Shown piece by piece: positions 1-64,000 of a DNA stretch of 64,000 nt; positions within the stretch are counted from its first letter, which is position 1, and each line of letters starts with the position of its first letter. Source of the DNA: Cirrosporium novae-zelandiae (taxonomy: Eukaryota); contig JAPETS010000014.1 in NCBI GenBank assembly GCA_026023565.1, positions 1 to 64,000 on the forward strand, read 5' to 3'. The notes under the pieces were generated by a model, which was given only the letters and a program-made list of their open reading frames with translations, was not told where the DNA came from and did not search any database. The position numbers and the translations under genes were made by a program.

Positions 1-1008
1 TAGGGAAGGGGGGGGGGGGGGGGGGGGGGGATGAGGGGTGAAGTTGTTGTTTACATTTAACTCAGGGAGGGAGGGAGGGAGAGGGAGGGACCAAACATGA
101 GGGAGGTGTAATATGTTATATAAGATATATTACTAGCTTACTTGCATATTCATTCGCAATCACTTGTAACTTACCCTCTTATATTAGTTAACCCAAGAAA
201 AAGCAGGACCTGATATTAGCTTCGCTCATATTTGATGTTATGATCGATCGATTAACCCTCATATCAAGATGAATGGCCCCCCCCTTTTTTTTTTTTTAAA
301 AAAAAAAACAATAAATATCAAAAAGTTTAGATGTCACTTTCCCCTCAATAATAAAATAAAACCCCCAAAACAACTTAAAATGAGTGAAGTACAGCATTTA
401 GCGTTTATGCATGAAATAATAATTAATTGCAACCCAGCTTAGCAAGTTGTTGTTTCATTGGAGCAAAGGAGAATTTTCAAGTACAGTAATTACTTACTTA
501 GGGTTTCAAGTTAGCGTGTTTTGGCTAATTAGCTTCCTTAGCTACAACGGTAGCTTCTAACAGAAAAAGTCATTTAGGGTCAACAAATTGTGCGAAGAAA
601 GTATAATGATGATGTCATTTATTGCTTGACTTAAAAAAAAAAGAAACGGAGAAGTGATTTTTTTTGGGGGGGGGGGGATTGTGGTCACATTGATTGATTG
701 CGTAAATACATGTATGTACATGTACAGTACAGTGTAAAATGTACACTTGAAAAAATCTATTTGAATGCGTGTCTTTTTTTTGGTGTATTTGGATCAAGAA
801 ACCGGTATCCGTCTATTATACTCCATCTTGTTTATCCTTCTATTCTATGTTGTCCATCACGAGGAAACCATTTGATAAGCTTCATATCTATAATTCTCTT
901 TACGTATCTTGCCGAAAATCAGAGTTGGATAAATGGGGGGGGATAAGCCAAGTCTTTCGACTTATCTTTCCGTTCGATCTTGTCGTGTCCTCGTCTCAGC
1001 CCCCATTT

Positions 1009-1965
1009 TTAGGCGAGGGAGTCGGCCGCTGTAGTACTGGTGTTGACACCCAGGGTAATGTATGCCACCATTCCGTTGGTGACGTCCACCCCATCAAGTG
1101 CCGCGACGCTCATGATAGGGTTGAATCCATTGTCCAACGCACCACCGGTGTAGATGGTATCGACAGAGTTCAGGGTCCTGTTGATCTGGGTGTGGCTGGC
1201 ATAGGGCTGCAGAGCCATGATTTCCTCGGAGAGATCCTCAGCAAAGAATAACTGACCGGTAGAAACGGTTCTGTCATTGGACATGGTGCCGTTGTTTGCG
1301 AGGGTCCAGTTCATGTGTACCTGAACGTGGATGTGGATGGCACGTTCGACGTAGAAGCCTGGGAAAATGGTCTTCATTTCCATCATGCCGTTTTCGTCGG
1401 TAGGCCAGAGGCCTCGGAGCCAGGTGGAGTTTCCGGTGTGGAGATCGTCGGTGATGGTTTTGTTGAGTTCAGTTAGGAGGGTCTCGAAGGGGGTATTGGG
1501 GCTTAGTGCGTCGAAGCTGGAGTATGAGCCCGTAGCATTGCAGTGCCAAAGGTCCACTAGCACGTTCGGAAGAGGCTCGCAGGTATCGATGTCTAGGACG
1601 CCAATGTCAAGGTAGAGGGGTACACCGGTCTGATCCTCCGTCATATCTTGCCGGAGAGTCTGACTTCGATGCCATATGTAGGGCCCTGTGGTAACCTCGG
1701 GGGTTAACACGCAGGTGTCGTTTTGAATGGTGGTGTAATGGTAGTCATCTAGATGGAGGGTGACATTTGTGGAACGAGCGGCTAGAGAACGCTTGGATTT
1801 GTGCGTAGCTATTCGGCGCTCGTTCATCTCACCGGAGCGCTTCGCGCAGCGGTTTGAAGCTGCATGACGCCGGGAGATCTCCGCGTGAGAGAGCTGGCGG
1901 TGGTCATGAGCAGCAACGGTGCTAATGGCGAGGGCCAAAGGGAGAAGGGAGGCGAGAAAATGCAT
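1009..1965 (-). CDS. Secreted intradiol ring-cleavage dioxygenase-like protein (318 aa, intronless)
   Basis: N-terminal signal peptide MHFLASLLPLALAISTVAA. Family motifs CVLTPEVTTGPY, GVPLYLDIGVLD, VDLWHCNATGSYS, WLRGLWPTD, TIFPGFYVERAIHIH and TGQLFF, which include the Tyr/His iron-ligand positions. Confidence 0.9.
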   Translation of the reverse strand: MHFLASLLPLALAISTVAAHDHRQLSHAEISRRHAASNRCAKRSGEMNERRIATHKSKRSLAARSTNVTLHLDDYHYTTIQNDTCVLTPEVTTGPYIWHRSQTLRQDMTEDQTGVPLYLDIGVLDIDTCEPLPNVLVDLWHCNATGSYSSFDALSPNTPFETLLTELNKTITDDLHTGNSTWLRGLWPTDENGMMEMKTIFPGFYVERAIHIHVQVHMNWTLANNGTMSNDRTVSTGQLFFAEDLSEEIMALQPYASHTQINRTLNSVDTIYTGGALDNGFNPIMSVAALDGVDVTNGMVAYITLGVNTSTTAADSLA

Positions 1966-2889
1966 TTTGAGATGTGAGTGGAGTGGAGTGGAGATTGTTC
2001 AAGAACTGAGTGGAGAGTGGAAGTAGGAGCTCTATAGATGAACTTCTAGCGAGATTAGAAGTGATGGGAATAGAAGGAAGAGAGAACGAAGATCATGAGA
2101 GAAGTGCACTATCTTATATGTTGAAGAGACGACGCAATTATTTCTCATCGCCATCACAATTTTCATAATACAGTCTCCGAGCCGCAGATAGTATCCGAAA
2201 TGCTATAGCATGGACTCCACGGCGGTCAAGCGACCAATATTGGCCACGAATACATTTAGAGATTCAAGGCATTTACCAGATAAAGCTGGTAGCTAATCCA
2301 TAAACATTATCCGTTTAGAAAACAGGGCAGGGGAAACAAACACGAACAAGAGCTAATGAAGGGGTAGGCTCTAAATAGGGCTCAAAGAGCAAGGAACAAA
2401 GTTGAATAGAAACAGTCCCCTGGCATTAACTGACCAACAGAATTGCCCTGATTACCAACCTACACCATGGGAGTGGATTATATGAAGCTTCATGTTGAGC
2501 CTCGGTAGCCATGACAGGAGGAAAGGTGGATAGCAAGTTTTGAACGAATACTATGAATTGTAAAGATCTACATCAAATGAAAGGACCATTGGAGGGTTTA
2601 GATTCGCCAAGAGAAAAGAAGAAACAAAAACGTTGATATCAGCATGCATGATATAGATTTATATATGGGGAATCAAAGAGGAGCCACATTATTGGTTCAA
2701 ATACTTGTGGCAGTCGTCGTAAGCGGGCCGGGGGATTCGCGGGTATAACCTGGTTTAGAGTTTGTTCCATAAAAGCATTGAAGAACTTGTAAACAATCAA
2801 TCACTTCCAAAAAGGTAAAGCTAAGCGTAATCAGTTATTATGAAGCTGTGATTGTCTCATTTAATTAATGGATAGAGAAACTCGGTCTG

Positions 2890-3016
2890 CTTTGGATGGT
2901 GACGTGGATGACTTGTGGGGAACAAACTTGCCAAGAAATTAAGAGTTTGCTTTAGGGTTGAGGTCTTCTCAGGGTCAACTTTTTGGTTCCACCTCTCACT
3001 AGTTATCCATCAAAAG
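2890..3016. mobile_element. Degenerate, shortened copy of the TA-flanked MITE family
   Basis: Left end CTTTGGATGG and right end ...ATCCATCAAAAG followed by TA. Internal GAGGTCTTCTCAGGGTCAACTTTTTGGTTC resembles the right arm of the 9848-10028 copy. Confidence 0.5.
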
Positions 3017-3235
3017 TAGAGTAAGGTAAAACCCATTCATTTAGGTAATGACTAGCCTCCTCTTTTTCTCCTTTCTTCAACCTAGGTCCTCTACTAAGTA
3101 TGATACTCGATGAGGCTATGGCAACCAACATTCGTATGCTTAAATCTTTTGAGTATGCTTACAGCAACCCATCAGTTATGATCCAACGTCTTTTCATGAA
3201 CCAAAATACCTAAACATCACCTTTATCAAAGAATC

Positions 3236-5371
3236 TCACACATAATCACTCTTTCCTTGTGCCCTTCTGAGTTCCACCTTTAACCCATTGATCTCCACCC
3301 CCAGCTTCTTAATCTCGTCATTCTTCACTTCCTCGCCGATCAGAACCTGTCTGAGATGCTTTCTTTCCTGTGCCAAGAGAATCTTCAATTGCATCCTAGC
3401 CCTTTCGCTCTTTTTAAGCCGTGCTTCTACTTCTCGTTGATCTTCAATTTCACCAAGATCTTTCCTCTGTAATGCTGTCTGGTAGGTTGCCTGCTCCCCT
3501 CGTTTGCCACCGTATTCTATGTCGCTGAGGTCCATGGTTGTTGGGGTAGGGACTGTTTGAATAAGGCTCCTACTTAAAAATGCAGTACTCAGGTTGTTTT
3601 TGATCGAGTTCGCTTCTTTGCCAGTCTTTGGCTCAATGCCTAGGGGTAATATAAAGATCGTCTTGTCCCCAGGAGAGCCAATGTGAGGAAGTTGATAAAA
3701 CCGACAGGGGAGCTCGATACATGGAATTGCATTCCTGTGCGGCGTGTCATGTCTCGTCGCCTTATGCACTTCCCTCTCGTGTGTCTCGAGACGTTCTTGC
3801 TCATTTTTGAGCAGTCCACTGAGATGTTGATGTAAAGGGACGGTAAGACCCGTCAGCACGTAGTTGTCCTGCGGAAACAGTAGTGGGCGCTGAGAAGGCA
3901 GTAAGGATTGCGATGCCCATGGAGCGAATGCATCATTCTTCAATGCATCTTGTGCGGCCGCTATCTGGACCTCGAGATCCGCGACACGTGTGCTGAGTTG
4001 TGTGAGATATAGGAGCATTTGCGGAAGAATGCCGCTGGTTGCAAAATTCTGCGGTCTCTTACTTGGGTCAGGGACAGTAGACAGCAGCCCACCTGATTCC
4101 GCGTACGCGTGGTCTACGAGTGTGAGAGCCTCGTTTGCATGGAGCATAAGGCGAGCAAGGTGTTCCGAAGGCCAAGACAAAGGATTTCCGGGATCGATAC
4201 AGAGATCTGGATTCAAAATCCTTTCCGAAGATGGATCACTGGGATCTCTGGGAACAGGACGCCGGACGCCGCTGGGATTTAACGCAGATTGATGCAACGG
4301 ACATCCCATTTCTTGATACTCGATATTTCTTTGACGGGTGGTAACTGGGCGGATTCTGTTTACAAACGCCTGGAGTGGAATCTGGTGATCCCATGACTCA
4401 TTTTTGTACTTTTCGTCAAAACTCTCGAGGAAATCGAACGGGGATACGGGAGGGGTGGTTTGAGTGAACGTTTCTTCGTTTCTCGCGGATTCTGGGTTTT
4501 TTCGGTACTTGGAACCAGGGATCTGCAGCTGCGCTATCAGGGCCACAAGACTCTGCGCGTGTTGTTTTAGTTCTTCCAGAGTGGGTGCTTTTTGGCCGGG
4601 GTGAGAGAAGTACGAACAATTTAAATGTTCGAAGACAATACGCTTGAATATACTTGGGACGGCCTTGCCGTCCAAATCGGTGGTGGGAAGCAGGGCAGGG
4701 CACTGATATGCTGGTGCAAACATATTCCATGGTAGGCTGTAGTCCGTAACGTTGGTGGGTGGTCGCTGGGAGCGGAACTCAGGGGGGTCGTTAGCTGGAT
4801 TCGGACGCGGCGAAGGTCTAGGGGGAATATCGGTCTTGGGATTATCGGTATTCGGCTTTCGAGGGAGAGGTCGAGTGTTGGTTGTCCCAGGTCGAGGATT
4901 GACAAAGTCTTCTGTGTCAATGTTGATTGAGGATAAGAATTGGTTGTCATCGTCGACAGAATTCCCTGTAGCTTGGAAATCTATAGGTCTATGAGCCGCA
5001 AAGTAGTAGGGACTTCTTCCGATGAAAGAACCCAGTGCCGGCTGTTCTGGAGAAGAGGATCTCCCCCTGTCGTCATCCCAACCCTCAGTTTGATTGGCAT
5101 TTCCGAATGTTCCAGTCAGTTCCCCTTCTCCTGCCGTTTTATCCTCGATCATTTCAACATCTTCAATATCCCTTTCTTCATCATTGCTGACACCAATGGC
5201 ATTTAAGACTGGGGTAGTGCTCTCCGGGATCTTTGGATCCCATGTCACTTTTTTAGTCAGAGAAGCTACATCTCTCTTTGCCGGAGATGAAAATCTCCTT
5301 TTTCTTGGGCTGCGACGGGGATGTGGATTAAGTGCGATATTTCCGCTGTGTTGGCGCTTCGAAGATACCAT
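3236..5371 (-). CDS. Hypothetical fungal protein (~711 aa): disordered basic/Pro-rich N-terminus, helical core, C-terminal coiled coil
   Basis: Long uninterrupted ORF with first ATG at 5371 (the track start at 5380 is TTG). NLS-like PRRSPRKRR, core HANEALTLVDHAYAESGGLLS..P and a heptad-rich C-terminus. Confidence 0.8.
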   Translation of the reverse strand: MVSSKRQHSGNIALNPHPRRSPRKRRFSSPAKRDVASLTKKVTWDPKIPESTTPVLNAIGVSNDEERDIEDVEMIEDKTAGEGELTGTFGNANQTEGWDDDRGRSSSPEQPALGSFIGRSPYYFAAHRPIDFQATGNSVDDDNQFLSSINIDTEDFVNPRPGTTNTRPLPRKPNTDNPKTDIPPRPSPRPNPANDPPEFRSQRPPTNVTDYSLPWNMFAPAYQCPALLPTTDLDGKAVPSIFKRIVFEHLNCSYFSHPGQKAPTLEELKQHAQSLVALIAQLQIPGSKYRKNPESARNEETFTQTTPPVSPFDFLESFDEKYKNESWDHQIPLQAFVNRIRPVTTRQRNIEYQEMGCPLHQSALNPSGVRRPVPRDPSDPSSERILNPDLCIDPGNPLSWPSEHLARLMLHANEALTLVDHAYAESGGLLSTVPDPSKRPQNFATSGILPQMLLYLTQLSTRVADLEVQIAAAQDALKNDAFAPWASQSLLPSQRPLLFPQDNYVLTGLTVPLHQHLSGLLKNEQERLETHEREVHKATRHDTPHRNAIPCIELPCRFYQLPHIGSPGDKTIFILPLGIEPKTGKEANSIKNNLSTAFLSRSLIQTVPTPTTMDLSDIEYGGKRGEQATYQTALQRKDLGEIEDQREVEARLKKSERARMQLKILLAQERKHLRQVLIGEEVKNDEIKKLGVEINGLKVELRRAQGKSDYV

Positions 5372-5649
5372 AGTTACCAACCAAGCAAGTACTTTGGTAG
5401 TAAACGGCTATGTTAAAAGTAATTAAGACCGAAGAATTATAATAGAAGCGGTTGAAGTTGATGTTGAAAAGAGATTGAAAGGGGAATTTGATTTCAAGTC
5501 GATGTTCAAGGAAATAAAGAACAAAGAACGCTTTATATTGCTCAAAGAATGTAAGAACAGCTTCATTGCCGCAACCGGTTATAAATGAACGCATTCGGCC
5601 AAGGCAAAAAAAGTACTGAATAGAGCATCACAAAATAATATCCATTGCA

Positions 5650-5900
5650 CTTTCGACAGGTAGCAATGAAAGCGACCAGACCCAAAGGTGAAACCAGAAA
5701 GTGGCCTTGGAGGCCTTCAAACGAGGTCAGTTTCCAATGAAAGTTGACTTCACCTGAGAGCCTATCCAAATTCTAAAAAACAAAAATAAATTTTTATTTA
5801 GAAATAATTTAAAGGCAGTTTTTAAAGTGTAAATGTGAAGGATCCTTATTGTCCTGGTTTATCAAAAATTGAGGATCTAAGGCTCTTTGTTTTCTTTGAG
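5650..5900. mobile_element. MITE family copy (good left arm, decayed right arm)
   Basis: CTTTCGACAGGTAGCAATGAAAGCGACCAGACCCAAAGGTGAAACCAGAAAGTGGCCTTGGAGGCCTTCAA aligns by eye with the left arm of the 9848-10028 copy. The right boundary is approximate. Confidence 0.6.
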
Positions 5901-6153
5901 CATTCCTGATATAACACTTCACATATCTCTAGGAGTACATGAAACGCCTTGTCGTAAAATCACTAATATGGAGGTTATCACCAAGAAAGCATCCCGAGCA
6001 TGATTGAAGACGAATATATCTATTCATTACTGCATCTTGCATCGATCCGCACCGGGTCACGAGAACGGTCGAGTTGAAGGAAGTCGAGGCTCTAATAAAA
6101 GAGGAGGGTCGCTTACTGTCGTCGAAGCACGGGGTTGAGCTCGAAGGTATTTG

Positions 6154-6556
6154 TTAGAGGCCGCCACCTATATAGTCATGATTATCAATTGCATATCCCC
6201 ATATTATCTTCCTCTTCCTAGCTCCAAAACTTTTTCCAAACCCCAGTGCCTCTGGACTGCATAATGTGACCGGTGGACTCACCGCTCCTCTCGGGTCCAA
6301 CTCCAAACCCTCCAGTTAGTTCACCTTGTTTCTCTGCGTTCTTCAGGCCTTCTCGTTTCATATTCATGGACCGTGTCTTCAATCCCAGGTATCCACCGAC
6401 GACAGAGAAGAGTGCGAGAGCCGAAATGGTGCGGGTGCTAGGACATTGATAATTAGTGAGAGAAATCGAGGAAGAAAATGTCAATTGTTGGTCATGGGAC
6501 TAGGAGTCGAAAACATACCTGAGAAGTGCGCGACGGGTCGAAGGTGATGGTGGCAT
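6154..6556 (-). CDS. Three-exon microprotein (~68 aa) with one hydrophobic segment and C-terminal RSGGGL
   Basis: Exons 6556-6519, 6437-6283 and 6167-6154, with introns GTATGT..TAG and GTGAGT..TAG and matching phases. Product: MPPSPSTRRALLSTRTISALALFSVVGGYLGLKTRSMNMKREGLKNAEKQGELTGGFGVGPERSGGGL*. Confidence 0.75.
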
Positions 6557-7042
6557 CTTAGCAGGACTATCTATAATCACGAGTCACGACCTTGGGATGA
6601 AATTATAGATGGCGATACCAGTACAACCGGGAATGCTAATTGTTGATTTACATACAACAATGGTCAGTGTCTTTCTCCGGATAGAACTATGAGCACAAGA
6701 AGTCAATTCGCCCATGGCTCTGTTATTACAGTCCTGTGTAATTGAGGGCACGCGATCATTATTGATTGGCTCAGAGGGTCCTCAATGTGAAATAAATGAT
6801 GTCATGGGCCGAACTGTGGTGTTGAGCAAAAAGAATCCCCACATATCCAGTTCGGTTGGGGGACAAGGGGCTTTTGCGGAGAATTTGGCAATATTTAAGT
6901 ACGATTTAGGCCGTATTCGGTATAGGTACTGCCTTATGCGGCTAGGGGGGGTAATTTAAACTTTAAAGATGGGAATGTTTCGCCACAACACCATGGGATT
7001 TGTTGACATGATTTTGCATTCAATGCATATATATCCCCAACG

Positions 7043-7258
7043 CTTTTAACGGGGAGAAATGAAGGCGACCAGACCTAAGCAAAATTTTTTATATAGCATT
7101 CTAGGGCAGCCTTCAAACGAAATTAATTTTTAATGAACGTCAATTTGAACTATGTATAACCTGGTTTTGCTTGAAGCCCCTCTTCGAATATGGTATAGAG
7201 ACGTTATTTAAGTCTGGTCATTTAGGTCTAATCATTTTCATGTCTACCTATCAAGAAG
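7043..7258. mobile_element. MITE family copy with both arms
   Basis: Left arm CTTTTAACGGGGAGAAATGAAGGCGACCAGACC. Right arm ...GGTCTAATCATTTTCATGTCTACCTATCAAGAAG followed by TA, the reverse complement of the family end. Confidence 0.65.
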
Positions 7259-9847
7259 TACCTCACTTTATTTGATAACCTCTACTTCATTTCATATCCA
7301 CCATACAATGCCATACCATATCTCAGAACAATCACCCAAAACCAATAATACCTACAATCACAATCACAATTCTACATACCTCATAACGCCAGTTATAATC
7401 ACCTCTCTATCACCATTGCTAATATAAATCAATCAATCAATCAATCAATCCAAGAACCTCACACGTGCAAGCTACACCACACACACATACCTACATACCT
7501 ACATACATCTATATTACACCACATCCATCACACATGCACACATGCACACACACACGCATCATGCACCCTCCCTTTTTCATCCCACACATATCGACACTAC
7601 ATACAACGGTAACACAACCCCCCCCTTCCTTCCCCTTCCATTCTCCACACAAAGTAGTAGCCACATAAAAATAAACGTCTAGATCATGCTGTACTACCGC
7701 TCGCTTCACTTTTTTTCTTTTCTTCCTTCCTTGCTTCCTTACCTGAGTTGGGCATTTGCTTATTTCCTAGTTGGGATTAGGATTGGGGATTGGGGTGTAC
7801 GACTGTGTGAATTATTAAGGACGGGGTTTTTGGTTGTACTGTAGTGTAGTGTAACTTTTTTCTTTCTTTTTTTGGTAAGGAAAGGTGGGAAGTAGAGATT
7901 CGATAGGTATTGAATGTTTGATGTTTGATATTTGATATGTCCTATATGGTGGCATGGCACTGTGGATGGTAATGGTATTGGGCAATGGTATATTTATCAC
8001 ACATACACACATGGGTAACCTAGATCAGTCATTCATTATATTATTAGGAATTAATTAATAGGGTGTTAGGAATCAGGATCTAGAAGCTCTTAATTATTAC
8101 ATCTTTCTCATCCTCTCATCTTCAAAATACTTAGGACTTAAGTTGAAAGGATATTGGTAAGTGGGTGACTTTGAACTCCCTGAAAACGGCCAAACTTGCC
8201 GAACCACTCACTCCCTACAGAAAAAAGGGAAGAGAAAAAAAAGCAAAGGAAAGGAGTGTATATATTGACTTCCTAACCAACAAGCCAGTTAAACACAACC
8301 TCTCTACTCATCATCCATCTCAAGCCCTACGAAACCTACACCTACCTACCTACCTACCTACCTACACATTTCCCCGATCTCCAAATCCCGATTCCCACCT
8401 CCCACTCCCCCCCCAAAAAACAAATAAAAATAAATTAATAAAGCCACCCAAATATAACCACCCTCTCCACCTCTTCCACACCTTCCTTTTCTTCACGAAC
8501 TCCCCTTCCCTTCACTTTCAAAGTACCTGGATATCTAGGTTTCCAAACGTAGATTGTGGATGTGGATGTGGATGCGGAAACATACATTTCCAATCGATGT
8601 ACCTAGGTACTTAGGAATGATTGCTGCATGTTGCATATTACATGTTTCGGACCCTCCGTTTGGTATACATGTACTATACTCGAGTAATATATAATATGTA
8701 AAGTACAATATGATATAGCTGTTTCGGCACAGGCATAAGTAAGTGCCTAGTGTGCCTAGGTAATAAATATAGCAATTAAAAGGACGGGCTCGGGCCGCGG
8801 TTTAACAAAAAGTTGCCGATGGAGATGGATGGATAGATGTGAGGACCAAATGTTTTGTTTTTTTATATTTGTACATGTACATGTACCTATCTCTTTACAT
8901 ATACCTACCATACCAGACAAGTCAGTCAGTAAGCTCTTATACCCAAGGGGCTAAGCCAGCCAGCTAGCTACTCACCCCATCTCCAATCTCTCTCCATCGC
9001 CTCACCCACTCCGGTTATCGAGGTAAGGGGAATTATATAATATAGATATCTATAATAATTAATGATGCACCTTTCCATCTCATCCCATCCTATTTTATTC
9101 CATCCTATTTGTTCAAACGTTCCATCGTTTATAGAGCCGGACCTTTTTTTTGGCTTTAACTGTATTACTTCTTTTTGTCTTTTTTTTCATTTCCTTTTCG
9201 ATCCTCTTTTACTGTTTTATGGATGGATGACTTTCCGACCTTGTTATTTCTTTTTCCATTACGGTGGAGGTTTTCGTTTTATATATATTTTTTTGGATTG
9301 AAGAAGTGGAGGGGAATGGATTAGAGTGGGGTAATGAGTAGGTGGTGGTGGGGTTGGTTCTGTATCTCAAACCTCCATGCTACACAACAAACCACCACCA
9401 TCATCATCACCATCAAGCCCTCCATCCACCACCTATCGCCTATCCAAGAAATCAAAAAAATCTGTTTGATAAAATAAATAATAAGTAATAAACAACCCCC
9501 ACCTTCTCTTTACTCAATCAACTGCAGAATCTGAAACGCACAAAAAAGAAAAAAAAATCGGGGAGTCCGAGATTCAATTTTTTTTTCTTGTACAACGGGA
9601 TCGGTGAATCGAATGGTAGAGGGGATAGGGTGGGGGCGGGGGGGGAGAGAGAGAGGGGCACAAATTGTGATGTGTTTCAGGTCCTTGGGGGTTCAAGAAA
9701 GAGAGAGAGAGAGAAAGAGAGAGTTTCTTTTTTTTTGGTGAGCAGTTAGTGAGGTTGGTGAGGTCTTAAATAGATATAGTTGAGAAAAAAGAAAAGGACG
9801 GGGGTTATCTTCAGTTGCAGTCTTTGGGTCCTTTTCTTTTGTGTCTA

Positions 9848-10028
9848 CTTCTGACGGGTAGAAATGAAGGCGACCAAACCCAAAGACAGAACCAGAATAA
9901 TGTGACCTTATGGAGGCCTTCAATTGAGTTGTTATTAAAAACTGATTTTGTTGGAAGGCCTCCCCAAGGTCACTTTTTTAGGTTCGTTTTTTGGGGGTCT
10001 GGTCGCGTTCATTTCCATCTGTCAAAAG
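9848..10028. mobile_element. 181-bp non-autonomous TIR element (MITE) with TA flanks; best-preserved copy
   Basis: TA|CTTCTGACGGGTAGAAATGAAGGCGACCAAACCC...GTGACCTTATGGAGGCCTTCAA and the inverted TTGGAAGGCCTCCCCAAGGTCAC...GGGTCTGGTCGCGTTCATTTCCATCTGTCAAAAG|TA form imperfect inverted arms of about 75 bp. Confidence 0.8.
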
Positions 10029-10801
10029 TATTCGAGTCAACTATTATTATTACCTGTTAGAAAAACAACAAATCACAACAAAATTAGTGATTAAATTATT
10101 ATTATCAAATACATCAAGTTAATCAATCACTTACCTAGGTACCTACCTACCCATCTATGTCCCTCAAATCCCCCAAACCCCAAACCCCCAAACGACCCCC
10201 ACGACTTAAAAAGAAATCTAACTAAAACCAATCCCCTCCGCTCTCAAAAAAAGGGAAGAAAAAGCATTCCGTAACCACCTCCCCAAAAGAGTAAAAAACT
10301 AAAAAAGTCAAAAAAACCAAAAAAAAAACCTGATCGTCACCCAATCCGAATCCGGTAAATGGTTCAAAAGGCCAAGGATAAAAAAAAAATGTAGATCGAA
10401 GCCATCGAGCCGGGCCGTTCGGCTAAGTACCCTTTAGCTATTCTATTCGAGGGTAAGATGGTTGTTTTCATGATTGACTGAGAGGTTTTGGATTTGTGCT
10501 GGAGATACGTTTGGGGGTGAGTGGTTGGCTAATTTGGAATTTTAGGTTGGAGCCGAAAAGGGGGGGCTTGCTTTAGGTGGAAAGTATAATAGATCTGGTT
10601 TAGTTTATGTGAAGGTGATTTGATTGATTGATTGACTGATTGACTGATTTTTGACGATGTTCAGAAGAATTGCGACAGACAGAATTGGGATGCCGTAGTT
10701 TAGTTCGCTAGTTGGCTGGCCTAGAGTCGATGGTTAGTTGGTTAGTTACCCAGGTAGTTTCTTTCTATTCCTATTTTGAGGGATCATTAGAAGACTGGAC
10801 T

Positions 10802-10898
10802 GGTCTGATGAAGAAGTGAACCAAAACTAGCGCTTCTTATCTCAACTCTGAAAGATGATGAAACTGAGACTGTGAGAAATTTCAAATCATTCTGAGCC
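10802..10898 (+). ncRNA. Candidate box C/D snoRNA (target not identified)
   Basis: C box TGATGA at 10806-10811, D' CTGA at 10848-10851, C' ATGATGA at 10855-10861 and D CTGA at 10892-10895. Short terminal stem GGT/GCC; length about 97 nt. Confidence 0.55.
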
Positions 10899-11891
10899 GA
10901 CGTAACTGGATATACGTACGTACGTACTCTGTACAATTGTCCTTCTTTGTTGTAGATCTCTTTTCGAACCTTAAAGTTATAAAGGTCCACCAACGTCTCC
11001 CCCACCCCCTTCGGCCCCTCCGGTCTCCCCTCCGGCCCCCCCGGGCCTTTCTCTTGAACTGCCGTACCACCACAAACCAAAGTATGGAGCCGAGGTCAGA
11101 GGTGGCTTGTTCATGTTTGATATGATTTTTCTGATATCCTTCTTTCTTCACCCTTGACAAATGAATCACGGAATGCTACGAATCATCTAAGCAGGGACAC
11201 AGGTTCAATAGAGCATGGCATATAGATAGACCTTGTTCAAATTCATAATATTCGTAAATCTGGTATTTGGCTGTAAAAATGCTATGACAGAAAAATGATG
11301 CTCCTCACCGCCATGGGCGTAACACCTGGCTTCCATCCATGTCAAAAAGAACTCCATATGTAAGGTACTTCAGAATACTGAATGCTTCAAAGCTAGCTCC
11401 CTCCACCACATTGTTCCAGCACAAGTAAACGAGTCCTGGTCCCCCTCTTCAAAAGCGTTATACGCATGATGCTAAATATCAAACTTGAAACTCCTCGAAA
11501 GCGACGAGACTGCAAATGTACATGTCTGTCTGTCTGTCGTCCCGTGTGGCTTTCTTCTCCATATCACGCTTCCAGTGCGAACAATAAGAGGGATTTATTT
11601 CCTTTGATTAAAAACAGATAGAGAGAATGGTATAGAAACGAAATAAAAAAAAATCGCAATTGGAGAGCGGAAATGCATCATGAGCTTTTGAAGTTTAATG
11701 ATGATGGATGAATAAGAAATAAAAAAAAATCCTAGAGCAAGCTTAAAAGATAATGGATCATTCCAAATACTCCTCTTTTGCTTCTGCCTGCTTGTTGAAG
11801 CCGTTTGCACAAACTTTTATCGTATTGAGTATCGTTCTAGTAGATGAGTAATGTGTCGAGAAGAGGGTCGCGGGATATCATGAAGATGGCG

Positions 11892-12845
11892 TTAAACTTG
11901 GACCCTTCTAGCTCTCGATGACCGGAACATTGAAAGATCAATCTCGACCGAAGTATCCGAGGCACCATCATCCACTTCCAACATAAGATTCGAACTGGTC
12001 GGCGGTAATGTTTGGTTCATGACTTGTTGTTTTTGAATGATCATTTCAACATGTGTTGTAGGTTCCTTCTCTTGTTTCTCCTCTTTTTCTCGTTTCAATT
12101 TCTCAACTTGTTCCTTGGCTATTTTTGACACCTCTTCAAATCTTCCCCTGCAAGCTGTAATCTCCATGGAGCAGTCACCGTCCCGTAGATATTGATGGGC
12201 TGCTACCTCACATAGACATTGTATTGCTTCCAAATTTTTATCCGAATTGTCAATGGCCGTCACAACCGGGTTCTCTGTCGTCTGCTTACGCCCACAGTCT
12301 TTACCACTAAGCCTTGAGCTTGTGAATTGAATTGTACTAAAGTCTGGTAGGTCTCCGTCCTGACCGAGATCATCGAATATATGGAAACGGGCCTTTGCAA
12401 CTTGATTTATGCTTGTTGCCATTCGTGCTTTTCGTAGGTTGTTTCGTGCGGTTCCGACGTTCCGTACAAGCATCTCAAAGTTTTCTTGTATTGACGAGTC
12501 ATAGTAGACGACAATCATGGAACGAGTGTGAAGATTCGTGGAGTCAAACCTCCCCGAGGTAATAGATCGTTTCTGCTGGTGGTATCTCAAGAGTTGTTTC
12601 GTTGTGACGTTGTTGAGGTAGGCGGGCTTAGGACCGCTGGCGAACTTTGGTGCTTGGGATTTGTCTTCATCTGCATGTATTGATTCCACCGAGTCCGCCT
12701 TGGTCTTCTTGACGACGGGGGATTCATTGGCGAATTCCTTTCGTTTCTCCTCCACCGTCTGAGCAACATCCTCAAGTTTAGAGATCCATTCGGGGAGATT
12801 ATCTGTTAGATATGTAAAACTCGTAAGTGGGTCCATCGAAGCCAT
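11892..12845 (-). CDS. Hypothetical ascomycete protein (317 aa)
   Basis: Intronless ATG-initiated ORF with protein-like composition. Blocks LTDNLPEWISKL, RSMIVVYYDSSIQENFEMLVRNVGTARNNLRKARM and LCEVAAHQYLRDGDC look conserved. No function recognised. Confidence 0.8.
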   Translation of the reverse strand: MASMDPLTSFTYLTDNLPEWISKLEDVAQTVEEKRKEFANESPVVKKTKADSVESIHADEDKSQAPKFASGPKPAYLNNVTTKQLLRYHQQKRSITSGRFDSTNLHTRSMIVVYYDSSIQENFEMLVRNVGTARNNLRKARMATSINQVAKARFHIFDDLGQDGDLPDFSTIQFTSSRLSGKDCGRKQTTENPVVTAIDNSDKNLEAIQCLCEVAAHQYLRDGDCSMEITACRGRFEEVSKIAKEQVEKLKREKEEKQEKEPTTHVEMIIQKQQVMNQTLPPTSSNLMLEVDDGASDTSVEIDLSMFRSSRARRVQV

Positions 12846-13374
12846 TGTGTGTAGAGGGAAAGTAGATGTCGAAAAAGCAACTTGGAGCAGTGTAGGCTCT
12901 AGAAATGGGTGGTAAGGAATTCGTCGCTCGTATCGGTCATGAAATCGTGTATATCCTCTGCATAGAATATTCTGAGGTCTATTATAGCCAAACAGACCAG
13001 TTTGTAAATGGGTAAAATGTATGTGTTGTTGAGAGTTTCTTCGGAAGTCGGAGTTTAGGATGCAGCAAATTGAGGGCAGAAGAACTGGGATGTGATAGAT
13101 ATGGTTGATTGTAAAGATGTGAGAATCTTGACAATTGGTATTTTTTTGGGGGAGGGATGTGAAGTAGAAGGATGTAATAAGATTGATTGTTAGAGAGAGA
13201 ACCTTTGAATAATACTGTGTAGTATGTACTATGTATGGTCTGAGTAGTACATTGAAGTAAGTAGTCTAGTGGGATTTGTCCGACTTTTTGCTAAGAGCAG
13301 GAGGTGGACAGTGCTAGAGTATCTTCGGGAATTCCCTCCCTGCTTGTTAGGGTCAAGGAGGGGGGGGGGTACTT

Positions 13375-13491
13375 TCAAGGCTTAAGGCTCAAGGCTCAAG
13401 GTTCAAGGCTCAAGGTTCAAGGCTCAAGGTCCAAGGTCCAAGGTCCAAGGTTCAAAGGTCCAAGGGTCAAGGGCCAAAGGGGCCAAAGGGT
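13375..13491. repeat. Degenerate heptamer tandem repeat (TCAAGGC/TCAAGGT/CCAAGGT)
   Basis: Read directly from the sequence; followed by a short (AGGTGATT)n run. Confidence 0.9.
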
Positions 13492-15849
13492 CCATTAGGT
13501 AGGTGATTAGGTGATTAGGTGATTAGATGATTAGGCCATAAACTCTCCACCGCAAATGCAAAGACCCATCATCTTCCATTCCCATCCCCATCCTCATCCC
13601 CCCCCATCACTCTCAGCATGGTCTATAGGTTGGTCTACAACATACATAACATAGTAGAATATCAATCCACCACTATCCGACGGCATCTCCGGAGTCATCG
13701 TGCATATGACTTTAAAACATTGCTCTATACCCATGAATCCTCACCTCCAAATTCTCACATGCATTGAGGAATTGTACGATGATACAATGGTACAATGATA
13801 CTATGATACTATGATATTATAGACGAATAGCCGCATTATCGGGCGCAAAACAGAGGTTCTGTTGGTGGTTAATAAACCAGGAAAGATAATAAAACGAATA
13901 CGTAGGTTTTACTTTGGCGATTAATGCCGGCAGGGTTATATCATTCACCCTCACATGCTGTAACTCGTGACCCATGATTCCTCCGTGCTTACTGTGAGAG
14001 AATCCACAATTTTGGAAAAAAATGTATTTAGTATCAAATGTCAATCAACATTCTGTCAAGGAAATCAGGACCAATTTCCCTATGTGGCAAGACATTCGAA
14101 ACTTTTCGAAGTAAAACTCTTAAATCTTATTAAACGCCCTGTGAGGACAGACAGGACATCCGCGAACAACAGTGGATGATGGTGGACAACTGTTGTTGAA
14201 AAAGCCGGGGAAGGTTTTCAACGGCTTTTTAGTCTTTCCACGAAGATAATTACATCCAAGGAATATCTGTCAAACACGGCCAGTCAGTCAGGCTTCCACG
14301 CGAAATAGATTATATTATTGCCTATGTCCTCGCTGAGAGAGAGAGAGAGAGAGATGGGAGGGGTCTGTGACACCATATTCCATTCTTGGTCAAACGAGGA
14401 ACCACGTATGGACGGTTAGCGAGATAGAAAAAGAAGGGTGGCATTACTTGAATCATCTAATAGATGCGGCATCGGGAATGGCTGCTGCAAATCATCGATG
14501 GCTTGATCCTCAAGTACACAGTCCACAGTCTTTAGCAAAGACATGGACCAGTGACAGGCGGCTTCACAAGCTAGACGGTCAATCAATAGACACCCGAAGC
14601 GTTTCTAACAGATACGGCTGTTTCCATTCGCCCGGGGGAGAAGACCAGTCAGATCCGAAGGGTCTTGGAGATGAGTCTAGATTATAGCACGGAGGAATAA
14701 AAAACCCATTCTGAGGAGTTCCAACCATAAAATGTTTAAAAAATCGAGATGAGTGTATTATTCCTAGAATTCCAAAATACGTAGTATATTCAGTCAGGTG
14801 GATTGAAACTGAATAGAGGTGAGGCTGTTTTTTTGTTTTAGGCTTACATTCTTTTGCCTCGCATATTTCGTATTTTTGCAAAGTTCTCAGTCGAACGAAG
14901 ATGTAAAATACTGTTACCTGCCTAATTCAGACTTAGGTCCTGATGATCCCGGCCCTTTGGACCTCGGCGTTTTAATCCAATACTTCGGCCTTTCATGATG
15001 ACTTGTACACTGGAAACTTGTACCTTCCAGCCTTTCAACAAACAACCCAACAACCTAACAACCTAACAACCTCCTCTATTCATCTTGCAAAATATTCTGT
15101 CTGCCATCTGCCATCTGCCATCTGCCACCACCCCTTGCAAAATCGCCATCATCCATGGACCATGGACCATGACCCATGAAATTCTGGGGCATTGCAGGCT
15201 GCAACTTTCTTGGCATGTCGCAATTTATTCAATGCACCTTTAACGAACAACCATGTTGCGAATCATTGCGATCTAAACTAGGACACCGGTTTTCTCTCTG
15301 TCGGACAATTAAATATCACAAGCAATTGCTACATTTCCAAGACCTCTAAAGTTATTATATTTATTGACCTAAAATGGAATATATCTATCCCTATGAACCA
15401 CCGGTTGCTAGCGGGCTATTCTTATCCAACAGTAATTATAACAAAACTTTTGTTAGGAGCTTTGGTATAGTGTTTCTGCTATCTATCTGATTCTATAACG
15501 CATACCACAATTTTTGACGTGATCGGGAACCTTGATTTTCTGTTAAGAAAGGTTATAGAAGTGACCGAGGTACGTTGTTGAACTATTGTGGAGCACAATC
15601 GGCCATGTCTAATAAGGACATTGCTTCCTGCATTCTCTCTCAGCTATTTGCATTGTTATTAAATATCCACTCCATTTTTAGTTAAACCGAGTCAATATTT
15701 AATCGTATTTGAACAGTTCGACAAACTCCTTATCGCACATCTCTAGTACGAAGGTGGGCGGTCAATCATGGAATTTATCCTCGTGGCCGCTTAGAGAGAG
15801 TTTTTTCCTACTTTGTTGCATGATCCGCAAAGAAGAGTCTCCATTGTTA

Positions 15850-16530
15850 CATGTTTCCTAGGACTAGACAATATCTACATGATATCCTTGATCAATTGCT
15901 CAAACAAAATGCTGATGGCTCAGGCCAGATTACTCTCGGATGAGGCGACATTCGAAAATGTCCAGCCAGCACCCCAACATGAGTCCAGATTAGCCACAGC
16001 ATCATTCCTTTGATGGAACCAAGTGTATATGATTAAGATAGGAATTTGAACCCCAAATTTAATAAAACAAGGAAAAAGAAGACTATCTCGTGTTGAAGGA
16101 GGCAACTCTTCGGGTTGCAAATCGAGAGCATCAACAAAATTGGCCAATCCGGGGGATGAATGCTGGTGAGTGATGATTGCATCTATCTCTAGAAACTAAG
16201 TTTCATTCTAGTTGTGAGGTGTGTACTTAATTAACAATGTAGCGTTTACCTAATTCATGGTAGGTTGGAGTGCTTAGGAAACAGCCACGCCCTTGGTAAT
16301 ATTGCCTGATAGCTGCTGATAGGAAACAAACTGAGGTGCGCATATGCTTTTATGCTTCCTCGCAGCAAACCCATTGTGATGAAGAAACAGTGAGGCGGGA
16401 TAGCATCGTCTATCTTTGTGGAAGACATCTCCCACTCGAAGCCTTTCAGCCGATTTGACTGCAGAAGAAGTGCCGTCGAACTCTCTACACAAGTGGAAAT
16501 TAGGAAGTTTAATGGGTGCTATCTTGTTAG
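15850..16530 (-). mobile_element. Degenerate LTR-retrotransposon gag-like relic
   Basis: Minus-strand reading LPNFHLCREFDGTSSAVK, then after a frameshift (W)LKGFEWEMSSTKIDDAIPPHCFFITMGLL. This resembles the FDG..A..WL..FE..M N-terminus of fungal Ty3/gypsy Gag. Downstream it is full of stops. Confidence 0.45.
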
Positions 16531-19500
16531 CTGAAGATGTGGGAGGATTTGAATGAATAGAATTCGAGTCAATGTAGTCAGTTCTGATAGAGTTTTGACC
16601 AGAAAAGTGAGGTTCATCAATAAAGGCATGATCTCTCAAGAAATGACGTGTTCTCAAGTTGATTAGAACCCTGAACTGGTTTAAGGTGAGGTTGTACTTT
16701 CTTGTGCCCTTTATTTTTGAAGAAGGGGGATTTTAGGAATGTTTATGTTTTGGAAGCCAGCCATGTACAGAAAAAAGAAGCGGAAGTGAGGAGAATGAAA
16801 CAAACTTGAAACAATATTAACTCACAGATTGGATCGAGTTTTGGTGGAGGTTTGGCCTCCACATTTAATTAGATGCTTTGGTTCACTACCGTTGAAAGTT
16901 GCACTTGCTTTTTTTTTTCGCAGCTGCAGATTAGTTCTTCTATATACTTTCTTTCACTCGCCCCAGTATATGGCATTTCAAATAAACGTTAAGAGTTTTT
17001 AGGGCCTCCTCCTACCTACCTTTCAACGCTGCTTCGAAAAACTGAAGCGTTTTCAAATCAGAGCCAAAACCAGTCACGAAGTGTTGTGAGTCGTTCCTTG
17101 AAAGTTGCCTACAATCAATCCTATTCCATGTTCCTGAATCCTTGAGAGCTCTCTACGGTATGCTGGTTAAGGTCTCTCCCTTGCTCTACTTTCATGACGT
17201 ATTGACATTGTATTGCTTTATCCGAGTAACAGCTATACATGAGCGACGAGGATGAAGCATTCAAAATCCCATGTAGGCGGCGTCGTTGGCTCGCCCTAAG
17301 ATGCGTCGTCGTGCAGGATCTTTCGCAGACGTAAGCGGGCCCAAGCACGTTGCATGTCAATCTAGACAATGATCATTGTTGAGTGAGCTTCCCTTGTATC
17401 CTTGAAGTATACGGTATACTCGCCCTTGTTGAAAGTCACCCTTTGGGCACCCCTTGGAATGAAGACCCGCCATATCATAGCTTTCCTTCACTCAGACCGA
17501 CCCCGCTGCTTGCAAACATTATCGTCGTATCTCGTTTTACTTACTATCAGGACTCCATTGCATTCCACATACTTCCTCCTCCTTAAGGTCTCTGTTTCTC
17601 GGTTCGTTTTTTTTATTTCTATACTATACGTTAAAGTTAAAAGGTATAGTAGTTCGGTCCAAATATTCAAGATTATATATAGATATTTGCCTTGAAACGA
17701 ACGAACGAATGAGGGAGGGAGAACAAAACCCAAACCCAACCTGGCCACGCACGCACGCACGCACGCACTCTCATCTGAGTAATTATAAACAAATGTCAAA
17801 TGTTAAACGTTCCAAAATTTGGGATTATATATGTACTGGAAGAAGAATGGTTTGAGAGCAGGTGTCTGTGATCGAGTCACCCTTCTCGTTATAAGATACA
17901 TGTCTATATTAATATGCATACGAATTTGAATATTGAAGCAAGGAAGGGACTGGAACTAAATAGGGACGGTCTGACCTGGACTGACTGACCGACTAGACTG
18001 AATCCCTTGGGTCTGGTAGGTCTGGCCCATTCCCTTTCCTTTCTCTGTATTGAAGAGGGACTGTTATGTTGTTGGTTGTGCAAATGATCAAGCTTCACGT
18101 CCTATATGTCCTGGTAGAAACTGCAACAACTTATTCCATCACCCCCCCCCCCACCCCTCTATCCTCCCCGGTTTTGTTTGTTATATACCTTACTTATTAT
18201 GTGTGGTAATTATTTAGCTTTTAATCGACGTTGGATTTGTTAATAAATAAAAAATCCCCTCACGAAAAGTTCTCTTGCGGCCTTGAAGGGGACGGGGGGG
18301 GAGAGGCTAGTTGCTTGTGAGGTTCTTTTCACTAGTAGTGGATCGGTATTGATATCCATAGGGTATGTATGGTATGTACTGTATGGTACGTAGGGGGACC
18401 GATTGTCCTAAGCTTCTTAACACGAGGAGTTTAACTTTTTGGTTTCGCTTTCTGCTCGTGTTGTGTGTCGTGTGTCGTGTGTCGTGTTGTGTATTCAAAC
18501 ATGTTATGGTTGGAAGTTGATTTTGGGGATGCGAAGGGGGGGGGTCCCAGTTTGAATTCTTTGTATCGCTTTGGGTGGGATGGGTCTTGGTTTAGATTAT
18601 TTTCTTGTATGGAATGTTTTATTGAGATGTCCCCTTTTCAAGTGTGGCTGTTGTTGCAAGGTGTCCAGTATTCACGTCCCCCCCCCCTCCCCCATCCCTA
18701 GACGCTAGAAATCCTAGACGTCGAACCGGCTTTTGATCTCATGCTTAATAGTCTCCGCAATTTCGTTGGGAGGGGGGGGGGGGGAAGGTATGATTTACTC
18801 ACTCACTACTGCAAAGTTTAGGACCACAATCCTGAACCACCTTTGATATCCTTTGCAAGAATTGAAGACGGAGTGCATTTGGCCTATTTGGGCAGTTGTA
18901 ACATTTCCGTCGTTTTTTACGCATAGAAGATTCTTTGCCCTCCCCCCTCTTTGAGATTGACTTCTAGGATATATATATATACCGTCCGGGTTCAATGACA
19001 CTGGGCTACAAGATCCAAATCGGAAGTAGATGCATTTGGCTACTACTGCGGTGTTGTTTGAAAGCCTGGTTTGATATATCCATAAAATAAGGTTGGTTAT
19101 CTCTACCAGGGAAAATTGAATCTTGGCCGAGAGATCATCAGTTGGGGTGATGAATTGAATCCAGCTCTCTTGCTCATCTCGGGGGTCCTGCTATTGAAGA
19201 TACTATTTTTTTGTGAGCCTAGCTCTTCGTGGGTTATATATTGGCATGTTTCGTTTTGTTTCATGGTATTATATTTTATTCGTGTTCTTGTTATAGTTTG
19301 AATTGGATTCGTGTCTTGAAAAGCCGGCCTTCTTGTCTCCCCACAGTGTAGGTACAATCAAGTATGTTTTATTGGATGTTTGTCTTCTCCTACTAGAGGG
19401 TGGCATTTTTCATCTGCTTTTTTCTATTGCCCCAAATCACTGCCTGGAATGGAACTAGCCAAGGAAAAGTTAGGCTTTGATGATGGGGGTTCGATGGTTA

Positions 19501-20379
19501 ATTGACTACTTAATTGTCTTCCTTGTTAGCATACCATTAGGTGAAGGGAAGATATCGTCAAAAGCTTACAAGATTTTAATTTCAGCGAAATGACTAGTAT
19601 CAGCAGCTCTAGCTTTCACACGATCATAGCTCGGGTATTGTGAAACTCATCGGCCTCAAAGACCTTGTCCGGCCTAGCTAAGGAATATATTAATCCGGCT
19701 AGCGGTTATTGTAAATAGGAGTGGATATGTGATATAAGGTAATTCTATACTCTCACAATAGATATTCAAGACAGGCTAATGAGGTAGTCGAACATTGTTT
19801 AAGAGGCACCCGACTAGAAGCAAAAGACTACCAGATTCCTTGAGCTATCAGTATTTATCATCTGGATAGTAACAAGGTAAGGAAGGATTTAATTTGTTTG
19901 CGATCTCGAGATTGATAGCTTGTGGAAAAGAGCCTATAAGCAAGTACTTAACTATGTGGATGAATATTTTAACAGACAAGCAGCAACAATCTAAGCAGAC
20001 TTTGTGGTCGATGAACTACTTCTTGCAACGTAGAGAGTTGTTCGCCCCGTCGAAAGATCAACTAATGTCTACACGAACTAGAACGGGGAATACCCGAAAG
20101 ACGCAAAGGAGGAGCTATTGTAGGTATATCTCCTTTGTTCAACTCTGCTTTTTCTGCTCTTCTTTTCTTGGAATGGAACGTGGATAGGTCTGAGTATTCA
20201 TCCCGAGGAGGGAGAGCAGCGTGAAATCTGGGTGCCCTATAACAGTTAGTTCTTATATTGGGAAAGCATTAAAGCATCACTTACTTCATAGGATTCGGTA
20301 TGCGACTAACACCTGTGCGAAGAAACTGTCGTCAAGGCAAAAAGGATCAAAAAATTAACCGAAGATGAGGAGGTAGTGT

Positions 20380-20700
20380 GATATCTGAAGGTATATCCCA
20401 TGGACGGATTAAGGCTTTCGCTGTTGTAGGTTACAAGCACCAAGCATACATAGCTTAACTTGTGCCACAATCTAGGAAAGGCAACCCGATAATTCGACTC
20501 GATCCATTTTTCTCGTCGAGAGTCACAGGTAACCAGCAAGAGAAGTCCAGACAGACCTGAAATCGCCGCCAGATAAAACCACAGCAGCAGATGCTTGGGG
20601 ATATGGATGCATGCTAATGGAGACTGCATATAGGTAAGTTGTAAGGTAAGACCGAACATATACATAACTAACTTAAGATTTTCCGTAGGTCCTTTTAAGA
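20380..20700 (+). pseudogene. Possible decayed protein kinase gene fragment
   Basis: ADAWGYGCMLME (subdomain IX-like) at about 20587-20622, followed by an intron-like GTAAGT..ACTAAC..TAG. GISHGRIK and RPE lie upstream in other frames. Confidence 0.3.
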
Positions 20701-21329
20701 TAAAGACATGATCCTATACAGACAAGATGAGAGATGCAATGCTAAAGCAAAGAGAACGGCTGAGTTTTTCTTATCTGACTATGAGAATGTTGAGTATCAA
20801 AAGGTGACTGGGTTACTGAGCAACCTAGTATTACGTATTATATAGAGCATAGTACAGTGCATAACTCGACAAAGAATACTTAGGAGTAAAACTAGGGGAA
20901 CTATTTCCATGGTTGGTACGATGTCAAATGTCTGACTAGGATGAGGAAGGAATATATATACCAAGCTAAGAAAAGAGAGGAACAGTAAGCTAGACCAGGG
21001 ACAAAGTAGAAAAAGAAAAAAATGGCATAGAGAAATATATCAAGAGGAAACCCTTTAGGAAGGGAAAAGTGATAACCTAAATAATGAGGTCCCAGAGGAA
21101 TTTTCCTACCATCAGGCTTCATCATTCACTACTCCATCGTCATCACTTTCATTCACCTAAATGACAGTCCAGCAACATGACCTAGATTTTTTTTCTGGTT
21201 TGTGAAGTATATGTTTAGTAGTTAGGGGTAATTAGATAGGGGACATGATTTCCTGTTTGGATAGTGGGGGTGGGCTGGGGGAGAGCTTGTGGTTGGTCGG
21301 GGCGGGTGATCCATACACCGGGCGGAATT

Positions 21330-21445
21330 TTCTCCATAGATGAGGGGACGAAAGCGACCAAACCTTGTAGGTATACAGAGATTTCCAAGTTTAACTACAG
21401 CTTCAAAGACTTGAAAATTGGTCCTCTCGTTGTTATATTGTACAC
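21330..21445. mobile_element. Highly decayed MITE family copy
   Basis: ACGAAAGCGACCAAACC...CTTCAAA...TGGTCCTCTCGT shares the family core words. Confidence 0.35.
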
Positions 21446-23059
21446 AACAAAAGCACAGAAGCTATGATAAATCCTAACTGAATCCTCTTTCCTCCTCCCT
21501 CCAATAGCGAAACGCTGACACGCACACTCCGAACCCAACGACCAGCTTTTATTTAACTTGTATGGGTACCTCTTATTAGCCAGGACAGTGGAAATTCCAA
21601 CAATGTCACCATCGTCTTGCTAGTGGAACGCATAGCTAAATGGTAACCCTCTTTTCAACTTGAGGGATTATCAGCATAATAATTTGCAATCATCCTCGTC
21701 TACTAGCTTAGAAAGTCTAAATACAGTTAAGATGTGCAGGAAATGACCTGGTTCCACCGGTGTGGATAAATGAGTCGTGGAATAGAAGGATGATAAAAAC
21801 TCTGACCGACAAGGGGTATTGATGCTTTTCTATAAAGTACTGGTAGATCCTCCTATTCGGTGCTTTCTCGAGATTGTGCCAACTCCGGAATAAGAGACGT
21901 AGGTACAATTACAATCAGCGGGATCATCCATCCCACCTATTTTCAAATCTTCATAGATTTTTTTCCTCTCTTCACTCTTCATACATTATTCACCCTTCAT
22001 GCAATTCTAAATTTTCGATATTCACCCCTTTCCAATAGTTCTAGACCTGTTATGCAAAAGAGTATTCACTTCCTACTGAACCAGCATTCCCCTTCCACGG
22101 TGCATTTAAGCAAGTCAATTTTCTTTCTTTTGGACTTCTCTCTGTATCTTCTTTCGCTTTCCCTCTTCATGGTAATCAGAATATAAATCCGCCACACTTT
22201 TCATAGTTATACCTTATTTAGTTCATGAATAATCGTAGCTGAACGATATTCATTTTATAAGCATTGTCATCGACGTCCTCGTTTTCGGGGTTATATAGAT
22301 AGGAACGAATCGTGTTATTTAGTGTTTGAGTGTGAGACACCGATCGGCTGCCTCTTATGTGCCCTTCGCTGTTACGGTTTGTTGTTATAGGCGTATTACG
22401 GTTATTTCTTTAACCGACTTGCGCCTAAAAAGCGCTTATTGTATTATTTAACTATACCTTTTTATAGTATTAATCATCATCTTGTTTTTACCCCACAATT
22501 GCCCCCCTAGGCGTACCATTCGCTATATTCAAGGGTGTAGTTTATTTCCTCGTTTTCCACTATGTTGTTATTTCATTAATACCTTATGGAGAAATAGAAG
22601 AACCACTTCTATTATTCAAAATGTTTTACTCACTATTAACTGTGAATCAGAGCCGTTGATTAAAAATAGAGATCGAAATATAACTTGTGTCTCGAGCAGC
22701 GACTCGATCAAGTGATACCAATCGGAAAGGCTTCAAAATATAAACATGTCTTTCTCCGATGTTGATGACGAAGACATTGATATTTCGTTTAAGGAACATA
22801 CCCCCTCTCGGAATGGAAGCTCGTGGCAGTAACTATTCAAAATGTATCTGAATACTCCGACGGACAGGTGGTCGTGCTTCTTTTCTTAGATGAGCGAAGG
22901 GCTACCGCAACCCAGTGCAATTATCAGACTACGATATATAAACCAAAATAATCACATCTAAGGATATATATTATAATCCCCTAACACCCTTTTGTTCTGA
23001 TAACTCCTAATAAAACCCCTTGAAATATTGAAAATTGCTCCTGTTTAAAATGAATATCA

Positions 23060-23520
23060 TGACACACAAACTACAGCAACAGTACGTCGGGCCTTTTCGA
23101 ATTATTGAGAGGGTAGGCAGGCTGGCTTATCGCCTCGACATCCAAACTACATGGCAAATACATAATATCTTCACAATAGCTCAACTAGAACCAGTTCCTC
23201 CGTCTTCGGCAGACTCATTTGAAAGAGTTAGACCTACACATCTCCTACCGGTTGAGCATGAGGGCAATGATGATGATGAGAGCAATGAAGATCTTATCCA
23301 TGGGGACTCGTAACAAAACTTCATTGATAACGACAAATTTGATATAGCTGACGTAAAGGGAGTGGTATAAGAAATTACGAATATGTGGCTAGAGATTGAA
23401 GATGTCGCTATAGACAGAATCTTAGCACTTAAGAAAGGGTTAATCGAAGCAAACATATTTCTGGAGTGTCGTTTGTTAAAGGGCTTCTCGCAGAAGGAAT
23501 GTTTCAACTCGTGACAACAC
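23060..23520 (+). mobile_element. Ty3/gypsy integrase C-terminal (SH3-like, possible chromodomain) relic
   Basis: HKLQQQYVGPFRIIERVGRLAYRLDIQTTWQIHNIFTIAQLEP is the GPF/Y module of gypsy integrases. It is followed by a decayed EIEDVAIDRIL segment. Confidence 0.85.
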
Positions 23521-26089
23521 AATGGACAGCCTTTACATCAACTAACGTAGCTAAACAATCAGTTCGACTACTGCTGAACAAGTGATGAGAGAGTCTCAAT
23601 CGAGGCCATCGATTTCAATATATCAGAAAGTATTGCTTCTAGGAGCCATCATCATGAATAAGTTAGTAGAGACGAGGGAAGCTGGGAAAGTTTTCAATAA
23701 AGAATTAGTGGTTTCAACTAGGGATTCAGCGCCGTAGCACACAAGAAGGACACAAGAGAATAACCGACAATAAAAGTGACGATGAAGAACAAAAATTATC
23801 TGAAAAGCACTATCTATTATCATACTACAAGAAGCACACCTATAGCAGATATAAGGGATATAAGCTGCCAGCTAGAGCTCAAATGACACACAAGTTGCAA
23901 CAACAATACGCGGGACTGTTCAGAATCATCGAAAGGATAGGCAGACTATTCATAGTTTTTATTACACAGCACCTAGGAACAATTTACAAAACCCCACCAA
24001 TGCTGATGCAAAAGTAGCATTTTCATTTGATTTCAAGCGAATTGGGGAATTCTTCGTACACAACATTTCGCAGCTGGCTGCCGCCCCCATCACAGTCAAC
24101 ATGCCATCGACGGTGACCTACCCCCTGCAGGGGCTAGATCACATCTAGCCATCGCAAAATGAAAAGATGTTATTAGAGAAGAAATATATCAAGGACAATC
24201 GTTCTCGAACAAAAGATAAGTGGATTATTTATTAGTTTAATACCTTGCCCCCCCCCCCCCCCCCATTCTGAATGTGACCAAGACATTTGCTACATGACAA
24301 ACAGATGCGAAACTATTACAACCCACTAAGAGGAGAGGAAGCTCTCTATGTATGGAGGTCGCGATAGCCTTGTCTAGTACCGGAATGCAACTTCGAAAGA
24401 AAATCCTTACCTCCCATCAATTAATGGTGAACTACTCCCCCCCCTCATTTCTACGCGCTACTTTGCTTCTACCACACTTTTGCACTCGTATAAACCCTAG
24501 AGTATACCTTCATCCTTAAACACTTTAGCCTTAGGCATCAAGCCTGCCCTCACCACACGTTTTCAGTAAAGAAGAGACTGACTAGCCTTACGAATATACC
24601 ATTCCTAACATGAAGCTTCAATGCCGCAAGGGTTGGCTTCTCGATCCTTTCTGCTGCTTGTTTTGCTTTGCTTTTGCTTGGTATTTGCTAACAGCTTTTT
24701 ACTTTAACCGTTAGATACCATTACAGTATCACTGAGCAAACCAAAGAAGCCCTCAATCGAACGTAAAGCAAATGCCTAACACGTTTTAGCAACCTCCAAG
24801 TATGCATCAGCACCAAACTCTTCACCTCATCCTACAACCACTTGATAAAACAACAGTAATGCAAAACTACCACCATACCTGCTACAAGGAGAAAGAACAA
24901 ACCAAAGACGGAAACGAAAAAAGCATGTAGAATAACACAAATAGGCCTAGAGGGCATGCAGTAATAAAAAATCAATCAAGTTCATTACTAGAAAATTATA
25001 CCAATACCAGCTCGAAAGGATTCCAAAATCAAAGTCTGTCCCCGAAAACCCTTTACACCCTCCAACGATCCCTAGCACTGCTTCTTTTTTTCTTTCTCTT
25101 CAGGTATCAGACCACGAGAGCCTGGTGGGTACCATAAATTATGTTTTTTTAGACAACATTCACCTGTTTTCAAATGCTGTACGACACACCACCCCCACCT
25201 ATCTTATTTTTTAGTGAAATTCGAGCCGGCACCGTACGCGACTCTCTCCATCCCCAACAACAAGTCGTAGAAAAGAAATAGAAATAACAAAAACAAATAC
25301 TAAAGAGATACCAGTGCCCACTGAAGGTTGGAGAACTTCTGGGGGTAATAGAAGAAGTTGACCTGCCTGGGGGTGACAAGGTTAGGCGCGTGGTAACATT
25401 ATTGATAGTGTAGTGCGGCACACAAGTTAATTGATGGGGACGAACAGTAGATAAGAACTATCATAATCATAATACCTAGGTATGGCGAATACTCTCAAAT
25501 CTCCATTGGGATGGGGATAGGAAGGAGGATAGATTAACTAGGCAAGATAACGGCTGGCTGGCCTAGTGATGGACTTGGATCCCAGGATGTAGGCAGGCAA
25601 TTAGGCAGGGGAGAAGTTACCTACCGCAGTGGATGATCTGATTGTCACATATGGGTGTTGAAGATGACGATAATGATGTGTTTATGTCCGGCGCTCTTGC
25701 TACTAATCTTCCCATGACTCTCCCCTCAATATAGGGGTCATGGAATTATAGAAAGATGTGAAGCTAGAGGTGGGTTAGATAATATAGAGGTATTGAAGAG
25801 GGAATTAATAGGATGGATAAATAATAGATATATATATACAAGATTGAAGGTTGACGTGATGGAGATCTACTGTAAAAAAAAAAAAGATAAGGTTTATTGT
25901 AGCCCATCTTCAAATTCAAAAAAAGCAAAGGAAAAAAGAAAAAGAAAATCCATCATCTAGATAGATAACCAACCAACATATTCCCATATCTAGCTATTGT
26001 GGATACATCGTAACTAAAATTATTATAACTCCCAACTCTTCCATCAAAGCTTAATAATCAATTTTCCCTTACTCTATTTCCAATGAAAC

Positions 26090-26189
26090 GGTCCTATAGT
26101 GTAGCGGTTAGCACATCGGATTCTGATTTTCTCTTCCTAGAAGTTTTCAGGGTTTTCCGGTAACCCCGGTTCGATTCCGGGTAGGACCT
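26090..26189 (+). tRNA. tRNA-Gln(CTG) with 28-nt intron (26127-26154)
   Basis: Acceptor stem GGTCCTA/TAGGACC, D arm GTGTAGCGGTTAGCAC and anticodon stem TCGGA/TCCGG with CTG at 26123-26125. T arm CCCGG-TTCGATT-CCGGG, followed by an oligo-T Pol III terminator. Confidence 0.95.
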
Positions 26190-27410
26190 CTTTTTTGGGT
26201 TTTTGGTTTATTGAAGTGATTTTTATTGATTTATTGATAAGAGAGAGAGGGAGAAAAGGGCTGTGAAGGGTATTTTTTTTTTTTTTTGGAGATGAGGTGG
26301 ATGGCTGTCTGTCTGTGTGTGTGTGTGTGTCTCTTGGGTGGTGGTTAATTAATTAATTAGAGAATTTTGGGAAGTTCAAATTCGAGTTGTGAAGTGCTTA
26401 AAGAAACACTAACTTAACGTTCCATCCAACATCCTAAAACAGAATTTCCAAAACCTAGCCATATATATATTAGAGCTTCTAATTACATACAGTAAGTACT
26501 ACAACTAGACTATACCGCAATAAACATCCCCCCCCCACCCCATCCCATAATTTAGATTTACACCTAGTCTAGATATTTCACATGTAATATCTTCTTCATC
26601 TGCATGACATGGTTGCATATTACATTAAGGGGATATGAGCGGGTATGGGGGAGCGCATAAATACAAACAGCCTAGTCTAGTCTTACCCAAAACCCTAGTT
26701 CCTATCATCATCCTAGCCCGAATCTCTTTTTTTTCCGAGGGGAAGAAGAAGTTATCAGAAGTTATCAATCAATTATTCCAAATTATTAAATTAGCAGAAG
26801 CAAATGTGTGATGATGATGATGATGATGGCAAACGTATCGAAACGTACGTACATGTACAGTACATTGGTTTATCTATCTATCTATCTATCTAAAAGGAGA
26901 TGAGTTAGGTTGTATTTAAATGAATGGCTCGAGAGAGCCCTTTTGTTCTCCTAGATTGGGTATTTATGGTGGTGGTGGTGGGATAATGGATATAGGGGAA
27001 TATGTTATGTGAGGATTGTTGGGGGTTTGGATGTAGTGTATCTGTTGATGGATGTGTAGGTATAGGTAAGGAATGATGAGAGGGGGGGGGATGTTTAATT
27101 ATAGAATGGAGACTGTTTATTGTTGTGATTACTGCAGATGCTGTTATTAAATTGCTGTTTTTCTTGCTTAATTGAGCTTAGTGGATAATAATGATGGTAA
27201 TGATAGATTTAAATGGGTCTGTTTCCGAATGAATGCGGAGTGAGTGAGTGGCATTACAGAGAATGAACAACAATGAATTAAAAGGGGGAAGGGGGTAATA
27301 ATTCAGATGGATTTGCCCTAGCTAGCTACTGCCGCCGGCTACCAAAAAATATCTTCCCGAGGCACTAATATATAGAGTATATTTCGACTTCTTTAAGTCC
27401 TAAGTACCTT

Positions 27411-28060
27411 TCAAAGCATATTCATGAGATTGTCACTGGCGTTACGCTCCTCGCATTCTTCATCGGTATCGTACCATCCGTATAACTCAGGATCACAGTA
27501 GTATCCTGGGGTACGGGGACGCATCCTTTTGTGCTGGGCTTCCAGTACTGCACCGTTGTCCATCAGTATCAATGCTTTCCTACCATGCTGCTGCTGCTGT
27601 TACTTACCCATTTCTTCCAATTCCCAAATTCGAGCTCAGTTTTTATGGCTTCTCTAGGTATACGATACAATATGAGGTATTCATCTTCTGAGTTTGTCGG
27701 AGAGATCCCCAAAGACGTGATCAAGTCTTGAAGTCAGAAAACGTATTCCTACTACAGCCTTGTGGTATCAATTTCGTATATAGAAATTTGCGATTCGCTT
27801 CTCAGTCGACAAGCCCAATTTAGAGCATGCTGCCTATTGTCAAATACAGAAAGAAAGCAACTCGGTCGGCGGCTTCTCCAATTCAAATGATGTTCAACGG
27901 CCTGCTTTAATCCCTCTGAGGTACGGAGCGTGCAGCTATCACTCGCTAAAAGGTCTCCACTGTCATCCTCTTGGGCTTTGGACCCCCCGTGGTTGACTTT
28001 CCAAAGACATGGGGGGAGAAACTTGCAATGAAAGCTGTCAAAAATATTTGAGCTCTGCAT
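27411..28060 (-). pseudogene. ADP-ribosyltransferase-fold (DUF7587-like) gene disrupted by three in-frame stops and a probable frameshift
   Basis: Reads LWKVNH..HLNWRSRRPSCFLSVFDNRQHALNWA..IYEIDTTRL**EYVF*LQDL..SEDEYLILYRIPREAI, with stops at 27754-52, 27751-49 and 27736-34. A GTAAGT..CAG intron leads to an acidic tail, YGWYDTDEECEERN. Confidence 0.7.
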
Positions 28061-28510
28061 TCTTTAGCAATAATTTGCAGAGTTTGAGAGCAGACGAACT
28101 GTGGGTTATCTGATAAGAAGATAGAAATGATGGATGTCTTTAGCGAGGCGGGGTAGCACGTAGGCTATGCTATCATTTGGATGCCGTCAGCAGAACAGAC
28201 GCCTATTCGGCCAACGACACTAATATCAATCATGGCTACTTGATAGGAGACATCATGATTTTCAGCTGGTCCTTCTCACAAAGTATTGCCATGCAAACAC
28301 AATGCCACCCGTACCACCAGCCTTACCGTTACCGAGCCTTGGAGAAAATCGTGGCAGTGTTGGGGCTCACGCAACTGGCAAAAGGTTGCGGCTGGCGGGC
28401 AGGGAAAACCTCCAAAGTATTTTCGACGTCAAAAGCCTTTTTTTGGCACTCGGTGTAATTTGTTGAAGGCTTCCCTTGGACTTCGGTCAATGAAATGGTA
28501 AACTAAAACA

Positions 28511-31012
28511 ATGGATTCTACAACCGTCGTTCGAGACTTTGCCAATACAGCTCCAAGTCGCGCTCCAGCAAAGGCCATACTGGAAGAGCTGTGGGACTCG
28601 CCTCCAGCCAAAGCCTTCCAGCAAAATACAACAACCTCATTTGAGAACAAACGCCCGTCTACCCTCTTTGCAGATTGCAGTATGTCATTTGCAATCGACA
28701 TTTCTCAGAGCACGAAAGGCCGTATTCTCGCTGAAGAATGTGCTTTTATCCAGAATTTTGCGGCTGGCCTGTCTCCAGGGGCAAAAGATGTTGTGCGGGT
28801 GATGCCCTGGGATGAGATATCTCATAAAATCATCACGGTTGAAGAGCTTAATAAGATTGACCCGGGAGGGAGAACCGACCCCAACGTTCTTTTGCGAAAT
28901 AGGGAATATATCGATTTGCTTCAGGACAGTCAATTATGGTTCCTCTTGACAGATGGACAAATTTTTCCAAATGTTGTTCGAACATTTGCTCTTAATGTCA
29001 ATTCTCGAAGTCTGCACGGAACAGCTTGTGTGCTGGTTATTTTTGGTAAACGCCCCGCGAAACCAATCCTGTGTAATGTGTCTGTTGGAATCTCGGTTTT
29101 TGCTGTCACGCCTAATTGCATATTCGTATTCCACGATGTCGATACGCATATTGGATATGTTCTTCAATGCAAAGGCTGCTTCAGTACCTTACTCTCCTTA
29201 GGCGTAGAACAGGTCAGGCTGGATAGTACCACCGAATGGTACAATATTCCCAAGCTGAACTATCCTGATCTCTTCGACATCCAAGTCCCAGCTCCAACAA
29301 GGCTGGACATAAACCAGTTCCAGTTACAAAGTGGACGAAAGATTAATCTCGATGATCTTTACCGGGGAAAGGTTAGCAGAGAAATTGAAGAGGAAATATT
29401 GCGCAACGATGACGATCTTAAGTCCGTGATTTTGACTGCCACGACTCGAGGCCAAAATCGAGATATCCATGACTGGGTTTCCGCTCGCCGAGATGGTCTC
29501 CTGGATCTTATTGAAATGCCAAGGCCAGACATAAATGGAACAGCTGCTACACTCATTAAGGTGTCCATTCAAGCTTTGCAGAGAAAGGATACATATGCCA
29601 ATAAGATTGATCTCCACAATATTGCCCTTCAGAAAGCCCATTCGTTAAATTGGAAGACATTTAGAGACTCTATTGAGCCACGAAGACAACAAGCCACCCA
29701 AAGAACTTTGGTAGTCGATGATGTTTTAACTAGGTTAGCCCTAATCAAACAAGCAGGGCTTTCCAGTGCAGAGTGTATAAGTCCTGTATCGCCCGGCGGA
29801 CAGCAGTGGGTAGCTAGATCTCGGAGGACGGATCAAGGGCCAATATCGAAGCTGCTGTCTGTTAGGGGTTATCTTGTGGATGGTTTTGGCACCCTAAAAA
29901 GACCGGTTCCTAGCTGCCAGATCTGCGGAAGCACTCAGCCCTACTTCGCATTGATTCTAAAAAGTCCTCCTGAAGGAGAGCATACACCAGGTTTTCCCCC
30001 CACGGAAAGTCGGTCCGAAATCTTGTATCCATTTGCAATTCAGAATTTTCCAGAAACAGACATATTATCACGACTTGTGTGCTGCGCCGCTTGTTCGGTG
30101 CCGGCCGTTGAATATGGTCACTCCCCTTATCACGAATGTCTTGTTGGAGCACTGGTCTTCGGCGACCGCCTTTCGGGCGCCAATGACATCAATAAAAGGA
30201 CCTGGATTGCCAATCTCGATAAGGCTCTCGATGGAAGGTTTACACAAGAATGCCTTCTCCCAATAGTACTGGCCATTATGTACAACGCAAAAGATCACGT
30301 TTCTTCCACTGACACGGTCTTTGCAAATGCCCTGGACAATGCATGCACCATTTTGCAAGATGGGCTCCAGATTCCCTACGAAAATGGCAATCATCATTGG
30401 ACTGGACGCATTAGCGACGTAGTCTTGCATTATCTCTCGATAGGCATCGCCAGCCCCGGATGCGATTTTCTCAACCATCCTATTAACTCTTTTGTCTTGA
30501 TGATTCGAGTCGCTGCGAATATTAGCAAGGAGAAACGAGCCATAGCACTATTTTATCGCTTACTCCTCCATATCATTGAGCACAGTTATACTCAACAAGA
30601 CACTGAGGATGATGTGACCGCAGCTGAATTTTATGGCCTTTTACGGTCTCGAATATCTAGAGGCGGTAGTTCCGAGGAGGAGACTACCACCATTTCACTA
30701 AACGATTCTTTAGACTGGAGTCTTTCCAGCTCACCTAGACTGCTGGAAACGCTGTGCGATAATCATTCAATGGATAACGAGGCTTTGAGAGTTTTTAGAA
30801 GAGCTGGAGATATTTTTAGCATCATCGAAATACAATGTGGGACAGCCATCTGTTTATTCATATGCCTGTTCCATGCAGTGAATACAGGCGTGAAAGAACC
30901 TCGGGAGCTTTTGTGTTGGTTTTGTACGAGGCCCGAAATGAACAACTTCTTCCTCGTACCTTGGAGTATACACGATACCGAGAGCAAGACAATCTGGGAG
31001 AGTTTAACATGA
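28511..31012 (+). CDS. 833-aa vWA (MIDAS) domain protein with downstream Cys clusters
   Basis: Intronless ORF. MIDAS motif FAIDISQST (DxSxS), GGRTDP (T) and WFLLTDG (D). CQICG and CCAAC are putative Zn ligands. Confidence 0.8.
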   Translation: MDSTTVVRDFANTAPSRAPAKAILEELWDSPPAKAFQQNTTTSFENKRPSTLFADCSMSFAIDISQSTKGRILAEECAFIQNFAAGLSPGAKDVVRVMPWDEISHKIITVEELNKIDPGGRTDPNVLLRNREYIDLLQDSQLWFLLTDGQIFPNVVRTFALNVNSRSLHGTACVLVIFGKRPAKPILCNVSVGISVFAVTPNCIFVFHDVDTHIGYVLQCKGCFSTLLSLGVEQVRLDSTTEWYNIPKLNYPDLFDIQVPAPTRLDINQFQLQSGRKINLDDLYRGKVSREIEEEILRNDDDLKSVILTATTRGQNRDIHDWVSARRDGLLDLIEMPRPDINGTAATLIKVSIQALQRKDTYANKIDLHNIALQKAHSLNWKTFRDSIEPRRQQATQRTLVVDDVLTRLALIKQAGLSSAECISPVSPGGQQWVARSRRTDQGPISKLLSVRGYLVDGFGTLKRPVPSCQICGSTQPYFALILKSPPEGEHTPGFPPTESRSEILYPFAIQNFPETDILSRLVCCAACSVPAVEYGHSPYHECLVGALVFGDRLSGANDINKRTWIANLDKALDGRFTQECLLPIVLAIMYNAKDHVSSTDTVFANALDNACTILQDGLQIPYENGNHHWTGRISDVVLHYLSIGIASPGCDFLNHPINSFVLMIRVAANISKEKRAIALFYRLLLHIIEHSYTQQDTEDDVTAAEFYGLLRSRISRGGSSEEETTTISLNDSLDWSLSSSPRLLETLCDNHSMDNEALRVFRRAGDIFSIIEIQCGTAICLFICLFHAVNTGVKEPRELLCWFCTRPEMNNFFLVPWSIHDTESKTIWESLT

Positions 31013-31098
31013 TGGGACAGCATAATATCATTCTAAGTCGGCTCCTGAAATCATTGATTGATGGACACGGTAATAAGTCTTTAATTATAGTTTCCACT

Positions 31099-33180
31099 TT
31101 ATAGAAGTCCTTCCCTCTTTTTCTGAGCTTGTTCTCTGTGTCTCCAATAGAAATAGAATGCAAAGGCAATGATTGTGGAAGGAATGGTACATATAAGCCA
31201 AATCCAGCACTTTTGAGGGTTGTCGAGATAGCCCGTTGTGCTGAAAAAAGGCATGGAGAAGAATGTCTACGGGCTGATAAGCTTCACACGTAACTTGAAG
31301 GTCATAAATGTCATCTTACTGCAAATGAAGTACCGGGAAGGAAGAACATTGTCGTGACAGCAATCTATCTCATATCAGTCAATGAAGCAACTTAGCCTTT
31401 ATCCAGGCACTGACCGTCCTCATTGCAACACTATCCTGCCTCATTTCTTTAGATAGTTTTACCGACTGCTCAGCAATTTCCTTCGAGCTTTTGGCTTCGT
31501 CTTGTGTCGCAAGAAGGATTGCGTGTATTTTTTCTCCATTCGCAACCATTCCTCTATCATTAGCTATCTGGATGCAATTGAAAAGCTAGCAGTGGGTCAA
31601 TCATTAATTTTCGTATTCAAACCTAATAGAAATATTCAAGACTTCTCATCTTGCTATATTGGAGATGATTGGGTAGAGGAAATTGCACGACAAGGGGGGA
31701 AATGGTACCGACTTACAAGTGCAAGGTTATTCTGCACCTTGTCCATCAACTCCTGCAAGAAGGCCCTAATCTGCTTTAAATGCGATGCGATATGTTCAAG
31801 ATCATCAGACATAGTTCCAAACTTCTCCTGAGAACATTTCTGGAGGCAATTCATTCCAGTATACTTCTGGTGACGCTTGATAATATCCAGCAAAGTTTCC
31901 TGCATCGATTCCAGCTCTGTATTATACCGGTGGAGGTGCGCAGCGACGGCGTGAAGTGCTCTGTTGAGTGTCCCGAAAGCATTTGGCTGGGTATCGGTGT
32001 CAATTGCTTCTTGCAATCGCCGTTCCTCCAAATCCATGATAGTCAGATCAATTCAGTTCACTATTGCTCGAGGCAGAAATTTTAGGAACTAACATATGCC
32101 ATCAATTGCTCATTGACACTATCGAGCGCGTTTGTCCACCATCTAAGGGCACTTGTGAAATATATGCAATGAATATCAAAGGGTCGATCAGCTGGTTCTG
32201 ATCTTGCGCTGGTATTCCAAGACTCTTTGATCCTTTTCTTCGGTTCCAATGCAGACTTACTCCATCTCCCGTCCATGAAATTAACAACCACTGTAACCAT
32301 TGATTTCCCACCAGAGCTGTACCTACAGAATACCGCAATCCGACTGCCACGAATATCAAGACCAACATCAGAGAGATGTAATAGGTAGTGGAAAGGATTC
32401 ATTTGATTGCTGCTGGCTGTACTTCCTATGTGTTCTTTGGCTTTGTCGTTACATTTGTATTGGATGCGTAGTGGGAGGAAGTACCATAGTTCATGGATGA
32501 TATCGTCTCTGCGGAGACTATCAAATGTGAAAAATCCTCTCCCGCATGGCAGATGGTACCGGGACAACGCGTAGAGAAAAGCCGCAGGTAAACGCAAGTT
32601 AGAGATCAAATCTCGAAAGGCTTGGCTCGAAATTCTGAGCTTAGATGAATCATGAGGTATCGGTAAACGTTTTGAATGCACTAGAAATCGGTTTATCAGG
32701 CTGTGAGAAGTTAATATGCCTCAGTAAAGAGGAGTAATTGCCAATTTACAAGATCTGATACCCTTCAGCATTGACGCCAACAGACTGGCTTTGATTTTAG
32801 CTCTTCGTAACCTATTTTTTCTTCTTAAGAAGTTCGTTAGAAGTTATACACACCTCAGTTGCTGTTTTGAGATGTTCGTAATCCAGAGTCGCTTCTGAGG
32901 TTTCTACAGAAATTCTAAACATCTGATTACTGTAATCTTGGCGGGCAATCGGTTCCAAGTACCTTTTCCACTACTGAAGTTTGCACTCATCGAGGATACA
33001 GCGGTTTCATCTGACAAGGTATTTGCTTCAAATTCCTTTAGCGCATTATGCGTCTCTTGTATATTGTTGCTGTAAGATCATTTAGACACGACACAGTCCA
33101 AATAGCATTAACATAACTTACAAGGCCGATATGGAATTTGTAGAGTTGAAAAGCCGTTCTTGATTGATGTCTCCTGCCAT
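31099..33180 (-). CDS. Multi-exon CorA-like (Mg2+ transporter superfamily-related) protein with C-terminal 2TM hairpin
   Basis: ATG at 33180 and several GT-AG introns; internal exons match track ORFs 32082-32681 and 31654-32037. The spliced C-terminus is EMRQDSVAMRT|IAVTTMFFLPGTSFA|TFFSMPFF..CWIWLICTIPSTIIAFAFYFYWRHR..GLL* (TAA at 31101-31099). The 5' exon boundaries are uncertain. Confidence 0.75.
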
Positions 33181-33509
33181 GACAATATTTATTTCCCGTG
33201 AGGGTATTATGAGAACGGGGAAAATGTTCGTAATATAACTGAACGAATTGTGTCTAGGCCTAACTTCAGAGAGGTTTAGGCTCTCTGTGCGTTCAGGTAG
33301 TCAGCCTGCGCTTTTGTCCCCCCCTGTTGCCACCACACATGCAGCTGGATGCTGTAAACTCAGCCACAACCACGTACAGCCAAAGACAAATAAAATCAAG
33401 TCATGAGAATGCTGGAGTCATATTCTCCATTCTTCACGACTCGATTGAACCTGTTGAATAATCTACCATTTCATTACGTTCGAATGGATCTTGAGCTGGA
33501 ACCTACATA

Positions 33510-34331
33510 ATGGTTGCAGGTCTTCCCAAACGCATGGCATTTTTCCCCTCAAGTTGGATCCTATCGACGGGAGAATCTAGGACCCTCGAGGGGGATACGC
33601 AACAAAAGTCTGAGAATGGTACGACAATTGCATCTGGTGGCCTACAGTCAGAAAATACCAGGTTAACATAACTAGGTTCTGTTGCAATTCCACAAGCGGC
33701 CGAACAGCCCCCGGAGAGAATTAGGGAGAGCGTACCTCCCGCAGTGTCATTTCTCAATCAAGCCGACCTAGCAAATCATACCGGTGTTCCCAGCGGTGCG
33801 AGTCGGAGAAAAGAGAAGATAGTAAACGTTGATACAAGCAACCAGGACAAGCACAGTCAGGGGCCAATTTCCATTCCCTCGACTAAAGTTGTGAATAATC
33901 GTCCTGCTGCGCAAATGCGTGGCATCGGCACAGTTATGAAGAAATTTTTCACCAATTCCAAAGCGGACAGAGGCAAATCTCTCGACGCAACGAAGTTTAG
34001 CCCTGAACGAGTGGAAGGACCACGAAAAGCATTCCAGTGGCCTGAACACTTGGCTCCTTCTTCACAGGATTCTTTACAAGATTCATCACAGGCCATTTCA
34101 CGCATGGACCAGGCGACTGTAGCCTCATCAAATCAATTGACGTCAGACACTTTGAAAGCAGTTGCAGAACTTTCTCCGTCGAACCACAACTATATGCCAT
34201 ACAGAATACCGGCGTTACGCTCAGGCACCCCTTTAACAGGAGGTACGGGGATATCATCGACAAGCTCAAGCTATGCAGATGTGCCGTCAAGGCTACCTCG
34301 ATTTTCACCAGGCTACTCGCCTATGTCATAA
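33510..34331 (+). pseudogene. Ser/Pro-rich disordered ORF interrupted by one in-frame TAA
   Basis: ATG at 33510 is in frame with track ORF 33744-34331. The only interruption is TAA at 33669-33671. Confidence 0.45.
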
Positions 34332-34900
34332 TCATTTAAAAAAGTTTTCAAACGGTAGGAAGGCGGACAACAGAATCGATTTTGGGGATCAGCGGTTTGA
34401 TATTAATAACATAATGCAGTAAAGTGAAATAATGTTTATTTGGGATTTGTGGTTTGAACGTTATGAACGATGTATAAAATATCAGGAGCAGATTGGTGGT
34501 CATTGATTGGAACAGTGGAGATGGAGAGGGGTTCCTAACGTTCAAGCTACCTTTAAAAGCTTAATAACGATATCTTTAATATAATTTACTACTGATAATT
34601 AACAAGTTACGACTGGGGACAACTTTTCCTCAATTGAAAGGGACTTGATTGTTGTTCGTCGCCCCTCGTTCCATTTAACTTAGGGCTCTATCCAGTTTAT
34701 ATAGACTTTAAACACGAGCAGCTCAAAATTTTTTGGAAGTTTTTAATGCCTTTTCTATTCTGTTCTGATCGGTGTCTAGTACATGTACAGCGCAATAGCG
34801 TAAATAATGGATATCTATTTATAATTGACGGTATCAATATTCTTTTAATTCAACCATCAGAGAAAGCACCGTCTTCCATAGTTTCCCCACCAAGTACGAA

Positions 34901-37900
34901 TTAACCCCATGTTCCGCCACCACCACCCCTTCCTTGTCTTTTCTGTGCCGACAATCTCCAATCATCCTCTCCAGCAAACCGGTTATGCAAAGGCTGTATC
35001 CTCTCGGCTTTCTTCCTCTTGCTCAGCTTGTCTGTTGGTGCGACCTTGAAAAATGTTGGCGCTGCTGCAACAAGCCATTTCGGCTCTATGGCTGTCGTGC
35101 AATGCATATACTCTTTCGTTGTCATCACCAAGGTATGGAATATAACATGTTCGGCTGGCTTGCCAAAAAGAGCTGAACTAGGGTGCAGGTACACGGGTGT
35201 TCCTTCAGTCAAGGTCTTATAACCCTCTTGTGGGTCTTTCCGAGCAGAGTTCCGGAAGAAGCCTGAGCAAAGTGCTTGTCGGACTTTGGTAGTGTTGCGA
35301 CCACAGGAAACAATGGAATGTTTATAGCGTTCCATGATTCCTAGCAATTGCGTCCGTACGTCTTGTGCACGTTTCATCTGCCGAGCTTGGATGAAGTTTT
35401 CATAGCACCACGGATTTGAGAAATGAGACTTCTTCCATCCATTATAGACATTAAGGAGGGTTAGATGATCTCCCGTGGGGTCATGGAATTTGGATTTCTT
35501 TTGATCTGCTTGCTGCTGTTTATCCTTGGGGCGGTAGAAGACAGTTTGGACAGACAACATTGCAACAATACTAAGCATTTCATCAGAGCAAGTCATGTCT
35601 ACTGATGCAATGAGGACCTTTGATAGTGCAGGCTCCATAGGAAAATCAGCCATTTTACGACCCAGACGGGTCAGGAGACCTTCATCATCAAGCGCGGAAA
35701 GAGCGTAAAGCTCTTCGAGGGCTGTAAGCATAGTGTTTGTCGGTGGCGGATCCATAAAGTCGAAATGAAGAAGATCATTGATTCCCATGGCTTTGAGCAT
35801 AAGAATTGTGTGAGAAAGGTTTTGTCGCTGAATCTCGGGAATGGTTGTGGGCAGCATCTCGGATTGATAGGCAGCTTCGGTGTACAAACGGAAACATTTT
35901 CCTGGCCCTGTTCTCCCTGCTCTGCCCGCCCTTTGCTTGGCTTGGGCCTGACTGATTGGGGTTACCTAGAAAAGTGGGTTAGTTTGATATTCAAAATGCG
36001 TTGACTTTGAGAAAGAGAATACTTACAACTAGAGAGTCCATTCCAAGCTTTGGGTCGTAGGCATTTTGTTTAACAAAGCCAGGGTCGATTACGTAGTAGA
36101 TTCCGTCGATTGTGATGGAGGTTTCAGCAATATTTGTAGCTAGAACAACCTTTCTGCTTCCTGGAGGTGTGGGTTCGAAGATACGACTCTGCATTTCACT
36201 GGGAAGGGCAGAGTAGACAGGTAAAATGATCAGTTCTGGAACATTAGGCCCAAGCCCCTTCATCCTCTCGTACAAAATCTCACAAGCGTTTTCGATTTCT
36301 TCTTGACCAGTCAAGAAAAGTAGAATATCACCCGGTGGCTCAGTGAGATGGATCTGCATAACTGTGATAAGTGCAGCGTCCATGTAGTCGGATTCCGGTT
36401 CCCTGGAGTACATAACTTCGACAGGAAATGTTCGTCCGGGGATTGTGAAGATAGGACATTTGTTGAAATACTCAGAAAACTTCTCAGCATCCAAAGTGGC
36501 TGAAGTCACAATCACCTTTAAGTCGGGTCTTCTTATTACAGTCTTCTTTAGCAAGCCGAAGAGAATGTCTGTTGAAATTGTTCTCTCGTGCGCCTCGTCC
36601 AACATAATGACGCTATATCGGCGTAGATCAGGATCGATCAGTACTTCACGTTGAAGCATTCCGTCTGTCATATACTTGATTTTTGTCTGGGGACTCGTGC
36701 AGTCTTCAAAACGGATAGTATATCCGACCTCTTGACCTAGCTGGCATCCCACTTCCTCTGCCACTCGTTTAGCCACGCTCATAGCTGCCACACGCCTAGG
36801 CTGAGTACATCCGATAATTCCTGCATTCCCATATCCACTTTCGGCCAAATACTGCGTCACTTGGGTTGTTTTACCACTTCCCGTCTCCCCAATCAAGACG
36901 AGGAGTTGATGTTCAGCTACAGCTTCCATGAGAGCCTTTCGAAACTTGAAAATTGGTAAACCTTCCCTTTGATCCTTAATCGACAAGGACGTCCGCTTGC
37001 CGAAGGATTGATTCTTATTTTGGACGACTCGTTTCCATTCAGGAACTTGATCGGTACTATTCATCTTAGCCGTTCGTAGATCAGAGGCAAACTTCCTTTC
37101 GGGAGCTAAAGGATCCTGCCATTGAGCAGTAAGGTCAACCTGAGCAGCCTCCTCGGCGGCTTTGTCTTGCGCCTCTTGCTGCTTTCGGTCACGGCGCTCC
37201 TTAGCAATCTGTGTTCCTGACATCGCAGCTCTGTTAAGAGATCCATCTGGTGCTTTAACAACACGAATGGGTGACAATTCGAGAGATTGTTTTGTTTGGC
37301 CAGCCAAGAATGGAGGTTCATCTTCTCGTACTTCAATATCAATATCTTCTTCTTGTTCGAATTCTCCCTCTCCATTGAGTGTCGCATTGTATTCTTCATC
37401 GACATCAGGATAATCCGCAGCAGATATTACACCAGAAGCTATAAGTTGCCTAATCTCCCATCTTTCAGGTGACGTCATGCGTTTCCTGGTACCTCGCCTC
37501 CCATTCATATCTCCTTCGATGACCGGAATATGGGAGCTGAGATTACCATAACGTTCATGTCCATTTCTTAGGCTATCCTGGTTCTCAATATTCGCCCCTG
37601 ATGCTATTCGTCTTGAAGGGACCAGGTCTCGACCGGTGATTTGATCAACTTCTTTCATAGAAAGGCCGATACGGCTGCCCTTAATAGTAGCAACCTTGAC
37701 TTTCACAGGTTGCCCTATGGAGACAAGATCGGAAGGATGATTCACTCTAGCCCCCTCCTGCATAGCAGAAACATGCACGAGACCATCAACTTTACCCTTG
37801 ACACCTCGTAGATTGACAAAGGCACCAAAATCTTTGATGCCGGTAACAACACCGTCGTAGATCTTGTAGATAACCGGCTGATCGTCCAAGACTTCCCTTG

Positions 37901-38513
37901 GCCCTCTCCTCTCATCATAGAGACTTTCAGAAGATCGCCGCCTCTTACGACCACTAGAATGTCGCGGCTCCGGACTTCGACCTCTTTTATGGCCATTCGA
38001 ATAATTTCTTGGTTCCGGACTCCGGCTCCTTTTGCGTGTAGTCTCCTTGTGCTTTCCAGCCAGTCCTTCAAGCATAGCAAATGTATCATCCAGCTCACCC
38101 AAACCTGCACTATTCTTGTTTATTTCTGCTTCATCTCCATCGTCCCATTTTGGCGCTTTGTCAGGCAAAGCTAGCCCCTTGAATATCCTCGTCTTCCTCT
38201 CAACATCATCGATCTGCTCCTCGTGGTTTGCCTTGCCATTTTCATTTTCGCGACTGTTGGCTTGTGATTTGCGTTTAGGGTGCATAGCAAGGACTAAGCG
38301 GTCGATGCTTTCGACGAGGGTTTGAGGGAAATCGGCGCCCGTCGCATCGAGCGCTTTTTTGAAATCGCCAAAGGACTCGCATTTTGAATGCTGGTCGATG
38401 ACGAACTCGGCGACGGTTTTATCGTTGATGCCTAGATGGTTGGATATTTCAGAGGTCACCTTGGAGACTAGGGAGAGGAATTCGAGCTTCTCGAATTCGT
38501 CAAATTCGTCCAT
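34901..38513 (-). CDS. PRP22: Pre-mRNA splicing factor DEAH-box RNA helicase Prp22 (DHX8)
   Basis: Exons 38513-36027 and 35965-34901, with a 61-nt intron GTAAGT..CTAAC..TAG. Contains an S1 domain (GIKDFGAFV), [27 protein letters not shown] and QRAGRAGR. Confidence 0.97.
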
Positions 38514-39158
38514 GATGCTTCGTTTGTAGATGACACCTCCGGGGAGGTTTCTAGTATGGAAATCGTCGGAGGCGACTGTACTCAATACGAAGGTTGGAAA
38601 ATAAAGTTGCGGGAACACTAAGCCCAATACGACTAGTGCCAGAGAGTATCCTTGACGCCTAAGGCATCAACGACTCAACTTCACTCGAGATTCTATCAGC
38701 CGAACTCGTTTGCCCAACTAAAGAATTTTCTCCTCCGCATCTATACAACTCTACAATCCTGATGACCACTGACAACCAACCTTGAAATTTTCAGGTGTAT
38801 AGACAAGTCGGCGATATAAACTATAAAATGAATTATCATCATCAACAGGTCGGCAAGAAAGCTATCCTATATATTTAGATTTTGAAATAAAATTTCTATA
38901 TTGTAGGTGCAGCTGTGAAATTTTAGTAGCAATTGAGGTGCATGTTCTTTTTCCTTGACCTGCGCTCTATCTACTTCTATTTAATATTCTATCGCGTAAC
39001 AAGTTGACAGCTCTTGTTACCATTAATACTGCCTTATATGTTGATAAATGCATCAAGCAGCATGATCTTCAGCTTCCATCCTTCCCACAACACTAATCAG
39101 ACCTATTACTAAGGTATAAAACTCTCAATACCACTACCTAAGCTGTCACTTTTACAGC

Positions 39159-39600
39159 TACTCTCAGATCCAGATCTACTTTCCTGGAAACACAGGTGCT
39201 GCGGTCATTAAGAGAGAGGTGTACATGGTGGATGACTTGAAGGCAAACCTTCTTCTGGGTATGGATATACTTGGACCAGAAAAAATTTCGGTTGATCTCA
39301 CCCACCGGCTAGCCATCATCTATTCATAGCAGAGTATTCATGGCAAAGTGGCTATCGACATCCATAGACTGAATAAAATTTTCGAGCCAAATGTTTACCC
39401 TTGCCGCATAGTGTAAGAGATGCGCAAACTGTTAACTACTAGGGCCATTAAGATCAACGAAAGGACGACTTCCAATCTTTATGTTACAGCCCGTGACTTG
39501 CTGGGTATTGATTATATCGGACCGTTCCTACCAATTGCGAAATCGGGAGCAAGGTACATAGTGATCGCTATAGATTACTTCTCAAAATTTATTTAGGCTT
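39159..39600 (+). mobile_element. Ty3/gypsy pol relic: aspartic protease C-terminal half close to integrase N-terminus/core
   Basis: REVYMVDDLKANLLLGMDILGPEKISVDL (retropepsin), then CKRCANC (Zn finger) and DLLGIDYIGPF..SGARYIVIAIDYFSKFI*A (integrase core). Contains stops and frameshifts. Confidence 0.85.
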
Positions 39601-40538
39601 AGAAGTGCCTATGCCGTGTCGCTTTCAACACCCTCTACCACTACCTATTACTTTCACAACCCAACAACTTTCTTAGCTATCAATGCAAGCTCAACCTTCA
39701 TTTCTACTATATCGCTATCAAGCTAGCTACAAAAGAGGCAACCACCCACAAGGGTTAACACTCCTTTTGCCTTGAAGTCAGGCCCCTACCTTACCCCTCT
39801 CTCTTTCTCTCAGGCTTATCTACGAGTGAACGAATCCTTTTTATCTATAACGAAGCCATTTTCACCTATGCCCTAACAGAACAAACATTGGATATCGACC
39901 GTACAGTACTTAACAATGACACCTACGACACCCTCCATCCAAACAATCATTTGTTGAAAGCTAGACACAACCCAACCAACTATTCCAAAAAAATCCACTT
40001 TCGTCTTTGTTCTAAGAAGATTCTTATAAAATACAAAAGATACTGCTAGAAGCTCTCTGTTTAAAACTTGTTGTATCCGTCATTTTACCGAAAAGGGTTG
40101 TTGAAACCTTTTTATCTCATTAACTATCTTTCAAGCGAACGAACCCAAAAGGTGAGGGCTTTGTCTATATAGAACCCTTTCGGTTTCAGCTTCCCTAATA
40201 GATAGATATATCACGCGCGTACTCCTTCCTGCTACCACCATCCCCCAATCCCCCCCACTCTCTCCACAATACACAAATACCTTCTCAATACACAACACCC
40301 CACCACCACATCCCCACAGCATCCACTTTCATTTTCAAGGAACCGTACATTACATAATCATCCTAAAGCTATTAAAGGGGGCAGGGGATGAAAAGAAAAT
40401 TAGAAATTCAAAAATTATGGCTATGGAAAATATTTACAAAATAATCTAAGATTTATATAACGATTTCAACGAAGAATAGATGATTTATAGGATTATCATT
40501 AACTTCCCAAAAACCGATATATTTTCTTCTTCAGATCT

Positions 40539-40573
<35 letters not shown>

Positions 40574-40574
40574 G
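40539..40574. repeat. (TTG)12 microsatellite
   Basis: Read directly from the sequence. Confidence 0.95.
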
Positions 40575-42066
40575 GCGTTCTGAACAACCTTGATTGGCTT
40601 GCTGGTTTGTTTGCTTACAGACTCAAAATATAACAAAATGGATATCGAAAACGTGTAGTGAGGGGGTGAATGAATCAACCTAGCCTCGATTATATATAGT
40701 CATTGTCATTGTCCTCGTCATCGTTATCAAGTTATTAAATAACCCATTTATATAACTTACCTAGGTTACCTTTAATACATTAGAGGGGTCCGGGGGGGGC
40801 AAACGTTCTTGATGAGATGATTGTCTCAGGACAATCAACGACCACACAAATTTGGAAAGGGTACATTTCGAAGGTTCCGACGCGGCAGAAAACATATTAC
40901 CACCCAAAAATGTACTGCTCTCAGATTTCATGGTAGCGAAAATCTTAGACTAAAAAAAATAAAAAAACACAGAATAATAGAAGATAAGTTAGTGGGTTAT
41001 TTATTTGGGGGCGGGGGGGCGAGGGAGGAAATCGAGGACCTAACACGGAATTCTAAGAATTGGAAAATGGAAGAAATCTACTCTGGGGCTTCAGGTTGGT
41101 TGGTGAGATCAAGGAGCATTTAGGTATTTAGTTAGCATAGCATGTTGATAACTGGATTAAGGCCATGTTGAGATGGGATATAGGGATTAGGGATAATTAG
41201 TTGATAAGGGGGCTCCCCTTTGGACGGAACTAGGATGGTTTAAAGCAGGGCAAGGTAGGAAGGGGTTCTGACTATAAGAAAGATTTATATATCATATATT
41301 ATATATCAATACCATGATCAGTAGATAGGCATAGGCATAGGCATAGGCATACTTTTCGTATAGCATAACCAAAAAATAAAAAAAAATAAAGAATGTATTC
41401 CACACTTTCCACACTTTCCACACTTCCACACCTTCACCCATCCCACCCCATCTCATCCCAATTGTTTTCCCCCTCACAGCCTCATAGCCACTCAATCAAA
41501 TCCCCATCTCAATATAAAATAAAATAAAAACTGAAGAATATATATATATATATATATTTTTTTTCTATAGTGTATGTATGTATATGGGCAAAACAGAGGG
41601 TGAGAGAGAGAGAGAGAGAGATGAAAGGATGGATAAATGGATATTTACAACATCCCTACCGAGCGAAGCGAGCCATAGAGAAAGAATAGAGAGAATTTTA
41701 CTATTATTACTACTACTGCATTAATCCAACCAATCACACCTACCTCCTCCACGTAAGGAATAAAACAAATATGATTAATTTATTTATTTATTAGAAATGA
41801 AAGAATTTATAAGTCGAAAATCTATCTGGGATATCTTATCGGAAGAAAGGAAAGAAGGGTTTAAGGAAATATATGGATACATACACGCGAACACATAGAT
41901 ATACAATCTAGGCACACTTTCCCATGTAAAAATAAATGTAATGTGTATGTGATGGGAATTTGTTTGATTTGTTCACTGAATTACTGGCTCACAAACTCAC
42001 GAACTCAAGGGTATACACATTCGCTGAACAGCTGTTGCACGCACACACACACACACACACACACAC

Positions 42067-43697
42067 TTACACGCTCTTCTCCTGCGCCTGCTGCTCCTCC
42101 TTTACCGGGGGCGTCATCGATCCAGACCCCTCACCAGAAAGGCTCTGAGGAATCCCCCTCGTCGGCTGCACACTCAAACTCATAGACCAATCCCCAATCT
42201 GCTCATCAAAGAACTCATCCAAATCCAACCCCTGAATCTCCGCCTCCTCACTCGCTCTCAAATGCATACCCGGAATATACTTCAAGATCAACAACAGCAA
42301 GCACGACACCGTGAATGAATACGCAGAGATGGATGTGATTTCTGCAAACTGCCGGCCGACCTGGATGCCGACGCCGTCGATAGCGCCCGAGGCGATGGTG
42401 GCCCCGTCGAGCGCGGATACGTATTTTGTGGCGAAGATGCCGGTGAGGAAGGCGCCGACCATGCCGCCGATGCCGTGGAGTTTGAAGACTTCGAGTCCTT
42501 CGTCAATGTGGAGCCAGTCGTTGAGGTCTTGGAGGGAGGCGCAGACGACGGAGGTGAGGAAGCCGATCACGGCCGCGATCCAGACCGTTACGTAGCCGGC
42601 GGCTGGGGTGATGCCGACCAGGCCTGCGATGGCGCCTTCGCAGGCGCCGACGACGGAGAATTTGCCGTTGTGGCGGATCATGTCGACCATTACCCAGCCG
42701 ATTACGCCGAAGGAGGCGGCGGTGTTGGTGTTGAAGGCGGCCATCATGGCGCGAATTGTTGCGTTGAGGGCTGAACCTCCCTGTTTGGTGGAGTTAGTGG
42801 CGAGGCCTGAATTGTGGGAGTCCTGTGGACCGAGGCTCTTGCTTACATTGAATCCGAACCATCCGAACCAGATAAGTACAGTACCCAAGAAAACTAGGGT
42901 TGTATTGTGTTTCATACCATGGTGCTTATGCTCATGGCCGTGATGCGTTCTCTTCCCCAAAACTAAAGCATAGGCCAAAGCAGCCCAGCCACTTGCAATG
43001 TGTACAGGCCCTCCCCCAGCAAAATCCAGAGAAGGGAGATTGTAGAGCCATCCATTGGAATTCCAGGTCCAACAAGCGATCGGACAATACACAATAGTGG
43101 CCCACCAGAACCCGAAGATGAGTGATGGGATGATTCTTCCTCGTTCAAAGGAGCCTCCAACAACGATTTGTACGGTGCAGGCGCAAAATAGCAACTGATA
43201 AAGGCAGAAGACAATATCTGGGATATATGCAGAACCTGTGCTCGGGGCTGCAGAAACGCCCCTCAGGACGAAGTTGGCCATATCACCGATGAACGGGCCC
43301 GCCGTGCGGGAGTATGCAAGGGAAAAGCCCCAGAACATCCATTGGAATGTGGTTCTTATGTTTGTGTCAAAATCTAGACGGGTTGTATAGGAAGGCTAAT
43401 GAACTTACACTGCACCGACGAGCAGGGACTGGAAGAGAAGTGCAAGTGCACTCTTCCTCCTTGCCATTCCTCCATAAAGAAGGCCGATACCGGGAATAAT
43501 CAACCACACGATGAAACCCAAAATGACAATGTAAACGTAGTGGAATTCATTTCCAGCATATTGGGCATTGATATCAACCTCCAGCGGATTGCCGCCGTTT
43601 GGCTCTGAGGCGTTATAGACAGGCTACTTCTCAGTTAGCAAAGGCGTACAATCAAAATAAAAAGAACGTCGGCCTCGAAACTTACAGCACTGCTCAT
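42067..43697 (-). CDS. Ammonium transporter (Amt/MEP family)
   Basis: Exons 43697-43686, 43623-43409, 43354-42847 and 42780-42067. Motifs FQWMFWGFSL, ERGR, LDFAGGGPVHIASG, WFGWFGFN|GGS, GAIAGLVGITPAAG and HGIGG. Confidence 0.95.
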
Positions 43698-43817
43698 CTT
43701 GTTCAATTGTAATGATGGATCCCGTACTGAGAATCAATACACGCGAGATCCGGGAACCGCGGTTTATATGGAGCACGGATTTCATTTGGGATAGCCATCG
43801 TGCAAGAAGGAATTGAC

Positions 43818-44307
43818 CTTATCAGGACAATGAATGGATTAATTGGGTAATTACAAAAAAAGATGAAATAGAGCGGTCCGTGGCCTCATGCCCAGAGTCT
43901 TATGTAGACTTGGCGGAGCTTGAAACTTGATGGATTATTGATAAATGATTTGATATCTGTAGGGTCGTTGATAAGAAGAAGTTGATGGAATTTCGACCCA
44001 TTTCTGGTAACAAGAGTACAGTCGATGCCGAACGGTAACACCTTTGATTGGCCATCTAATCAGCAATCTGGGTCTAAATTGTGGATCCAGATGTTTGGCG
44101 GCTTCTGGTGGCTTTGGGTGACTTTTTGGCCACACCCACTTGTGGGGCAAACCAGGGACCAGCAAATCCAATCTTCATATCAAATTTCCTCCAAATACTT
44201 GAGTATAAATCAACAATAGCCTACCTTCACTTGACCTGGTTCTAAATCGGTCAATCAAGGGTGAAGAACAGAAAATAGCTGGGGTTATGATAAGTATCCG
44301 GGATAAC
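43818..44307. promoter_or_regulatory. Cluster of GATA sites upstream of the ammonium transporter (putative AreA/NIT2 sites)
   Basis: CTTATC at 43818, GATAAA at 43940, GATAAG at 43970, GATAAG at 44289 and GATAAC at 44302. MEP genes are established targets of nitrogen GATA factors. Confidence 0.55.
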
Positions 44308-44429
44308 CGACCGGGCTGACTCGCATCAACACAAGACATCGTAAATAAAACACGCCAAGGAATCCTCAGGCCCATTTGAAAGTTAAACCGCCATTAAGCA
44401 ATTAATGTCTTAGTATATCATACAACATG

Positions 44430-46956
44430 TTACAGCCGCGACTGTGTTTGCAGCGCTTTTCGCCTTCTCTTTTGCGGCGGTGATGGTACAGGTTTCTCCT
44501 CTATTGGAGAAGTAGCTGCCTCAGCAAAAAGATGCCGGCCAACTCGGTCTGCAAGTCTCAGTACACGCGAACTTACCGTGGCACCATCTCGACGGTTTTT
44601 GCTGGCCAAACTTAGCGAGAAAAATATAATCAATATAGAAAATAACTTACCCTTCTCTTCTGGATTGAGCAATTCGTTCGGTGAAATCCCACAGCTTGCC
44701 CTCTGCGATTATCCTCCCGTCTTCTCCCCTCTTTGGAATCCACTCCGAAGCCAGTTTGATGGTGGTTGGGGCTTTGATGGTCTTCGCCTGGGCCACAATT
44801 ACCATACTCTCTTCGATGAATCTATATTAAATATTGTTAGCCCCTCTTAACATGCGAAAAAAGGCTATGGTGTTAATCAGAACTTACCGTTGGTATGCAT
44901 TCTTGAGAGTTTCAGAATTAACTGCTTCAAAATAGGATACATCTCCTTGATGATACAATGTCTTCCCTAGAAGCTGAGAGGTAGCCTGTACAGTCTTGTT
45001 ATCAAGCCATTTTTCCGCATCTTCAGGTGTTGGAGGAGTAAGAGTGAAGAGGGATACTGTTCCAAGCCAAGACGCTTCAATAAATGGCCAGACCAGGAAG
45101 CAGTAAAAATCGTAGTTCTCTCTGCCTCTGGCACGCTCTTCATCACTGAGGTCTACTGATCCGATAGCGCCATTATGATCATAATTCAACTTCACCACTT
45201 TATCTCTTTCAAGGCCCTTGAGTGTATTCTCAAGATTAGCAGCCAATCCAGCTGATGGGAATATGAACTCGTTGCGTAATAGCTGTGAGAGGAAATAGCT
45301 TTGATCATAAAGTGCCTCATAAGACATTTCCTGATTAGGTCCACCCTGCTTAACCTTTGTGTAGAGAGCAGTCGAGACAACAGCTTCGGAGACAAACAAG
45401 TGGATGCATGCATTGCGGTAGAAGCTGAGCTGGAAGCGGTCCACAGCGTAAAACGTTTCTTCGGCCAGATCTGGAATTCTACCGACCAAACTGGGTCCAA
45501 GTACTTCGATGGCCCTGGTCACCACAGCATCGGTTGGTAGACCTCCAAAATGTGCGACTCGACCACCTTTGGACTTGATACGTTCACTCAACCAATCGAC
45601 CCTCCGATCAAGTTCGCTTCTCCCGACACCACGTCCACGTAATGTAAGCAGCACAGTACCAACGAGTGCGGTGGGCATGACTACGGCTACTGAATTTATA
45701 TCAGCTAGCACTCTGTACCCAAGGGTTGTGAGAAGACGAGTTCCGCTAGGGTCTGCACGAGACTTGGTTGCTTTCTGCGGATTATTGCTCATGCGTTGTT
45801 GCTCGCGATCAATGAAAGATTTTAGACTCCACGGCTCATGGAAACGGACATCCACACGACCTAATTTGAGAGACAAGACCGAAGAGGCAGAAAGAAAATC
45901 TCGAAGGTTCTCTTTCTGTTTCGGTTGGCCAAGGAGCTCATTAACATAGCCATCTACCTCAATAACTTTGTCGTATTGGGTTGAAACAGGACAAAAGTAG
46001 ACATCGTTAACACGGCCAGACAGTACGCTGTCAAGAATAAATCCAATAATCCCAAACTTCGGTCCCAATAACTTTCCTGTCCTTGATCGACCCCCTTCAA
46101 TGAAGCATTCTATATTATAGCCATTTTGTAGTATGGTATCAACGTAGCTTTGCACCAACGTATGGTACAGAGCATCGTTCCCAAAACTTCGCCTTATCCA
46201 CATGGCCCCAGCGTGCTGCAGAAACGGACCGACGAGAGGAAATCGTAAATTATCACCAGCGACCACGACGGGCAACCCAATCCCAAGCCGGTACATGATA
46301 ATCTGGAGACTAACATAGTCCACATGTGATCTATGTGATGGTAAAAAAACAATGGAAGTTTTTGTCTTTGCAGCTTGTTCAGCAACTGCTCTCAAACGAA
46401 GAATTTCCTCGCTGTTGACATGGATGCCTTGATGATAAGCCCGACAAAGCAACTGCGTGCACATATAAAAGGCTGATCTGATAAATGCCTTGCTTTCCAT
46501 TTTACAAATCATGTCATCTGTCATTTTCTCAACGAGCTCTTGTAAACTCTGTTCTATTTCTCTCTTTCTTTTATCCCTCTTTTTCTCAAAGCCACTATTT
46601 TTGGGACCTAGCATACCAGAATTCCCCTCTGTTTCAACTCTTCGTTCAGCCAAATATTGGATCTTTTCTTTGAGCATTGGAGTTGCCATAACCATGTTCT
46701 TCATTCTTTCCGAGTATCCAGCGTAAAAGATTGGTTGCCCCACGACATTCTCATAAGCTCGCCATCCGGTTCCTGAAACATAAAGACTGACGTCACGGAG
46801 GAATTCAAAGGGCGATTGACGAAATCGAGCGCCGTCGACCAGACTCCGCTCGGAGGAGTCATCGTGGGGCTTTTCCGTGAATCCTGGAGGATGGATAGTA
46901 ACTTGTGATCCAAAGATTTCAAGGTCCGGTGCGGTGGGAGTATCAGTGGATGGCAT
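44430..46956 (-). CDS. Glycerol-3-phosphate/dihydroxyacetone-phosphate acyltransferase (GNPAT/PlsB-like) with PTS1
   Basis: Exons 46956-44888, 44821-44651 and 44601-44430. Motifs FLPSHRSHVDY (HxxxxD), GAMWIRR and FIEGGRSRTGK. The spliced C-terminus ends QSRL*. Confidence 0.9.
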
Positions 46957-47619
46957 GGTGAACTTGATGCCTGCAGATAAATAAGTCTACCAGCACCCAG
47001 ATGAAGCACTCGGTTAAAATGAGATATTTTGTGGCTATCGTACTCCCATATTGAACCAGTATATAGAAATGAGTAAGGATATTATCTCCCTTGCTGGGTA
47101 TTAGATTTGATTGGACTTTAGGAGTTGCTAGCTGCCATCAACAAAGCCGACGGCTTTACCCCACACTTCACTAATGCTTTAGCCCCTTGGCCCGAACTCT
47201 TGAGGCTTCGATTAAATGCTTCCCAGCCCAACAGTGCCAATTTCACTCTTGCCAATGGCTACAGCATTAATACTCGAAGTACAGACTCTTACTAGGAAAA
47301 TTAATTGTATTAGTCTAGTGACTAGTTGATAATATCTAGTTGCGTGACAGCACAAGGTGCTAGTTTTATGTATCTTTAAGATGTTGTATGGAAGCTTCAT
47401 CCAAACACCCTCGCTATTCAGGTACAAGAATAAAATATATAAAAAGAATATTATAGAAAATCGATAGGAAATGCCAAAGCTTTCGAGTGATATCGATATA
47501 GTCCCTTACCAACCCTGTATCAATCTATGAAATGTCTGGGCCATATCCAATCATTTCCAGAGAACAATCGTTGTGAGGTAATGTCATAAAAAGATCGGCT
47601 CCTTCCCACCTGTCTAACA

Positions 47620-50600
47620 TTAAAAATGGGTTTGTTGCAGGGTCCACCCTGGGTTATTCTCTTGGAAATTAAACGGCCGTTTTTGCATATCTCGCCCACC
47701 AGTCATTGAATTTGGTGGGTATGCCCAAGCCTGGTCTGCCCTCTCATGGCCGCTGGGAGGAGCATATCTTTTGGGATCCCTATCAGTTTCTGCAAATTGG
47801 CCAGCTGATGACCTACCAGACCTTTTTTCAGGGACGGTGGCAGGCGCTTCCGTGATAGGCCACTTTTTACTATTCAAGGTGGGAACATCCTTCTCATCAA
47901 TTTCCACTAGCTCACCATTTACTCCAGATATAAAATGTTTCGCTGGCAGGACGCGGAGATCTACAACTGGCAGAACTCGGCGGTAAATATCCTGGGTATT
48001 GGTTTCGTGAGAAGTCCTTCTTTCCTGAGTATGGTGGATTTCTTTTTGAATCGTGACGCGTATAACAGCTACGAAATTATCAGTAGAGCTCTAGAGTCAA
48101 AGCATGTAATACCATACCGGGAGGGTCCATTTCTGTATCGATAATATCATTCAAGTCAATTACGTGCCTTAAAGCGGGCTTTGTCCTTTCTGAGAATCTC
48201 GCAGATTCGAGCTCGCGTTCACGTTGACGACGTAATCCATCGGAATTGTCCTTAGAAACATGTCCATTGGCTTCTGCTCTCGGTTCTTGCTTTCGTGTTG
48301 GACGAGATACCGCATTCCCTGAAATCGAAAATATTAGGTCGTCCAGAAGATCGGGTTTAGTGGTAGGCCCACCAGTAGAATTTTCGGGTGATGTCCATGT
48401 ATCCGAGAGGTACGGAGATACGTCCCGCTTCCAATCATTGGACAAATCAGTAGCAGTGGAAGTAGGCGTGTCACGATCCTCGTCATAGTTGGAACTAACC
48501 ATGCTCGCACGAATATATTGGCGACCTCTGGAATTGTGATCAGCGACCATCTCTTCATACGTCCGGCCCCCTCCGTTTCTGGTATTACGATCTGCTGGAG
48601 TCTCCTCGTGTGTGTCCGATGTCCCAGTATAGAGGTCTGATAAGTCCGTCGTCTTTATTGGTGGTAGGGTTTGGTATCCTTCAGTTGGTTTTTTTACGGC
48701 GACGCCTACATTTAATTGGTCGTCGCCAGGCAAATATGAAAACCTCAGATTATTCTCCGAAGCAGAGCCGATGCTCCTTACAGAGTCAGCAGCAACCATA
48801 AGATCAACATGATTAGAATTTTGGTTGCTTGCGGATGAGGGAATACTACCCTCGCTGTCGAAAGGCGGTTCAACGAGGCTATCGTGAAGGTCCTTGTGAT
48901 GCTTAAGCGGGATTGGTGGGACAGGTGGAATAGAACCACTCCCGCTAGAAACACTCCCAAGAGTAGATTCGGGCCTAGAAATGGTATTTTGCTGACCCCT
49001 CGGACTTGAACTTGGCTGCATGGGCCTCGAGATACTCTCAGAGTTTCGCCTCTTTCTATTAGCTGCACCGTCAGATGAATAACCCACTTTGGAGAGTAGA
49101 CTATGACGATTTGGAGCAGAACTGTGTGATGGTCCTGGTTGTGTTTGCACAGCCATTTGAGTAGTTTCGGGATCCGGTGAAACCCCAAGTCCTCCAGATA
49201 CCACATTTTCCGCAGCTGTGGAAGGCTCAGACCGTATATTGGGTTGAGAGACCTGCGATCGTGCTGGGGAAGGCGGAATTTCAGACCTATTCTTCTTTCT
49301 ATTAGCTGCACCTTCGGATGAATATCCCAGCTTCATTAATAGACTTTCCCGGTTCCGTGAGGAGGTGGTGGAATATGGTCTTGAATATACTGAAGCATCG
49401 TCGGTTGGTGTAATAGGAACGCTATCGGAGAGTTTAGAAGACCTCAAAGATGGATTTGGTGGTTCCAACAGTGAATTTCCAGTAGAGGGAAGATTAGACA
49501 TCGATGCTTGTTTCCGGTTTGCCGCACCCTGAGCCGAATATCCCAATTTTTGTAAAACACTTTCTCGATTGCGGGCAGAAGTTGAACTAAGTCTTCCCGA
49601 GCGTTCCGGGGCGTTATCAACTGGTGAGACGGGGACACTTTTAGAAGCATTGGAGGATTTGAAGGGAGGGTTTGGTGGCTTCAAAGGGGATAATGGCGGT
49701 TGAGATGAAGTTGAAAGGTTGGTCATTGAGTGCCTTTTCCGATTCGCTGCCCCCTCCGATGAGTATCCTAGTTTCTGCAGAAGACTTTCGCGGCCTCGGG
49801 CTGAGCTCTGGTTGGATTTTCTCCCTTGACTAGAAGCAATATCAACTGGCGATACCCGTGAATTTTCAGATATTGTAGGGGGTATGGACGTAGGGATTTG
49901 TTGATCTGGCGGTAATTGTACAGAAGGCGGACTAGTCGCCGATATCGACTTTCTATTTGCTGCACCAGCAGAGGAGTATCCCAATTTCATCATCAAACTA
50001 TCGCGATTGCTTTTCTGGGGCTTCCCCATCGGTACTGACAGAGAATCTGTTGGTGACACCGGAGTGTACTCGGAATATTCTGGAGGATTTGGCGGAATTT
50101 CCAGCCGCGGGGGCTGAGGTTGAGAAAACATGACCGGCAACTTCCCTTTGCGATCAACTGGTCTCTCGAATAAATTTCCTGGCTTTACCATCGGCCTGTC
50201 ATAGGTTTCGTGGGCGCTCAGGTGGGATCTTCCTGTTTGAAAGGACGTCGCGCCGCTTGTTGAAGGTTCATCATCATACACACCCTGTGTCTCATCCTCC
50301 GGGCTATCTTCAATAGTAGTAATATTATAAGAAACTGGTCCAGGCTCTAAAGGGGAGTGTGGTTGGCCGGGGGGTGGGTATCTCATTGGAAGGCTGTTCT
50401 GAGAGGAATGCTTCTTCCTGTTAGCAGCGCCTTCAGAAGAATATCCCAATTTTGACAATAGGCTTTGCCGGTTTGAAGATGGACTTGGGGGGAAATGTAC
50501 TCGTCGTTCCGATACAGGAGTCCTGGAGTCGGTGGAGGAGAGGATACTCGGAGGGGTTTCCGTATTCAGAGATAGGGATCGCTTTTGATCTGATTGTGAA

Positions 50601-50746
50601 TCTGTTCCCGAGGAACGACTATTAGATATTGGTAATGAGATATGCTGCAAGTCTGTAGGAGAACCGATTGTCTTTCTCGATCGTTTACGATTAGCGGCAT
50701 TCTCGGAGGAGTAGCCCAGATTCTGGAGAACATTGTGGATCCCCAT
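47620..50746 (-). CDS. Large Ser/Pro-rich hypothetical protein (~1020 aa) with seven internal ~20-aa repeats and a small C-terminal domain
   Basis: Exon 1 is 50746-48118, then an intron GTATGG..CTGAT..TAG, then exon 2 at 48068-47620, which joins in frame (PAVIRVTIQKEIHH..DIYRRVLPVVDLRVLPAKHF..ELVEI). Repeat consensus RxSLLxKLGYSSEGAANRK. Confidence 0.85.
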
Positions 50747-51321
50747 TAGGATATATAAAAGGATGTCAAAGAAAACAGTAGGGAATATTCAGAAGAAAAA
50801 ATAAAGATAAGTTTCGACCGAAAATGAAAGACAAAAAGTTGTCACGGGCTTTCAGAAAGGGTTTAGAGATGAATGTCCAGAAGCCGAATGGCAAGTCAAT
50901 ATGACATAAGGCATGATCTAGAGCAATAGAGAATTGTACAACGAAGAGGAAGACTGGTGTGGGGGGGGGGGGGGGGGGGGGGGATGGAAGATGGACAGGA
51001 GAAGATGGTACTAGACCTTCTAGTTGGATCTTCAGCTCTTGGAGGAGGGAGGTGGTTTCAGGCCCCAGGATTAGTGAATCTCTCTTTTTTTCTAGATTTG
51101 GATACATTTTCTAGCAACAATAGCACAAATTAAAAAAGAGGTTAATAATAGCTCTTGCGTTAGACACATAGCCACGGGTACAGTAAAGTAGAAAATACAG
51201 AGAATAGGATTGGATGGGGCTGAGAAGAAGCTTGAGCGAACGATTTGATAGGAAGGATTTGGAGGGGATCACTGGGGGGATCATTGGGGGGAACAATTGG
51301 GACGACTGGGATGGCTGGTAT

Positions 51322-51366
51322 GACTTGGGGGACTTGGGGGACTTGGGGGACTTGGGGGACTTGGGG
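51322..51366. repeat. (GACTTGGGG)5 minisatellite, G-quadruplex-prone
   Basis: Read directly from the sequence; lies upstream of the repeat-protein gene. Confidence 0.9.
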
Positions 51367-53919
51367 GGGGATTTCATGTGGGATTGATGACCGACAGACG
51401 AGTTAAATGAAGGCAAACGAGCCAAACCGAAGACCGAAGTCACCGAAAATGAAGTTTAAATATGGAATATAGCCAGTAGCCGCAATCCCCGTTCACCTTA
51501 ATTCATTCATTTCCAAGCAATTCATCCCATTTCTTGCATCTTTCGCATGGTCTTTTTCTTTGTTGCACCTGGGTACCCGCGTGGTACCCAGCTAGCTGGC
51601 CATTATAGGTTCAAATCACTTTGGGACCAACAACAACTTTCATCGAGAAACGAACCAAGACCGAAATTATTAAATCTTCCAACAACTTCTTAACTCCTTA
51701 ACTTCTTATCTTCTCAATCCTTTTCCATCTCCATCCTTTCCGATTCATCCATCGGCCCTAGATCCCTATTCTAACTTACGTCTTTCGTTTTTTGTGCTTC
51801 GTCGTCGCTATTTATCGCCTTATCTACCGAGGTGTATCCTCTTGGCCTCTTGAATACTTTCCGTTCCACGTTCGGGATGACGCAATGGGAACTCCAGACC
51901 TCGCTGATTATTGACACATTTCCAGTCTTAGCCATCTTAGAAGGATAAATTTGTCAGATATACTCAGCCGTTGAGAATGCCTACTGAGTTTAACATGAGT
52001 ACCAATGCCTATATTCATGAAAGACTTGGATGAATAATGACTTGACGTCGCGAAGCATCTCTGGATACCTTAAACCCCCACTGATGAACTCATATCACTT
52101 GATCCTCTCTGTCTAATAGCATTGCACTGCAGTAAGATGTAGTCAGGGGTGCATGTTTTCGGGGTTTTTTTTCATTAATGCGAGATCCGACAGGAGAAAT
52201 CTGCTGACCCTTTGCTAACGCAATACAGCAAAAGCAGCAATTCAGGACACTGCGAGATATAACAGTCATCATGATACTACCATTTATGGACGTGAGCGAT
52301 GCGCCGACTCCGATCATGAACCAATATCAAAATCTATTTTTAATGAACTGGGAGAAAGAAATAGCATGAATAAGTCAGATTACCAGAGCCGAAATCCACT
52401 TCTTAATCATCTCTTCCTTTTATCGAGAACACAACCAAGCTTCCTATATGTTTTTAATAGAGATGGATTACGAATGCTAGAAATTAATCCAATACCCAAG
52501 AGTGCTAATACCAATACCACTACTAAGACGCATAAACTCCCCCCACAGCTCTTAGCAGCATTGTTTCCTCCGACCTCCGGTGGTACCAGCTGGAACGCCA
52601 CTCGTTTCCTCACAAACTCGTCTGTCATACATAGCCAGCTCCATTCTAAGTCTTCATCCTCCCCACGACGCCCAGCGGACCATAATCGCTCAAGTGATTC
52701 AAATACCAAGAATAACCCGGATTTACGTCGCAGATTACATTTTCTGTCCTAATACTGATGCTGACGGGAATTGGAGATTTATGGATTAGATGATCTTGTT
52801 GGATACCATAAATACTAGGTTGGGTTCGATTTCTAAGAACGAGCGCCAGTGATTGGTCACACTGGTATCATCAGTGTTCTTTTAATCTGACTGTCGTTAT
52901 AAAAAGCTTTTGTGAGCTGGTGTTTTTTTTTTCATTATTCCAGATACTTATTTGTAATTCCATACATACATATATATATACTAATTATAAGATGAAATAG
53001 AAATGAAATCTACGATTTGACATGACTCGAGCAGCGGCCACATACCACAATACCGTACCGATAATAAACAATTTTTCATGATAATTCACGGTTTTATGGC
53101 CACATGCCGCTTAAAAACAATTTTTCATAAATGAATCCGAAAACTACATTTCGTTTCCTTTTACTACTACACTACAGTCCTAATAATCACTCCAAAATCC
53201 CAACTACTGTTTCCCTTCCTTCATCAGCTTGTTGCTACTGCTACTGCTACTATTCACGGCCCACGACCCACGACCCACAACTCCTTCCACCCCATCTCTC
53301 CATTCATCCATGGCCCATAATCATCAATAACTACCACAGCTGCCCCTCAAACACCCATGAAACACGAATTGGTTCACAAAAATCCGCCTTCAGCTGAGAA
53401 GAGCGAACAATACAGCTAAAGAGTAAATCGTAATCCGTTTCAGAAGGAACCTCCTGCTACTAGCTTTTTTAAGTATCCGACTGAATGAGGTTCCTTCCAT
53501 CTCAACCAACTTTCTCTTCTCCCGTTCTTTGATTTTGGCATATTGCGTGTATGTGGAGATGGGAAAATTGTTGCGCCAGCTTCTTTGAAGGTGCCAGTGG
53601 GTACGTAGATGTTATGGAGATATGTTGTGGCACCCTCGCCCCCTCCCGCCGCCCCCACCATTATTAGGTTAGATGGTTGTACAAGCTGCGCGTAACCGGT
53701 TGCCTAGTCGGATAGATGGATAGTGGGTATGTATCGTGTTGCACGGGCTGCTTATTCGTAACGTAAACGTGCCACGTCAAAACCCGACCGGGTACGAGCA
53801 TGTTAAGAGTAACAAAAAGTGACTCTTTGACGGCTCCTTAGCTCCTAGTTCCAACATCTCGTCACTGACAGAATACGATATCCTGGGAACCGGAGTTATC
53901 AATCAAAGTCTCGAGAGTC

Positions 53920-56352
53920 TCAAGACTCAAACCCGATAGGACCTTCTCCGACCATTTCACCCGAGAAATCCAACTTCATTAGTAATCTATCGATGCCGGC
54001 GCCCTTCCAGGGCACATACTGGTCCTCTTTCCCCGCGCCATCGAACCCCCGATCCTTCCCCAATCTATTCTCGTCGATTTCTCTTAGTCGATGTACGAGT
54101 TCTTTGATGCCCGAGTCGATTTCCTTGCCCGCTTCCACGAGTTCACTTTTGATCGTTTTTTCTTCTTTTTTGTAGTCGACAGAATCGAAGACACCGTCAT
54201 CTTCTTCGAGGTCGAGTCCCTGCTGTACAGATTGTAGACGTGTAAATAAGGCAATTAGGTGGTCGACGTGAGCTATGAATTTTCGGAGGATGAATGTCCA
54301 GGAGACGTCATCCATGAGGAGGTATTGGTAGAGAACTTGAAGGTAGAGGCGATGGGCGTCGGTTAAGGCCTCTGGGTCACGGTTGGATGCGAAGGGAGAG
54401 GCGAACTCGCTCTGAGCGAGATCGTTTCCGAATATGCTGTTGGAAATTGCAGGGGCTTCGCTTCGCGCTGTTGCGGGACGGGATGGCCCGTCACTGCGAG
54501 AAGTTGTGGGACGGGACGATGTTGTTGGTTGGGAGGGATTGGTTGATGACGGTAATGACGACGGGCCTAGGATCCACGCTCGGAAGTGTTTCCAGGAGCC
54601 TTCGAGTACTTCCCCTTGGAAGTAGCCTCCTAGCTCCGCCAGAAGAAATACAGCTGCACCAACCGTTGCCCATATGGGCCGCATGAAGAGTGTTCGGGCA
54701 TTTGCTCTTGCTCGTCGGGTTCGTAGTGCGTTTTGACCCCAGGTGGTGCTGCTGCGCGGAGGGCCCATTGGAGAAGGATATTCTCTTCTTAATGCAGTGT
54801 GCCTCCAGAGATCTGCGAGACGGATATGGGCTCTTCGGAGACCTAAGATGTAGGCATTAATTACTGAATACATCTCGAGGTCCGACTTTGCTAGGAAAAG
54901 ATCCAACGGTTGTGGTACTTTCATCCATAATGTTGTTGGTGTGGACAAGAGAAGGTCTCGGAAGCTGGTGGCAACTTTTTTTGATGCGGGATGTGTAAAA
55001 TCATGATCTGGAACCGAGGGCGCACTGGCTTTAGAAATAGATAAACTGATCAGTTCTCGAGCCATATCTAGTTCGTCATCGTTTGAATCATCCTGCATCT
55101 GCACAGAAGCAAGTTCAGTCCAAGTTCTCGCAAGGACATTAGTGACCTCGCCTTCTTTCACCATTAATCCTTCCAGAGCATGCTTCTTACTTAGTCGACC
55201 TAGCCCAGCGGTTGTTCTCCGATGCCGAGAATTAAGAGCAGCATCTGCTTGAGTAACTAGGGCTATAGCAAATTCTCCGCGACCAAGCAGAAAGAAATTA
55301 TGCAAAAGGCTTAAGATTTCGAGGATTCTGGATAGCGGAAGAAGCTCTTGCAAAGTATTTTGGGAAAGTGAAACTCGGATTGCTGTAACGGCTTTAGTGA
55401 AGCTGTTTGGTGATAATGGAAATGTCAAAGAAGTTAGATAAGATAAATGTATGGCAAGTAGACTTGTCTTAGGGGACCCTGGCTGCCGTGACTTCATTAC
55501 TTGTATCGAAGTACCTCGATTGCGAACAAGACGAATAGATTTTCCAATATATAAAATGGAGGACGCTGTCGATGGTGTAACAAACTTGGGTACCATCTTT
55601 TCCCTAATCACAAACTCTGATGACCTTGGAGAGTCCGTCCCCTGTTTTTCATTTGTTCCACATATGAAAAAGTCCTCCCTGCCAAAATCTGGGAGTTGGC
55701 CATAGAGTAACCAAGAAGAAAGTTGTTTCAACCAAGCTCTCTCTGCCTCCTTCGATAGTTCTTTTGCTGCTATTTCAAGAGCAGGATAGCCCGTTCTCAT
55801 CTCATCTCTCAAGTGATTGATTATAGCTGCACCGCTGCATGGATCGTCTGCCTCCGGTTCTTTTCCTTTAATCTTCGTCAACTTTTCCGGCGCCAATGGC
55901 ATCATGATTAGCGTCAGCTCCCATAACCAGCTTAACATTCGATCCCAGCCATCAAACTGGTCGACCATAGCTGACAAAGGAACAATTCCATAGCCTCCCA
56001 CCATAATTGGGCTCTTCTCAAGTATCATAGCCTCCACCTCGACAACCTTGCGCCTGTACCTTCTTAAGTGAACGGAGGCTATCGATGTTGAAACAGTACG
56101 GCATATTGTTGAGAAATGCGACGAGGAAATGATGGACGTATGAACACGAATATTCTCATGTAATTTGCCGAGTCGACCAAGTGAAGCTAGTAGAGTTTTC
56201 TCTGGCGGCGAAAGGAGGGAAGAGAGCTCCTTGAACGAGGGACTCTCATCGTCGCTCTCATCTTTAGTCTCATTTTCTAGCGAAACTCGATTGAAGAGAG
56301 GTGATGGGTGACCGGCTAAGGAGAGAAGGATTTCGTGAAGATATTTTGACAT
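53920..56352 (-). CDS. GCP4: Gamma-tubulin complex component, Spc97/Spc98 family (GCP4-like)
   Basis: LHEILLSLAGHPSPLF N-terminus, WLKQLSSWLLYG, ASSILYIGKS, FFLLGRGEFA and AHRLYL GRIP motifs, and a DRLLMKLDF end. A probable 5'-UTR intron at 56404-56353 (GTATTC..GCTAAC..TAG) abuts the ATG. Confidence 0.85.
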   Translation of the reverse strand: MSKYLHEILLSLAGHPSPLFNRVSLENETKDESDDESPSFKELSSLLSPPEKTLLASLGRLGKLHENIRVHTSIISSSHFSTICRTVSTSIASVHLRRYRRKVVEVEAMILEKSPIMVGGYGIVPLSAMVDQFDGWDRMLSWLWELTLIMMPLAPEKLTKIKGKEPEADDPCSGAAIINHLRDEMRTGYPALEIAAKELSKEAERAWLKQLSSWLLYGQLPDFGREDFFICGTNEKQGTDSPRSSEFVIREKMVPKFVTPSTASSILYIGKSIRLVRNRGTSIQVMKSRQPGSPKTSLLAIHLSYLTSLTFPLSPNSFTKAVTAIRVSLSQNTLQELLPLSRILEILSLLHNFFLLGRGEFAIALVTQADAALNSRHRRTTAGLGRLSKKHALEGLMVKEGEVTNVLARTWTELASVQMQDDSNDDELDMARELISLSISKASAPSVPDHDFTHPASKKVATSFRDLLLSTPTTLWMKVPQPLDLFLAKSDLEMYSVINAYILGLRRAHIRLADLWRHTALRREYPSPMGPPRSSTTWGQNALRTRRARANARTLFMRPIWATVGAAVFLLAELGGYFQGEVLEGSWKHFRAWILGPSSLPSSTNPSQPTTSSRPTTSRSDGPSRPATARSEAPAISNSIFGNDLAQSEFASPFASNRDPEALTDAHRLYLQVLYQYLLMDDVSWTFILRKFIAHVDHLIALFTRLQSVQQGLDLEEDDGVFDSVDYKKEEKTIKSELVEAGKEIDSGIKELVHRLREIDENRLGKDRGFDGAGKEDQYVPWKGAGIDRLLMKLDFSGEMVGEGPIGFES

Positions 56353-56611
56353 CTACAACTCCGATATCGAGTTAGCATCCATCATGCTAGCCGGAGAGGA
56401 ATACCTCGAAGAATCTCACACTCGTAGAATAAGTACCTACTTTAACCAAATTAACATCAGTGATGCTTACAGCGTGAATTCACAGTAAGCTAGGGTATGA
56501 AGAGTAGTATTTCTATATGCGCAAAGCGCATGAACAAAGATTTTGAGATTTTAGGGATGCGTCGTAAATTCTGCGATTGTACTAAGTATTATTGGTACTT
56601 AAGTAACAAAA

Positions 56612-56726
56612 ACGCGTTCTATCTCGACCATTTGCATCCAGGAGGCCGTCAAACAAAATGGGGTATAAAGTAGAGAGAAGTCGTCGATTTAAATCGACCT
56701 TCATGTATATCATGTCGAGGACGCGT
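56612..56726. promoter_or_regulatory. Two MCB-like ACGCGT sites and a 16-bp palindrome in the GCP4/UBA1 divergent promoter
   Basis: ACGCGT at 56612 and 56721; GTCGATTTAAATCGAC at 56683-56698. Confidence 0.4.
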
Positions 56727-57282
56727 CCCAACTATTTTGCCCATTAGATACTATCTGGGCAGATGCCTTGGGGAAGAATTCATCATTATTATTGTTCACA
56801 TTATTGAAGTGGGTGGGTGTTGGTGATCTGGTGTTGTTTGGATTCCCCAGGCATCAACTAGGCCTTGTCCCTTGGCCCGTGCCTGCCTGGATGGTGGGGT
56901 TGCCTTCGAGCTCCTTCTCAGTGTGCTCTCAACAGTCCGTTCAGTTTAATTATTTATCAGCAAAACTTCCACTTGTCATATAAAATTCTAGATTCACTCT
57001 CATCACTGGTCCCGTGGCACATCACTATTTTCAGGCCTGTGATCGATTAAGCCTTCAAGCAAACAGCTTAGTTTCTACCGACTTTCCCCGCCTCAAACTC
57101 GATAGTTATCTCCATAAATACCTACCTCGCACCTTTCCTTTCCAAACTCCAACAACATTCATTCCCACGCCAATATTCAGGAAGCAGAAACGCACCGTCA
57201 GGAAACCTCCAACAAAGCAGCAGCCAAGCTGGGTAAAAGGAAAGCTTCCATCGTGGAGCTTGGGCAACGGCCAAAAAAAGTC

Positions 57283-60200
57283 ATGGCCGACAACAAAATG
57301 CAGGTCGACAGTGTTGCTAAAGCTGCCGAGCAGCTAGAAAAGGGCGAAATCGATGAATCCCTATATAGCAGACAGTTATATGTGCTTGGTCATGAAGCTA
57401 TGAAGCGGATGTCATCCTCTAATGTGCTTATAGTTGGCCTTAAGGGATTAGGTGTGGAAATTGCCAAAAATATCGCTTTGGCCGGTGTAAAATCTTTGAC
57501 CCTCTTCGACCCTACACCTGCAGCTATCGCGGATCTATCCTCGCAGTTCTTTCTCCGTGAAAGCGATGTTGGCAAGCCTCGGGCCGAAGTAACACAGCCT
57601 CGTGTAGCTGAGTTGAACTCCTATACACCTATCGATATTCATCCTTCCAAGAGCCTAACGACCAACCTTTCGCAACTCAAACGCTACCAAGTTGTAGTTC
57701 TAACGGCCACTCCGCTCAAAGATCAACTAGCTATTTCAGAATATTGCCACGCAAATGGAATATACCTTGTTATTGCAGATACATTTGGTCTTTTTGGGAG
57801 CATCTTTACAGACTTTGGGGAAAAGTTCGCGGTGGGTGATACAACTGGCGAGAATCCCGTTAGTGGGATTGTGGCCGACATTGACACCGATGGTACCGTA
57901 TCCGCTCTTGATGAAACCCGTCATGGCCTTGAGGATGGAGACTATGTGACGTTCACTGAAGTTGAAGGGATGGAAGGTATAAACAGCTCAGCCCCTCGCA
58001 AGGTCACCGTAAAAGGACCATATACATTCTCTGTTGGCGATGTTTCAGGACTAGGGGAATACAAGCGTGGTGGGCTCTACATTCAGGTCAAGATGCCCAA
58101 ATTCATCGACTTCCAGCCTTTTAAGGAACAGTTGAAGAAACCAGAATTATTAATTTCAGACTATGCAAAATTCGATCGTCCACAACAACTCCACGTTGGG
58201 TTCCAAGCACTCCACAAATTTGCGGAGCATCATGAAGGGCAGTTCCCACGGCCATTCAACAATGAAGATGCATATGAGGTTTTGAAATATGCACAGGAGT
58301 TGTCAGAAGTCGGCGGCGAGAAGGTTGAGTTGGATGAGAAGTTACTTCGAGAGCTTAGTTATCAAGCTAGGGGAGATCTCAGTCCCATGGCAGCTTTCTT
58401 CGGCGGGCTGGCTGCTCAGGAAGTCCTCAAGTCTGTTTCCGGAAAATTCAACCCCATTATACAGTTCATGTACTTCGATTCTCTTGAATCGCTTCCTACT
58501 TCAGTACAGCGATCGGAGGAGCTATGTAAGCCCATGAATAGCCGGTACGATGGACAAATTGCAGTTTTTGGTCGAGAATATCAAGAGAAGATTGCTAATC
58601 TCAAAGAATTCCTTGTGGGTGCCGGTGCTATTGGGTGCGAAATGCTCAAGAACTGGGCGATGATTGGCCTTGGTACAGGTCCTAAGGGGCACATCACAGT
58701 AACCGATATGGATTCGATCGAGAGGAGCAATTTAAATCGTCAATTCCTCTTCAGACCGAAGGATGTTGGCTCTATGAAGAGTGACTGTGCTGCAGAAGCT
58801 GTTATTGTCATGAATCCAGCATTAAAAGGCAAAATCACAACGTACAAAGAACGAGTCGGTCCTGACGCGGAAAGGATTTTTAATGAGGATTTCTGGGAAT
58901 CTTTGGATGGTGTCACTAACGCTCTTGACAACGTTGATGCAAGAACATACATTGACCGAAGATGTGTTTTCTTCAACAAGCCATTACTGGAAAGTGGAAC
59001 TCTTGGTACTAAAGGCAATACACAGGTTATATTACCTCGGTTGACTGAATCATATTCGAGCTCTCAAGACCCTCCTGAGCAGTCTTTCCCCATGTGCACT
59101 TTGAGGAGCTTCCCTAACCGAATCGAACATACTATTGCTTGGGCCAGAGATTTATTCCAGGCATACTTTGTCGGGCCACCCGAGACTGTGAATCTCTTCC
59201 TTACTCAGCCTGATTATATTGACAAAACTCTAAAGAAAGCTGGAAACGAAAAGCAAACCTTGGAGCAGTTGCGTGACTTCCTAGTGACAGACAAGCCACT
59301 CAGCTTCGACGATTGTGTTATTTGGGCCAGGCAGCGGTTTGAAAAGCAATATAACAATGACATTCAACAGTTATTGTATAACTTCCCCAAAGATTCCAAG
59401 ACCTCTACTGGTACACCATTCTGGTCGGGCCCTAAACGTGCACCATCTCCTTTGAAGTTTGACCCTGAAAATCCTACCCACATAGGTTTCGTCATTTCTG
59501 CTGCGAACCTCCATGCGTTCAATTATGGTATCAAAAACCCGGGATATTCCAAAGAGCAGTATGAGAAGGTCATGAACGACATGATTATACCGGAATTCTC
59601 CCCGGATTCTTCTGTCAAGATCCAGGCAGACGATAGTGAACCAGATCCAAATGCTCAGCAAGCGTCATCATCATTTGACGATGGCGCCGAACTCTCGAAG
59701 ATGATCACCTCTCTTCCATCGCCAAAAGGCCTTGCTGGTTTCCGCTTAGAACCTGTAGAGTTTGAGAAGGATGATGACACCAACCACCACATCGATTTCA
59801 TTACCGCTGCCAGCAATCTGAGGGCTGAGAACTACAACATTCAGACAGCAGACAGGCACAAGACCAAGTTTATTGCTGGAAAGATTATCCCAGCTATTGC
59901 CACCACGACGGCTCTCGTAACAGGGCTAGTAATCTTGGAATTATACAAGGTTATTGATGGAAAGACGGATATTGAACAATACAAGAACGGATTCGTCAAT
60001 TTGGCTTTACCATTCTTTGGATTTAGTGAACCGATCGCTAGCCCGAAAGGTAAATATATGGGCAGGAATGGAGAGGTAACAATTGATAAGTTGTGGGACC
60101 GCTTTGAAATTGATGATATGACTTTGACGGATTTCCTCAAGTGGTTTGATGATAAGGGGCTCAGCATCACAATGATCAGCTCGGGGGTAAGCTTGTTGTA

Positions 60201-60438
60201 TGCAAGTTTCTATGCTCGAAGCAAGCTTGCGGACAGAATGCCTCTAAAGTAAGTCTTACACTAAGTTGGTTTTAGATCAAGTTGCTAACTAATAAATAGG
60301 ATGAGTGAGTTGGTGGAGAAAATAAGCCGTAAACGTATTCCAAAACACCAGAAAAACATTATCTATGAGGTGACGGCAGAGGATCAGACTGAAGAAGATG
60401 TTGAGATTCCTTTTGTCACAGTCAGAGTGAGGAAATAG
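57283..60438 (+). CDS. UBA1: Ubiquitin-activating enzyme E1
   Basis: Exons 57283-60248 and 60300-60438, with intron GTAAGT..CTAAC..TAG. Motifs [32 protein letters not shown], catalytic PMCTL and [12 protein letters not shown], plus the UFD domain. Confidence 0.98.

Positions 60439-64000: not shown

Follow-up and report, generated by a model that had tools for sequence, protein, structure and literature searches.

Three linked fungal genes for a vWA-MIDAS protein, a CorA-fold membrane protein and a disordered protein in Cirrosporium novae-zelandiae: a candidate conflict or regulated-cell-death module

A CorA effector is known from bacterial type III CRISPR systems, and many fungal 'CorA-like' genes carry an untested annotation as magnesium transporters. 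In Morchella importuna a CorA-like gene, mimpvic32, is a candidate at a mapped vegetative-incompatibility region and has divergent alleles, according to the accessible part of PMC8940278. Trans-species alleles and clusters of two or three genes are hallmarks of fungal regulated-cell-death (RCD) and het genes, among which het-S/nwd2, gasdermin-protease and HELLP/PNT1 are described in the accessible part of PMC12881547. The locus reported here resembles these modules in its small number of clustered genes, its putative membrane effector, its patchy occurrence and possible trans-species alleles, but Pfam gave no NACHT/NB-ARC, HeLo, HET, gasdermin, protease or amyloid motif for its three proteins; its putative effector has a CorA fold, and its putative sensor is a vWA-Zn protein. 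With the bacterial CRISPR effector it shares a CorA fold as putative defence pore, but it is eukaryotic, has protein partners and is without CRISPR or a second-messenger synthase. The Morchella protein, also CorA-like, is longer (765-773 aa) and a mapped candidate only, likened here by description and not by sequence (accessible part of PMC8940278); the words 'vWA' and 'Willebrand' are absent from three supplements of that paper. No description of this gene cluster was met in the literature searched, where most subscription papers lay outside reach, and the trio may be a hitherto undescribed unit for self-defence or cell death.

The window analysed (positions 1 to 64,000 of contig JAPETS010000014.1) carries the cluster between two neighbours. 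On the left is a tRNA-Gln(CTG) gene with an intron (26090..26190, plus strand), which a bacterial-mode scan missed, and on the right a DEAH helicase gene (34901..38666, minus strand, the outer coordinate being stop-to-stop), whose product has the Pfam domains S1, DEAD, Helicase_C, HA2 and OB and which we take to be the housekeeping gene PRP22. The first module gene (28511..31012, plus strand) is an intact single-exon ORF for an 833-aa vWA-MIDAS/Zn protein. It converges with the second (31099..33180, minus strand), which has nine exons and encodes a 516-aa CorA-fold membrane protein, 86 bp lying between the stops at 31012 and 31099. The third, here called X (33510..34331, plus strand), is intact and encodes 254 aa in two exons (33510-33618 and 33676-34331); it diverges from the CorA-like gene, the starts at 33180 and 33510 being separated by a 329-bp head-to-head spacer (33181..33509) that is likely a shared promoter. 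A fourth coding unit, a DUF7587 gene (27569..28060, minus strand), diverges from the vWA gene, with 448 bp between its frame (28063) and the vWA start (28511). The presence, orientation and spacing of the four units and the identity of both neighbours agree with an earlier note on this DNA, in which the four were taken for one module.

Of the four genes, vWA, CorA-like and X are inherited together as a unit in distant fungi. They occupy the consecutive locus tags 16514/16515/16516 (vWA/CorA/X) in Oculimacula; CorA and X are tags 006177/006178 in Hyaloscypha, and X and vWA have the accessions KAH6703104.1 and KAH6703106.1 in Leptodontidium, where a CorA copy is on a contig of equal length. Of 28 metagenome loci, counted from the vWA gene, 16 have a CorA-like gene next to it; they belong to eight lineages with vWA proteins 29-39% identical, and they include 15 of the 16 loci longer than 10 kb with a vWA match of E<1e-40. 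One locus, L044, has 10 kb on each side of its vWA gene and no CorA. Four gene orders were found among these lineages, X being head-to-head with CorA in all eight, while the flanks, mostly transporters and metabolic genes, change with lineage. Linkage maintained in changing flanks and gene orders supports a functional cassette, and the homologues are neither unlinked nor plain syntenic orthologues. Known conflict genes lie near only three of about 13 independent contexts: a gasdermin, matched to HET-Q1 at E 1.9e-5, is some 2 kb away from one CorA-less vWA copy, a HET gene is ~0.9 kb away from another, on C13 of genome G000, and a NACHT-ankyrin gene is near the L023 locus.

The DUF7587 gene is the one that the earlier note had read as ART-like, and its four-gene version of the module would have an ADP-ribosyltransferase toxin as effector. 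The triad of R-S-E ADP-ribosyltransferases consists of R, S and E. The S and E are invariant in all four DUF7587 copies from the host genome, which together with the head-to-head position beside the vWA gene and a very weak DUF7587-like score (iE 0.13) upstream of the decayed C13 vWA copy favours this version; the first-strand R is present in three paralogues and missing from the window copy. Even so, we consider it very improbable. An ART fold is only putative, as Pfam gives DUF7587 (E 3e-19) and PDB sequence searches gave no ART. DUF7587 is absent from all 28 related loci and, by Pfam, from 110 neighbour ORFs at 12 loci, and none of 39 candidates was a close relative. The frame is broken by three stops inside the domain (27754-27749 and 27736-27734). 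Five in-frame GT-AG spans cover these stops, and every one of them would cut into the aligned core. The gene was therefore rejected as a module member; it is a pseudogene and a bystander outside the conserved unit.

The vWA protein contains the motifs DISQST...T122...LTDG, followed by a helical linker, a Cys cluster (C469/C472, C524/C525/C528), an invariant ETD motif and a C-terminal helical domain. Structure comparison of its predicted model (mean pLDDT 83.5) disclosed a Rossmann-like vWA fold at residues 51-261 (Z 13.9, rmsd 2.8, 161 aligned), so that the vWA identity proposed earlier holds for residues ~50-260. The metal ligands of a MIDAS are DxSxS, T and D; here S65, S67, T122 and D148 are invariant, and D63 is conserved in at least 90%, across 22 homologous sequences. 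Residues 440-833 gave no Pfam family and no usable Atlas match, and the C-terminal helical domain appears from its sequence to belong to no known family. Long structural alignments were obtained between this model and BFVD models of giant-virus vWA proteins (Hyperionvirus, E 3e-21; Satyrvirus, E 3e-20), and baculovirus 94K/ORF4-like BFVD models matched as well (granulovirus ORF4, E 3e-7; 94K-N, E 5e-4), with predicted structures on both sides, TM-scores by query of at most 0.43 and identities of 10-17%. The accessible parts of the literature searched give no function for these viral proteins, and none of 64 pattern matches in viral contigs was a vWA relative.

The CorA-like protein of the window is 68% identical over 512 aa to the homologue P0026, the predicted model of which shows both the soluble domain and the long stalk helix of CorA. 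This model matches T. maritima CorA (5jrw) with Z 20.1 and rmsd 3.9 over 307 residues at 10% identity, the Foldseek match to CorA having E 4e-9; the CorA-like identity was thus upheld in the model of this homologue. The protein resembles the CorA/Mrs2/Alr1/ZntB (2-TM-GxN) family in its entire soluble domain and stalk helix, and may share the C-terminal membrane segments, two helices in that family; hydropathy exceeds 1.5 for one C-terminal segment (starts 480-483), and model pLDDT is below 50 at 444-477. It differs in its fixed partners, vWA-Zn and X, in scoring below the Pfam CorA cut-off, and in the GxN selectivity motif after TM1, which is replaced by SMP in the window protein and by SMP, AMP, ALP or AIP in all 12 of 24 rows with a readable pattern. 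A lone GMN string (residue 343) falls within the soluble portion. PADLOC returned weak matches to two CorA homologues only (best E 5e-4). The earlier note had judged the central pair largely intact, which is so for the vWA gene; the CorA-like model is free of stops over its 516 aa only when intron 5 (32026..32093, minus strand) takes a non-canonical GAG acceptor, a possible weak or damaged splice site by which the gene may be weakened. The letters of the window match contigs from the presumed source sequencing run, intron 5 included, an agreement that is not independent.

The full CorA fold is consistent with a physiological or developmental complex. In it, a regulated, non-Mg-selective CorA cation channel would work with a disordered adaptor and with vWA as its regulator, in the homeostasis of ions or metals, in membrane repair or in septal-pore handling, and linkage would be kept for co-regulation. 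Such a complex would also agree with purifying selection on the CorA exon in close relatives (dN/dS ~0.14-0.34), with the frequent transporters in the flanks, with a more distant vWA subfamily that lies without CorA among housekeeping genes (L045, L048, L050), and with a CorA-like expansion in Endocarpon that its authors interpreted as Mg transport (accessible part of PMC3897900). It nevertheless appears rather unlikely, given that GMN is missing in every member with a readable TM1 end and that patchy occurrence (23 vWA and 14 CorA relatives), flanks that vary, the decay of a second vWA copy in G000 and the split vWA alleles described below are unusual for core physiology.

X is an S/P/T/Q-rich disordered protein with a conserved C-terminal stretch and, near the N-terminus, a degenerate Y-x3-hydrophobic-P-x2-W motif. 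Both outer genes had been thought to be undergoing inactivation, which is true of the DUF7587 gene and not of X: the apparent stop of X falls inside a canonical 57-nt intron (33619-33675), and the spliced product is identical, letter for letter, to the database protein P0039, so that a pseudogene is ruled out. P0039 and seven others found with phmmer are the Helotiales-type homologues. The motif was seen in metagenome X ORFs before the Helotiales-type X was found, and all five Helotiales-type sequences checked have it. It is usual in the S/P-rich ORF head-to-head with CorA, the X of L036 being without the strict form, and its 16 matches are all in X ORFs, against 0-4 in 20 shuffles. Since the Helotiales-type profile matched none of the X ORFs of other lineages, X is tied between lineages by position, composition and this motif only.

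In trees, the window vWA and CorA copies are sister to Helotiales copies, and the host belongs to another class; an old transfer between classes is therefore plausible, and the trees suggest either such a transfer or differential loss. Recent transfer was rejected on composition, GC3 being 0.43-0.44 in the module genes and 0.41-0.48 in host genes. The earlier proposal that the genes are cargo of a large element was not borne out, as positions 25500-35200 contain only chance-level repeats in place of terminal repeats or a target-site duplication, GC3 is host-like, and none of the at least 17 DUF3435 captain matches in genome G000 is on this contig, nor on C35 or C47, though a captain may lie beyond the contig start, 27 kb to the left of the locus. 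The lineage-specific flanks, the sister position to Helotiales copies and the captains elsewhere in G000 would suit functionally unrelated genes carried together as a block by mobile elements. We hold this to be improbable, because the same three partners recur in four gene orders at ~30% identity while all other neighbours differ, and no element ends were found in 25500-35200.

Distances in the vWA and CorA trees are correlated (rho 0.84 over 13 pairs), which among kin signifies co-inheritance and not co-evolution. Deeply split vWA alleles were found in one of the two groups of close relatives, L024/L029/L030. There the vWA gene joins L024 to L030 (389 vs 60 sites); in CorA (7 vs 31) and in X (14 vs 114), L024 pairs with L029 instead. 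Between L024 and L029, dS is 0.44 for vWA and 0.035 for CorA, and the X and vWA alleles of this trio do not go together in matched sets. This discordance comes from one trio of metagenome assemblies, with L030 seen once, and could reflect introgression, gene conversion or chimeric assembly instead of alleles; the GH20 dS of L024 vs L030 is saturated (2.3) and was not relied on. The second group, L023/L026/L037, is 98-100% identical in all three genes and has no split alleles.

These alleles bear on a further alternative, a selfish spore killer or addiction module of the poison-antidote kind, with the channel as poison, X as antidote, vWA as activator and drive keeping the linkage. The tight head-to-head CorA-X pair in all eight lineages, the disorder and fast evolution of X (dN/dS ~0.55-0.6 against L030) and the likely movement between classes would fit. 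Recent drivers usually show neither very long linkage nor free allele exchange, so that three-gene linkage at very long divergence, with free exchange of vWA alleles, is atypical of them, and this alternative has a small probability.

We tentatively favour, as quite possible and short of probable, a clustered sensor-adaptor-pore module of three fungal genes for conflict or regulated cell death. The CorA-fold protein, without the Mg2+-selecting GMN motif, would oligomerise into a membrane channel and act as effector through ion leak and depolarisation. X would be co-expressed with the CorA-like gene from a shared head-to-head promoter, bind channel or sensor via its short Y...P..W motifs and either hold the channel shut or relay a signal. 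The vWA-Zn protein would be the sensor or switch, binding its ligand through the intact MIDAS, and the polymorphic, exchangeable part. Lineages would gain and lose the cassette, which probably also moved from one to another, and the DUF7587 pseudogene would be just a neighbour. Linkage, the motif, the split vWA alleles, the gasdermin, HET and NACHT neighbours and the Morchella candidate argue for this arrangement; against it stand the lack by Pfam of any known death, sensor or defence domain in the three proteins, the few conflict neighbours, L044 without CorA, and the restriction of discordance to one trio. A conflict or allorecognition function, as the earlier note had proposed, is what we infer from this circumstantial support. 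The bolder form, in which a polymorphic vWA-Zn sensor gates a GMN-less CorA-fold immune or death pore via a disordered adaptor that bears the motif, in a cassette moving between classes, is doubtful. If true, it would be a new effector class in eukaryotic innate immunity, parallel to bacterial CorA defence effectors, and giant viruses and baculoviruses would hold structural relatives of its sensor. Killing on nonself or parasite cues would give fungal immunity both a new type of pore and a new type of sensor, and would tie it to the bacterial CorA effectors of defence; if there is no killing, the trio would still be an undescribed channel-regulator complex. In either case, a GMN-less subfamily that has kept the same two partners across very long divergence is a defined, testable system.

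The DNA around the cluster is poor in microsatellites, as had been noted, with 0 microsatellite bases in 28001-40000 vs 175 in 26001-28000. The count is also 0 in the housekeeping stretches 44001-50000 and 54001-62000, so that scarce microsatellites mark gene-dense DNA and not, as had been supposed, an island.

Four coding units lie between a tRNA-Gln gene (26090–26190) and a PRP22-type helicase gene ending at 34901, in what was found to be fungal DNA (G000:C35:1-64000, contig C35 of the host assembly), with spacings of 448, 86 and 329 bp, in agreement with the earlier note. The stretch does lack microsatellites, but as this is common to other gene-dense parts of the window it does not mark an island, and it says nothing about origin. 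A contig from the probable source run matches 26900–36000 with zero differences; since this contig, which is not independent of the window, agrees, the odd letters in the window are not assembly slips. The region is present at the same coordinates in C35 and C47, with 1 difference in the 17 kb compared, and the pair is either an assembly duplicate or a second haplotype. Left of the tRNA gene are LTR retrotransposon remains, two Tf2-type SH3 fragments (23032–24017).

The unit counted as the fourth, a DUF7587 gene (28060–27569, minus strand), carries three in-frame stops, and PDB sequence searches gave no support for an ADP-ribosyltransferase (ART) fold, in the R-S-E clade as usually defined. 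No close relative was found among 39 candidates, and three intact paralogues occur elsewhere in the host assembly, C35/C47 duplicates counted once (G000:C44:97610-98035, C35:80259-80678 and C35:332087-332455), one of which belongs to an open frame 1245 aa long. A metagenome scan gave 122 pattern matches that resolved to 28 loci with relatives of the vWA gene. DUF7587 was found in none of these loci, nor among the 110 neighbouring ORFs compared at 12 of the loci, which speaks against the ART-like gene being a module member; despite the adjacency in the window, a four-gene ART version is very improbable.

The other three genes were found together repeatedly. In Oculimacula the best matches of genes 1, 2 and 3 bear the consecutive tags 16514, 16515 and 16516; in Hyaloscypha the CorA-like gene is 006177 and X is 006178, the vWA search returning no match there; and in Leptodontidium vWA and X are two accessions apart. 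A CorA profile matched 16 of the 28 loci, representing 8 lineages, where the vWA protein is 29–39% identical to that of the window; four gene orders were seen, and an S/P/T/Q-rich ORF is head-to-head with CorA in all 8 lineages. Among the 12 loci with no CorA match, L035, L038, L042, L046 and L047 do not exceed 4 kb in length and L031, L043 and L049 have short flanks. Three more of the 12 belong to a distant vWA-Zn subfamily that occurs among housekeeping genes, with no CorA (L045:9336-11492, L048:9791-12946 and L050:4660-6342, beside MOR2/PAG1, Anp1, RNase PH and Arc1); this subfamily is probably the vertically inherited counterpart of the module's putative sensor. L044 is the true exception, with 10 kb flanks and CorA absent; its short upstream ORFs (L044:8296-8849) contain a Y..PW string resembling that of X, which may be a remnant. 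Because vWA, CorA and X stay linked, DUF7587 is absent and the remaining neighbours differ from locus to locus, the conserved unit is three genes, not four. Set against this linkage, passive co-carriage of the three is quite unlikely.

Gene 1 (28511–31012, plus strand) is intact and encodes a protein of 833 aa with no Pfam match. Its model has a mean pLDDT of 83.5, and structure comparison identified residues 51–261 as a vWA fold (Z 13.9). The MIDAS residues, in the customary definition of that site, are kept across 22 aligned sequences, which further along share invariant cysteines and an ETD motif; family searches gave no assignment for residues 440–833. Among long structural alignments the best were with giant-virus proteins, at E values between 3e-21 and 6e-16 and TM-scores by query of no more than 0.43; baculovirus ORF4/94K models matched more weakly, and the literature searched gave no function for either group.

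Gene 2 (33180–31099, minus strand) has nine exons encoding 516 aa, in a frame that is stop-free only if intron 5 takes a GAG acceptor. The product is 68% identical across 512 aa to the homologue P0026, whose model resembles T. maritima CorA (Z 20.1 over 307 residues). Since SMP or similar replaces the GMN signature in all 12 readable rows of a 24-row alignment, gene 2 has the CorA fold yet is outside the Mg2+-selective family. A CRISPR-linked CorA effector exists in bacteria. A regulated ion-homeostasis or developmental complex, weighed with the fold on one side and the lost signature on the other, is a somewhat doubtful alternative.

Gene 3 (33510–34331, plus strand), encoding the disordered protein X, had been thought to be decaying; it is intact, its apparent stop lying in a 57-nt GT-AG intron, and the spliced product is identical to the database protein P0039. 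Seven homologues were found at E≤0.001, with short conserved blocks within the disordered chain. The motif Y-x3-hydrophobic-P-x2-W gave 16 matches in the 28 loci, all within S/P/T/Q-rich ORFs, and 0–4 in 20 shuffles, the pattern having been derived from the same ORFs in which it was counted. It is also present in 5 of 5 checked Helotiales-type X proteins retrieved later by phmmer; the window copy is without the Y, the strict motif is absent from X of L036, and alignment of X proteins between lineages gave nothing beyond the motif.

The host belongs to neither Leotiomycetes nor Lecanoromycetes. In trees the window vWA and CorA were sister to Helotiales copies (supports 100/99 and 100/100), and the CorA path distance was 0.57 for window–Hyaloscypha versus about 0.60 for Hyaloscypha–Oculimacula. 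These uncalibrated trees favour an old transfer of the cassette; because the window copies are sister to Helotiales and not nested within, differential loss of paralogues is possible. A clade of the window vWA with the Heterodermia group, presumably the host's closer species-tree neighbour, was rejected (p-AU 3e-5), the group having been named after the first tree was seen. Module GC3 is that of host genes. No element ends were found around the cassette and none of the 17 DUF3435 matches listed for the host assembly is on this contig, so that the proposal of cargo of a large element was not borne out. Stop-free DUF3435 (Starship captain-type) genes occur on other contigs, at G000:C48:170034-171413 and C90:51540-53010. 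A selfish poison-antidote unit is an unlikely alternative.

A trio with this co-inheritance, these folds, an intact MIDAS, a lost GMN and the X motif is best read, tentatively, as a putative conflict or cell-death module, in which the vWA-Zn protein would be a polymorphic sensor, the CorA-fold protein a pore effector and X a co-expressed plug or adaptor. The arrangement is that of fungal cell-death clusters known to comprise two or three genes, but Pfam lists no known death or sensor domain for any of the parts. No published description of a vWA-CorA-X cluster was found in the literature searched, most subscription journals being outside its scope.

In the related, syntenic loci L024, L029 and L030 the vWA history differs from that of neighbouring genes: 389 vWA sites join L024–L030 versus 60 joining L024–L029, and the grouping is opposite for CorA (7 versus 31) and X (14 versus 114). 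Between L024 and L029, dS is 0.44 for vWA and 0.035 for CorA. Separate assemblies agree for L024 (identical to L025) and for L027, L028 and L029, L030 being a single occurrence. Deep alleles shared in this way are a usual feature of het genes (PMC12881547); introgression or a chimeric assembly would look similar, and no such discordance was found in the relatives L023, L026 and L037.

Of about 13 independent contexts, 3 have a known conflict gene of gasdermin, HET or NACHT type nearby, which is a modest conflict signal. The vWA relative at L043 is flanked on its two sides (L043:2-856 and L043:7779-8570) by a fungal gasdermin-like gene (HET-Q1 match, E 1.9e-5) and by an S/P-rich ORF that the end of the contig truncates, with no CorA in view. 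A second vWA-Zn copy, decayed by stops and frameshifts (G000:C13:21991-23844; L051, L052), has a HET-domain gene about 0.9 kb and an ankyrin gene about 6 kb away, and no CorA or X match within 17 kb; L023 carries a NACHT-ankyrin gene. PMC8940278 names a CorA-like gene as candidate at a Morchella incompatibility locus.

Between X and vWA, L027 carries a 216-bp insert (L027:4581-4796) that matches a sequence elsewhere in L024 (892-1106) at 81%; it sits precisely at the point where L027 goes from about 95% identity with L024 to about 80%.

Follow-up and report, generated by a model that had tools for sequence, protein, structure and literature searches.

A single gene of the fungus Cirrosporium novae-zelandiae encodes all seven copies of a 19-residue motif that has no relative in the sequence collections searched. 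The gene lies on the minus strand, has one intron, and specifies a protein of 1025 amino acids in which the copies are followed by two motifs and a C-terminal domain shared with an ascomycete family. The window analyzed is a 64,000-nt stretch of contig JAPETS010000014.1, and the features discussed below are collected in Table 1. We put at roughly even odds (a probability of about 0.5) that the product is a stress- or dormancy-linked disordered protein bearing a lineage-specific, multivalent array of putative docking motifs that engage a specific protein ligand. A multivalent motif array had already been proposed in a sequence-only reading of this DNA and still describes the protein best, although that reading missed the conserved domain, the family, the two family motifs, and the dehydrin-like partner gene.

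Table 1. Positions in the 64,000-nt window of the features of the repeat gene and of the region upstream of it
Feature	Residues	Position	Strand	Remark
Exon 1	1-876 plus one base	48118..50746	-	record P0001
Intron, 49 nt, GT..AG		48069..48117	-	phase-1; within Ala codon of PAV motif
Exon 2, including stop codon		47620..48068	-	
Motif copy 1	3-21	50684..50740	-	at N-terminus, without R-x-S head
Motif copy 2	93-111	50414..50470	-	
Motif copy 3	248-266	49949..50005	-	
Motif copy 4	319-337	49736..49792	-	
Motif copy 5	394-412	49511..49567	-	
Motif copy 6	466-484	49295..49351	-	
Motif copy 7	547-565	49052..49108	-	
DLQHISL	28-38	50633..50665	-	resembles family DLQHL (25/120 homologues); by eye and regex
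Family motif 1, HEETPADRN	713-721	48584..48610	-	
Family motif 2, YEEMVADHN	730-738	48533..48559	-	
Conserved C-terminal family domain	858-1012 (~155 aa)	47662..48175	-	spans intron; long branch
Candidate diverged partner, 177-codon open frame		52219-52752	+	head-to-head with repeat gene
TGACGT (CRE-like)		52043..52048	+	lone site between the two genes; not evidence of function

The gene and its seven motif copies

The open frame begins with an ATG at 50746, and the protein extends well past the interval 49040..50746 in which the repeats had been noted. In length and at both ends the gene model agrees with database record P0001, a hypothetical protein of C. novae-zelandiae. The start codon is not certain, as an upstream CTAAT..CAG at ~50750-50723 could serve as a splice acceptor. 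An upstream open frame on the same strand (50766-51110, ATG near 51107) is a possible uORF or alternative first exon, and its poly-Pro run is encoded by a long homopolymer of G/C around 50961-50983. Run X1 has one contig that covers the whole gene with zero differences, although this DNA may itself come from X1, which is thus not independent. Runs X2 and X3 gave no sequence covering the gene, which does not establish that it is missing from them. In assembly G000 the locus is present twice, on C35 and C47, with 0 mismatches in 4/4 8-kb stretches from 1 to 72000 (L059-L063). The C47/C35 pair (535 and 684 kb) is probably an assembly duplicate, which probably explains the two accessions of P0001. 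Neighboring genes are ordinary, with a glycerol-3-phosphate acyltransferase at 44884-46986 (-) and a gamma-tubulin complex component at 53920-56352 (-) recognized by Pfam, and a ubiquitin-activating E1 at 57118-60252 (+), a Prp22-like helicase at 34901-38666 (-), and an ammonium transporter at 42067-43395 (-) recognized by eye.

All seven peptides quoted in the sequence-only reading were recovered in one minus-strand frame. As 19-mers they average 75% pairwise identity (80% for copies 2-7) and share eight invariant columns, G, Y, S, A, A, N, R, and K, with conservation stopping after 19-20 residues. The best seed matched its six partners at 15.7/19 positions; in 60 shuffles the mean was 6.7 and the highest value 7.3. 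For the 15 pairs among copies 2-7 taken together, pS is 0.78 and pN is 0.13. Silent sites are therefore saturated between copies while the peptide is maintained, which shows that the duplications are old and that the motif is held by purifying selection, as had been suspected from codons that differ where the peptide is kept.

The segments between the copies had been called variable, and they do differ, but they are not unrelated, as several are homologous. Spacers 4 and 5 align with a z of 13.4 and 25/53 identical residues (pS 0.88, pN 0.34), whereas the corresponding motif pair from the same duplication has a pN of only 0.07. Spacer pairs 2/3, 2/4, 2/5, and 3/4 each exceed 300/300 shuffles. 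Units 3-5 measure 71-75 residues each and have homologous spacers, and these alignments indicate that copies 3-5 derive from tandem duplication of a unit of ~72 residues. Serine makes up 19.8% of residues 1-600. AlphaFold modeled the full-length protein with a pLDDT of 45 and 841/1025 residues below 50; the alignment is thin over the repeats. Residues 1-860 are disordered in this model, in keeping with the earlier description of the protein, and none of the seven repeats is given a helix, again with the thin alignment there.

Host family and head-to-head partner

The family of the C-terminal domain was reached only through a degenerate DNA pattern built from exon 2, as a protein search with exon 2 returned self alone among 115 candidates. 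The pattern retrieved 47 metagenome stretches, all of which (47/47) encode the same domain, and one such locus recovers 261 proteins at E<=1e-5. Among the 120 of these 261 that were listed are Dothideomycetes, Lecanoromycetes, and Sarea, and all the names shown are those of hypothetical or uncharacterized proteins; examples are P0044 (Cryomyces), P0049 (Friedmanniomyces), P0015 (Aureobasidium), P0100 (Sarea), and P0076 (Trapelia). Searching back into G000 with homologue L039 gave this gene as the sole match (E 1.4e-19), and profile A2, which includes the query row, scores it at 108 bits. The domain is 30-41% identical to its relatives over 88 residues, and the intron acceptor AG falls at the same Ala codon in many homologue loci and is absent in others. 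Pfam assigned no family to ten homologues. On these sequence comparisons, the gene is the only detected member in this fungus of an unnamed Pezizomycotina family.

Within that family the query is divergent. In a tree of 42 of 114 aligned rows, named genera group by lineage, and the query branch measures 3.13 (median 0.41), which leaves its placement uncertain. Cirrosporium and Xylobotryum form an isolated class (PMC6712537), which in part accounts for the absence of close relatives. The domain retains its conserved Pro, Gly, Trp, and hydrophobic residues, but His880, Glu881, Glu893, His900, His906, Glu915, and His993 mark positions where conserved residues have been replaced, and His is as scarce in the strand region of only 1/113 homologues. 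The N-terminal region is ~879 residues long, compared with a median of 312 and a maximum of 585 in 79 homologues. AlphaFold gave 88 residues of the domain a pLDDT of 59, and PDB and fold searches with the domain were empty, which says little for models of such low confidence.

In relatives the family gene has a regular neighbor. Of the 27 loci whose upstream sequence reaches at least 3 kb, 26 have an opposite-strand paralogue 2.0-3.3 kb upstream of the domain; these paired loci (among L009-L053) amount to 17 distinct partner sequences, with many near-duplicates. The His/Glu-rich domain of the partner is distantly paralogous to that of the family (E 1e-6 to 3e-4 with the family profile), and the partner family has no Pfam match. 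Partners are 48-57% identical over 100 residues across clades, carry a DPR domain in 17/47 loci, and, in the five frames shown, end in an LM[DE]-type K/R-L-N tail. In the window, the position of the partner is taken by a 177-codon open frame. Its first ~43 codons (52222-52350) align without gaps to the start of the partner, with 0, 0, and 2 of 2000 shuffles reaching the scores, and no likeness is seen beyond them. Such a frame stays open over 177 codons in 1 of 20000 shuffles. The pattern HHDTT[VI], chosen after the match was seen, occurs in 31.4 Mb only here and on the duplicate contig (reversed control, 1). Neither protein search nor nhmmer recovered a partner here, and the frame is either a gene that has diverged quickly or one in decay. 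A possible branch point and acceptor lie at ~52215-52229 and the start codon is ambiguous; between the two genes, at 51318-51370, is a short tandem repeat of about five copies of a 9-nt unit.

The intergenic DNA of the relatives is enriched in CRE-like sites. In the 1.5 kb preceding the partner domain, TGACGT reaches 2.6x its density in the remaining sequence of the loci (23 sites in 18 kb against 44 in the other 88 kb, binomial P 4e-4), a count made on 12 chosen loci of the 26 that sets mostly intergenic DNA against mixed DNA. Expression of the fungal dehydrin-like proteins DprA and DprC is AtfA-dependent and enriched in conidia (PMC4869263). In 6/47 loci an omega-GST-like neighbor is found no more than 5 kb from the family gene, and at 61423-62226 (+) of the window an open reading frame resembles, by eye, an omega-class glutathione transferase. 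Elsewhere in its own genome C. novae-zelandiae has one exact match to the canonical DPR signature, the other 4 matches being at control level (3). This sole match (L064, G000:C60:85134-88154) has several further GRDA/AG-rich, His-containing repeats and no Pfam assignment at cut-off.

Relatives and origin of the motif

The motif had been called unrecognized, and the searches bear this out. Neither the whole protein nor any single copy matched Pfam, with 0 families for 7/7 copies at E up to 10. The suggested likeness to the first helix of a G-patch fails on the same search, and no GxGLG follows any copy. Residues 1-600 compared with 5.8 billion proteins found self alone among 8000 scored candidates, and the profile search that the sequence-only reading had recommended found no true relative in 1.84 billion representative proteins. 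Its 7 matches were self and six others, discarded because their scores add up partial words in repeat proteins of no relation: one SMC protein that has a repeat of its own, one DUF5648 protein, two CRISPR-like translations, and two unrelated repeat proteins. The database "proteins" P0005 and P0006 resemble translated CRISPR arrays and are false matches to short repeat profiles. In metagenomes, 65 pattern matches yielded 0 confirmed repeats; the repeat matched 0/47 homologue loci at E<1, and no paralogue of it was found elsewhere in the genome. The best ESM Atlas scores, 0.86 and 0.87 to unnamed ascomycete clusters, are leads only. No publication was found for the peptide strings or the concept in a search that subscription journals mostly fall outside, and orthologues may hide under gene numbers in supplements.

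Two structural likenesses were also set aside. The KLGYSS word is shared with the UBA-like helix-LG[FY]-helix turn of the Regnase-1 N-terminal domain (PDB 2N5J), the only PDB match of the repeat, but the E of 0.0045 sums two stretches, of 8 and 13 bits, that are out of order. At 19 residues the repeat has no third helix, and a three-helix UBA bundle of ~40 residues is not seen, as conservation covers only 19-20 residues, no Pfam match exists, and no helices are modeled. A WH2 reading was dropped for want of an LKK-type segment after the helix. By these comparisons the query is not a member of the G-patch, UBA, or DPR groups.

A source within the family itself fits part of the motif. The commonest words in the homologue arms are KPLP, SEDVAD[RW]N, KLFH, and DLQHL. 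Two SEDVADRN-type motifs of the query are the top-ranking of 850 windows and lie 149 and 166 residues before the domain, inside the family's 5th-95th percentile range of 148-216. The repeat cores rank next after them in the arm and are correctly registered; with profiles whose columns were permuted, the observed rank counts were reached in 0.8-5.8% of 1000 trials. Conversely, when homologues are scanned with the repeat core, the family motif comes top, in register, in 20/61 of them (P 0.016). When eight motifs were compared, the pairing of SEGAANR with SEDVADR was best (P 0.008, ~0.06 corrected), ahead of the partner's tail (0.046), RxSLxK (0.06), DLQHL (0.066), the N-terminal helix (0.18), and the first half of the DPR segment (0.21). 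With a homologue-only profile the repeats score below zero, and 14 to 396 of 500 shuffles reach their scores. The family motif is itself patchy, being missing in 68/120 homologues by strict regex (many of these sequences are partial) and absent in 10/10 rows of the Lecanoromycete plus Sarea clade. Its pattern has only 3 unrelated one-mismatch matches in the C. novae-zelandiae genome. Taken together, the tail of the repeat likely descends from SEDVADRN. For the head, the N-terminal LxKLFH helix gives P 0.001-0.53 (top rank, 6 windows) and 0.18 profile-to-profile, and RxSLxKPLP gives P 0.05-0.16; the RxSLxKPLP/KPLP motif is absent from P0001 and present in 56/84 homologues. The repeats have not taken the place of the two canonical family motifs, which the query retains. 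In the homologue P0096 a different motif, DPRVDGD, is present three times, which, beside the present array, implies at least two motif amplifications in the family; P0123 has one DPRVD.

Possible functions and significance

A role in stress or dormancy is suggested by the C-terminal domain, the family, the canonical motifs, and the head-to-head dehydrin-like partner taken together. The protein shares with the Pezizomycotina family its domain, intron position, and two SEDVADRN-type motifs, with a candidate partner frame in the head-to-head position; it differs in its seven added motifs, longer arm, lack of KPLP, long branch, and loss of conserved His and Glu. The family protein consists of a disordered N-terminal arm with short conserved motifs followed by a His/Glu-rich strand domain, its gene being normally paired, as in the relatives, with the paralogous dehydrin-like gene, and the pair is probably induced together in stress or spore maturation via CRE/Atf1 sites. 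In the Cirrosporium lineage ~570 N-terminal residues have been gained, at least partly by old tandem duplication, with one 19-residue motif per unit kept by purifying selection. Each motif would most likely become ordered on binding, forming a short LLxKL helix, then a Gly-Tyr turn and an SExAANR segment, and dock on one specific protein surface, perhaps the surface that binds SEDVADRN. Seven copies could then provide avidity or cross-linking, and binding could be switched by phosphorylation of the R-x-S serine or of flanking basic-x-S sites. The protein may have moved away from the ancestral role, as the partner is nearly unrecognizable and His880, Glu881, His900, His906, and His993 are lost.

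By analogy, the closest parallels to its way of working would be fungal dehydrin-like proteins and multi-copy helical docking arrays. Paxillin LD motifs are multi-copy LLxxL-type helices in a Pro/Ser-rich disordered arm, and the likeness of the query to them lies in the several copies of such a helix in such an arm. The query differs in having Arg for the first Leu, a basic rather than acidic character, and an invariant GYSSxxAANRK tail, and no homology is claimed. Fungal dehydrin-like proteins can be annotated automatically as "allergen". Their signature is DPR (PMC3103405, PMC3788798). A. fumigatus DprA, DprB, and DprC and A. brassicicola AbDhn1-3 resemble the query in being disordered and hydrophilic, with negative GRAVY, little Cys or Trp, and several segments of ~20 residues separated by variable spacers. 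DprA and DprB have 5 and 9 conserved 23-residue stretches with poor homology between (PMC3103405). A further link is that the usual neighbor paralogue has a DPR domain and that DPRVD occurs in 2/120 homologues.

These likenesses make it conceivable, if rather doubtful, that the protein is a generic dehydrin/LEA-type protectant, with motifs that, like plant K-segments or DPR domains, fold on anionic membranes or partly unfolded proteins and have no single partner; the repeat expansion may then replace a decayed DPR partner. The common layout, a GRAVY of -0.94, the absence of Cys from the whole protein, the confinement of its 5 Trp to positions after residue 600, the net charge of +3 to +5 on each motif plus its tail, the resemblance of the head to the partner's tail motif (that P of 0.046 being uncorrected), and the one DPR match in the genome all fit a protectant. 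The query, however, has 0 DPR tripeptides, is basic and Ser/Pro-rich with a conserved C-terminal domain, and contains 5.8% Gly compared with 10-22% in AbDhn1-3 (PMC3788798), and its likeness to the first half of the DPR segment is not significant. The head 11-mer of copies 2-7 has a hydrophobic moment of 0.06-0.12, below the arm median of 0.24, and the invariant small and polar residues better suit a specific surface; the eight invariant columns appear to exceed what a generic amphipathic helix needs. It is this combination of invariant residues and low head moment in copies 2-7 that favors a specific ligand over generic membrane protection.

An unlikely alternative is a condensate or septal-pore protein similar to SPA/SPP, whose motifs would be self-associating stickers and whose C-terminal strands would polymerize into a plug or granule. 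The Pezizomycotina distribution, the S/P/R-rich disorder, and the modeled domain, with extended stretches at pLDDT 60-78 that lack an internal sheet and can mean pairing between chains, agree with it. Known pore proteins are mostly disordered and Arg/His-biased, but they are also biased against Lys (PMC10023807), of which each motif has two or more, one of them in the head of copies 2-7. The likeness is compositional only, and the gene context indicates stress genes. Just as improbable is a stress-independent signaling scaffold, with kinase-regulated docking units as in the sequence-only reading and with putative PP1 and calcineurin sites. R-x-S heads stand in 6/7 copies and [RK][RK]-x-S follows in 4/7 (both read from the sequence), but against the high Ser content given above; residues 1-600 contain 16 S/T-P sites. 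The RVxF-like (aa 81-85), PxIxIT-like (aa 213), and LxVP (aa 236) strings are, however, single regex matches in low-complexity sequence, and conserved pairing with a dehydrin-like paralogue is left unexplained. We give very little weight to the idea that the gene was mis-called or that the array is a non-functional product of recent slippage or gene conversion. The lack of any relative of the repeat and the possible acceptor near the start would suit it, but saturated silent sites with amino acids kept are the opposite of recent conversion, the exon is open over 876 codons and joined to a conserved domain, and the X1 contig, with the reservation given above, spans the gene unchanged.

The preferred reading of a stress-linked docking array can be extended, speculatively, to an undescribed ancient head-to-head stress module of filamentous ascomycetes. 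The His/Glu strand domains of the two paralogues would co-assemble, possibly in a metal- or pH-sensitive manner, and display docking motifs. In C. novae-zelandiae the partner would have decayed, the domain lost its His and Glu, and the survivor rebuilt its function by fusing and amplifying family motifs into the seven-copy segment, amounting to the birth of a new dehydrin-type repeat in one lineage. We regard this joint scenario as improbable in its entirety, though not far-fetched.

Repeated conserved segments within a disordered protein are a familiar layout; for the motif, the host family, and the gene pair, no description was found. The head-to-head partner family merits study on its own. 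The pair is seen in loci resembling Dothideomycetes and lichen fungi, many of which are stress-tolerant, and is amenable to knockout in laboratory molds. The repeat is known from one genome only, and the array would offer a dated, single-lineage case of a linear motif amplified and fixed by selection.

Follow-up and report, generated by a model that had tools for sequence, protein, structure and literature searches.

Conserved AUU and CUG codons ahead of the UBA1 main AUG as candidate starts of a basic N-terminal extension in filamentous ascomycetes

UBA1 stands at the top of all ubiquitination, and in mammals one gene provides both a nuclear enzyme, UBA1a, translated from Met1, and a cytoplasmic enzyme, UBA1b, translated from Met41, through alternative translation starts and an N-terminal nuclear localization signal (NLS), as described in excerpts of PMC4596250 and PMC12336205. 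The UBA1 locus of Cirrosporium novae-zelandiae raises the question of whether a fungus could reach a comparable division from an mRNA leader that holds no AUG at all, as the initial annotation had proposed for a CUG codon lying in frame upstream of the annotated start.

The UBA1 gene and its leader

The window, that is, the whole stretch of DNA that was analysed, comprises 64,000 nucleotides (positions 1 to 64,000 of contig JAPETS010000014.1), and the features discussed here are collected in Table 1. The gene encodes all five E1 Pfam domains (ThiF, present twice, FCCH, 4HB, SCCH and UFD), and its top protein matches carry the name ubiquitin E1. A predicted protein with the source label Cirrosporium novae-zelandiae (P0001) is annotated from the ATG at 57283 and is 100% identical over the matched part. 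A search for a second UBA1 paralogue returned just one identical copy, on contig C47, together with three weak E1-like matches, and this candidate was rejected. N-myristoylation of the Met-Gly start was likewise rejected, as the consensus for this modification has Ser at position 6 and the residue found there is Ala, Leu or Lys.

In the list of open reading frames, the frame is open from stop to stop between 57118 and 60252, directly after the TAA. A scan of the window from 56900 to 57282 found no ATG in any of the frames, and the first ATG of the UBA1 frame is the annotated one, in the context gtcATGg; 42 of 43 clusters of related sequences have a purine at position -3 of this codon. The putative TATAAA core promoter would place transcription starts 5' of both near-cognate codons considered below. 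The CTG at 57229 is flanked by A at -3 and G at +4 and would add 18 residues, among them two basic clusters. In these respects, as in its statement that the frame holds no ATG between the TAA and the main start, the initial annotation had described the sequence exactly. Within the window alone, this arrangement is only mildly unusual: when the 165-nt leader was shuffled 20,000 times, 4.6% of the shuffles had an in-frame RnnCTGG and 9.1% were free of stops, so that the significance of the codon rests on its behaviour in relatives.

Table 1. Features of the UBA1 locus, in coordinates of the window
Feature	Position	Strand	Basis
TATAAA, candidate core promoter	56979..56984	+	sole TATA[AT]A within 56700-57229
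TAA, in-frame stop limiting any possible extension	57115..57117	+	sequence, list of open reading frames
AUU, candidate upstream near-cognate start (aacATTc, A at -3, in frame, would add 42 aa)	57157..57159	+	aligns with conserved ATT of relatives
Second in-frame ATT (A at -3, column not conserved), optional extra start	57175..57177	+	sequence
Frame-preserving insertion of 36 nt between AUU and CUG, edges approximate	57183..57218	+	comparison with four relatives
CUG, candidate near-cognate start (gccaagCTGg, in frame with ATG 57283, would add 18 aa)	57229..57231	+	codon conservation, context
Bipartite-NLS-like segment: KRK, 10-residue linker (conserved Ser 57247-57249, Pro), KK	57235..57279	+	spacing, dN/dS
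UBA1 coding exon 1 from annotated main AUG	57283..60248	+	open reading frame, P0001, domains
Intron, GTAAGT ... GCTAAC ... TAG	60249..60299	+	sequence compared with P0001
UBA1 last coding exon	60300..60438	+	sequence compared with P0001

Conservation of the extension and of its candidate start codons

A metagenome scan confirmed 391 relatives, of which the best 80 were used as loci. Together with the window these gave 81 sequences, and in 78 of them an extension is in frame with the main ATG; the other three (L077, L080 and L085) are without upstream DNA. As the query itself contained the extension, the ranking of the relatives is biased; for 45 of the 80, however, the match starts no earlier than query residue 18, and the extension is present in each of the 42 among them that have upstream DNA. 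The anchor peptide was chosen by hand for about 20 loci, and five loci were added by hand after the pattern had missed them. Many genomic loci have an intron after the main ATG, with the join left open for several. The loci were collapsed to 43 clusters by single linkage at 88%, one chain of which merged Cladosporium-like and Pleosporales-like sequences and thereby hid TTG cases. In a quick-mode tree with named proteins, the loci fell near Eurotiomycetes, Dothideomycetes, Lecanoromycetes and Leotiomycetes, class labels that are approximate because L020 and L025 were excluded and 11 rows were less than half filled; in addition, L067 and L082 have the N-terminus common to named Sordariomycete proteins. 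With the species of the window, the sampled sequences span six classes of Pezizomycotina.

The extension measures 17-21 codons in 38 of the 43 clusters and is longer in the remaining 5, and over this whole range of 17-50 codons it always stays in frame. Across 18 disjoint pairs its dN/dS is 0.35 in frame, compared to 1.47 and 1.01 off frame and 0.03 for the enzyme core, indicating purifying selection on the encoded peptide. On this comparative evidence, the extension is a real and deeply conserved feature.

The codon at the position of the CUG was then read in the 78 loci with upstream DNA. CTG is present in 56, ATG in 7, TTG in 3, GTG in 3 and ACG in 1, so that 70 of the 78 have AUG or a near-cognate codon at this column, and the 8 without a start-like codon (GCT in 6, GCC in 1, TCC in 1) fall into 5 clusters, all of which have the AUU. 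The comparison of leaders across Pezizomycotina that the initial annotation had called for bears out both a shared in-frame KR...KK segment and a near-cognate codon at its head. Among cluster representatives, leucine at this column is written CTG in 34 of 34 cases, compared to a CTG usage of 22.8% among 2,313 coding-region Leu codons. The binomial probability of this fixation, 1.5e-22, is overstated since the clusters are related; the control columns share the same relatedness, and all six conserved Leu columns used as controls draw on 5-6 different Leu codons. The Gly, Lys, Arg and Pro codons adjoining the column also show synonymous variation. The codon is therefore conserved beyond its amino acid, it is exchanged with other start-like codons, and the loci in which it is missing carry an AUU. 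With an in-frame near-cognate, no stop before the main AUG and no in-frame AUG upstream, the locus has the layout of a conserved near-cognate extension, and the pattern of substitution at this column is that of a start codon and not of a leucine.

The sequence context of the column adds to this. Near-cognate loci have A at -3 in 63 of 63 cases and G at +4 in 61 of 63, an optimal context, whereas the seven loci with AUG, which belong to two lineages (a Cladosporium-like clade and L060), have the poor context C at -3 and A at +4 in 7 of 7. With near-cognates held in a perfect context and their AUG replacements in a poor one, the upstream start would stay leaky whatever its identity, and such leakiness together with a retained downstream AUG is what is expected if both products are needed.

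A second near-cognate codon, the AUU at 57157, escaped the initial annotation. In an alignment of five sequences it stands opposite the conserved ATT of the relatives, the insertion that separates it from the CUG in the window keeping the frame. An in-frame ATT with A at -3 was found in 19 of 43 clusters, compared to 7 of 86 out-of-frame slots (p 4e-6), and it is present in all 5 clusters that have no start-like codon at the CUG column (four Chaetothyriales-like clusters and L079) as opposed to 14 of the 38 others (Fisher p 0.012). L079, in which the AUU is the only candidate, sits on a long branch. In 14 clusters the ATT stands exactly 12 codons above the CUG column, and 15 of the 16 Ile codons at that position are ATT, compared to a usage of 37.7%; one of these 15, in L047, is without A at -3 and may be there by chance. 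The segment from the AUU to the CUG has a dN/dS of 0.20 and the sequence upstream of the AUU one of 1.48 (4 pairs only), and the same stretch is unconstrained, at 1.24, where the ATT is absent (11 pairs). Judged from those 4 pairs, coding constraint begins at the AUU.

The two codons do not always occur together. In 24 of the 43 clusters no in-frame ATT with A at -3 was found, and in some the frame is closed by a stop 5-11 codons above the CUG; in both situations the CUG, or the AUG that replaces it, is effectively the sole candidate. Conversely, the AUU is the sole start candidate in the 5 clusters that lack the CUG, and from this distribution it appears that a lineage may lose one near-cognate, of either kind, and retain the other. 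The proposal that the CUG serves as an alternative start thus agrees with its comparative behaviour, with the amendment that it is one of two conserved near-cognates. This interchangeable AUU/CUG pair, together with the reversal of context where AUG replaces CUG, is the part of the present results of most value to specialists.

Decoding of the leader and role of the basic tag

We propose that a single UBA1 mRNA, with a leader free of AUG, would be decoded by leaky scanning, in which ribosomes meet the AUU, then the CUG and then the AUG. A small share would initiate at the AUU, a probably larger share at the CUG in its optimal context, and the rest at the main AUG. Both upstream starts would add the segment KRK-x10-KK, a bipartite-type NLS that importin-alpha would bind, so that minor tagged isoforms would supply nuclear E1 and the AUG form would be mainly cytosolic. 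Evolution would hold the upstream start leaky, either as a near-cognate in perfect context or as an AUG in poor context. The comparative support covers the frame, codon identity, context, purifying selection and, from relatives, spliced transcripts that contain the CUG, and we infer initiation itself, the isoform ratios, importin binding and localization. Translation of the extension from the AUU and CUG codons is very likely, and we put the probability of the model as a whole at roughly 80%; leaky non-AUG initiation leading to a nuclear/cytosolic split of E1, as the initial annotation had suggested, is supported by these comparisons.

The step from tag to nucleus was considered in more than one way. 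In 36 of 43 clusters, 10-12 residues separate KR from KK, and the linker itself varies freely, a pattern that corresponds to the bipartite layout described in the available text of PMC8140498: two clusters of 2-3 basic residues and a linker of 9-12 residues with proline. The KRK, 10-residue linker and KK of the window fit this description. The KRXK consensus given in the same text is absent from the tag, the second cluster of the window ending KK-V-M. Under a strict bipartite pattern (two basic residues, a spacer of 10-12, and 3 of 5 residues basic), 8 of the 43 clusters passed and the window failed, passing the 3-of-5 test only with a 9-residue spacer. A monopartite signal of the form K(K/R)x(K/R) was rejected, with 0 of 43 clusters. 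The bipartite NLS of the initial annotation accordingly holds in its loose definition and its conserved spacing, and not in the strict consensus.

In order to model importin binding, a complex was predicted between the 36 amino acids encoded from 57229 and the Arm domain of the importin-alpha P0124, which comes from another fungus and is 92% identical to the genome's own importin-alpha over the exon queried. The prediction was weak, with a score of 0.59 compared to 0.09 for the best of three controls, separate runs sharing at least 80% of contacts and a partner pLDDT of at least 53. Of 78 solved pairs, 51 attained the score mark, as did 2 of 108 mismatched pairs, in a calibration outside of which peptides fall; with a score of 0.60 or under, the mark was attained by only 5 of those 78 but by all 4 of the mismatches that passed. 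Complexes similar to importin-alpha with the tag have already been solved, and the score may therefore reflect likeness to, or memory of, those structures.

These observations leave room for a reading in which the extension is translated but does a job other than nuclear import, as a phospho-regulated, nucleolar, binding or degron element, with nuclear Uba1 obtained through some other signal. The few clusters passing the strict pattern and the weak complex prediction would fit it, as would two motifs, a conserved basic-basic-x-Ser in 34 of 43 clusters and an S/T-P-x-K/R in 11 of 43, which may be putative PKA- and CDK-type sites. Furthermore, a C-terminal bipartite NLS of a Pichia protein labelled PpUba1 imported eGFP, according to an excerpt of PMC4629791, so that a further way into the nucleus may exist for the core enzyme, if the labelled protein is a true Uba1 orthologue. 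Against this reading stand the conserved spacing with a free linker noted above and the position of the tag, which matches that of the mammalian UBA1a NLS in the excerpts cited at the outset. We regard a role other than import as unlikely, and we read the tag as a probable nuclear-localization-like signal of the long isoform.

A further possibility is that non-AUG initiation does take place and that the choice of isoform is nevertheless set mainly by alternative transcription starts, with long leaders yielding both the near-cognate and the AUG products and short leaders that begin below the CUG yielding the AUG form only. Mixed control of this kind has been described for dual-localized genes of Cryptococcus in the main text of PMC7049704. 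The tuned context of the upstream codon argues in the other direction, as such tuning is expected only if one transcript must leak to both forms. The CUG lies inside five spliced, cDNA-like contigs, all from relatives of this species, with which shorter transcripts would be compatible. One of these contigs (L040) equals a genomic locus (L058) minus a 139-nt intron, is collinear with it across the CUG and has an ATG-free leader of 162 nt; a second (L037) matches another genomic locus (L030) minus a 50-nt intron, is again collinear across the CUG and has an ATG-free leader of 147 nt; the other three (L067, L034 and L032) contain the CUG and are without introns seen in more distant relatives. Control mainly by the choice of transcription start appears quite improbable.

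The same contigs bear on a third reading, in which the extension belongs to a normal coding sequence entered from an upstream AUG exon that is spliced at the CAG ending at 57180 or nearby, and the CTG is just a leucine. The CAG at 57178-57180 is in phase, 20 formal combinations of ATG, donor and acceptor exist in the window, and some annotated homologues start at a far-upstream Met. None of the 20 combinations has a CTRAY branch site, however, nor was one found in a scan of the window from 56900 to 57229, and the intron would delete the conserved ATT-HSHA segment. L040 and L037 follow the genomic sequence without a break upstream, in-frame stops stand 5-11 codons above the CUG in some clusters, and the upstream N-termini of the annotated proteins look unrelated to one another by eye. 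A plain leucine, moreover, would not be fixed to CTG or swapped for GTG, ACG or ATG. By these comparisons the upstream exon is largely refuted and very improbable. A transcript beginning below the CUG and an upstream ATG exon were the first two outcomes named in the initial annotation as fatal to its proposal, and both fail in the relatives, whose spliced contigs include the CUG.

That the segment is instead an untranslated RNA element, a structure or protein-binding site that resembles coding sequence, is scarcely credible, since the 7-bp hairpin found in the window, beginning 13 nt downstream of the CUG, folds no better than shuffled sequence (z = -0.78; mean z -0.35 over 36 clusters, p 0.11), the synonymous bias of substitutions exists in frame only and changes in length keep the frame. 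The hairpin was also considered as a downstream enhancer of initiation and rejected, its z lying within chance and its fold not being conserved (negative z in 21 of 36 clusters).

Returning to leaky initiation at the AUU and CUG, a stronger version would have the whole nuclear E1 supply of filamentous ascomycetes come from non-AUG initiation at this redundant pair, a tentative reading that we consider rather doubtful. Were it true, start-codon stringency (the state of eIF1 and eIF5, amino-acid starvation) would set the balance of nuclear and cytosolic ubiquitin activation, the conserved Ser beside the first basic cluster could act as an additional switch, these fungi could not do without non-AUG initiation, and the Uba1 proteins now annotated would represent just the cytosolic form.

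Relation to known systems and consequences for annotation

The predicted fungal arrangement resembles the mammalian one in that the same enzyme, encoded by one gene, has alternative starts and a longer form with an N-terminal basic NLS and nearby serines, the fungal isoforms being predicted from sequence layout. In excerpts of the mammalian reports both starts are AUGs and, of the 40 extra residues, the first 11 hold the NLS. The fungal upstream starts, by contrast, are CUG and AUU, with a weak AUG in two lineages (7 of 78 loci), two basic clusters are packed into the 18 residues that lead up to the main Met, and the long isoform is likely to be the minor product; the tags are likened by layout and not by homology.

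In its mechanism the proposed arrangement falls in with other fungal cases. Dual-localized proteins of the DualNCC and DualAUG types, aminoacyl-tRNA synthetases, have weak AUGs and near-cognates that interchange between lineages (Wallace 2020, PMC7049704, main text), and a non-AUG start yields peroxisomal Pgd1 (Kremp 2020, PMC7214817, main text). UBA1 has in common with these a leaky upstream near-cognate or weak AUG, a targeting signal and a strong AUG, and differs from what those texts describe in its predicted target, the nucleus instead of mitochondria or peroxisomes, and in its two tandem conserved near-cognates. The main text of Wallace 2020 reports no enrichment of nucleus/cytoplasm dual localization via alternative starts (PMC7049704), which counts against the model, and fungal UBA1 would be a rare predicted case. 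In Neurospora cpc-1, conserved near-cognates (CUG, AUU and ACG) with A at -3 and G at +4 are found across Pezizomycotina with branch-specific loss, and the extension has a dN/dS of 0.348, compared to 0.35 in UBA1 (Ivanov 2017, PMC5487733, as excerpted). The near-cognates of cpc-1 bypass an inhibitory uORF according to the same excerpts, whereas the leader of UBA1 in the window is free of AUG uORFs and the extension would be a short targeting-like tag on an essential enzyme.

A term search for "UBA1" in the main texts of PMC7049704, PMC5487733, PMC7214817 and bioRxiv 10.64898/2026.08.26.747414 gave no hit, and ubiquitin goes unmentioned in the main texts of PMC7049704 and PMC7214817. More generally, a non-AUG isoform of fungal UBA1 was not found in a literature search whose scope excluded supplements and most subscription papers. 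A survey of conserved near-cognate extensions in N. crassa was reportedly made by Wei et al. (2013, JBC 288:9549) and may already list UBA1.

If the nuclear form needs near-cognate initiation in moulds, lichen fungi and plant-associated ascomycetes, nuclear proteolysis would be tied to translational fidelity in these organisms, and the nuclear form would be absent from Uba1 sequences as annotated and would escape both N-terminal tags and constructs cloned from the ATG. It would also represent a second solution to the mammalian UBA1a/UBA1b split, the balance of which matters in VEXAS. The natural series of CUG, GUG, UUG, ACG, AUU-only and weak AUG loci offers material on the evolutionary tuning of leaky initiation.

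Finally, ordinary gene annotation very probably misses the extended versions of UBA1 that would start at CUG or AUU. Among the best 120 protein matches, 38 extend upstream of the usual Met with a KR...KK-x-M sequence, and the rest mostly start at or below it. A Met directly ahead of the basic cluster starts 9 of 225 predicted proteins, including those of Cladosporium fusiforme and Zasmidium cellare.

Conserved residues and unusual layouts of the UBA1 extension

A serine lies two residues past the first basic pair of the predicted N-terminal extension in 34 of the 43 clusters of UBA1 loci, and an S/T-P-x-K/R motif precedes the second basic pair in 11 of the 43. As read from sequence, the serine together with this motif might place import under phospho-control, which we regard as a possible function.

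Departures from the usual layout were also observed. At one relative's locus (L079:115-396), UBA1 is on a long branch and AUU is the sole upstream start; the bipartite motif and about 30 more residues come ahead of its first AUG. The predicted proteins P0304, P0310 (Hortaea-labelled) and P0299 begin with Met-Thr-Lys-Arg, and no Met was seen directly after the second basic pair in these three, which suggests either a possible predominance of the NLS form in these cases or a mis-called splice.

Gene structure and neighbourhood

In many relatives (among loci L012-L084), an intron of 50-1,045 nt lies 3-9 nt past the main ATG; an intron in this position is absent from the window and from the Chaetothyriales-like loci L006-L010.

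Features around UBA1 in the window
Feature	Position	Strand	Remark
Gamma-tubulin complex component gene	53920-56352	-	Head-to-head with UBA1
Segment with the conserved serine of the extension	57241-57249		
GST-family gene	about 61001-62226	+	Downstream of UBA1
Triplet-repeat low-complexity tract	about 63130-63450		His/Tyr-, Thr/Ile- and Gln/Ser/Leu-rich open frames

Thirty loci had 1,300 nt or more of upstream sequence, and the divergent gamma-tubulin complex component gene was detected in 8 of them. Several database proteins (P0009, P0013 and P0299) fuse UBA1 to a flanking gene, either this one or the GST-family gene, and are probably mis-annotations of conserved gene order. A 4,320-nt stretch is identical between two contigs of the genome (G000:C35 and G000:C47, both at 55681-60000), probably representing a duplicated contig rather than a paralogue.
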